From Psilocybe cubensis (Eukaryota), in assembly GCA_017499595.2 (NCBI GenBank), contig CM039007.1:2914001-2978000 (forward strand): a stretch of 64,000 nt of DNA, given 5' to 3'. The notes below the pieces were generated by a model. The model was not told where the DNA came from. It saw only the letters and a list, made by a program, of their open reading frames with translations, and ran no database searches. Shown piece by piece: positions 1-64,000 of this stretch. The translations under genes and the position numbers were made by a program. How positions within the stretch are numbered: the first letter of the stretch is position 1; each line of letters starts with the position of its first letter.

Positions 1-175
1 ACCTGGAGGGAGCGGCGGGGGCCTGTGCGCGCCATTTACAATGGCAGCCGCGGCAGCGGTGAACGCGTCATAACTGGATCCAGTGAGGGCGGGCTTGGGC
101 ATATTGATACTGGGGAACCCATGTCGATATCGTGGCTTCTACCCGCTTCAGAATGCGTCTTCGTTTGGGCGTGGT
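1..175 (-). pseudogene. Degenerate fragment of a paralog of the PHD-SET gene (matches 14161-14333)
   Basis: Direct sequence match to 14161-14333 with mostly transition differences and a 2-bp insertion (atattgatac vs atcgatac). Similarity stops abruptly after ...gggcgtggt. The fragment probably continues upstream of the window. Confidence 0.85.
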
Positions 176-459
176 GAAAAGGATGATCCCAAAGCATTGT
201 CAAATGAGCATGTTCGATTATTTATACAAAAGGATACTCTGAAGCGGCTATCTAATGATTCCAACACAATTCATTCATTTTCCCAACATCTATGCTTGAT
301 TTAGTACACCGGACCGTTACTTGAAAATGTAGAGAATATATGTCGACCCATAAATTCCGAGACTGTATGCTTTAATCCTCCCCCAAGTTAACTTTCTCAC
401 GGCCCACAACTTTCAATTAACAAGTACAAATTTTGCCACCACACGATGAGCTAAACAAT

Positions 460-545
460 GCACTAACATAACCCTGAACGCACTGACACACCCTGACCAA
501 TTTATAGATCATTGGAAACATGCACTGATATTGCACTGACATTAC
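460..545. repeat. Short (TG)CACTGAC-motif repeat cluster
   Basis: cactaac / cactgac / ccctgac / tgcactgata / tgcactgac in tandem; same motif and orientation as the cluster at 5489-5550. Confidence 0.6.
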
Positions 546-643
546 TTGTTTTAGTGGGCCACCGCGGAGCGTGGCATGACGAGTCTTTACGATTCAGCGT
601 CATGCTTTGTAATAATATAATATATATATAATATAATATAAAT

Positions 644-1618
644 ATGTCCAACTTTGACGTGGATATCGGTGCAATGGACGAAGTGATATTCAGACTCCAA
701 GGCATAGTTAGCGACAAGATGCTACCACCAATGGCAAAGCCTGCTTCGTACGTCCACTCCATTGAGGTGAATTAATTACAAATGAGGACTGTTACAGCCG
801 CAACAGAACGGTCAAGCAACAACCATATTTACGTACCGCCATTGCTATCACGGGACTTGGAGACATTGTGTTCAATAAGGTGATGGAAAAGCTAGAAGAA
901 GTTTTCCTCCGTTTTGCAAACAATTTTCCCACGGACAGCGTCAGCGGCTATGACCCAGTTCTTCACAAAGACACGGGTTTCAATGTTTTCCATGCGCATA
1001 GCCAATATTTCACGAAGGTATCCGCATAACAAGACAAATCTGACAACATAGGTTTTCATCCCCTGGTCGACCCTGATAACGTGTTGGCATCCATGGTAGG
1101 GGACAGTTTCATCCACGCAATCGATAACAAGGTACAGTTTCTTCGTCGGGAGATACTTCCTGACGGAACAGCCAGGTATGTTTAGAAAATACCAACAACA
1201 CATCACAACCAAACTAATATCATGTTGCAACAGATATTATTCTTATAATCCTGCCTCCATACGAATTGGAGACATTGTCGAGATCAGTGTTGCCTTTGTT
1301 GCATTTCCTGCCCAAGGAAACAAGTACAAATTTGTTGTCGCTCTTCGCGGAATACTTGTCTTGGACCAGGAGGGAAGAGAGGTAAGCAATGTGACATTGA
1401 ACAGTCTCATAGCCATTCATAACTTCCAACAGAAAGCTGATATTCTCAGAATGCGGTCGCGCTATACTCCAGCGAAAAGACAGGTTGCTGTTTTGTGTAG
1501 GACAAAGAGGCAGCTGTACAAAGGTCAGATTGACATTGAAGACACGCAACAGAGGATGGCACGTATGCGCTTAAATGAGGACACAGTCCACAATAGCAAT
1601 ACTATATCCCAAGATTAA
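644..1618 (+). pseudogene. Spliced agaric hypothetical gene, possibly OB-fold/ssDNA-binding-like, with an in-frame stop
   Basis: Reconstructed exons MSNFDVDIGAMDEVIFRLQGIVSDKMLPP / ...ITGLGDIVF...YFTKVSA*QDK...VDPDNVL...DNKVQF / YYSYNPASIRIGDIVEISVAFVAFP...LRGILVLD, joined by GT-AG introns; TAA at 1027-1029. The fold assignment is inference. Confidence 0.55.
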
Positions 1619-1763
1619 TACATATGTACATAGAAAGACAAGGATATCATAAATGTGCTGAACAAACAATCAATCCATTTGCGTGAACATTGTAAATAAC
1701 AAGGAATAATTTGTCAAGTCATTTTCATGACAGAAATTATCTGAAGGTGTTAGTTGGCACCCC

Positions 1764-1875
1764 ATGGGAGAATTCTGCGTACACTGTACACAGAATATTC
1801 CCACACTCGGCTGAATATCGGGAGAGGTTGACCGTGGGAATATTCTGCGTACACTGTACGCAGGATATTCCCACG
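1764..1875. repeat. Two tandem ~41-bp hairpins (GTGGGAATATTCTGCGTACA-C-TGTACGCAGGATATTCCCAC)
   Basis: Near-perfect palindromes at 1764-1804 and 1833-1875, between two convergent gene ends. Confidence 0.85.
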
Positions 1876-1955
1876 CTCATCCGCAAGTCAAACTTACAAA
1901 TTAAGACAAAAAGAATGAGGACGAGAACACAAGTTTATTTCGAACAAAAATTTGA

Positions 1956-4808
1956 CTAAGGATGGAAGAAATTACAAATATCCATTCCACAAGAGGCTTT
2001 GTGGTTGAGGGCGATGCAACCAAAAAATATCTGCCTTTCTGGATAGCAAATACAAAACAGTTGCATGTACACGGTCATCTTTTTGCCTACATTACAGGAA
2101 TTAAATTGACAAATACTAAAACTAAAGAGCACACACCTTATACCCCTTTCCCAGGATTTGATAGCTTTTTTGACATGCTTGTGTAATTGGTAAACATCTG
2201 CCGCTGTGTAGTGAAAATCTAATGTGATACCGCTGATGCAACGGACACCAAAATGCAAACAATCAAATTCATTGAGCAACAATGCCCACGAATTGGCTTC
2301 AACAAAGGAAGTCTGATTTGCTTTGGGTAAAAGAGGCAAAGAATAAACCCAAAAATGCCTGTCGCCAACCCGTCTAATCCCAGGAGAGAACAACTCTGGA
2401 TAAGGATTGTAATCCAGCACAACAAGAACATGACCACAAGATGAACTATACCCAACATTTACGTTGTCCCTGATAGACTGTATCCTGCTTTGGATATGGC
2501 GGTCCATTTTCAAAGTTTGCAATGGAATGGAAAGAACAAATTTCAAGCCACGGGAATGATATTTTGCAAGAAATTTTTGCGCGTGCTTGAGGTCGGCAGA
2601 AGGTTGCAACAGAGAGACTTGATGTCCAAAGGTAGCATTTGGATACAAGCTGTACACCTTCTCAAAGGTAACAAAATTCATGACGCCGGCTGCAGTAGAA
2701 CAAAATTGAAGTTAACATTGTTTTGACACATGACATTGGGGACATACTGCTATGATACCCCAAAATGCACTCTACCACCAATTGACAAGTCGTAATCAGT
2801 TGGACAAAAGAACCTTGGCACCATAGGTTAACGACCACTCCAGTGGTATTGTAATGTCGATGAAGAGGATGTTTATCTGTGCTCGACATACATGTCCATG
2901 TCACCCGGAATCCATATATTAGCACAATTGATTATGAAACTTTATGTAAGTAAAGCAAGTTCTTTTATCCCCACAACCCACTGTACAAAAATATGTCCTT
3001 GCCAATTGTCCCCATCAGTAAATCATTGATGCCATCAAAATTGCGTGATTAATACCGGTTTTTTACTTAACCGGTATGCTTGACTTAATAATCGGTTACT
3101 ATCATAGAATTTCTGTTAGTTTTTGTTCCTACCAAGGGGATATGGAAATTAAAATACTAGATATTAGCTAGGTAGATAGGTTAGCAGCCATATGGTAGAA
3201 AACAAAATTAGATACCATTACATTATGACTTTTTAATTGCAAGTTAAACATTTTGACGCAGATAATCATCGCTCATAACCAAAAATTTTATAATAATGAC
3301 CTCATTCAACTGATTTAAGGCCATTAATTAGTCACAATCAATTACATACCAACTGTTTTGCATGCTTTATACACCTCTAACGGCAAGTAGAGGTAAATAG
3401 AATGCTTTATTGTTATCAAAAAAAATTTAGCATGAATGACTAGCAGACTGTGGTGGCATAGAATAAAGAATAATAAACATTATGTATCTAGCTATTATCT
3501 TTAATGCCACTTCAAATAACTTGTCATATTAAACTTGTTGTGCTGTTCATACTGGCCATGAATTAATAAGCAGACTGTGGGAATAACTTGCATATAGTGT
3601 ATGCAAGTTATTCTCATGGTTGCCGCACTTTGCATTGAGCAACTTGAACTTCTCTGGTAATTCCTGATATATTACTGAGATGCATTGCATATACTTTAGG
3701 TAAAATACAAGTATTTTTGGCAATAATAATTATTTTCAGTCCTAGTTTAGATGATCTTATTATATTTTACTTGCTGTGGTGTTTGTACTGGCCGTGAATT
3801 AATAAGCAGGTCGTGGGAATATCCTGCGCACACTGTACGCAGGATATTCCCACGGTCACTACACTCAATTTGCATTGAGCACTGGCCACTTTGGTCAAGA
3901 GATGGTCATTTTGAATAATGTTTTCCATGCATTGAATGTATTTTGGGGAAGAAATAATGCACTAACACTTGCAAATTGTGCTTGAAATATGTTTCCACAC
4001 AGCCAATTGTGTTCACAGCAACATCAAACTATACCAAAAAGAAATATGCGCACCAAACAAATGTTTTTGCACACAATATTGTTTCACTCTTGATGCACTT
4101 TTCAAAAATAAGAAAATTATATTTATGGGAAATATGTCCCCACTTGGGCAGCCATACACATGAGCATTCTTCCATCAGTTTTCCATACGGGATTCTCCCA
4201 GCAGATCTGGAATTCTTCAATATTTAGCAGGTATGAAAACTATAATAGACAAGTTCTTCCTTACAATTAGGCCTTATAACCTGTGCAGCTATTTTTTGTG
4301 TCTGACACAACTAAGCTTGTAGTAGACCTAAGTTATAGTAATTAATCATAACCTTGCCCAGTATCTGGCTGTGCATTCAGAACATATTAATATATATTAA
4401 CTATGTTATATAAATCTAGATTAAAAAATATTTTATACAATTGTGAGATGTAAAGTCTTGTCATGCCACACTTTGCGTTGGACCACTAAAACAAGTAAAA
4501 TGCAAAACGGTGGAACCTGAAATAACCAGGCCAGTCTTGAACTGGAGAAGACGAAACAGCAAATGTTTATTGGGTTTGAAGATAGGAGCAAATAAATTTT
4601 TGGGACGGAAGGCGCGGCGCATATAGCCCGAAACGCAGTTGTTTAGCTCCTTGCAAGTCCAAGAAAAACGGTAGAGCGTTTTCAGATCCATCTGATCCAT
4701 GTACACATTGTCCATGGGAGGCGGAAAGACTCTAAAAAATAAGTAATAACCAAATGAGATAAAACAGTGAACATACTATTGGAAACGGGGGGATAATGCG
4801 GAAGCCAT
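1956..4808 (-). pseudogene. F-box-like plus Pol-beta-type nucleotidyltransferase-like gene, split by ~1.5 kb AT-rich DNA and frameshifted
   Basis: N-terminal part (4461-4808): DLKTLYRFSWTCKEL...TGLVISGSTVLHF. It resumes near 2915 with WIPGDMDMYVEHR* (GS...DxD signature), then VQLITT...ILGYHS / VMNFVTFEKVYSLYP...KYHSRG. Confidence 0.6.
3535..3880. repeat. Two diverged direct repeat units, each containing the 41-bp hairpin (3577-3617, 3812-3854)
   Basis: tactggccatgaattaataagcagactgtgggaat vs tactggccgtgaattaataagcaggtcgtgggaat, each followed by the hairpin and tttgcattgagca. Confidence 0.8.
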
Positions 4809-5488
4809 GGGTAAAACAGTGCGGAGAAAAGTGCATTGTCTATACTATGTCAATAAATATATTAACCGTAAGCCGATAGACGCCCAACGTAGGGGAAGAA
4901 CAAATTGGTATGCGTGAGAAACGATCATGAATCAGAAAATCAAATTCAAATAGTACAGAACGCCCAGAACCCAAGAACGCGTAATTATTTCTATTTGAAC
5001 TCTGATTGATGAAGCTACCGATATCAAGGAACGTGTGTGCCTGCACAGTTCTATTTCCAACCTTTCAGACCCATAGTTCAAAGAGTGCATTTGTTCCATC
5101 TCTAAGTATTAGTACAATATATAAGCACGTTGGCTAGACGGTTCCACATGGTTTTAAAAATTAAACAACAACGCAAAAAAGTGAATTGAGTAGGACTATT
5201 GTTGTTGGGTATAATTAATTTTATGGAAACGCACATTCACATTGCGATCAAAACAAATCAAAAACAACCTTTAAAGTAACCAATGGTAAAAAGAAGTCGT
5301 AGAATGAATTGGAAAGGGGTTGCTTAGGGGGTCCGGTGACCGCTTAAGAAAAATACCGATAGCGGTAACGACATTGATCGCATCAATAATATTTTGATGG
5401 GGACAATTGGCGAGGACATTTTTGCTCGCTGGGTTGTGGGGATAAAAGAACTCATCTTTACTTACGTAAAGACTCGTAACTGCAGTTT

Positions 5489-5561
5489 GCACTCACATTA
5501 CTGCGGTATGCACTGACATGCACTGACCGCACTGACGTTGCACTGACATTTTCCAGTGCCC
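5489..5561. mobile_element. Putative right terminus of a DNA transposon: TGCACTGAC repeats followed by ATTTTCCAGTGCCC
   Basis: Four CACTGAC units then ...TGCCC, the same layout as the right end of the 29127-30658 element (TGCACTT repeats, T-tract, TGCCCC). No left end found in the window. Confidence 0.4.
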
Positions 5562-6858
5562 AGACTTACAATATCAAGTATACATACAAGGACTTGGGCA
5601 GCAATGAGCTTGGGCAGATGTCAGAAGCGCAACTGGCTGCGACAGGAATGACGAAGGAGGATGACTGGATGTATTGATCACAATCGTCAATTCTAACGGC
5701 ATATGAACGGTCATGGAGACGGGACCGGATCGTAGATGATGTGTGTACAATGAAGTTTCTTGGTTTGTAACCTTCCATATCTGCTATAAGCCTGTAGAGA
5801 GACATCTGAAAAGCTTTCCTTGAGTCATTTCTCGTGAACTGGAATGGAACACGGAAACTCACCATACACTTTAAGGCCAGGCAACACCCGGAAACCCTCT
5901 TAGGTTCTGGCGCGAATTCATCCAAAATGGTCCATCATAGTATCATCCTAAGCACTTCCATCGTCCTCCGTTGACCTCTCCATCACACAGCCCTACCACA
6001 TGTCTATATAATCTGAATATAGAAGGCGTGACCCACCAAAAGTGAGAATATGTGGAGAGGAGGTCACAGAGCACAAAAATAGCTTACGCCGTATATGCTG
6101 TTCCACTCACCCATCAAATAATCATCTGTTGTTCGATTTGTTGATAAACAATGCTTTTGTATAGTTGACCAGCAACAAACGTCCTGTAACAAACATCAAA
6201 GGGATGATCAACTATTTTTCGTTTTGTTGATTACTCGAGGTTATTAGTGTTTTGATATAATTGAACAACAACAAACTTCCTCTAACAAGCATCAAGGCGA
6301 CAGATATATACAGTATTATCAAGGAAAAAGTTCGTTCTCAAGCTTCATCAGATTAGTAACATTAGTTGGTGTTGATGGAATCGGGTTGATCAGGTGCATA
6401 TACTCTCGGTATTCCGAGTAATCGCCAACTCTGTGTCGGCAGACCGGACTGACTTTGATTCTGGCTTCTGAATCGGCTATAACTTGATGAACACACGGTA
6501 AGCGACCATCAGCGTCAAACGTTCGAGGAACAAGATTAACAAAAAGTGTTAAGAGCCATCAAAAGAATCATGGAGATGCACTTACAAAACATGTTTGTCT
6601 ACTCTCCAAGGCCTCCAACGACCAGGATATCCCGGTAGATCAAGGGGATGATTTCTGATGCCATGACGAGCGATAGTGAATTTTCCTTTAGCATATTTAT
6701 AGGCTTTGATCATTTTGTCCCTAGTGTAACAATGGCAAATGTAGGGTAGATTGTGGGAGTATCCGATGTATTCTGTCAGATTTCGATTTTTGCAGAGATA
6801 TATAAAGGAAGGAAGAATGAATGAGAATACCACATTGATTCAAGACCTCCAGAATAAC

Positions 6859-9800
6859 ATGCCTGCCCATTCTGATGTAATTATTCCTATCCCACAGGAC
6901 GTCAAAAAAGACCTTACATCTCTTCAATTCAATTCAACAATGGTTTTCAATTTTCTCACGGGTATGAATATCATAATTTTTCAAATTTATTAATTTCATT
7001 TTCACTCGAATTATTGTTGCAGGCGGATACACTTTGGTCTACGGGAGCACGGTATTTCTCTATAGTGCGTAAATGAGTCGATCCATTCATAATTCCTGCC
7101 AACTTTGCATTGAAAGTGTCTAAGAAACCAGCAGGAAAAAATACACTCTTTGTGCTACCTCTGATAACCATTCTCTACATATCGTCCTGGTATATATTTC
7201 TCCTGGAATGGATACTTGTGCTGCACAATTATGGGGTCTCTGTAGATGTCCCCAACATCACGGGGGTGGTACATGACATTGTTTTTTTTGCGAGAATGTT
7301 GATTGCAGACACATTGTTGGTACAGCCTTAGCTGCTAGTTGAAGCCTTCATATCTGGCAGTTGCCAGGTGTATGGGAAGTATCTACGCTGGCAACTGCCA
7401 GGTGCCACATTTGAAGTCTTCAGCTGGGCGATGGTCAATACAGCCAAACAAATCCCAAACACGGTGAGCGGGGCCCCGCCGGGCGCGAAAAATGGCGTAG
7501 CTCGTTGTTCGGGCGGCCGTTTGGGGCGGAAAAAAATGCGTCGGGGTCGGTTCGATGAGCAGACCACGTCGGCATTGTTTGCGCGACGTTATGGACAGCG
7601 GGCGGGGTGGATAGGGCGGGGCGACGTTGGATGACGCCCGCATTATTTCTGGGTGATTTCCCGATTCGGGTTGCAGATCATTGATGTATTGATGTAATCA
7701 AATTGATCATCACCATCAATCCCATCACGCCGCGGCCATCGATTCAGCCAGTGCATGCACCGTGCGCGCGCGCGTTGAAAACGCGCACTGCTCGTTGTCC
7801 CTTAGGTCTTTCGCGCAGAGACTTTACTATGAGACTTATAATATTGATAATAGAGTGATGTCCTGCGACGCCGTATGTTTACCAAATCAAACCAATGTGA
7901 TATCTAAAGGATTACAATGCATTATGCAACACAGCACCACCAGTATCTTTACATGTTTCGAGATAGTTGATGGACACGGCACATATTTTGAGTGACTATG
8001 GATTAGAAAACATAGTAATAAGATGATCAATGCATGAGTAATTTGGTAATACTTGTCAAACACAGTTCATGTGATGGCTTTTGATGAATGTTGCTACTGT
8101 TATATCCACTGGCACTTGTTGTGCCCTTCCTGTGCCACTCTGGATGCTATATGTGTTTGTATGTTGTTAAGAAAGTTTGACAATTATTGCTATATATGTA
8201 GATTCTTATGCACGACTGTAAAGCATCGGAAAGCTTGCTCGAGAACACTTTATTATCTCAATGTCTAAAAATAGCCACATTTCCGGACGCTCTTTCCACG
8301 TCAATTCCAAAAGTAAATATTCAATTGGGAAATATCCTCATGTTGAAGTTGCAAAAAAAATTATTGCTAAAATAATGTAAAATCATTCTATATCTAAAAA
8401 TGCCATGAAAAAAAAATAGATGCCCCAAAAGGTGTGCTTCAAGCTCGGAAGGTCGACCTCAGAAACTACTAAATCCATAAATTCATCCAACAAGATCACC
8501 TTGTAGGAAATTACAACACACGGTATAAAGTGTATATATTTCAATTCATTTTTAAACCAGCTACATGTTGGTATCTTTTTTTTGATGTAATCTTTAGAAT
8601 TGCTTTCAGAATTGCAAAATTACATAGAAAATTTTGAATCCGAGATCACCAAATTAGATTCCGGCACTGTATATGTGCTAAATATTGAGTGAGACAGCAA
8701 ATATAACACTGTTTTTGTCTATACTTCCAAGATGAATGCTCTGTAGAATAGGTTGGTTACTCATATGCCCTTTTATTTGATCTCGAGTTCATCAGAATGT
8801 GAAAGTAATCAGTGACCCCTTCTTTTTGCATCATTGATACTGTCAAAGTAGCAGCAATCCCATTTTACATTATATATTCTTACTATATATTGCTATATAT
8901 GATCACATAAACAAGATACAGGCCTCTAGTGACATTAGTAGCCTATAGGTTGTGCTAAATAAGTTGTCTACTCTGTGCTTCTGCCAATCAAGGTATCATA
9001 CCACTGTTTGCCCGAGCCTACTCAAGGTAATTACCACAGCAGACTGACTGAACTCTACAAATGTGGGTCAATATTACCACTCACCACTGTCACATGCCTG
9101 TATAGGTAACCTCTATGCTTTATCTGCGCTGCAAGAGCGCCGGGATAACGAGCAGTGCGCGTTTTCAACGCGCGCGCGCGCGCACGGTGTATGCGCTGGC
9201 TGAATCGATGGTCGCGGCGTGATGGGATTGATGGTGATGATCAATTTGATTACATCAATACATCAATGATCTGCAACCCGAATCGGGAAATCACCCAGAA
9301 ATAATGCGGGCGTCATCCAACGTCGCCCCGCCCCATCCACCCCGCCCGCTGTCCATAACGTCGCGCAAACAATGCCGACGTGGTCTGCTCATCGAACCGA
9401 CCCCGACGCATTTTTTTCCGCCCCAAACGGCCGCCCGAACAACGAGCTACGCCATTTTTCGCGCCCGGCGGGGCCCCGCTCACCGTGTTTGGGATTTGCT
9501 TGGCTGTATTGACCATCGCCCAGCTGAAGACTTCAAATGTGGCACCTGGCAGTTGCCAGCGTAGATACTTCCCATACACCTGGCAACTGCCAGGGTACGA
9601 AGACTTCAGGGCGCGACTACAGGTGGTTGGTAAGGATCCTATACATGGTAATCAATAAATCTCTGACCAGTGAGTTGGTGAGAATATTTAATCAGATATG
9701 GAGATGCTATCACGTTTTTGGAAGTTCAATACGAGCGATTGCCATCCCGTTGATTCTTTTTGTTATTGAATGTGGTGCGTTGGATGGCTAGCTTACCATC

Positions 9801-10451
9801 GCTTCTAGATTAATAAAATCGCTCATGCCAATTAGGCCTATACCTGCAACACGCAGTGTCATTGGTCAAGCAAAATGCTCAAGGTTTCGTTACACAGAGC
9901 CAGGCAGTCACCGCCAATGATATCATGGGAGCCCTGCTACTTATCTCCGTCGCAACGACTGCTTCAACCTCGTTTCTCATAGGATACAGAATACACACCG
10001 TATCAAAGGAACATACTCTGTCTTCCTCTTCCACACAGTCATTCCGACACATTGTTTTTATAGTCATCGAGTCAGCGGCGATATACACCATATTTCTCTT
10101 CACATTTGCTATCTTAGCTGTGCTCCCATCAATCCAATCCACGAAAAGTGTCTCGCTTCATGTGGCGCAATATCTTCAACAATTTATGCACTTCGCTACG
10201 GTAAGAACTATCAATTTTTGGTGATATCGTTGCTTGATATTATTTAATGTATGGTGTAACTTCAGGGTATAGCGCCGACGATCTTGGTTGCAAGAGTTTC
10301 CACGGCACAGATGAAAACCGAGGAGACTCGCGGCGGCTCAGACTTCCGTCATCATGCAACATCATCAAACAGACCACCCAATTCTCTCTTCAACGGAGCG
10401 GGTCCCAATGCCAATGACAAGCCGAAATCCAAAAATCTGGAATCTGATTAG
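6859..10451 (+). CDS. Multi-pass (about 7 TM) agaricomycete membrane protein, GPCR-like family; transposon inserted at a splice donor
   Basis: Spliced reading MPAHSDVIIP...FNFLT/GGYTLVYG...LIADTLL/IWRCYHVF...IESAAIY...FAT/GIAPTILVARV...LESD*; clearly paralogous to 21978-23239. Confidence 0.75.
7323..9625. mobile_element. 2.3-kb non-autonomous foldback DNA transposon: ~500-bp TIRs, CA...TG ends, 7-bp TSD GTTGGTA
   Basis: 7354-~7819 is the reverse complement of ~9123-9593. The outer ~30 bp are imperfectly inverted. GTTGGTA occurs at 7316-7322 and 9626-9632. The AT-rich core has no long ORF. CA..TG ends with a 7-bp TSD fit P or hAT. Confidence 0.85.
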
Positions 10452-10829
10452 GCAATTCAAACTGTAGAGAATCGGGGAGATAATTACGCAGAGTTGGTGG
10501 TGGTGCAAGAAATTTGGAAATTTGGTACCTCTCGAAATGTCTAGCAAACCAATCGACTCGATTGGTTTATGTTTATGTTTAGTATTTATTTTTTTGGTAA
10601 CTTTGAAGATGAAAATTTGGGCGTAGTGAGCTTTATAACATACCATCCGGCAATTCTAATTAAAGTGTAAGGCGCTCACACCACATCTCAATCAGCAACA
10701 GCAATGAATGCTTCAAAAAACAAAACAAGCCCGATACCAACCAATACCAACCATCACAAACTGTAAACTCAAAACCCCGAGCTGGAAGTTCCAAAAGAAA
10801 ATGGAATAAAGAAATAAAGATATCGATAA

Positions 10830-11110
10830 TTCGAACGAACAAACAAGTCGAAGTAGTATAGAGACAGAGACAGAGGGAGAGAGAAAACTGAGGACGATAG
10901 CAGATAAAAAAGAAAGAAAGAAAAACAAGTGGAAATAGGAAATAGAGTTATAAACCACTGAAAAATGTAGGCAAAAAAAGAGAGAAAAAGAGAACAAGGG
11001 AGAACAAAAGAGAACAAAAGAGAGAAAAAGAGAGAAGACAAAGAAAAGAGAAAAAAGAGAGAAACAGAGAAAAGTACTCCAAAAAACGATAAAACACACA
11101 AATATCACAT
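10830..11110. repeat. Purine-rich (GA/AAAG) low-complexity tract at the 3' end of the SET gene
   Basis: Runs of agagaaaaag/agaacaaaag; the hydrophobic ORFs predicted here are compositional artefacts. Confidence 0.8.
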
Positions 11111-11129
11111 ATCACATATCATCACCGTA

Positions 11130-14100
11130 TTACCGTGGACGCCACCGATCTCCACCAGCAGGCGGCCCACCGCCCCTTCTCCCTCCACCGCCGCCACCGC
11201 CTCTACCAGCGTACCCCCTGTCCCTGTCCCTGTCTTTCTCCCTATCCCTATCTCTGTCCCTATCTCTATCTCTATCTCTATCCCGTTCCCTATCTCTATC
11301 CCTCTCCCTCTCCCTGTCCCGAACACCAACACCGCTACCAGCAAGACTACCACTACCACCACCCCCACCACCACTACTACTAGCACCACCCCAATACCTC
11401 GGCCCACGCTCGACCTCATCACGCTCCCCACCCGCACCCGCACCCACACCCGCACCCGCAGCGCCAAACACCACCACCTGCTTCGTCCGCGCTTTCTCCC
11501 GCACAGCTTGGACGCGCTTCGGCATGTCCGAATCGATGGTGTCCGGGGCGTTCGACGATGACGACGTAGTTGTAGATGTAGAAGTAGAAGTGGGAGTGGC
11601 GTTGGTGTTTACACTCGCGTTTACACTTGCACCCGCACTTGCACTTGCACTCACATTGTCGTTGGCCGTGGAAATGGAAGAGGAAGAGGACACAGTGCCA
11701 GTAGCAGCAGTCGGAGGAGGAGGCGTACGCGCCGTCCAACTCACCCCCCAACCCTTCCCCCCACTCTGCCCCGCACCCTTCCCCCCACTCTGCCCCGCAC
11801 CAGCCACAAACTCACCAGACCCAGACAACAACCCACGTTCCAGCGCACGCTCGACCTTGGGGAAATACGGCGTCGGCATTGTAGGGTAATGTACCGCCGG
11901 GAGATGCAACGGCGACTCTTTGCCTGATTTCGCCTTGGATTTGGGTTTCGATTTGACGTTGGCTGTGCTGGCGGTGTTCTTGTTTGGGCGCTCCCGCTGC
12001 TCGTCGGGGGTTGTGGACGCGGTAGCCGTGGCCGTGGCCGTGGCCGTGGCCGTAGAAGCAGACGCCGATATACCCATACCCATACCCGTACCCGTACTCG
12101 TACCCGTACCCGTGCCCGTACTCGAGCTAGGCAAAGTCACACTTCCATCGACCTTGGGAAAGTACGGCGCCGGCCTGTTAGGATAATGCACCGCGGGGAG
12201 ATGCAACGGCGACGGAGACTCCTTGCCCGCCAGCGACTTTGATTTCGCAACAGATTCCGGTGCAGGTGCATTACCCTGCAAAGCAGCAGCAGCAGCAGCA
12301 GTAGTAGTTGTTGTTGTTGGAGTAGAGCTCACATTGTTGCTGTTGTTGTTGGCAGCGTTCGCTCTAGAAGCACCCAAAGCAGAGTTTGCATTCGCGTTGG
12401 AACTTCCCAGGGGAGGGCCGATGCGTGAGCGCAGTGTCGGCGCAGCAGCAGCAGCTGCTGGTGGTGCAGCTGGTGCTGGCACCGTCGAAGCGCTTCCGCT
12501 TCCCGTAGCACTCCCAGCCACACCCACTGCTCCATTCCCATTTCCATTCCCATTCCCATTCCCATTCCCATTCCCATTCCCAGCATCACTACCACCACCA
12601 CCACCACCACCCCAACTCGTACTTCTCCCCGTCCCGACACCCATCACACTCGACCCACCGCTCGCACCCGCACCCGCACCCGCACCCGCACCCGTGTTCG
12701 CAGATTGCTGCCTAAGCGCCCTCGGAGCCTGTGGCGGCTGTCTATGCGCTCCAGGCCCCCCCATGCCCATGCCCATGCCCATACCCATACCCATACCCAT
12801 ACCCATGCCCATACCCATGCCGAGACCAAGCCCCATAGCGCGCGGCGCACGGGGCGCAGACGGCGGTGGCCGTCCAATATGCGACGGACTGGACGCCGTA
12901 GGTGTCGGTGTCGGTGTCGGTGCAGACGTCGGTGCCGGCGTACTACCGTGCAAATGAGAGTGTGAAAAGCCAAAGCTCGACGCCGCGCTCGGGAACGGAA
13001 TAGACGGCGACGATGGCGCGGTCGCAGCGGAAGACGGCGGGGACGATGCTTTGGCGGTAGAGTTTCCGGCCGTTGGAGGATGTTGGATCTGGTGCCCCAG
13101 TCGTCGGATCAGCGGCTGGTTGTGGATCTGATTCTGCTGGGCCTGCTGGTGCTGGTGCTGGTGCTGGTGCTGCTGGTGGTGGTGCTGGTTCTGACTCTGA
13201 TTCGAGGCATTACCAACCGACCCCCAACCTGCACTACGCAACGGCGGAGGCGACACCTCTCCAATCTCCCTCTCCCTCTCCCTCTCCCTCTCCTTGAACT
13301 GCGACTGAGCTTGCACGGGCGACTGCGCCTGCGCCTGCGCCTGATACACCCCACGTGGACTGCGCGCCGCATACGGAGACAAGGAATTGAAGCTCCTCTG
13401 CGCACCATTACCGAAGGAGAGGTCAGACGAGATGGGAGACACCGAGCGCGCGGTGAACCCTGTGCCCGAACCACCACCACCACCACCACCACCACCACCA
13501 CCACCACCCAAGCGCTGCGATTGAGCATTGGCATACGGGTGCGGATGTGCGTGATTGAACCGCGAGGAGCCGGATCGTTGTGGAAGGGAATGGGAATGCA
13601 TCGGGCGGCTTGTTTCATTGCTAGAAGTCGGATTGGCGCCGGGACTATACGATCTCCGATTAACATTCCTATATAATGTACCAATCAATTTGGTTTTTGC
13701 AAAAAATCAAGAACGAGATTTTATTCTAGACTCACCATCCATTCCCATTCCCATTCCCATTCCCATTGGCGTTGGCGTTGGCATCTGAAGTTGGGTTTGC
13801 ATTGGCAATACCAGCAACAGCACCCCATTTAGCATTCGAGACAGGGCCTCCTTTCTGCAGAGTTTCCATAAGCACATTTCCTTCAGGGACACGAGACAGA
13901 TCGACATCCAACATCTCCTGCTTCGCTTTGAGCGTCTGCACTGGCGCCGGAGCGTCGTTCGCATTCAAAGCAGTCACATCACGTGTCGCGGGAAGAACGA
14001 CGGCGCTGGCCTTGGGTGGCGTTTTCAACACAGAACGCGGCGCCGGCGGTGGACTCACGGGAGGCGGCGTTGGCGACAAACTCATCAATGTAGGCGAGAA

Positions 14101-17100
14101 CGGCCGAGGGGGCGAGCTGCGCGGCGGAGTCGGTGCGCGCTTGACTGGCGATGATGTCACACCCGGAGGGAGCGGCGGGGGCCTGTGCGCGCCATTCACA
14201 ATGGCAGCCGCGGCGGCGCTGAACGCGTCATAGCTGGATCCAGTGAGGGCGGGCTTGGGTATCGATACTGGGGAACCCATGTCGACATCGTGGCTCCTAC
14301 CCGCTTCAGGCTGCGTCTTCGCTTGGGCATGGTCGTCTGTGCTAGTGCTGATAGCCTTGCCAGCATCCAGACCCTGTACCACAGCAGGAGCAGGAGCAGC
14401 ATCCACATTCGCGCCACCCCCACCTCCACCTCCACCTCCACCTTCCCCACCCTCAGTCCCAACAGCAGCAGCAGAACCCCCCACATCCCCATCCTCCGGC
14501 GCCAAATTACTCGCCACGCTCAGCGGCGACGCCTGCGCACTCGCACTGCGCTCGCGCTCCTCCATCTCGCGCTGCTGCTTCTGCTGCTTCTTGCGCAGCA
14601 CAAAATCGCGGAGTGACAGCTTGACCTTTTGCGGTGCGGCAGGTGGCGAGGGCGCGCGCTGTGGTGCGGGTTGAGCTGGTGCAGGGTCGTGGGCTTGGGT
14701 TTGTTCGTCGGGTTGGGCTGGGGTGTCGTCTTTACGGTCTTCAGGCATCGGCTGCGTTGTGCCCGGAGCTGGTGTTTGTTCTGAACTTGATGTTGAAGCG
14801 GACAGCTCGTCGACTGTATGAACCGGCGAAGGAGGCGCAATGTCGATCTTCGGTGTATCCTCTCTCCCCATTCCCTCCCCTTCCTCCTCCTCCTTCATCA
14901 CATCCTCCACTGGTTTCCCCACTTCTCGCTCCACATTCACATCTTCCATCACCACATCACCACCTTCACCTTCACCTGCACCTGCACCACGACCCACACC
15001 ACTTTCTTCCCCTGTTCCAATCTCGCCACTTTCAACACCCATCGTACTCATCCCAGTCAAAGGAGGCGGCGTAGCAACCTCCCACTCCGCTCCACGCACA
15101 GTCGTGCCAATTACAGGGGGTGGACCCGCTTCTTCCCTTTCCTCACCCTCCTCCTCGCTCTCTACGCCCTCGTCATCGCGGTGCAGATGTTTGTCGACAC
15201 CAGCATGGTCAGACACTTGCACGTCTTCGAGTGGTAGAGGAGAAGGTGCAGACTTAGCTTCGTCGACAACATCGATATCCATACGAACTTGAACAATGGA
15301 TTCCGCATCATGCTCCTCCTCATGCTGCTCTCGATCGCGTTCCAAGTCAGCCACTGGCGTAGATACAGATGTAGCGCTCTCCACAGAGGTTCGCAAAATG
15401 GGCACAGGCGTAGGCGTCCGAGACCCCGCACGCGCGACCTTTTCATGACTCGACACCGATACAGCTGTGTGTACAGGCATGGGCGTGGGCGTGGGAGACT
15501 TGGTCCGTGATCTTCTTCCCCGCGCGCCACTCTCCCCATCCCCATCCTCATCCTCTTCATCCACATCCATCTTCTCCGCCTGACGTTCGCCCGATCCTTC
15601 ATCACCATACCGAGCAACTTCTTCCTCCCGTTCCTGCACATGGTCCAGTATAACACTCCCAGCCCGCCGGATCGGCGTCCACTCCTTTTCCTTTTCCTTT
15701 TCGCTTCCATCCTCCCTAGGGCCACCAATAGCATCACCAACCCCACCCACCTCCGACGATTTCCCCCGCTGATCTCCGACCACAGCCTCACCAGGAGCAG
15801 AAGCAGACCACGGCATCTTCGGGCTCTCCCGCTGTCCCACGCCCATCTCAGCCAACAGCGCAGGCGACAGCAGCGACAGATGCGCAAGCTGCATGAGCGG
15901 CGAGGCAGCCGCTCTTTCGAGATGTGCACTTGACTGGACGGGTTCAGCGTGCGTCGATGTCGTGGATATTGCGGAAGATGGTGTAGGGACAGGGACAGGG
16001 ACAGGGACAACGGGTGTCTGTATAGGCGTAAGCAGCTGTTGCGTCTCTGCATTGGGTGGTGGTAGCTGTGGCGATACAGATACAGACGGTGATGGAGAAG
16101 TTGGGAGACGCGCGGTTGTAAACGGCGAAGGCGAGAAAGGCGGGTTTGCTGTGGAAGTTGAGCTCGTCGCGGGAGACGAAACGGGTGGTGGCGCTGGACC
16201 AGATGATGGCATCATTGCAGACGCAGGCAGAACTGCAGGCGGCGGCGGCATCAACGCATCGCGCGTGTCTGCGCCATAAGCCGATGGATCAAAGAATACA
16301 TAAACATGAAACAACGCACCTGTGTTTCCAGCGTCCTCGTTCTCGTGCGTGCGCTCGATCCGTATTCCAAGACCAACGCGGTCCGTCACATTCTCGATGT
16401 CCTTTGCAACCTTCTCAACCTTCTCCCTAGCAATTTTCTCTACTTCAACCTTCTCCGCCAATTCTCTCCTTTCCTGTTCCTTATCCAAGGGTTTTACACT
16501 ATCTGCCTCAGTGTTATTGCCTGGTGCAGATGCGCCCTCAGAAGCAGATGCAGCAACAAGTGCAAGCACCTGTGCCTCGCGGTGCATCCACCGCTTGCGC
16601 ATCTTGGGCGGCATCCGCGCCTCCTCGACCTGTGTCGTACGTTGCGACTCCGGTGAAGGTGCAGGGTGGATCGTAATGCTTATGCCAGGATCAAAACCAT
16701 CTGCAAAATTCAGGATAAGCTATGATTCTCGACGCAGTGGCACTTAAACGGCCAGGACAACAGAAGAATGCAGCGTACCTGGTGGATCAGGAGGGCGAGG
16801 CTCAGTCTCGGCGGTCGGATGCATGCGAGAGACGGGGTCCTTGTGTATGCGCGCTGGCGATCGGGTTTTCGTCGACTCTGCATTGTTTTTGGACGTCGAA
16901 CGTGGGTCTTCAGTAAAAAAAAGTAAAATACAAAGGGTCGGTATAAATTGATCGGGGATCACAAATGAATGAGCAAGCGGACGAACGAAGAGTGAGAAAA
17001 ATGTTGAAAAAAGAAAAGAGCTGGAAGACGCACCTCGTTCCGCATCACCCATCTCCACGTCCACATCCTTATTCGTGTCGTCAACGCCATCCCTGAGATC

Positions 17101-20100
17101 CCGCATACGCTCTTTACCCTTCCCGCGCCGTCGGAGCACACCTTCGTCCGTCGGCGAGAGCTCGAGCCCAACATGTCCATGTCCGTTGACACCATTGACC
17201 TTGGCTTCGTTGTCATCCCGCTTATCCTTCGACTTGACCCTTTCCCTTTCCTTATGCTTGTCCTTCCGCTTCCTGTGCTCCTTCTCCTTCTCCTTCGCAC
17301 GCGCACGGCCTCTGCCATCGTCATCATCATCGCTACCGCCAACAATTTCCATTCCACCCATCCCACCACTCCCCCTGATTCGCTCTCTTGTCTTGAACCC
17401 TCTCTTAGCACCCACCAGCGGTCCTAGATCCGGCACATTTCCGTCCCAGCCCACACCATATCCATATCCATATCCATATCCATATCCGCCTTCCCCAACA
17501 CCCGTACCCCCAGGCACATCCCATCCAGCCACACCTGCACCAGCCCCAACGCCTCTCCGGACACCTTCCACGCCAACCCTCTCCACCCTCTCCACAAACG
17601 CGGCCATCTGCGTGAGCGCACAGTCTCGTGCGCGCGAGCCGCACGCGCAGGTCGTAAAGAGCGATGCGAGGGATGCCAGTGTAAGCGAGAGGCGCGCGTG
17701 TAGGGATGTGAGTGCTTCGGGGCTGGGTGTGTCGGTGAGGTCGGGGTTGGGGAAGGATGCAAGAGATGGAGCGCGTAGGTCGATGTAGGGTTCACGGTTT
17801 TGAGAATGCGGAGGTATCGAAGTCGAAGTCGAAGTGTTGTTGATTGAAGAAGCAGGTGTACAGGGTGTGCTATTGTGTCGGTAAACTTTCGATAAAACGT
17901 GACAGAGATAAAGGGAAATAAAAAAAAAAGGAAAACATAAATCCCAAAATAACATGGCATCAATTCGATGCAAGCAAAACAGAAACCCCAAACGCCCAAA
18001 ATTGATATACAAATTTCCAAAGTACAACTCGCAAAAAAGATATAAAACTCACCTAAATACCCACGGCGCCTTCAACACGGCTGGTAGCATGTGCACTGCG
18101 TGGCCATCATCCCACTCCCAACCAAGCACCACCTCTTCACCTTTTTGGAGTTCGCGCAGCGCATAGACGCCGAATGTGAGAGTTTCGGGCTGACTTGTAG
18201 AGTCGTCGTCGTCTGTGTCGGACCCAGAGGCGGAGGAGCGTGAAGAAGATGGAGATGAAGAACGGGAAGAAGAACGCGATGACGAACGGGAAACCGAAGA
18301 GGTAACAGTCGCGTGGAGGTTTCGGGCACGCGCAGTGTGTACAGAAGAAGAGGAAGAGGAGGCGTCGCTTTCGGTATCTGAAGACGGCGCGTCGTTCTTC
18401 CTCTTCCTCTTCCTCTTTGCCTTCCTCTTCGCCCTCTCCCTCTCCTTATCATTCTCCGCCTTCTTCAAATCCTCCTTCGCCTTCGCCTTCCGTTGGGAAT
18501 CAGCACACACCCGCGGCCGGAGCACCGCATTCGGTCGACATCCACTGCGCACAAAGCGCGCTTCGCCACCAACCATACGCGCATCGAGAGCAAGATCAAG
18601 GTGTCCTTTGCCTTTACCTTTGTCCGCGCCCGCATTCTCCTTCTCCTTGCCCTTTCCTTTGGCGGTGCCTTTGTCACCACTGCTCACAAAATGCACACCC
18701 GGCCGCGGCATACCGGCCCCCGCATACCCATTCAACACATCCTTCACATACTCCGCCGAACTCTTAATCTCCGCATGAAACGGCGCCACGAATTCGCCCG
18801 CTTGTATCCCTTTCGAAGCCAATACGCAGTATAGCGGTGGCAGCACGCCGGGGTGTGCGGGGGAGAGCGCGAGCAGCGCGGGTGGATAGGGAGATGTGCT
18901 CGAGGAAGAGGCAGATGTGGATGTGGAAGGGAGGAGATGTAGAGTTGTCTTTGATGCTTCTGATGCAGGTGCGGGTTCGTGGCCTGGTGTATTTATATAT
19001 GTATAAGCACAATCTAAAAAAAATAGGCGATCAACACTCACCAAGTCCATCCTCGCCAACCGCGCTCACTCCACGCCAACCGCGCGCCTGTCGCCTCAGT
19101 CGTCGCCGTGTCTCGTCAGAAGGTACAACGTCATGCGTGACGTGTACATAAGTCTCCTTCCACGGTTCGTCTGCAGGTGTATGTGGAGTAGTGACAATGT
19201 TTGCATGTGCGTGCGCAGTAGACGTTGAAGATGGTGGCTGAGTCAGAGGTTGAGGTGGTGGCAACGAAGGTGGGTAAGGGCCTTGCGCCGAAGACGAAGA
19301 AGACTGGTAAAAGCCGGTACTACTATTGTTGGCGCTGATACCCACGCCATAACCCGGTGTATGGCTCGCAAAAGGAGACGGCTCAAACCCACCTTGGACG
19401 TAATGCGGGTTCGAGCGCTGGTACTCCTCCTCGCTGCCTTGTCCGTGACCGTTAGGCGTCAAAAACCTCACACCCATACCCGCCCCGGGACTATGCGCGC
19501 CCACAAGCGGCGACGGCGTATTCGGTTGCGCAAGGGAGCCTCTGCGTTTCTTCTTTCCCCCTCCTGGTGCAGCAGATGTCACGGAGAGATGCGCGCCGTC
19601 AGGTGTGGCAGCGGATGCCGCGCTCGGACGTCGTCTACGATCGACACCAGGGCTCACCTTTCGCCTCTGCTTCCCGCCGTGGTGCGCCTGCTGCTGATGT
19701 GGGTCATCCGCGCTCCAAGGCGAATACGGTGTCATCTCTACATCATGCTCTGCTGAACCCATAATTGAGAAATAATCACCTCCAGGCTCCCATCCTCTCC
19801 CATTCCCTCCATTATCGAGACCAACACCCAATGCCCTCAGCCGGCCCTCCATTCTCCTCCTCGCCCGCTCTTTTTCCTCTCCCTCTCTACCTTTTGACCC
19901 CCGAGGCACGCAAAACGCACAAAAGAACGTCTCGGGTACGGGTCCTTCTGCAGGAATGCCGAAGCAGAAATAATGACACCAGCGCCCACACCTGTCGCAC
20001 GCGATCGAGAACCCATCGTCGTAGGTGATGGTACAGATACAGTCGATGGGTTCGGTGGATATATCGGGCGCTTGCGAAGATAGCTGAGGTAGTGGCTGGG

Positions 20101-21151
20101 ATGGCGGTTGTGGTTGAAAGTGGGATTTTGATGGAGGTTGTGATTGTGGAATGGAGGTCGAGATCGAGGTTGCTTGCGGTAGTGGTTGAACAGGCGCGGG
20201 GAATGGAGATGATGTGGAACGTGGCGGTGCAGCCGTAGACGCAGAAGCATGGTGTAGCGCTGGCGACCCAGGACTTTGAGAGGGTACATGCGTTCCACCC
20301 CGTCCCCTCGCAGACGTTGATACCGGCGGAGGTGTAGGTGAAGGCGGTGCCATCGGAGGTGGTGGCAAAAGATGCTGTGGATGTGAATACATGTTTGTCG
20401 GGGTATGTGTGTTCGGGTGCAGCTGATGGGACTGCTGGTAGGACGAGGACGACGGTGTCGATGGGCGGTGCGCCAGTACACTGGCGCTCGTAGGATGCGG
20501 GCTGGCTTTGCCTTTCCCCTTGTTGCTGCTGTGGCTGTTGATACCGATATGGCTGATATGACCACCGTGACCCGCCGCCTCATACCTCGCCAACGACGAG
20601 GATGCGGACGCACGCCCGTACCCTAGCCCAAGCCCATACACCTGCCCTGGGCCCCTCTCGGCATCGACAAACCCGCCCTCAACGTCGCCTTGTTTGCGTT
20701 TGGCTGGGACAGTTGCTGTTGTGGGTCTTGACGGGCCATTGGGTATGCTTGTTGCCGCTGATAACGTCGGAGTTGCTGTGGTTGTCGTTGTGGTTGTGAT
20801 CGTTGATGTTGTTAAAAGGGTAGAACTCGTGGGTAGACCAGCTGTCGATACCAAAGGCGTCGTTGTGGTTGTGGCTGTTCCCAACGCCGCTTTCGAAGGT
20901 TTGGAGGAAGGTAGCGGCAACGGTGAATCCGTCGTCAGAATCGAGTTGAGTGTCGCGGAGGACGTGGCGCCCGTCATTTTCATTGGTGTTGGTGTGTGTG
21001 TATGCGTCGGGGTTGGTGTACGTCCGTGGTGGTGCTGTTGAGTATGCTGCGAAAAAAGCGAGCTGGACGTCGATGTCGATGTCGATTGAGCTGGATGGCT
21101 GATAGACAACAGCCCAAGTGCCGCCTCCGAGTCGCGGGCATCGAGGTTCAT
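11130..21151 (-). CDS. SET3: Set3/Set4-like PHD finger + SET domain chromatin protein, roughly 3,100 aa, mostly low complexity
   Basis: PHD finger: IDCICTITYDDGFSIACDRCGRWCHYFCFG...FFCAFC. SET domain: LALDARMVGGEARFVRSGCRPNAVL...FGVYALRELQKGEEVVLGWEWDD. The ORFs join through GT-AG introns, e.g. ~18052-17871, ~17033-16910, ~16779-16702 and 13735-13669. Confidence 0.8.
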
Positions 21152-21977
21152 ATGTTCCTCCTTCTCTTCGTCCCTTTCTACCCTCGTCTCCTTGTTCTTT
21201 GTTTCCTCGCCTTTCTGTCCTGGACTCTCTCAGAGGTGCCTTCTCAACACCGCCTTTCCCTTTTCCAAGTCCAAAACTCCAAATCCAATCGTTGGCCTAA
21301 CCCTTTCGTTCGAGAGCCCGCCGTGCAAAAACCGCCGCCTTTCTTATTTTCTCCTTCAATCCTTCGTAGCTTTGTATGCGGATGCGAACGCTCGACGGTC
21401 GTCCACAGCTGTTTAGTCGTCTTTTCTGGTCGTTGTTGCCGGTTTGAGTGTCCCTCTTCGTCCCCTCGTCGTCGAATCGTCGATGTAGAATGGATAGTAA
21501 GCTAGGGCGAGGGTTGCCCCAGAGAACGTAGACAAACCCTCACAAACATGAACACGCCGGTATGCCGGCTGAGTCATTGCGAGGTCGACGTGTCAGGTGA
21601 CGCCGCAACAGGCGCCTAGCGGGCCCTGAAAATGTTGGCGTTGACCATAAAAGAAAATCTGGTTTGAATCCTACTGAAATATAATGATTTCAATTATGAA
21701 ATTGAATTAGAAGATAATTTGTTGGCTGAACAATGCCACGAATGATTATTGTTGAAAGTCTTGAAAGCTTGAAATCGCACGCTGCCGAGAATAAATTCTG
21801 TGTCCCGCTTTACGGCTTCCCGGCCAATTGCAACAGCAAGTCAAACACGTTGCTACTTTCGACAACTGTGAATCGGGCTCTATCGTTCCAGTACATACTA
21901 TCATTTAACAGGGATTAAATTTGACGCATCCTTTGACAAAAAGTTCTGCCTAACTCTCCCCGACTCTCCGCGATTCC

Positions 21978-23239
21978 CTATTCAGAATGCAAATTTGTGG
22001 ATTTAGGCTTCTCCTCGGCTTGAATACCTGCTCCGTTCAAGAGAGAATTGGCCGGGATGTTTGATGATACTCCATGAGTACCGATGTATGAGACACCTCC
22101 AGTTTCCTCGGTTTTCATCTGTGCAATAGCCACTCTTGCAACCACAATGGTCGGGGCTATGCCCTGAAGTTGTATCATATGTTAATCACCATCAGGAAAG
22201 AATATCACGAAGAATTGTATAATGCGCACCGTAGCAAAGTACATCAATTCCTGAAGATAATCGTTCACACGATTCATGACATTTACCAGGTCGCCGCTTG
22301 ACGGGAGAACACTCTGGATAGCCTCTATCAGGAGAATTATGGAATAGATGGCTGCTGACTCGATGACTATCAAAACAATGTGATTGAATTTCTTTCTGGA
22401 AGGGGAAGCCAGGTTATGCTCCCTCGATACGATGTGTATTCTGTGGCCTATGAGAAACGAAGTCGATGCAGTTGTTGCGACGGAGATAAACAAGAGGGCT
22501 CCGGTGGTAACATTTCCGGCGACTACCTCGCTATGTGTAAGCGAAAATTTTCCAAACTTGATCAAGAAAAAGGAATGTGTAAGATATAGGCCTACGTTGT
22601 GCCATCTCTTTGTTAATCACAGAGTAATAGTAACATAATCATCCAACGTACCACATTCAATAGTGAAAAGAACCAAAGGGATGGCTATCGATCGTATCGA
22701 CCCTCCCCAGACGTGATAGCATCTCCATATCTGCTTATATATAATCGTCAATTAGATGTAGTCAATGTTCATGTTTTATGTACTTACCAACAATATATCC
22801 GCAATCAAAATTCTCGTAAAGGTAATCACGTCGCTCACCACTGGCATTATGTCATTGGTTAATACAGGTATCAAAGCAACGCCCCGCACAAGTGTCCATT
22901 GAGAGCAAAATGTGTACAAAGTCAACAAGTAGAGGATGGATATCAAAGGTATCACAAGGAATTTATTCTTTCCGGCTGGTTTCTTAGACACTTTTAATGT
23001 AAATCTTAGTAGGCGATAAGAAAGTATCAACTCATTTACGCACTGTATAGATACACTGTGCTTCCGTAGACCAAAGTGTATACACCTGAAATGATAGCTC
23101 AGGTCAAATTAGCACCTTTATGAAATCTGATACGCATACCTATAAGAAAGTTAAATACCATTACTGAGTTGATATCGGCCGATCGAATTTGTGTTAGGAT
23201 TTCGGGTGTGATTGTAATGGTATCAGAATTGTCAGACAT
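21978..23239 (-). CDS. Multi-pass (about 7 TM) membrane protein, intact paralog of 6859-10451
   Basis: MSDNSDTITI...FNFLI/GVYTLVYG...SKKPAGKNKF...LIADILL/IWRCYHVWG...IESAAIY.../GIAPTIVVARVA...LHSE*; same intron positions as the paralog. Confidence 0.85.
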
Positions 23240-23550
23240 GTTGTTCAGGTGGGCTGCAGCGAGTGTGGTATCTTCATGAATTCACACTTCACCTTATATA
23301 TCTACGTCGGAAAGAGAAGTACATCAAGATATATGGGATTGTACTACAATTCAAACTACAGCAGGCAACGTTGGTCATCAGCGAAAACATGATCAACATA
23401 TTTAGATTGATAGAAACATAGCGGTAAGTGGCCCTTGTTTGATCAAATCATGGAGGCACAATGCATTTCCCTGCTTTTCCGTGATACCATGGCTACTTGT
23501 GTGCCTCCCAAAATACCAACATGATTTGAAAGTACATCTTTGTGATCCCT

Positions 23551-24024
23551 CAGGCCCCGGGAAGCTCCCCTACAGGCGTATCCCCGCCGGACCCAAAATA
23601 TTTGTCTGAAATCCGCGAGATTTTGGGTCTCCAATCCGCGAAACCGGACGGTCATTTTGCCAAGACCTTCCTATTTAGGTAGTTTTTCTCACCCTCGGAC
23701 GGAGTCAAAGGAGCAAAAAAAGGCGCAAAAAATTCTACAGCTTTTTTCAAGCAGTCTTTTTCACAGTTCTTCTGTTTTTGGCAGTCAGAAAGCATTTATG
23801 TCCTCACAAGGAAACTAATTTTTGTCCATATTTGGCAGTGCGCCCTATTTGCCGGCCAGACCAGCCGCCCATGCAGATTCTTCTCCTCAAATCCGCAGTG
23901 CCCCGGTCAAAGGTAGGCCTCCGGACCTCTCAAATCCGCGAAAAACGGACAGTAAAATGCTATTTTTTCAGGTCTCAAATCCGCGAAAAGTCGATACGCC
24001 CCTTGGGGAGCTTTCCGGGGCCTG
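23551..24024. mobile_element. 474-bp MITE with ~32-bp TIRs (CAGGCCCCGG[G/A]AAGCTCCCC) and a probable 6-bp TSD
   Basis: caggccccgggaagctcccctacaggcgtatc matches the reverse complement of gatacgccccttggggagctttccggggcctg. Flanks are ATCCCT and ATTCCT (1 mismatch). Internal AATCCGCG subrepeats. Confidence 0.75.
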
Positions 24025-24123
24025 ATTCCTCTGATTGATAGCTTTTTATTAACCTTGTTCCAATTCGGCGAAAGTTTGTTTATGATGTCCGTTGTTCGGA
24101 GAGTTATAGACAAACAGAATCAA

Positions 24124-24225
24124 GGGCTGCCCCAGGCTCCGAAAACAAGATCCTTGTTTCAAGTCGTATACATAAGTAGGCTCCTCTCGATACAAGAGTC
24201 TGGTTCTAGGAGCCAGGGTCAGCCC
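24124..24225. repeat. Imperfect ~40-bp-arm inverted repeat (degenerate mini-foldback)
   Basis: gggctgccccaggctccgaaaacaagatccttgtttcaag vs reverse complement gggctgaccctggctcctagaaccagactcttgtatcgag. Confidence 0.6.
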
Positions 24226-25096
24226 TAATTAGACCTTATAATTAAATCTATGGCCAACGTCGGGATATTAAGTCGGAGTATAAATACGGCTGCGTGATCA
24301 GCCACATCAGCTATTAAAAATTCATCCTATTATGATCTGATCATTATTCCCAATCAGTATGATTAGATGTTTCTGAATTTAAATCAGGACACAATCTCAA
24401 TCCGCCGAATCAAAATGCTTATAGCTTGAGAACATAGTTATTTCATTCTTGCCAATGAAAAATCTGTCCCTTTGATCGTTCAAGCTGTGTAGAAACATGT
24501 AGCAGAATCTGAAGGTCAGAAGGTCTGCTTCTTGTAAGTATCATTCTGCTATATGTTTCAAATGAGATGTTACAGTACCTGCTGGAAGAAATATCTGGGT
24601 CATCCGGCATCTTGGTATACCTTTCCATTTCACTAACAACAACAAACCAACAAACATGCTCAAACCCACTCAAACTCTTCAAACGTAGCTCTCGTACTTT
24701 ATGCTTAATCATTCACTTAAACTGCTCACAATACACAGTTTACAATAGCGGAGCAGGTAAACATATATTTTGGAGTGTTCTAACCCATCACATGGGAGAC
24801 CCAAAGATATGTCAATAGGATGTGTTCTTACTGAGGCTCCAGGTACAATTTTTTCCAAGACAACATGATTACTATATACAATCATCACGTGCACAAGAGA
24901 CTTTTAAAGCGAAATAAATTGCCTCAGCTTCTACCCAAAGAATACCTCAAACAGCCTTGTAATAATCTTTATAGGAAATAGTCATGTGTATAGTGTTTGT
25001 CTACAAAAAGGGGACCTATTTACATAGCAGTTGTTTTATACTTTTTGTGTACAGGACCTATATCATCTATATTATCATATTTAGCCAACATCCCAA

Positions 25097-28000
25097 TCAT
25101 TTACCATGAAACATACCAGGTTTCTGCTTCATTTTTTTCATGACTGCTAGGTATATCTTATCCCTTTCGCTTTTCCCTAGGCTCCACAGCTTATCATGAG
25201 CATCTCCCCTACTTCTCTCTTGTGGCTTTGCAACCAAATGCATATCCAATTCAAGAAAGGGTGCCAGATTCCCACATGCCTCTTGTTTGCCTTGTAGCAT
25301 GCCTTGTATATAACTGTTCATTGGGCCTGAGCCTACGCCCATAAGTTGAACGCGGACATCATCAACAGTGCACCCCGGCGCACCCTCGTGCTCAAGGACT
25401 GCTGCTGCTGTTTTGTAGGATAGAATTTCAAGGCAATAGTGTCCAAGCAACTTTCTGAAGAAGGTTTCCATTTTTTCAATGGTATCCCTGTGGCCTACGT
25501 CAAAGTGGTCCTGAAACCAAGCTATAATCTCTAAGGCTTGACCACGGGCATGCATGCAAGCCTTGCGCTCCTCGTACGACATTGCATATATGTCATCTTT
25601 CTGCCAAAATGTCCTCTGCGTGGGCGTCATGGGTATTTGCTTTGCAGCAGCTTGAAAAGTGGGAAAATATGTGTTATGGTCCAACACATTCATCAAGAAA
25701 GCATAAATGCATAGCACAAAAACATTCATGATCCCAAACCAGTCGTCAAAATCTGGGAAATGATCCATGCAAAGGTCTGAATCGCATCAGATATTTGCCT
25801 TTCAGCATACCAGAAAGAACTCTATCACTCACCGGTACGAATAAAAGCATTATCCACATACATTTTATGGTACATGGAAATCATCTGTTGCAGATGTAAT
25901 CGGGTGTGCACATGATTTGCATTTGTCAATGTCTTTCCTGCCACAAAGGCATGAATTATTGCAGACAGGGTATCAATCATGTTTCCAGCAGAATAAAAAT
26001 GCCCGCCATGGCAAACTGTGTCAAATGGTGTATACACCATATGCAAGGTATTTGGTCTCATTATGCTGAAGCATACATATGTCAGTTTTTATGTTTTTGT
26101 TTTTCAGCTTAATAAAACTCTTACAGCTCCGTTCCTGGTACAAGTACAATGGCCTCCACGTCCAGTACAGAGCTACATGCACTATCAAATTGATAGGAAT
26201 CAGATAAGAAAAAGGATGTGTCATGCATAGAGCGATATTTTGGATCCTTAGGACGCGCCAGTAACCACAGCTTGGCTCCACATTTGGTTTCAATATACGT
26301 TCCCAATCCATTACTGGCCATGTGCCATCCATGAAAAGCACCTTTTGTTGCAGCTAAAGCCCAGCGACTGTGTCCCACCACAAAAGCCCTTGATGACTTC
26401 CAGTCACCCATTGTATTGAATAGCGCAATGTAATCTGTACTGACTTCCAAGTCCCTCATCCCCTTCATCTCCATGGGTATGTCTAAAACATTCAATATCT
26501 TGTTGATACCCTTGAACGATGCCTGGTAAAGCTGGTCCAATGTTCCAGTGCGTATGCGGAGGTTTAGATCTCCGTTCTCAGGGACTATTGACAGATCTGC
26601 AATGTGTACTTAGCAATAAGGCAATCTACCATAGTCTTATAAAAACTCACCATGTACTGCTCGGGGTGCCGTCAGGGATCCCAAACCTCGTAGTGCAGCA
26701 CGAAATTCTTTGGGTTCCCCATTCCTTAAAGGGCATGTCACATCTGTTTCTTTCACTACAATATGTTGGTCTCGAAGAATAAACAGCAAATCATTGGCCC
26801 CCAAACTATTGTAAACTTCTCGATCCAATATACGGATCATGGAGTTTTTTGGGTCTGTCAAAAATTTTGGCTTTCCTTTGATCATGTCGGCTATCTGGTC
26901 TAGCGTTGCCAGGGTTTCTTCATTCTAATTACAACATGTCAGTATCATATCAAAATTTTGTTATAAATAATACATACGTGGGCAATAAGGTCAATACTAT
27001 AGCCTTTGCCAGTTGCTGAAAACACTACAGGCTTCTTTGTTGACCAATGAATTTTAACTTGCTGCTCCAGATCCAGCGTAATTTCTCTTGGCGTAAAAAA
27101 AACACGTCTTTCCATACCCATGTAGATGATATCGTCATTGTCAGATTCAGAATTGTTCACTGTTGATGCACTAGGTTTGCTCTGTGTGTGACCTTTGCGC
27201 TTTGGAACAGACTGTAGGCCCAGTTGGGAAGGCATCTTTGCCTTGTTGTAAGGAGATATTCCTGCAAGTTGAACTGAGTTGTTTGCACATCCGTCTGTTG
27301 TATCCACTGTCATATCAACATCTTTCCCCATGCACTCTTTGTCTTTCTTTGACCTGGATGTGACTTTGTCCATATTATTCTTCTTTCCAATAGTCTTGTA
27401 CATCTCATTCTCTCCACCTGCAATATCATCTTGTGTGTCATTACTCCTTCCACCGGCCGGGTCCACATCCATGTTTTCAATACCATTCGCATTTTCAGTT
27501 GTTGTAGTTTCTCCCTGTCTAGGTGGCGCCATTATCAGCAATCTTGATTGAGAAGACTGTACCAGTGACTTGAATGGAGATGTTAGGTCTTCATTCATTG
27601 GCGAGTCCGGCAACTCTGTAATAAAGGCTGTTTGAAAAGGAGACATTGAGGTAGCTGCAAACAAGCATGAGTATCTAAAACACCTTCACAAACAGTCATA
27701 CTTACGGTTAAAATAAAAGACCCCGTCATTTATATCTGTAGCGTTCTCCCATTGTTTCCACTCCGGAGACAGAACCAACTGGTGCAATTCCTTCTCTGTG
27801 TCTCCATGCCCTGAAATGTTCCACAACGCTTTCCAAATGGCCAACTCCACGTTCTTTAGCAGGTCTGGTTTGTCATTCCCAATTGACGTACAAAGACGCC
27901 ATAAATCTATCTGACTTGGGCGTTTTTTGTAAAGTGTGCTTGTACTGAGCAGTATAATGGGGGACATCATGAGGGCTAATTGTAGTGGTACCCGCATGTT

Positions 28001-29086
28001 TGTGGCATTATTTTTGATGAACTTTGCAAGCCGTTGGTCATCTATAGATTCTCCTAGATCCTTTGTTAAGAACTGCTCATCCATGCCTTCAATGCCAGTA
28101 TTTGAGGAAAATGTCCAATTAGCGTCCCGAAGCACTGACAAGTGCAATGCAGCCGCTTCAAAATTGCCACAAATTGTGTAATACTTCTTTGCATGATGGG
28201 TGGAAGAAAGTGAAAGCAAAAGCTTGAGAATGATTGAGGGCTGTATGCTTTGAGGGGATAGGCTTGAAGGTTTGTCAAGATGCGGTGAGGAGGTAATGAT
28301 TTTGCGAGCTTGTTGAAGTGTATTAGGCCACTCCCGAACAACATCCCAGCCCTGTTCCATTGTATCAGTCATCAACCTATTTCATGTTTTGCCTGCTCAC
28401 CTTGAAATGTTGCAGAGTCTCTGCTGTCCATGTAGTTGGCCGCAAGATATTTAACGGCACTGGTGGGACTGACAATCCCACAATTGACGGGTGTCTAGCA
28501 ACACAATCAACCAGATGATATGCAACAAACAGGTTGGTAGCAATTTCATAGCAGGGGCCTATACTTGGATAGGCCATTTCAGCCCCTCCCACATCATGGT
28601 AGCCAAGGATAGCTCGTGTGTTACGAAAATGCACTGAATGGCTTTGTAACAAAGTATTCTCAAACTTCTCAATCTGTTGGGATAATTTCTGATATCTGGT
28701 CAGTAAACCCAAACAGAAGCAGTTTATCAATCCCACTTACATAGAGTGGGTGCTCTGTTGTTAATGACATTGATAATGGGCGGCTCAGCAGCATGGATTG
28801 GAACCCATGACGCTGTATATACGTGAATCTGCACCGAGAGGGTTTGCCTAGGATGTTTATGGTTAGCCTTAGCCAGTCTTGCAAGCATTTAACCCACTTG
28901 ATTCTTTTATACTGTAACTTTCGGCACTCATTGTACTATTTGACTGGTCTTGTTCTACGAGTAAGCTACTCTAATATGAACTGTAAAAGTAGGAAGAAGA
29001 GTTAAGATACAATGAACCGAACAGGCTGAACCCTCACACTTTAGGGCAGGGCGGACGATTTGATCCAGTGATGGCATCATGGCCAT
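25097..29086 (-). CDS. Large multi-exon JmjC-like (cupin 2OG/Fe oxygenase fold) protein; exact exon joining and intactness uncertain
   Basis: RWALAATKGAFHGWHMASNGLGTYIETKCGAKLWLLARP...EAIVLVPGTEL / IMRPNTLHMVYTPFDTVCHGGHFYS. Upstream exons at 26637-26885, 26945-27664, 27686-28375 and 28377-28736. First exon (MAM)MPSLDQIVRPALK is followed by gtgag. The 5' exons could be a separate gene. Confidence 0.65.
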
Positions 29087-29126
29087 CGCTTATGTGAGCA
29101 CTTGACACTGACCAGTGCTCACATAA

Positions 29127-30658
29127 GGGGCATAGGAAAAAATAAGTGCAGCGCAAGTGCGCAAGTGCAAAACGTGCAAATGCAAGTGCACGGTGGCTGT
29201 GCTGCAGTGCAGTGCAAGTGCATTTGCGAGTGCATGCGAGTGCACGGTGGCTGTGCTCAAGTGCAGAGCAGTGCGCGCGCAAGTGCAAACATTAAAAAAA
29301 CGCAAATGCACAGTCCGTTATAGTACACAACGCTCTATACTTAATATACATGAACTGTATATAACTAATCAATGTAGTACCTAGGAGATTGAATGCTATT
29401 TCTTTGTTTTTGACTTCACTGCCTTTGCTGCAGTCCTATTTTCAGGGATAGGCCGTGGCCTAAGGATTCTCTTCTCTCCTACTAGGTTTGGCTTGGTGGG
29501 TTGTATAATTTTGACAAAGGTTGGGTTGATAGGAATGATAGAAAGGCCATGTATCTTCTCAAAAAGTAGAGTGAGCCCTCCGTGAAGGTCCACCCTTTTC
29601 CGCTTTATAATTCACTTTTTGTCTGCCAGTGTTACATGAATGAATATCATCAGTCAACTGCCGTGAAAAATATCAAATAATAGTATATACTTACCTTTGA
29701 CAGTATAGTCACGGTCTCTGATTCTAGACATGTCACGCGTCAACCCCCAAAAAGCCTTCCATAGGCACGGTGACACTCGAGTATTATGCAGTGAACATAA
29801 GTGCACTCAAGTACAGTGCAAGTGCATGCAAGTGCAGTGCAAATGCGCGCAAGTGCAATGTAAGTGCAACGCAAGTGCATGCAAGTGCATGCAAGTGCGC
29901 GCAAGTGCACGTGAGTGCACGCGAGTGCAGTGCAAGTGCACGCAAGTGCAGTGCAGTGCAAGTGCAGTGTAACGCAAGTGCATGTGACATAAATGTGACA
30001 TAAATTAGAAGGTTATCAGAGACGAGTCAATTATTGTGTAAATTCTAGCTGAATCCCCAGCTCTAAGCATATTTTATGGCTTTAACCGACTCCTTAATCC
30101 GACTAGCAAAATTTTTAGCAGGCAGATATTGTTTTGCTTGATGTAGTACCTCATCATTGTAGAGAGAATATTCAAACTTATTTTCAATTTATTTCGCCCC
30201 AAGGTACCGAGAGAGAGTAAATAACACCATTCTGGAAAATGGGTATACCACAAAGACCGAAATATATAAGTTTCATGTTTTATTTTCCCATACTCCAAGG
30301 CACAAGGTGTATTTACAACAAGTTCATTAGTACTTGTGACGACAGATCACAAGTCCGTGACAACACATCCCTGGCAGTGCAATATGGCAGAAAATGGCGC
30401 ACAAACTGTCTGAAGCATATTTTAGAATAAATAGTCTAACATAGGTAGTATTCAAAACTTATGCTAGCAGCCAAAATTGTTCATTTGCCTCAGACCTCAG
30501 TTGAACTAACAAACATGGCATGTTCTCCTCACTCGGCATGCACCGGCATCTTAGTCCCGAGGAAATATTGTGACATATTGACACACTGTCACGCGCACTT
30601 GCATTGCACTTGCATGCACTTGCATGCACTTGCGTGCACTTATTTTTCTATTTGCCCC
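29127..30658. mobile_element. 1,532-bp non-autonomous TIR transposon: GGGGCA...TGCCCC ends, 8-bp TSD TCACATAA, subterminal AAGTGCA arrays
   Basis: Left end GGGGCATAGGAAAAAATAAGTGCA; right end (reverse complement) GGGGCAAATAGAAAAATAAGTGCA. TCACATAA at 29119-29126 and 30659-30666. Repeat blocks at 29145-29310 and 29800-29985 (direct) and 30595-30641 (inverted). Confidence 0.88.
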
Positions 30659-30749
30659 TCACATAAGCGATACATGAACTGATATATGGTTTTTGTGCTT
30701 TTGCTTTTGTTATATTGTTCGACCGTTTGTATTATACTGCGATGTATTA

Positions 30750-31340
30750 CATTGCACGACACGACAAAACACTATGTGATACAATGCGACGCTGTCCGAC
30801 ACGAAGCTGTACACCCCGACACAACACTATACGCCTTGACTATACGACACGACACGGCAATAAACGATTAAACTAAACCAACACGTCGATGCGCACGCGC
30901 ACAGACGATGGAGACTGGTATAGGCAATGCACCGACAACCACACGCACACGCACACGCACACGCACAACCACCAGAAGCAACCCGCTCCATCCGCAGCAC
31001 ATGCACTCTACTTGGTACAGGCGCGTATAATATAAAGCCTGCATGGCGCTCGGGCGTGCGGGTTGTTGTGCCTAGTGTGAATGCGGGGAGCGAGGGCGGG
31101 GTGGGTGCGTTGGTTGCGGGTCTGGGACAGGGACATGGAAGGGGCGAGGGGAGGGGGAAAGGGGAGGGGTTCGAGCGCTGTGTTGGCATTGTCGTCTATC
31201 TCTGCCTCTGCGTCTCTGTTGGCGTCGGCGCACGGATCTAAATCGACACTTTCACCGACGTCGATGTCTATATCTACATCTACATCTACATCTACTTCTA
31301 CTTCTGTATCAACATCTAAATCTACATTCAATTACGCACG
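30750..31340. repeat. Low-complexity tract (CGACAC, CACG, TCTACA microsatellite-like), possibly a gene remnant
   Basis: Simple repeats that produce VDVDID and ACAC ORFs; no recognisable domain. Confidence 0.5.
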
Positions 31341-33228
31341 CACGTATCTATCTATTTAACTATCTATGTAAGGTGATCAAGCAAGTTAAAGAGGTAAACT
31401 GTGAAAATGTAAAAAAAAGTGAAAAGTGTGAAAGTAAACAGTGGGGACGGCGCACTGTCAATGGAGTGATGAAAACACGCTGCCGCGTATTCATCAGCAT
31501 CTTCCACCACCGAATTCATGCGGCGTGCGACGACGACACCAAAACCCATCCCAAGAGGTATTCAAGGCGCAGAGAGACTGTTGTTCTTGGTGGCTGTGAA
31601 AAACAAGTTATCTGTGCATTGTGCAACTGTGCTTCTATCTGGCTTCTATGTATGCGTATGTGCCCGTGGTCTGCTCCGTAGCTTTATTTTCTATTACGCA
31701 GTTTCAGATTCCTGCAGCTATGCATATCCCCGTCGGATCCAGTGCATGTACTGGGACCATGTGCGTTATCGTGCACGAACCCCGTGGGTTGGTATTGCGC
31801 TATCCTTGCTCTTCTTAACTTGTATCATTGTCCGGGAACAGGAGCTCTATGGAGGGGACGCACGTATATCAGTGCTCATTCATTTGCTGGACCTGTTTCT
31901 TATAAGCATTCTATGGGGTATCTTGACCTGTCCAACGGTTTGCTTCTGTGTCTGACTGTGCTTTATTTCCCATGTAGTCTTGGATGAAGGCTGCTTACAC
32001 CTGACACACTATCCAAAACTGTGATGACGCACATGTTGACCCCTTTTCGTTGCTCCCTTCCCACCGCACTGACCTAGAATGCATACCACGGTCAGTACTT
32101 CAGGTGTTCTTGCACCTGAAAAATTCCCTGCTTTGTGAGCTCGAAGAAAGGTCGAGAATGGCTACGCACTTTATCTGAACTGTGCAAGGTGAAGGGGACA
32201 CAGCTGCATTGTGCATCAACGGACTTGTTGAATGAGTAGTGGGACGGCTGATTTAGGACATCGCTGGTATGGTGAACAGCTATGTTCGGTTCCAAATCGG
32301 GATAGAGTGCGAGAAAGCCTCAGATTCAAGGAAATGGGGAGTCTCTCGATGCAGTTTTATGTGGTCTGGTCTTTGTTTGCAGCACCAAAACTGGTACTTC
32401 TGCTCCTATATCTTCGTCATCGATGGTCCTGAACACCTGAAGTTCTGACACGCCAGCCAGCACACACAACTAGGGGGAAGGACAACGGGTGGGTAAGAAC
32501 TGTACCCATGATCGCCTCAACCTCATCCGTTGCACAGTGCGACTGGATTCGGTATGCGACCTGTGATACAAACTGATTGAGTTGGGTATTATAGCTAGGT
32601 TTCTCAGTCCGAAAATGTTAGAAAACGGTTGTTGTTTTCCCCAGATAGACTTGTAAAGGTCGGTAGCAGCTTAGGAGTACTGAACGGCTTTATGGGTAGA
32701 TAGGGATTGCTATGTAATAATAAATCTGTAGTTCTAAAATTCATCAAGGTAGTTGTACAGAAACAATTTCGACTGGTTTATGAAAACCGACGTGGAGAGT
32801 GAAACGGATATCTGACCTGACAGCGTCAATTACAGGGCACAGGAGGCAGAAGACAGGACCGTCATGGATAAAATCACGGTTTAGTAATGTACATACCTTC
32901 TTCGGTCGAACTCTTCCATCTTTTGAACCGTCTTCTGTCGGTCTACCGGTTCCTCCGACCCTCGTAGAGGAAGTCATGGTGTCATTACAGGAGTCCTTAC
33001 AGGTTTGTGTGGTATATGACCTCTCAAGCCAGCCAATATCTGCCGTGCAAGATTTAATGAAGAGGCAGAAAGTTCATAATACATCATCTGGTACCTGTAT
33101 TGCCTACTGTGAGCAAAATTCATCCCCTAAGCGTTAAGTACTTCCATAACAAAGATTGACTGGAATGCTTTCCGTATACACAGCCTCCCGAGAAAGCTTT
33201 CAAAACGCCAACAGGACTATACAGCGCA

Positions 33229-33238
33229 GTATAAAAAG
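33229..33238 (+). promoter_or_regulatory. TATA box of the lectin gene
   Basis: GTATAAAAAG about 60 bp upstream of the ATG at 33297. Confidence 0.55.
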
Positions 33239-33296
33239 CGCGGTTAGGCTGGTCTTCATTTCAAACAAGTGCACTCGTCTACCACCTGAGAAGATA

Positions 33297-34508
33297 ATGA
33301 CTTTCATCGCCAACCACGTCTATACAATTGCCAGCAGGAAGCAATACAATGGGAACAACATGCTTCTAGCACTATTCCAAGGCAAGCCTGCAATTAATCA
33401 GTCCATCTATATTGACAATAATTGAGCCATTACAGCAAACCGTGCAGATAACACTCCGTGTCAAGTTCACACCCAATCTGATACAGAGGAAACATTTAAC
33501 CAACAGTGGCTGATCAAGGAGGTACCAGGAAAATGCCAGATCTACACTCTACAGAACTTGCGCACTGGCACATACCTTGACTTGTTTAACGGATTAAAAA
33601 CCAACGGGACGAGGGTTGTAGGCTGGCAACTTCTTCCCGGAACAGAATGGGAATCGGCCCAGCAATGGAGAATTATTTGTAACGGAAATTATATCAAGTA
33701 AGGTCCTCTTTTAAGACAGGAGCTTATGAATGTGTTCCTGCGTAGGATTCAAAATGTGGCTGGTGGTACCTACCTTGATCTTGTCAACGGATGGTGTGCC
33801 CCAGGTTAGTTTTACCCCATCTTCTCATAATTCGACAGTCAAAAAAACACGTCCCATTTAGGAACTCAAGTACATGGCTGGGTGGGCTATGCAACGGAGA
33901 GCCAAGACTGGTTCCTGCGTCGTATGAGTCGTACAGATGGCGATCTCATTGATATACTTGCCAAAGACACACACAACGCCAGTAACTTCCAGGGCTTCAG
34001 ACAGGATTCCTTGTACGTCACCAATTTTTTATGAATATACTACACCCGGGCAACGCCGCTCCTTGTAGGTATATTGTACTCCCGAAGAGTGTCCGCCAAG
34101 CAATATACGTAAAATCGGGGTTGAAGAACATCAAGGTTAAGGGTCAGCTATTTGACAGTGAGTCAATTCAGCGAGTGATAATAATACAGGATTTCTTTGA
34201 TCTTGATATTTGAAACACAGTCGATGACTACGTCTTTGTTCTTAAGGCGGAAGTGGCAAAATGGGGCCTTGCTAATCTTGGAGCTGATGTATGCTCTTAT
34301 GTTGACTTTGCTTTTCTTACCATTCACAAACGCTGCGCCGTAGGACTTTGGAATTCTGTGGGGAGTAATGTTTGGTCAAAAAGGAACCCATTGCTTTGCC
34401 TACAATTTCTATCTCAACGACAACCTCGACAATTTATTATTTTTCGATCTGGAAACTGGAGAAGAGAAGGTAGACATGGGGTATAAGGCCTTTTTTGCAG
34501 TGTACTAA
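33297..34508 (+). CDS. Marasmius oreades agglutinin (MOA)-like chimerolectin: ricin-B lectin + agglutinin C-terminal domain, no signal peptide
   Basis: QxW repeats (NQQWLI, YTLQNLRTGTYLDL, AQQWRI, IQNVAGGTYLDL, SQDWFLRRMS). C-terminus: YIVLP...LFD/IDDYVFVLKAEVAKWG...FGILWGVMFG...AYNFYL...FFDLETG...MGYKAFFAVY*. Confidence 0.85.
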
Positions 34509-35401
34509 GCCTCACTATATTTGGACTCGCTTGTAACTCTTGGATAGTTTCTGTTAATCTGAGGGGTGTCGAGTGCATTGAAATCATGGTTAAAACTACA
34601 GAATTCCCGCCGCGCAGTATTCATACGGCTGTGTAAGTGGAGGTTTGTGAACCGTGGGAATTGATGTGCGTCAGAAGAAAGTCATATTGTACTTGTAAAC
34701 TAGCGCATTCCCCTCATTATGCGTATGTCCATCTCATCTATCTCACAGATGGCGATACCATCTTCCATACCCACTGGAGGACTTCTAGTCCAACCGGTCC
34801 ATCAAAGTAACTATTGTATGCACAACTCCATCTAAAACGACCACGAATGGTGAGCTGTTGTCAGTATGACACAACTCATCCGGTGTTAACCTTCGACAAA
34901 TAGATGCGACAGTAGAAGTTCTAAACCCTAAACCATAACCCAAAATTACCCTCCCACCTCAGGTCCTCATACTAGGTGCCACAGATTCCTCAGCTCTCAA
35001 TGCGGACACTCCACGCAATAGTATCAGTCAGTAACATCCTCTACAGTGCGACAACCATTAAAGATTACTCGCAGGAGAGTTAATATATGCCACCACAGAC
35101 CGCACTCGAGATATCAAAGGGCCGGAGTCGCTGTTGGACATGGTCTGTGCACTCTGAATACAGAATGGATCACACTTTTAAGTATCACAGCACCTTTATA
35201 TGCATTAAATGTGTGTTTCTTAAATGCCTAAGTAGTGCCTGCAGCCGAATCAAACAATATTTATATGTTAGATGATAGCGGAATATTGCACACTGGGAGA
35301 TATGTAGGATTTTATGTATATATGTAGACAGTCTTTAAGCACAAAAAATGAGTGAGTCCCCAATGTTTTCTTGGAGAGGCTCCGTAAACCAGTGTGAAAA
35401 C

Positions 35402-36278
35402 CTAGTAATCGCTTCCGTTGGAGCCTGGGTCGTATCGCCACTGACCGCACAGGTCAGTCTCATATCCTCCTTGTTTGCCGTTTTCTCCACTGGTATTGCA
35501 TCCGTCAAGTGGGAGCCTTAGAAGCCTGTTGCAGTTCCCATCGACTTTGAACGAGCAACTGGAAGACGAATAGGGATTCAGAAAATATTGGATAAATGTG
35601 AAAGGGCTCATAGCATACCCGTTGATTGCCTCTCCGCTCACTAGGATAGTGAATGTACCATAGTTGTAGCGTGCCTAAGAGGGAATACGTGGTATGTTTG
35701 TCAATCAAAATTATCATGGGAGATGAAAGATATGCACCCATATAGTCTGGCCGTTGTTGACAACTTGGCCGATGGCACGGTTGCTATGTTGTATTGTCAA
35801 CGTTAGTACGATAAATGACATGAAGCGTAACTTACTTGCACCAATCATCAATAACGGAGGTAGACGGTGCCCGGTCAACCTAGCATTGAAACCACATTAT
35901 TTAACCATTTGATCGATGATTCAGAAAGGATTGCTTAGCTTACCTTTGTTCCCATGTTGTAGCATGTTAAAACCTCTGTACCGTATCGTTTTTCCAATGT
36001 GGTGTTTCCCGGAATGCTCTCTATAACATTGTAGATATGTCATGAGTCAACATATTAAGGTTCCGGCTGGATGTAAAATTCTTACCGCCTGGCATAGTGA
36101 TTCCAGTCTCTACAGAGATCCACTAAGACGTCAAATACGTTTAAGTCAAATTTAGCTGGCCAACGAATATGCTTTGTTCTACCTTGTCGGCAACTGCGGG
36201 TGCCCTTTGTACTGCCGTTGCATATGCAGATGAAAAGACACTGGCGACGGCAACAATGACGGCAAGTGGGAATTTCAT
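35402..36278 (-). CDS. Small secreted Cys-rich preproprotein with a Kex2 site; possible Y3/LDL-type lectin or effector fold
   Basis: Signal peptide MKFPLAVIVAVASVFSSAYATA; LEKR|YGTEVLTCYNMGTK / VDRAPSTSVIDDWC...GEAINGCSFKVDGNCNRLLRLPLDGCNTSGENGKQGGYETDLCGQW. Multi-intron. The fold is a guess. Confidence 0.7.
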
Positions 36279-37752
36279 TGTGATATATGTAAGTTGAAGC
36301 GGTGGTGCTCAAGTAAAGTGGGGGATTAGACAGCTGTGGTGCTGGATAAAGATGTTCTGTGAAATGTGCAGCCTTTATACAAAATTGTCTGGACTTGTTA
36401 GTGTGATCATCTGTATTTCATTGGTCAGTTTATGAAACGTATACATTGGCATATTTTGGCAGAGATCTGATGCACCCAATAGAAGTAGGATTATTGTATC
36501 TCGTCTTATAATATCTGTCCGTTGAGAGCATAGTTTAATCAGCGTGCTTGATCTGACAATAACTAGACTTACTACCTACCTACATGTGTTGTATTCAATA
36601 TACAAGGTAATATCAAGCTACTCTAACTCAAACAATATGCCTTCAATATAGGAGGAATTTCTGAGTCCTACTTGCAAAACTGTTCAATAATTCTTACCTT
36701 GAACGATTGGACTTTGGAAATTGGAATCGCCCGTTTCTATAATTGTAGTATTGCAAGTCCGCCGCCCAGCCTCGGAGTAAATATGGAGAAACATGTGTGT
36801 GATGAGTCCACAAGTTGACATGATATGGAAGCCCCAGAGTTGACTAGTGATGCCAAGTCTTGTTGGGCTTCGGTTTAATTTTGGCAGAGAACATTGAAAT
36901 CATTGGCGTCGTTTCTGTCGGTGAAGTTTCGATTAGCGCTGTATTCAGTAGAAATGAGAAAATTGTAGACTGAAAGACTATAAAGTTGCACACTCCAGCG
37001 GAGTTATATGCAATTAGCAATGTGGAGAAACGAGTTACAACCCGCGAAGATCTCTCTGATGTTGGACAGCCTTGCGAGTCGAGATACGCACTCACCAGGA
37101 GCATATGGAATCAACTAATCTTCTTGATTTCATATGTGACAATTGGCTGGTATGGCGAACATGAGGACCAATGGAAGATACTATAACGTCTCGAAGGAGA
37201 TGTAAGTAATATCTTACATTGAAATTGAGCATCTGGTGTATCAGATGAGCAGGTATGCGCCGCTGGCATAACTGATGCACTAGCTATTAGCAATGTCTAA
37301 TTATAAACATAGTGAGTCTCGGGATAAAAATATCCAGAAGAGAGTCGCCTAGACGCCCGAAAGCGTGGATTCTAACACAGTCCGGGTTTTACAGATGTTG
37401 GGTTGAACACATTAGCCGAAGATAGGAGAGAATAAAGGTGCTAGAACCTGAAAAGATCAGGTGAATGTATATTATGGTAGTGTAATTATTCCGACCTGGT
37501 ATTCTGGCCCCGATCCCGACATCTCGGATCAATATTTGTACGGACAAATATCAATCGGAACACATCCGGAGAACGCGGACATGGATCGGACCTCGAAAAT
37601 TAGGATCACCGCGTGACCTCTGACCTGCGGAGTTCTAAATAGCTGAGTCAACCCGGGTCCCGACTCAATCGATTCCGGGAGAGAAGGGTACAAATAAGAT
37701 TAACCACTTGAAATGTGAACGGTAAAATGCATTGATATTTCACCGTGACTAT

Positions 37753-51398: not shown

Positions 51399-51498
51399 NN
51401 NNNNNNNNNNNNNNNNNNNNNNNNNNNNNNNNNNNNNNNNNNNNNNNNNNNNNNNNNNNNNNNNNNNNNNNNNNNNNNNNNNNNNNNNNNNNNNNNNN
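51399..51498. other. Assembly gap (100 N)
   Basis: Exactly 100 N. Confidence 0.99.
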
Positions 51499-54400
51499 CA
51501 ATGTCTTTCCTGCCACAAAGGCATGAATTATTGCAGACAGGGTATCAATCATGTTTCCAGCAGAATAAAAATGCCCGCCATGGCAAACTGTGTCAAATGG
51601 TGTATACACCATATGCAAGGTATTTGGTCTCATTATGCTGAAGCATACATATGTCAGTTTTTATGTTTTTGTTTTTCAGCTTAATAAAACTCTTACAGCT
51701 CCGTTCCTGGTACAAGTACAATGGCCTCCACGTCCAGTACAGAGCTACATGCACTATCAAATTGATAGGAATCAGATAAGAAAAAGGATGTGTCATGCAT
51801 AGAGCGATATTTTGGATCCTTAGGACGCGCCAGTAACCACAGCTTGGCTCCACATTTGGTTTCAATATACGTTCCCAATCCATTACTGGCCATGTGCCAT
51901 CCATGAAAAGCACCTTTTGTTGCAGCTAAAGCCCAGCGACTGTGTCCCACCACAAAAGCCCTTGATGACTTCCAGTCACCCATTGTATTGAATAGCGCAA
52001 TGTAATCTGTACTGACTTCCAAGTCCCTCATCCCCTTCATCTCCATGGGTATGTCTAAAACATTCAATATCTTGTTGATACCCTTGAACGATGCCTGGTA
52101 AAGCTGGTCCAATGTTCCAGTGCGTATGCGGAGGTTTAGATCTCCGTTCTCAGGGACTATTGACAGATCTGCAATGTGTACTTAGCAATAAGGCAATCTA
52201 CCATAGTCTTATAAAAACTCACCATGTACTGCTCGGGGTGCCGTCAGGGATCCCAAACCTCGTAGTGCAGCACGAAATTCTTTGGGTTCCCCATTCCTTA
52301 AAGGGCATGTCACATCTGTTTCTTTCACTACAATATGTTGGTCTCGAAGAATAAACAGCAAATCATTGGCCCCCAAACTATTGTAAACTTCTCGATCCAA
52401 TATACGGATCATGGAGTTTTTTGGGTCTGTCAAAAATTTTGGCTTTCCTTTGATCATGTCGGCTATCTGGTCTAGCGTTGCCAGGGTTTCTTCATTCTAA
52501 TTACAACATGTCAGTATCATATCAAAATTTTGTTATAAATAATACATACGTGGGCAATAAGGTCAATACTATAGCCTTTGCCAGTTGCTGAAAACACTAC
52601 AGGCTTCTTTGTTGACCAATGAATTTTAACTTGCTGCTCCAGATCCAGCGTAATTTCTCTTGGCGTAAAAAAAACACGTCTTTCCATACCCATGTAGATG
52701 ATATCGTCATTGTCAGATTCAGAATTGTTCACTGTTGATGCACTAGGTTTGCTCTGTGTGTGACCTTTGCGCTTTGGAACAGACTGTAGGCCCAGTTGGG
52801 AAGGCATCTTTGCCTTGTTGTAAGGAGATATTCCTGCAAGTTGAACTGAGTTGTTTGCACATCCGTCTGTTGTATCCACTGTCATATCAACATCTTTCCC
52901 CATGCACTCTTTGTCTTTCTTTGACCTGGATGTGACTTTGTCCATATTATTCTTCTTTCCAATAGTCTTGTACATCTCATTCTCTCCACCTGCAATATCA
53001 TCTTGTGTGTCATTACTCCTTCCACCGGCCGGGTCCACATCCATGTTTTCAATACCATTCGCATTTTCAGTTGTTGTAGTTTCTCCCTGTCTAGGTGGCG
53101 CCATTATCAGCAATCTTGATTGAGAAGACTGTACCAGTGACTTGAATGGAGATGTTAGGTCTTCATTCATTGGCGAGTCCGGCAACTCTGTAATAAAGGC
53201 TGTTTGAAAAGGAGACATTGAGGTAGCTGCAAACAAGCATGAGTATCTAAAACACCTTCACAAACAGTCATACTTACGGTTAAAATAAAAGACCCCGTCA
53301 TTTATATCTGTAGCGTTCTCCCATTGTTTCCACTCCGGAGACAGAACCAACTGGTGCAATTCCTTCTCTGTGTCTCCATGCCCTGAAATGTTCCACAACG
53401 CTTTCCAAATGGCCAACTCCACGTTCTTTAGCAGGTCTGGTTTGTCATTCCCAATTGACGTACAAAGACGCCATAAATCTATCTGACTTGGGCGTTTTTT
53501 GTAAAGTGTGCTTGTACTGAGCAGTATAATGGGGGACATCATGAGGGCTAATTGTAGTGGTACCCGCATGTTTGTGGCATTATTTTTGATGAACTTTGCA
53601 AGCCGTTGGTCATCTATAGATTCTCCTAGATCCTTTGTTAAGAACTGCTCATCCATGCCTTCAATGCCAGTATTTGAGGAAAATGTCCAATTAGCGTCCC
53701 GAAGCACTGACAAGTGCAATGCAGCCGCTTCAAAATTGCCACAAATTGTGTAATACTTCTTTGCATGATGGGTGGAAGAAAGTGAAAGCAAAAGCTTGAG
53801 AATGATTGAGGGCTGTATGCTTTGAGGGGATAGGCTTGAAGGTTTGTCAAGATGCGGTGAGGAGGTAATGATTTTGCGAGCTTGTTGAAGTGTATTAGGC
53901 CACTCCCGAACAACATCCCAGCCCTGTTCCATTGTATCAGTCATCAACCTATTTCATGTTTTGCCTGCTCACCTTGAAATGTTGCAGAGTCTCTGCTGTC
54001 CATGTAGTTGGCCGCAAGATATTTAACGGCACTGGTGGGACTGACAATCCCACAATTGACGGGTGTCTAGCAACACAATCAACCAGATGATATGCAACAA
54101 ACAGGTTGGTAGCAATTTCATAGCAGGGGCCTATACTTGGATAGGCCATTTCAGCCCCTCCCACATCATGGTAGCCAAGGATAGCTCGTGTGTTACGAAA
54201 ATGCACTGAATGGCTTTGTAACAAAGTATTCTCAAACTTCTCAATCTGTTGGGATAATTTCTGATATCTGGTCAGTAAACCCAAACAGAAGCAGTTTATC
54301 AATCCCACTTACATAGAGTGGGTGCTCTGTTGTTAATGACATTGATAATGGGCGGCTCAGCAGCATGGATTGGAACCCATGACGCTGTATATACGTGAAT

Positions 54401-54658
54401 CTGCACCGAGAGGGTTTGCCTAGGATGTTTATGGTTAGCCTTAGCCAGTCTTGCAAGCATTTAACCCACTTGATTCTTTTATACTGTAACTTTCGGCACT
54501 CATTGTACTATTTGACTGGTCTTGTTCTACGAGTAAGCTACTCTAATATGAACTGTAAAAGTAGGAAGAAGAGTTAAGATACAATGAACCGAACAGGCTG
54601 AACCCTCACACTTTAGGGCAGGGCGGACGATTTGATCCAGTGATGGCATCATGGCCAT
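51499..54658 (-). CDS. Second copy of the JmjC-like gene, 3' end lost in the gap
   Basis: Identical to 25927-29086. Confidence 0.6.
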
Positions 54659-54698
54659 CGCTTATGTGAGCACTTGACACTGACCAGTGCTCACATAA

Positions 54699-56230
54699 GG
54701 GGCATAGGAAAAAATAAGTGCAGCGCAAGTGCGCAAGTGCAAAACGTGCAAATGCAAGTGCACGGTGGCTGTGCTGCAGTGCAGTGCAAGTGCATTTGCG
54801 AGTGCATGCGAGTGCACGGTGGCTGTGCTCAAGTGCAGAGCAGTGCGCGCGCAAGTGCAAACATTAAAAAAACGCAAATGCACAGTCCGTTATAGTACAC
54901 AACGCTCTATACTTAATATACATGAACTGTATATAACTAATCAATGTAGTACCTAGGAGATTGAATGCTATTTCTTTGTTTTTGACTTCACTGCCTTTGC
55001 TGCAGTCCTATTTTCAGGGATAGGCCGTGGCCTAAGGATTCTCTTCTCTCCTACTAGGTTTGGCTTGGTGGGTTGTATAATTTTGACAAAGGTTGGGTTG
55101 ATAGGAATGATAGAAAGGCCATGTATCTTCTCAAAAAGTAGAGTGAGCCCTCCGTGAAGGTCCACCCTTTTCCGCTTTATAATTCACTTTTTGTCTGCCA
55201 GTGTTACATGAATGAATATCATCAGTCAACTGCCGTGAAAAATATCAAATAATAGTATATACTTACCTTTGACAGTATAGTCACGGTCTCTGATTCTAGA
55301 CATGTCACGCGTCAACCCCCAAAAAGCCTTCCATAGGCACGGTGACACTCGAGTATTATGCAGTGAACATAAGTGCACTCAAGTACAGTGCAAGTGCATG
55401 CAAGTGCAGTGCAAATGCGCGCAAGTGCAATGTAAGTGCAACGCAAGTGCATGCAAGTGCATGCAAGTGCGCGCAAGTGCACGTGAGTGCACGCGAGTGC
55501 AGTGCAAGTGCACGCAAGTGCAGTGCAGTGCAAGTGCAGTGTAACGCAAGTGCATGTGACATAAATGTGACATAAATTAGAAGGTTATCAGAGACGAGTC
55601 AATTATTGTGTAAATTCTAGCTGAATCCCCAGCTCTAAGCATATTTTATGGCTTTAACCGACTCCTTAATCCGACTAGCAAAATTTTTAGCAGGCAGATA
55701 TTGTTTTGCTTGATGTAGTACCTCATCATTGTAGAGAGAATATTCAAACTTATTTTCAATTTATTTCGCCCCAAGGTACCGAGAGAGAGTAAATAACACC
55801 ATTCTGGAAAATGGGTATACCACAAAGACCGAAATATATAAGTTTCATGTTTTATTTTCCCATACTCCAAGGCACAAGGTGTATTTACAACAAGTTCATT
55901 AGTACTTGTGACGACAGATCACAAGTCCGTGACAACACATCCCTGGCAGTGCAATATGGCAGAAAATGGCGCACAAACTGTCTGAAGCATATTTTAGAAT
56001 AAATAGTCTAACATAGGTAGTATTCAAAACTTATGCTAGCAGCCAAAATTGTTCATTTGCCTCAGACCTCAGTTGAACTAACAAACATGGCATGTTCTCC
56101 TCACTCGGCATGCACCGGCATCTTAGTCCCGAGGAAATATTGTGACATATTGACACACTGTCACGCGCACTTGCATTGCACTTGCATGCACTTGCATGCA
56201 CTTGCGTGCACTTATTTTTCTATTTGCCCC
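54699..56230. mobile_element. Second copy of the GGGGCA TIR element with the TCACATAA TSD
   Basis: Identical to 29127-30658, including the flanks. Confidence 0.85.
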
Positions 56231-58867
56231 TCACATAAGCGATACATGAACTGATATATGGTTTTTGTGCTTTTGCTTTTGTTATATTGTTCGACCGTTT
56301 GTATTATACTGCGATGTATTACATTGCACGACACGACAAAACACTATGTGATACAATGCGACGCTGTCCGACACGAAGCTGTACACCCCGACACAACACT
56401 ATACGCCTTGACTATACGACACGACACGGCAATAAACGATTAAACTAAACCAACACGTCGATGCGCACGCGCACAGACGATGGAGACTGGTATAGGCAAT
56501 GCACCGACAACCACACGCACACGCACACGCACACGCACAACCACCAGAAGCAACCCGCTCCATCCGCAGCACATGCACTCTACTTGGTACAGGCGCGTAT
56601 AATATAAAGCCTGCATGGCGCTCGGGCGTGCGGGTTGTTGTGCCTAGTGTGAATGCGGGGAGCGAGGGCGGGGTGGGTGCGTTGGTTGCGGGTCTGGGAC
56701 AGGGACATGGAAGGGGCGAGGGGAGGGGGAAGGGGAGGGGTTCGAGCGCTGTGTTGGCATTGTCGTCTATCTCTGCCTCTGCGTCTCTGTTGGCGTCGGC
56801 GCACGGATCTAAATCGACACTTTCACCGACGTCGATGTCTATATCTACATCTACATCTACATCTACTTCTACTTCTGTATCAACATCTAAATCTACATTC
56901 AATTACGCACGCACGTATCTATCTATTTAACTATCTATGTAAGGTGATCAAGCAAGTTAAAGAGGTAAACTGTGAAAATGTAAAAAAAAGTGAAAAGTGT
57001 GAAAGTAAACAGTGGGGACGGCGCACTGTCAATGGAGTGATGAAAACACGCTGCCGCGTATTCATCAGCATCTTCCACCACCGAATTCATGCGGCGTGCG
57101 ACGACGACACCAAAACCCATCCCAAGAGGTATTCAAGGCGCAGAGAGACTGTTGTTCTTGGTGGCTGTGAAAAACAAGTTATCTGTGCATTGTGCAACTG
57201 TGCTTCTATCTGGCTTCTATGTATGCGTATGTGCCCGTGGTCTGCTCCGTAGCTTTATTTTCTATTACGCAGTTTCAGATTCCTGCAGCTATGCATATCC
57301 CCGTCGGATCCAGTGCATGTACTGGGACCATGTGCGTTATCGTGCACGAACCCCGTGGGTTGGTATTGCGCTATCCTTGCTCTTCTTAACTTGTATCATT
57401 GTCCGGGAACAGGAGCTCTATGGAGGGGACGCACGTATATCAGTGCTCATTCATTTGCTGGACCTGTTTCTTATAAGCATTCTATGGGGTATCTTGACCT
57501 GTCCAACGGTTTGCTTCTGTGTCTGACTGTGCTTTATTTCCCATGTAGTCTTGGATGAAGGCTGCTTACACCTGACACACTATCCAAAACTGTGATGACG
57601 CACATGTTGACCCCTTTTCGTTGCTCCCTTCCCACCGCACTGACCTAGAATGCATACCACGGTCAGTACTTCAGGTGTTCTTGCACCTGAAAAATTCCCT
57701 GCTTTGTGAGCTCGAAGAAAGGTCGAGAATGGCTACGCACTTTATCTGAACTGTGCAAGGTGAAGGGGACACAGCTGCATTGTGCATCAACGGACTTGTT
57801 GAATGAGTAGTGGGACGGCTGATTTAGGACATCGCTGGTATGGTGAACAGCTATGTTCGGTTCCAAATCGGGATAGAGTGCGAGAAAGCCTCAGATTCAA
57901 GGAAATGGGGAGTCTCTCGATGCAGTTTTATGTGGTCTGGTCTTTGTTTGCAGCACCAAAACTGGTACTTCTGCTCCTATATCTTCGTCATCGATGGTCC
58001 TGAACACCTGAAGTTCTGACACGCCAGCCAGCACACACAACTAGGGGGAAGGACAACGGGTGGGTAAGAACTGTACCCATGATCGCCTCAACCTCATCCG
58101 TTGCACAGTGCGACTGGATTCGGTATGCGACCTGTGATACAAACTGATTGAGTTGGGTATTATAGCTAGGTTTCTCAGTCCGAAAATGTTAGAAAACGGT
58201 TGTTGTTTTCCCCAGATAGACTTGTAAAGGTCGGTAGCAGCTTAGGAGTACTGAACGGCTTTATGGGTAGATAGGGATTGCTATGTAATAATAAATCTGT
58301 AGTTCTAAAATTCATCAAGGTAGTTGTACAGAAACAATTTCGACTGGTTTATGAAAACCGACGTGGAGAGTGAAACGGATATCTGACCTGACAGCGTCAA
58401 TTACAGGGCACAGGAGGCAGAAGACAGGACCGTCATGGATAAAATCACGGTTTAGTAATGTACATACCTTCTTCGGTCGAACTCTTCCATCTTTTGAACC
58501 GTCTTCTGTCGGTCTACCGGTTCCTCCGACCCTCGTAGAGGAAGTCATGGTGTCATTACAGGAGTCCTTACAGGTTTGTGTGGTATATGACCTCTCAAGC
58601 CAGCCAATATCTGCCGTGCAAGATTTAATGAAGAGGCAGAAAGTTCATAATACATCATCTGGTACCTGTATTGCCTACTGTGAGCAAAATTCATCCCCTA
58701 AGCGTTAAGTACTTCCATAACAAAGATTGACTGGAATGCTTTCCGTATACACAGCCTCCCGAGAAAGCTTTCAAAACGCCAACAGGACTATACAGCGCAG
58801 TATAAAAAGCGCGGTTAGGCTGGTCTTCATTTCAAACAAGTGCACTCGTCTACCACCTGAGAAGATA

Positions 58868-60079
58868 ATGACTTTCATCGCCAACCACGTCTATACAATT
58901 GCCAGCAGGAAGCAATACAATGGGAACAACATGCTTCTAGCACTATTCCAAGGCAAGCCTGCAATTAATCAGTCCATCTATATTGACAATAATTGAGCCA
59001 TTACAGCAAACCGTGCAGATAACACTCCGTGTCAAGTTCACACCCAATCTGATACAGAGGAAACATTTAACCAACAGTGGCTGATCAAGGAGGTACCAGG
59101 AAAATGCCAGATCTACACTCTACAGAACTTGCGCACTGGCACATACCTTGACTTGTTTAACGGATTAAAAACCAACGGGACGAGGGTTGTAGGCTGGCAA
59201 CTTCTTCCCGGAACAGAATGGGAATCGGCCCAGCAATGGAGAATTATTTGTAACGGAAATTATATCAAGTAAGGTCCTCTTTTAAGACAGGAGCTTATGA
59301 ATGTGTTCCTGCGTAGGATTCAAAATGTGGCTGGTGGTACCTACCTTGATCTTGTCAACGGATGGTGTGCCCCAGGTTAGTTTTACCCCATCTTCTCATA
59401 ATTCGACAGTCAAAAAAACACGTCCCATTTAGGAACTCAAGTACATGGCTGGGTGGGCTATGCAACGGAGAGCCAAGACTGGTTCCTGCGTCGTATGAGT
59501 CGTACAGATGGCGATCTCATTGATATACTTGCCAAAGACACACACAACGCCAGTAACTTCCAGGGCTTCAGACAGGATTCCTTGTACGTCACCAATTTTT
59601 TATGAATATACTACACCCGGGCAACGCCGCTCCTTGTAGGTATATTGTACTCCCGAAGAGTGTCCGCCAAGCAATATACGTAAAATCGGGGTTGAAGAAC
59701 ATCAAGGTTAAGGGTCAGCTATTTGACAGTGAGTCAATTCAGCGAGTGATAATAATACAGGATTTCTTTGATCTTGATATTTGAAACACAGTCGATGACT
59801 ACGTCTTTGTTCTTAAGGCGGAAGTGGCAAAATGGGGCCTTGCTAATCTTGGAGCTGATGTATGCTCTTATGTTGACTTTGCTTTTCTTACCATTCACAA
59901 ACGCTGCGCCGTAGGACTTTGGAATTCTGTGGGGAGTAATGTTTGGTCAAAAAGGAACCCATTGCTTTGCCTACAATTTCTATCTCAACGACAACCTCGA
60001 CAATTTATTATTTTTCGATCTGGAAACTGGAGAAGAGAAGGTAGACATGGGGTATAAGGCCTTTTTTGCAGTGTACTAA
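58868..60079 (+). CDS. Second copy of the MOA-like lectin
   Basis: Identical to 33297-34508. Confidence 0.8.
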
Positions 60080-60972
60080 GCCTCACTATATTTGGACTCG
60101 CTTGTAACTCTTGGATAGTTTCTGTTAATCTGAGGGGTGTCGAGTGCATTGAAATCATGGTTAAAACTACAGAATTCCCGCCGCGCAGTATTCATACGGC
60201 TGTGTAAGTGGAGGTTTGTGAACCGTGGGAATTGATGTGCGTCAGAAGAAAGTCATATTGTACTTGTAAACTAGCGCATTCCCCTCATTATGCGTATGTC
60301 CATCTCATCTATCTCACAGATGGCGATACCATCTTCCATACCCACTGGAGGACTTCTAGTCCAACCGGTCCATCAAAGTAACTATTGTATGCACAACTCC
60401 ATCTAAAACGACCACGAATGGTGAGCTGTTGTCAGTATGACACAACTCATCCGGTGTTAACCTTCGACAAATAGATGCGACAGTAGAAGTTCTAAACCCT
60501 AAACCATAACCCAAAATTACCCTCCCACCTCAGGTCCTCATACTAGGTGCCACAGATTCCTCAGCTCTCAATGCGGACACTCCACGCAATAGTATCAGTC
60601 AGTAACATCCTCTACAGTGCGACAACCATTAAAGATTACTCGCAGGAGAGTTAATATATGCCACCACAGACCGCACTCGAGATATCAAAGGGCCGGAGTC
60701 GCTGTTGGACATGGTCTGTGCACTCTGAATACAGAATGGATCACACTTTTAAGTATCACAGCACCTTTATATGCATTAAATGTGTGTTTCTTAAATGCCT
60801 AAGTAGTGCCTGCAGCCGAATCAAACAATATTTATATGTTAGATGATAGCGGAATATTGCACACTGGGAGATATGTAGGATTTTATGTATATATGTAGAC
60901 AGTCTTTAAGCACAAAAAATGAGTGAGTCCCCAATGTTTTCTTGGAGAGGCTCCGTAAACCAGTGTGAAAAC

Positions 60973-61849
60973 CTAGTAATCGCTTCCGTTGGAGCCTGGG
61001 TCGTATCGCCACTGACCGCACAGGTCAGTCTCATATCCTCCTTGTTTGCCGTTTTCTCCACTGGTATTGCATCCGTCAAGTGGGAGCCTTAGAAGCCTGT
61101 TGCAGTTCCCATCGACTTTGAACGAGCAACTGGAAGACGAATAGGGATTCAGAAAATATTGGATAAATGTGAAAGGGCTCATAGCATACCCGTTGATTGC
61201 CTCTCCGCTCACTAGGATAGTGAATGTACCATAGTTGTAGCGTGCCTAAGAGGGAATACGTGGTATGTTTGTCAATCAAAATTATCATGGGAGATGAAAG
61301 ATATGCACCCATATAGTCTGGCCGTTGTTGACAACTTGGCCGATGGCACGGTTGCTATGTTGTATTGTCAACGTTAGTACGATAAATGACATGAAGCGTA
61401 ACTTACTTGCACCAATCATCAATAACGGAGGTAGACGGTGCCCGGTCAACCTAGCATTGAAACCACATTATTTAACCATTTGATCGATGATTCAGAAAGG
61501 ATTGCTTAGCTTACCTTTGTTCCCATGTTGTAGCATGTTAAAACCTCTGTACCGTATCGTTTTTCCAATGTGGTGTTTCCCGGAATGCTCTCTATAACAT
61601 TGTAGATATGTCATGAGTCAACATATTAAGGTTCCGGCTGGATGTAAAATTCTTACCGCCTGGCATAGTGATTCCAGTCTCTACAGAGATCCACTAAGAC
61701 GTCAAATACGTTTAAGTCAAATTTAGCTGGCCAACGAATATGCTTTGTTCTACCTTGTCGGCAACTGCGGGTGCCCTTTGTACTGCCGTTGCATATGCAG
61801 ATGAAAAGACACTGGCGACGGCAACAATGACGGCAAGTGGGAATTTCAT
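60973..61849 (-). CDS. Second copy of the small secreted Cys-rich protein
   Basis: Identical to 35402-36278. Confidence 0.7.
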
Positions 61850-63323
61850 TGTGATATATGTAAGTTGAAGCGGTGGTGCTCAAGTAAAGTGGGGGATTAG
61901 ACAGCTGTGGTGCTGGATAAAGATGTTCTGTGAAATGTGCAGCCTTTATACAAAATTGTCTGGACTTGTTAGTGTGATCATCTGTATTTCATTGGTCAGT
62001 TTATGAAACGTATACATTGGCATATTTTGGCAGAGATCTGATGCACCCAATAGAAGTAGGATTATTGTATCTCGTCTTATAATATCTGTCCGTTGAGAGC
62101 ATAGTTTAATCAGCGTGCTTGATCTGACAATAACTAGACTTACTACCTACCTACATGTGTTGTATTCAATATACAAGGTAATATCAAGCTACTCTAACTC
62201 AAACAATATGCCTTCAATATAGGAGGAATTTCTGAGTCCTACTTGCAAAACTGTTCAATAATTCTTACCTTGAACGATTGGACTTTGGAAATTGGAATCG
62301 CCCGTTTCTATAATTGTAGTATTGCAAGTCCGCCGCCCAGCCTCGGAGTAAATATGGAGAAACATGTGTGTGATGAGTCCACAAGTTGACATGATATGGA
62401 AGCCCCAGAGTTGACTAGTGATGCCAAGTCTTGTTGGGCTTCGGTTTAATTTTGGCAGAGAACATTGAAATCATTGGCGTCGTTTCTGTCGGTGAAGTTT
62501 CGATTAGCGCTGTATTCAGTAGAAATGAGAAAATTGTAGACTGAAAGACTATAAAGTTGCACACTCCAGCGGAGTTATATGCAATTAGCAATGTGGAGAA
62601 ACGAGTTACAACCCGCGAAGATCTCTCTGATGTTGGACAGCCTTGCGAGTCGAGATACGCACTCACCAGGAGCATATGGAATCAACTAATCTTCTTGATT
62701 TCATATGTGACAATTGGCTGGTATGGCGAACATGAGGACCAATGGAAGATACTATAACGTCTCGAAGGAGATGTAAGTAATATCTTACATTGAAATTGAG
62801 CATCTGGTGTATCAGATGAGCAGGTATGCGCCGCTGGCATAACTGATGCACTAGCTATTAGCAATGTCTAATTATAAACATAGTGAGTCTCGGGATAAAA
62901 ATATCCAGAAGAGAGTCGCCTAGACGCCCGAAAGCGTGGATTCTAACACAGTCCGGGTTTTACAGATGTTGGGTTGAACACATTAGCCGAAGATAGGAGA
63001 GAATAAAGGTGCTAGAACCTGAAAAGATCAGGTGAATGTATATTATGGTAGTGTAATTATTCCGACCTGGTATTCTGGCCCCGATCCCGACATCTCGGAT
63101 CAATATTTGTACGGACAAATATCAATCGGAACACATCCGGAGAACGCGGACATGGATCGGACCTCGAAAATTAGGATCACCGCGTGACCTCTGACCTGCG
63201 GAGTTCTAAATAGCTGAGTCAACCCGGGTCCCGACTCAATCGATTCCGGGAGAGAAGGGTACAAATAAGATTAACCACTTGAAATGTGAACGGTAAAATG
63301 CATTGATATTTCACCGTGACTAT

Positions 63324-64000
63324 TTAAGCTAGAACAATCTCTTTCCACACCCTCCCAGGAGGAAGAATGACATCGTCAAGGCAATCATTATATATGAACC
63401 CAATTCCTCGTCTCTCTGCGACAACCTTGTCATCTCCAATCCAAGAAATCAGCATAGCCCAAAAGAACGGCCGCTTATGCTTGATCTTATCGTTAAAGTA
63501 TCCTTCATATTTGTCCATGCTTGAAAGGAGTATGAGCTCGTGTGGCCCCTTCACCTTTTGCATCATTCGCGGGTTGTCTAGTTTGACCCCGCCACATTCC
63601 TTGCCTCTGTATCCTTTCAGAGAGTACACCATTGTCAATTCCTGCTGAGAGCCTGCGCGAAGCTTTTTTAAAGTTTCCACCATGACGGTGAACGCGAAGA
63701 AGTGCAAGAGGTGATAGTTGCGTTTGTCAAGCTCAGATTTAATGATCTCCTCACGGCGAGGATCATCCAGAGTTGGCTGTGTTTGAAGGCCGTCGAGAAA
63801 TGAAGGTTTAATACAACCGTAGGGGTCGTTGGGGGTAGGACGGTACGCAATGGTGTGCTCTCCAGGCACTCCATGAGCCTCTTGCGACGCGAGATCCCAA
63901 ATTAATTCCAAGTTGGCTGAATTTGGGCACCGCTTGAACCAAACTATATAAGTTTTCGTCTTCAGCCAGGAATTCGTTGAGTCGGGATCGCGTCCTGACG
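63324..64000 (-). CDS. 3' part of the second HET-domain gene copy (runs off the window)
   Basis: Identical to 37753-38429. Confidence 0.7.
   Translation of the reverse strand, partial: SGRDPDSTNSWLKTKTYIVWFKRCPNSANLELIWDLASQEAHGVPGEHTIAYRPTPNDPYGCIKPSFLDGLQTQPTLDDPRREEIIKSELDKRNYHLLHFFAFTVMVETLKKLRAGSQQELTMVYSLKGYRGKECGGVKLDNPRMMQKVKGPHELILLSSMDKYEGYFNDKIKHKRPFFWAMLISWIGDDKVVAERRGIGFIYNDCLDDVILPPGRVWKEIVLA

Follow-up and report, generated by a model that had tools for sequence, protein, structure and literature searches.

The first 5,561 nucleotides of the analysed window (64,000 nucleotides of Psilocybe cubensis contig CM039007.1) hold a multi-copy element, E, that carries an SSB-like gene and a broken F-box/nucleotidyltransferase-like gene and lies inside the repeat-rich end of an unrelated transposon, M. 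A further element, E', lies inside E. The features of this region are as follows.

1–175, no strand: decayed duplicate of a fragment of a large SET/PHD gene, 92% identical to 14161–14333 and continuing off the left window edge.
460–543, + strand: left half of the M subterminal array, displaced by the insertion of E, with four copies of GCACTGAC at one mismatch or fewer.
544–5478, - strand (HLE2 orientation): element E, with boundaries from homology with E'.
544–640, + strand: E end common to E', with the subterminal arm of the inverted repeat (579–591) and small stems.
644–1618, + strand: gene 1 (JR316_0011156), predicted T7 gp2.5-like OB-fold, SSB-like protein, based on gene model, family, and fold.
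1763–1879, no strand: palindromes H1 (1763–1809) and H2 (1833–1879), between the 3' ends of genes 1 and 2.
1972–2932, - strand: 3' part of gene 2, codons 89–384 of the P0012 frame, from tblastn of P0012.
2933–4496, + strand (HLE2-like orientation): element E', 1564 bp, gene-less, with E ends and palindromes, nested in gene 2.
3576–3858, no strand: palindromes H3 (3576–3622) and H4 (3812–3858), inside E' and within a 110-nt tandem duplication.
4497–4808, - strand: 5' part of gene 2, codons 1–89, from tblastn of P0012 and motif alignment.
5339–5478, + strand: other E end common to E', with the terminal arm of the inverted repeat (5465–5477) and a 7-bp stem (5455–5472).
5479–5561, + strand: right half of the M subterminal array and M terminus ...TTTTCCAGTGCCC, aligning with both ends of the element at 29127–30658.

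The two genes are convergent and decayed, as the sequence-only reading had proposed. Gene 1 (exons at about 644–747, 798–1175, 1234–1381, and 1433–1618) is 100% identical to P. cubensis JR316_0011156 over the matched part and contains a single in-frame TAA at 1027–1029, where the paralogue P0004 has Tyr. Gene 2 (- strand, 4808–1972) matches the 384-aa paralogue P0012, which keeps the frame intact, in five pieces by tblastn: it is broken after codon 89 by 1.56 kb, lacks codons 109–148, and is frameshifted. The 5' part of gene 2, which has one 45-nt intron, encodes an F-box-like head together with the ISGS half of a nucleotidyltransferase-like motif. The interruption at 2933–4496 is absent from the earlier account.

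This interruption, E', separates codons 89 and 90 of P0012 (His-Phe / Ile-Asn) precisely and without duplication, in the orientation opposite to that of E. The boundaries of E were defined by homology with E': the end at 544–640 aligns with E' 4496–4402 (70.7% over 99 columns, with a 49-nt core 86% complementary), and the end at 5339–5478 aligns with E' 3075–2933 (77.8% over 144 columns). The two elements have in common these 97-nt and 144-nt ends and the palindromes, and their comparison detected no similarity beyond them. The palindromes correspond to the four related hairpins described earlier, with DNA fold energies between -10 and -22.7 kcal/mol (z between -3.2 and -8.7; 0 of 200 shuffles as good for each of the four). 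Their alignment has 80 pair cells, 93.8% of which are paired; four pairs, each belonging to the third copy, are altered on both sides, a count reached in 24 of 500 shuffles.

Element E is 4935 bp long, or about 3.37 kb minus the nested E', and splits the M array exactly: the left half of the array terminates in ...TGCACTGACATT at 543 and the array resumes at 5479, with zero target duplication. Joining 543 to 5479 gives CACTGACATT|ACTGCAG, which matches CACTCACATT|ACTGCGG 21 nt later (array junction CACATT|ACTGCRG). Both insertions (E into the M array and E' into gene 2) are thus free of duplication. The window has 11 exact matches to GCACTGAC where 1.83 are expected, six of them within 480–540 and 5510–5547; when one mismatch is allowed, there are four copies in 460–540 and five in 5489–5547, all on the + strand, so that the two arrays are direct rather than inverted. 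The tandem arrays at 5479–5549 have periods of 21, 10, and 31. The CACTGAC arrays previously placed at 460–545 and 5489–5550 are present, at 460–543 and 5479–5561; the first, which had been compared to an internal array, is instead the displaced half of the M terminal array.

The M terminus ...CATTTTCCAGTGCCC closes at 5561. Taken as its reverse complement, it aligns with each of the two ends of the 29127–30658 element in the pattern GGGCA-n-GAAAA-n-AGTGCA, after which come AGTGC arrays. This end alignment bears out the proposal that the TGCCC end mirrors that TSD-validated element, and makes it a credible terminus of the same kind. The 29127–30658 element has a 9-bp flanking duplication, TCACATAAG, and a second copy in the window at about 54699–56230. 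It resembles M in the order of GGGCA, short spacer, A-run, and AGTGC-type arrays, but differs in its array units (GTCAGTGC against CAAGTGCA), and the comparison covers one end of M, whose left end and TSD lie outside the window. Judged by these letters, M is a putative TIR transposon with subterminal AGTGC-type arrays and a right end at 5561, of the same kind as the 29127–30658 element. The 9-bp TSD of the latter would suggest a Mutator-like element.

The sequence-only reading made the whole of 1–5561 part of a single large TIR transposon, namely its right arm, with genes 1 and 2 carried as cargo. Such a transposon could be KDZ/Zisupton-like or Mutator-like, and a GGGCA left end with a AGACTTAC(A) duplication would bound the genes. 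The likeness of the terminus and array to the TSD-flanked 29127–30658 element, which itself has an internal array oriented as one of its ends, agrees with such a model, the host-gene fragment at 1–175 would fit a gene-capturing element, and the left end could be outside the window. However, what lies between the arrays is bounded by ends of its own, common to the independently inserted E', and excising 544–5478 rebuilds the array repeat unit exactly; the two genes sit in this separate unit and not in the TGCCC-ended element. An affinity to KDZ elements is not supported either, since no KDZ protein is found in the window ORFs searched with Pfam, and the 9-bp TSD and GGGCA...TGCCC ends of the sister element are unlike Zisupton/Dileera (TSD of 8 bp) or Kyakuja (TSD of 7 bp, CA..TG ends, and no TIRs), as these are described in the part of PMC12730594 used here. 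We consider a single large transposon improbable; the region 1–5561 holds three nested mobile elements, E' within E and E within M.

The high-confidence predicted structure of the gene 1 family (52-sequence alignment; pLDDT 86.8, pTM 0.75) points to a T7 gp2.5-like OB-fold protein that may bind single-stranded DNA, in line with the OB-like fold suggested earlier. Ranks 1–11 of its PDB matches are T7 gp2.5, the Enc34 SSB, ASFV CP312R, and two "phage-related" proteins (E-values 5.5e-6 to 1.3e-2, four of them at E<=0.001), and BFVD returned 84 matches at E<=0.001. The model is similar to T7 gp2.5-type SSBs (1je5; phage Enc34, 5odj; ASFV CP312R, 8hw5) over ~200 aligned columns with a Foldseek probability of 1.00, although TM-scores are moderate (0.31–0.36 by query, 0.35–0.52 by target), identity is only 9–15%, and Pfam, PHROGs, PADLOC, and PDB profile searches gave no sequence-level match to SSB families. 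Unlike these SSBs, gene 1 is fungal, encoded in the nuclear genome, and multi-copy, and its DNA binding is a prediction. Gene 2 likely encodes a nucleotidyltransferase fold with a Pol-beta-type core, as suggested by the aligned motif hG[GS]...DhDh and weak leads; its PDB profile search gave zero matches, and its single-sequence structure model has a pLDDT of 32.8.

Both genes are multi-copy in P. cubensis and the pair recurs, as had been suspected. Of 21 candidates for gene 1, 11 are P. cubensis clusters, with 33 member sequences whose median pairwise identity is 95.5%; of 1718 candidates for gene 2, five are P. cubensis clusters, with 25 member sequences. Three database proteins, P0054, P0022, and P0033, are fusions, gene 1-like at the N-terminus and gene 2-like at the C-terminus, and match P0012 with E-values of 8e-9, 3e-6, and 9e-5, respectively (blastp in a 165-protein set). 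The gene 2 junction MSSTDKHPLH is also the N-terminus of the paralogue P0014, which has the deletion junction of the window copy. The pair might be an ordinary fast-evolving host family of Agaricomycetes that was segmentally duplicated, with E and E' as look-alikes produced by rearrangement or gene conversion. The very large gene 1 family (605 representative clusters), the divergent intact gene 2 relative P0016 in the same genome (39% identity), and a 12.5-kb near-identical duplication in the window are compatible with such an origin, yet it leaves unexplained the two exact duplication-free junctions with reconstructable empty sites, the common ends of E and E' around unrelated interiors, and the decayed copies among numerous near-identical paralogues on several contigs, and we regard it as very improbable.

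With regard to the class of E, the earlier statement that no transposase is visible stands: Pfam results for 48 large window ORFs comprised only SET, PHD, and HET domains, and those for 12 ORFs of this region comprised zero domains, with no RepHel, recombinase, or KDZ protein among them. The E ends carry a 13-nt perfect inverted repeat, the sole inverted match of at least 8 nt between the first and last 80 nt of E; its arms lie at the very end on one side and 35 nt in from the end on the other. Helitron2 elements have asymmetric inverted repeats and hairpins (PMC5148889, in the sections cited), and HLE2 elements have 12–16 nt repeats and a stem-loop after the right repeat (PMC11417382, likewise). 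In the portions of these two papers used here, HLE2 elements such as FoHeli1-2 of Fusarium oxysporum are like E in the absence of target duplication, few-kb size, stems near the ends, and a 12–16 nt inverted repeat placed terminally at one end and 20–50 nt inward at the far end. E differs from them in lacking RepHel, in using T|A and not T|T or TNAT|T as its insertion site, in terminal letters (TAYGAR...ACAAGT), and in carrying an SSB-like gene, whereas the same portions report FoHelis without an RPA-like gene (PMC5148889, PMC11417382).

Other published Helitrons, as covered in the excerpts cited, offer partial parallels. The rice mother Helitron DHH_Mothra encodes an RPA-like SSB but lacks RepHel, and its deletion derivatives retain the ends without the gene (PMC4683698). 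E is likewise SSB-encoding and RepHel-less, but its predicted SSB is of the phage T7 gp2.5 type rather than RPA, it has the second F-box-like/nucleotidyltransferase-like gene and a mushroom host, and its membership of the Helitrons is proposed from its ends only. HELPO1 of Pleurotus ostreatus (Agaricales) also lacks target duplication, carries whole, captured and expressed "cap" genes of unknown function, and has non-autonomous copies, as proposed for E; unlike E, HELPO elements are of the HLE1 type, inserting at A|T and ending in canonical TC/CTRR-type sequences (PMC4289320).

By its ends, E is best described, with moderate confidence, as a non-autonomous Helitron-like (HLE2) element, and our best explanation, to which we assign a probability of about 0.55, is that E is a non-autonomous HLE2-type carrier of the two-gene module, with E' nested in E and E nested in M. 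E inserted into the M subterminal array without target duplication, and would be moved in trans by a RepHel encoded elsewhere via a single-stranded intermediate; E', a short gene-less member of the same family, later entered gene 2, and the composite was then copied again in the genome. A point on the other side is that both genes are broken and the composite is still copied, which implies that the module is dispensable in cis. The gene 1 product might fill the part played by RPA-like genes in plant Helitrons, and both proteins may have a role in mobility.

Against a Helitron-like E, no RepHel or other transposase is present in the window, and insertion was at T|A (or N|T), neither T|T (HLE2) nor A|T (HLE1), the sites reported in the part of PMC11417382 cited. 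Moreover, the terminal stems fold no better than shuffled sequence (z -0.01 and -1.27 at 544–640; -1.88 at 5339–5478) and are decayed in E', where, by reading of the alignment, 8 of 13 repeat positions are kept. The same sites and weak stems would suit a mobile, duplication-free element of another class, for instance tyrosine recombinase-based (Crypton-like) or undescribed, in which the SSB-like and nucleotidyltransferase-like genes could be E's own machinery; the conserved and sometimes fused module, and the phage and giant-virus proteins that are the closest look-alikes of both products, point the same way. We consider this unlikely, given zero recombinases in E, the continued copying of a broken composite, which argues for mobilisation in trans, and the agreement of the asymmetric 13-nt repeat with the published HLE2 layout. 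The Helitron-like assignment compares two family members, E and E', both within the 64-kb window.

The 12.5-kb duplication in the window has 99.99% identity, and segmental duplication of this kind may have contributed to copy number. The SET-gene fragment reported at the left edge is also present: its similarity to 14161–14333, which lies inside a large ORF (13735–16719, - strand) adjoining ORFs with SET and PHD domains, ends at 175, and the copy differs by 10 transitions and two transversions, nine of the transitions being C>T or G>A when read from gene to copy.

The region that ends at position 5561 contains three nested elements: M, an element with terminal inverted repeats (TIRs), E, which carries two convergent genes, and E', a gene-less relative of E that lies inside the second of these genes. 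Every feature that the sequence-only reading had listed here (the two convergent genes, the palindromes, the arrays, the terminus and the SET fragment) is present, and it is their grouping into elements that changes. Gene 2 was mapped by tblastn with an intact 384-aa paralogue, P0012, and its pieces are listed separately.

Elements and genes of the region
460-543 and 5479-5561, the two halves of the subterminal array of M, whose right end is at 5561
544-5478, element E
2933-4496, element E', nested in gene 2
644-1618, plus strand, gene 1, similar to single-stranded DNA-binding proteins (SSBs), with GT-AG introns at about 748-797, 1176-1233 and 1382-1432
4808-4779, minus strand, gene 2 (F-box-like/nucleotidyltransferase-like), residues 1-10 of P0012
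4733-4497, minus strand, gene 2, residues 11-89
2935-2876, minus strand, gene 2, residues 89-108
2874-2746, minus strand, gene 2, residues 149-191, in a different frame
stop codon at 1972-1974, minus strand, end of the remainder of gene 2

The region is organised by two inverted-repeat pairs, namely 544-640 against 4496-4402 (70.7% identity over 99 columns, rising to 86% in a 49-nt core) and 5339-5478 against 3075-2933 (77.8% over 144 columns). Viewed from the minus strand, the 1564 bp of E' present a left end, palindromes and a right end, all as in E, and beyond these ends and palindromes no similarity between E and E' was detected. The 49-nt inverted copies at 542-590 and 4450-4498 raise the possibility of a plain inversion between them, which was rejected because it would not rejoin gene 2. 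The four palindromes are real and related, as had been noted from the sequence; the large ones in E lie between the 3' ends of genes 1 and 2 and are retained in E'. The third palindrome stays symmetrical through changes in both arms at four pairs, a count reached in 24 of 500 shuffles, which for four sequences in all is modest evidence of paired changes. No Rfam match was found in 1-7000.

E' sits exactly at the break in gene 2 with zero bases duplicated: on the minus strand the site reads ...TTG CAT TTT | ACTTG...TTTCATA | ATC AAT..., and P0012 across the same point reads Leu-His-Phe-Ile-Asn. The boundaries of E (543|544 and 5478|5479) were set through homology with E'. Its left flank terminates in ...TGCACTGACATT, and its right flank opens with ACTGCAGTTTGCACTCACATT ACTGCGG..., which are units one and two of an array of period 21 that starts at 5479; when joined, the flanks give CACTGACATT|ACTGCAG, which matches the junction CACTCACATT|ACTGCGG one unit further on. 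Since the joining restores an array unit, E must have inserted precisely and without duplication into what had been a single continuous array, and since E splits that array, both of its halves and the TGCCC end belong to the separate element M. Thus, the supposed internal array at 460-545 is in fact half of the M array displaced by E, and the genes, previously regarded as cargo of the TGCCC-ending element, sit in E, which interrupts that array. In both insertions (E into the array and E' into gene 2) a target site duplication (TSD) is absent and the empty site can be reconstructed; a TA or 1-bp duplication was rejected, because it would lengthen the array unit by a base and put gene 2 out of frame. 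A blastn search (word size 9) found no further copies of the E ends in the rest of the window. For annotation, the locus illustrates that nested elements can be mistaken for a single large "cargo" transposon.

Only the right end of M, and not its own TSD, falls within the window. The terminus at 5561, proposed from its resemblance to the TIR element at 29127-30658, indeed aligns with both ends of that sister element and shares its end layout; likewise, the GCACTGAC motif, as reported for the arrays, forms strong clusters at 460-540 and 5489-5547, both of them on the same strand. The sister element has inverted ends GGGGCA...TGCCCC and is flanked by a 9-bp duplication, TCACATAAG, which we take to suggest a Mutator-like element. 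A left end of M, expected upstream as a GGGCA terminus, was not recovered within the window, where AGACTTAC occurs 36 times against 39.6 expected (at most one mismatch) and no occurrence adjoins such a terminus. The suggested KDZ/Zisupton affinity was not supported: Pfam detected no KDZ transposase in the scanned ORFs, and the 9-bp duplication and inverted ends of the sister element fit no subgroup in the account that describes 8-bp TSDs for Zisupton/Dileera, and 7-bp TSDs with CA..TG ends and no TIRs for Kyakuja (PMC12730594).

The sister element lies within a direct 12.5-kb duplication (25927-38429 and 51499-64000, offset 25572, 99.99% identity) that reaches the window end and places a second copy of the element at about 54699-56230; it stems either from a segmental duplication of very recent date or from duplication in the assembly. 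A series of adjoining ORFs (110-246 aa, no Pfam match) runs along the minus strand at 25100-28736 and again at 50463-54308; it may represent a frameshifted or intron-rich gene, perhaps that of a transposon.

The SET fragment recognised at the left edge is a 92% copy (1-175) of 14161-14333, inside a SET/PHD gene. Nine of the ten transitions in this copy run C>T or G>A, the pattern that a silenced duplicate should show, and G+C content is 34-51% across 1-10000 vs. 54-63% in the neighbouring SET/PHD gene. The latter, at 11133-21229 on the minus strand, is a very large gene rich in short tandem repeats, with SET and PHD domains in its upstream ORFs, and is the source or sister of the fragment. Immediately outside the M terminus, a plus-strand ORF at 5562-5677, ending in ...KDLGSNELGQMSEAQLAATGMTKEDDWMY before its stop, may be a host gene's tail, severed when M inserted.

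Gene 1 is identical (100% over the matched part) to P. cubensis JR316_0011156, and the named relatives found by word search are all from P. cubensis. The reading frame of gene 1 is interrupted once, by a TAA at 1027-1029, at a position that encodes Tyr in the paralogue P0004. The deposited P. cubensis models of the family splice variously around such defects, and the locus explains the disagreement among them. HMMER, run exhaustively with P0004, retrieved 605 representative clusters at E<=0.001, of which 203 reach E<=1e-10 and 8 reach E<=1e-30. Typical members have about 300-320 aa, with about 55 N-terminal residues more than the P. cubensis copies; gene 1 on E may be a 5'-truncated capture, or a new start may be in use.

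Searches of Pfam, PHROGs and PADLOC gave no SSB family match for gene 1, and a PDB profile search gave 0 matches. An AlphaFold2 model built from P0004 aligned with 51 of the 150 matches listed reached pLDDT 86.8 and pTM 0.75. In the Foldseek comparison of this model with the PDB, ranks 1-11 are occupied throughout by gp2.5-type SSBs or "phage-related" proteins: T7 gp2.5 is the top match (E 5.5e-6), and the group also holds a DUF2815 phage-related protein, CP312R of ASFV, the SSB of phage Enc34 and a Bacillus phage-related protein, followed by bacterial and mitochondrial SSBs with weaker scores. The viral library BFVD yielded 84 matches at E<=0.001, including phage SSBs, CP312R and numerous uncharacterised proteins of giant viruses. 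These fold matches have moderate TM-scores (0.35-0.52 by target length) at 9-15% identity. The earlier description of gene 1 as OB-like is thereby borne out by model and fold search: an OB-type SSB fold is well supported as a prediction, from which we infer that the protein binds single-stranded DNA.

The tblastn pieces of gene 2 show that some 1.56 kb interrupt it past codon 89 and that codons 109-148 are missing. In the intact P0012, an F-box-like head is followed by ISGS, 13-15 residues, [D/N]hDhYV, and then by conserved G..IN and FH[ST]T.VMN blocks, which recur in the divergent P0016 and in the fused proteins described below. The ISGS-x13-15-[D/N]hDhYV motif aligns in the five members that cover the region (P0012, P0016, P0054, P0022 and P0033), with N replacing the first D in P0016; P0013 retains the DMDM half alone, and P0014 and P0015 begin downstream of the motif. 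The signature of Pol-beta nucleotidyltransferases is hG[GS] ... [DE]h[DE]h, and, as far as motif comparison goes, gene 2 fits this classical pattern. In the window copy, the GS and DxD halves are parted by E'.

Neither protein has a significant family in Pfam, PHROGs or PADLOC. The Pfam family Aminoglyc_resit (aminoglycoside 2''-adenylyltransferase) covers the gene 2 motif in 1 of 8 members, below threshold (E 0.0084, 16.7 vs. 21 bits). As leads only, Atlas feature scores connect gene 2 with clusters that have Gad2 in about one third of members (0.91 and 0.86) and with viral poly(A) polymerase catalytic subunits (0.78). A PDB profile search with gene 2 gave 0 matches, and a single-sequence AlphaFold model of P0012 was unusable (pLDDT 32.8). 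Pfam F-box appears sub-significantly in one of the eight members (E 0.12) and is not found in P0012, and an Atlas cluster with F-box in 11% of its members scores 0.94 to gene 2; "F-box-like" thus denotes a resemblance only.

Both genes are multi-copy in P. cubensis, with 11 clusters and 33 member sequences for gene 1 (median pairwise identity 95.5%) and 5 clusters and 25 member sequences for gene 2. The N-terminus of P0014, MSSTDKHPLH, equals the frameshifted junction of the window over the 40-codon deletion. At least one other locus therefore has the same lesion, and the decayed composite was copied after its breakage, which argues for mobilisation in trans or segmental duplication. Similarly, the start of P0013 (20 members), with SCFV before INRANIW, resembles the E' junction S-FI of the window; based on 3-4 residues, it is only suggestive of the same E' junction.

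Linkage of the two families is seen in three proteins, P0054, P0022 and P0033, among the 149 other gene 1 representatives listed, which run on into a gene 2-like region covering the F-box-like stretch and the ISGS...DhDh motif. Within a set of 165 proteins, their E-values against P0012 are 8e-9, 3e-6 and 9e-5, respectively, by blastp, and 4e-9, 2e-6 and 6e-6 by phmmer. These may be real fusions, or models that merge neighbouring genes; in either case the two genes are adjacent on one strand there, in an arrangement different from the convergent one of the window. Among the locus tags seen, no adjacent gene 1 and gene 2 pair was found, which is weak evidence, since the majority of gene 2 copies either are broken or lack annotation. 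The recurrence of the gene pair suspected earlier thus finds support in the multiple copies of each gene and in at least three listed proteins that join both families.

As already noted from the sequence, no transposase is visible: Pfam detected no transposase domain, including RepHel, the Helitron transposase, either among 12 ORFs of the region or among 48 window-wide ORFs of at least 110 aa, a scan that split or intron-rich genes could escape. E lacks conventional TIRs. The sole inverted match of at least 8 nt between its first and last 80 nt is a perfect 13-nt repeat, ACGAGTCTTTACG (579-591 vs. 5465-5477), with one arm at the very terminus and the other 35 nt inside the opposite end, beside small stems that fold no better than shuffled sequence; both the repeat and the stems are decayed in E'. 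A canonical Helitron (HLE1) was rejected for want of TC...CTRR ends. The layout of a terminal and a subterminal arm resembles that of the Helitron2 group (HLE2), for which the cited accounts describe 12-16 nt repeats with a stem-loop past the right repeat (PMC11417382), and hairpins along with asymmetric inverted repeats whose 3' arm lies 20-50 nt short of the end (PMC5148889). However, E and E' insert at T|A, which becomes N|T when the ambiguous base is shifted, and HLE2 at T|T. From a comparison of two family members, E and E', a non-autonomous HLE2-like element is the best available label for E, given here as a tentative one.

Gene-carrying Helitrons and Helitrons with RPA-like SSB genes are already known, and the SSB genes on Helitrons of plants and some animals are RPA-like. 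A close precedent for E is the rice Mothra "mother" Helitron, described as carrying an RPA-like SSB gene without RepHel and as having deletion derivatives that retain its ends (PMC4683698). Helitrons of Pleurotus ostreatus (Agaricales) resemble E in carrying whole genes of unknown function; unlike E, they are described with canonical ends (PMC4289320). A Fusarium survey reported its Helitrons to be free of such genes (PMC5148889).

The region holds two insertions by a single family with shared ends, a multi-copy two-gene module and an SSB-type fold in the modelled product of gene 1. On the favoured reading, E would travel as single-stranded DNA, with the RepHel enzyme provided in trans; the gp2.5-like protein would coat this intermediate, as proposed for plant Helitron RPA-like genes, and its nucleotidyltransferase-like partner would have DNA ends or a host protein as its target. 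Searches of the open-access literature found no fungal family of gp2.5-type SSBs that shares such an element with a nucleotidyltransferase-like gene. If this reading is true, a large fungal family (605 representative clusters) without a match in the copy of Pfam searched would prove phage-type SSB-like and tied to a nucleotidyltransferase-like partner, and both genes would ride a mushroom element that leaves no target duplication and probably moves by a rolling-circle route. The recruitment of a second, unrelated type of SSB to a similar element would then argue that single-strand binding aids these transposons. A bolder proposal, with a probability of roughly one in four, is that the conserved and sometimes fused module of a gp2.5-like SSB and an F-box-like/nucleotidyltransferase-like protein marks an undescribed lineage of mobile elements in mushroom-forming fungi that move through single-stranded DNA. 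The module may be of viral or replicon origin, and its proteins may have the single-stranded intermediate of the element itself as their target, rather than being passively captured host genes.

Two further features of the window were recorded. A 486-bp inverted repeat (7340-7819 and 9123-9608, 96% identity) encloses about 1.3 kb and looks like another long-TIR element or a foldback, and a minus-strand ORF at 38850-39878 encodes a HET (heterokaryon incompatibility) domain (E 2.9e-22).
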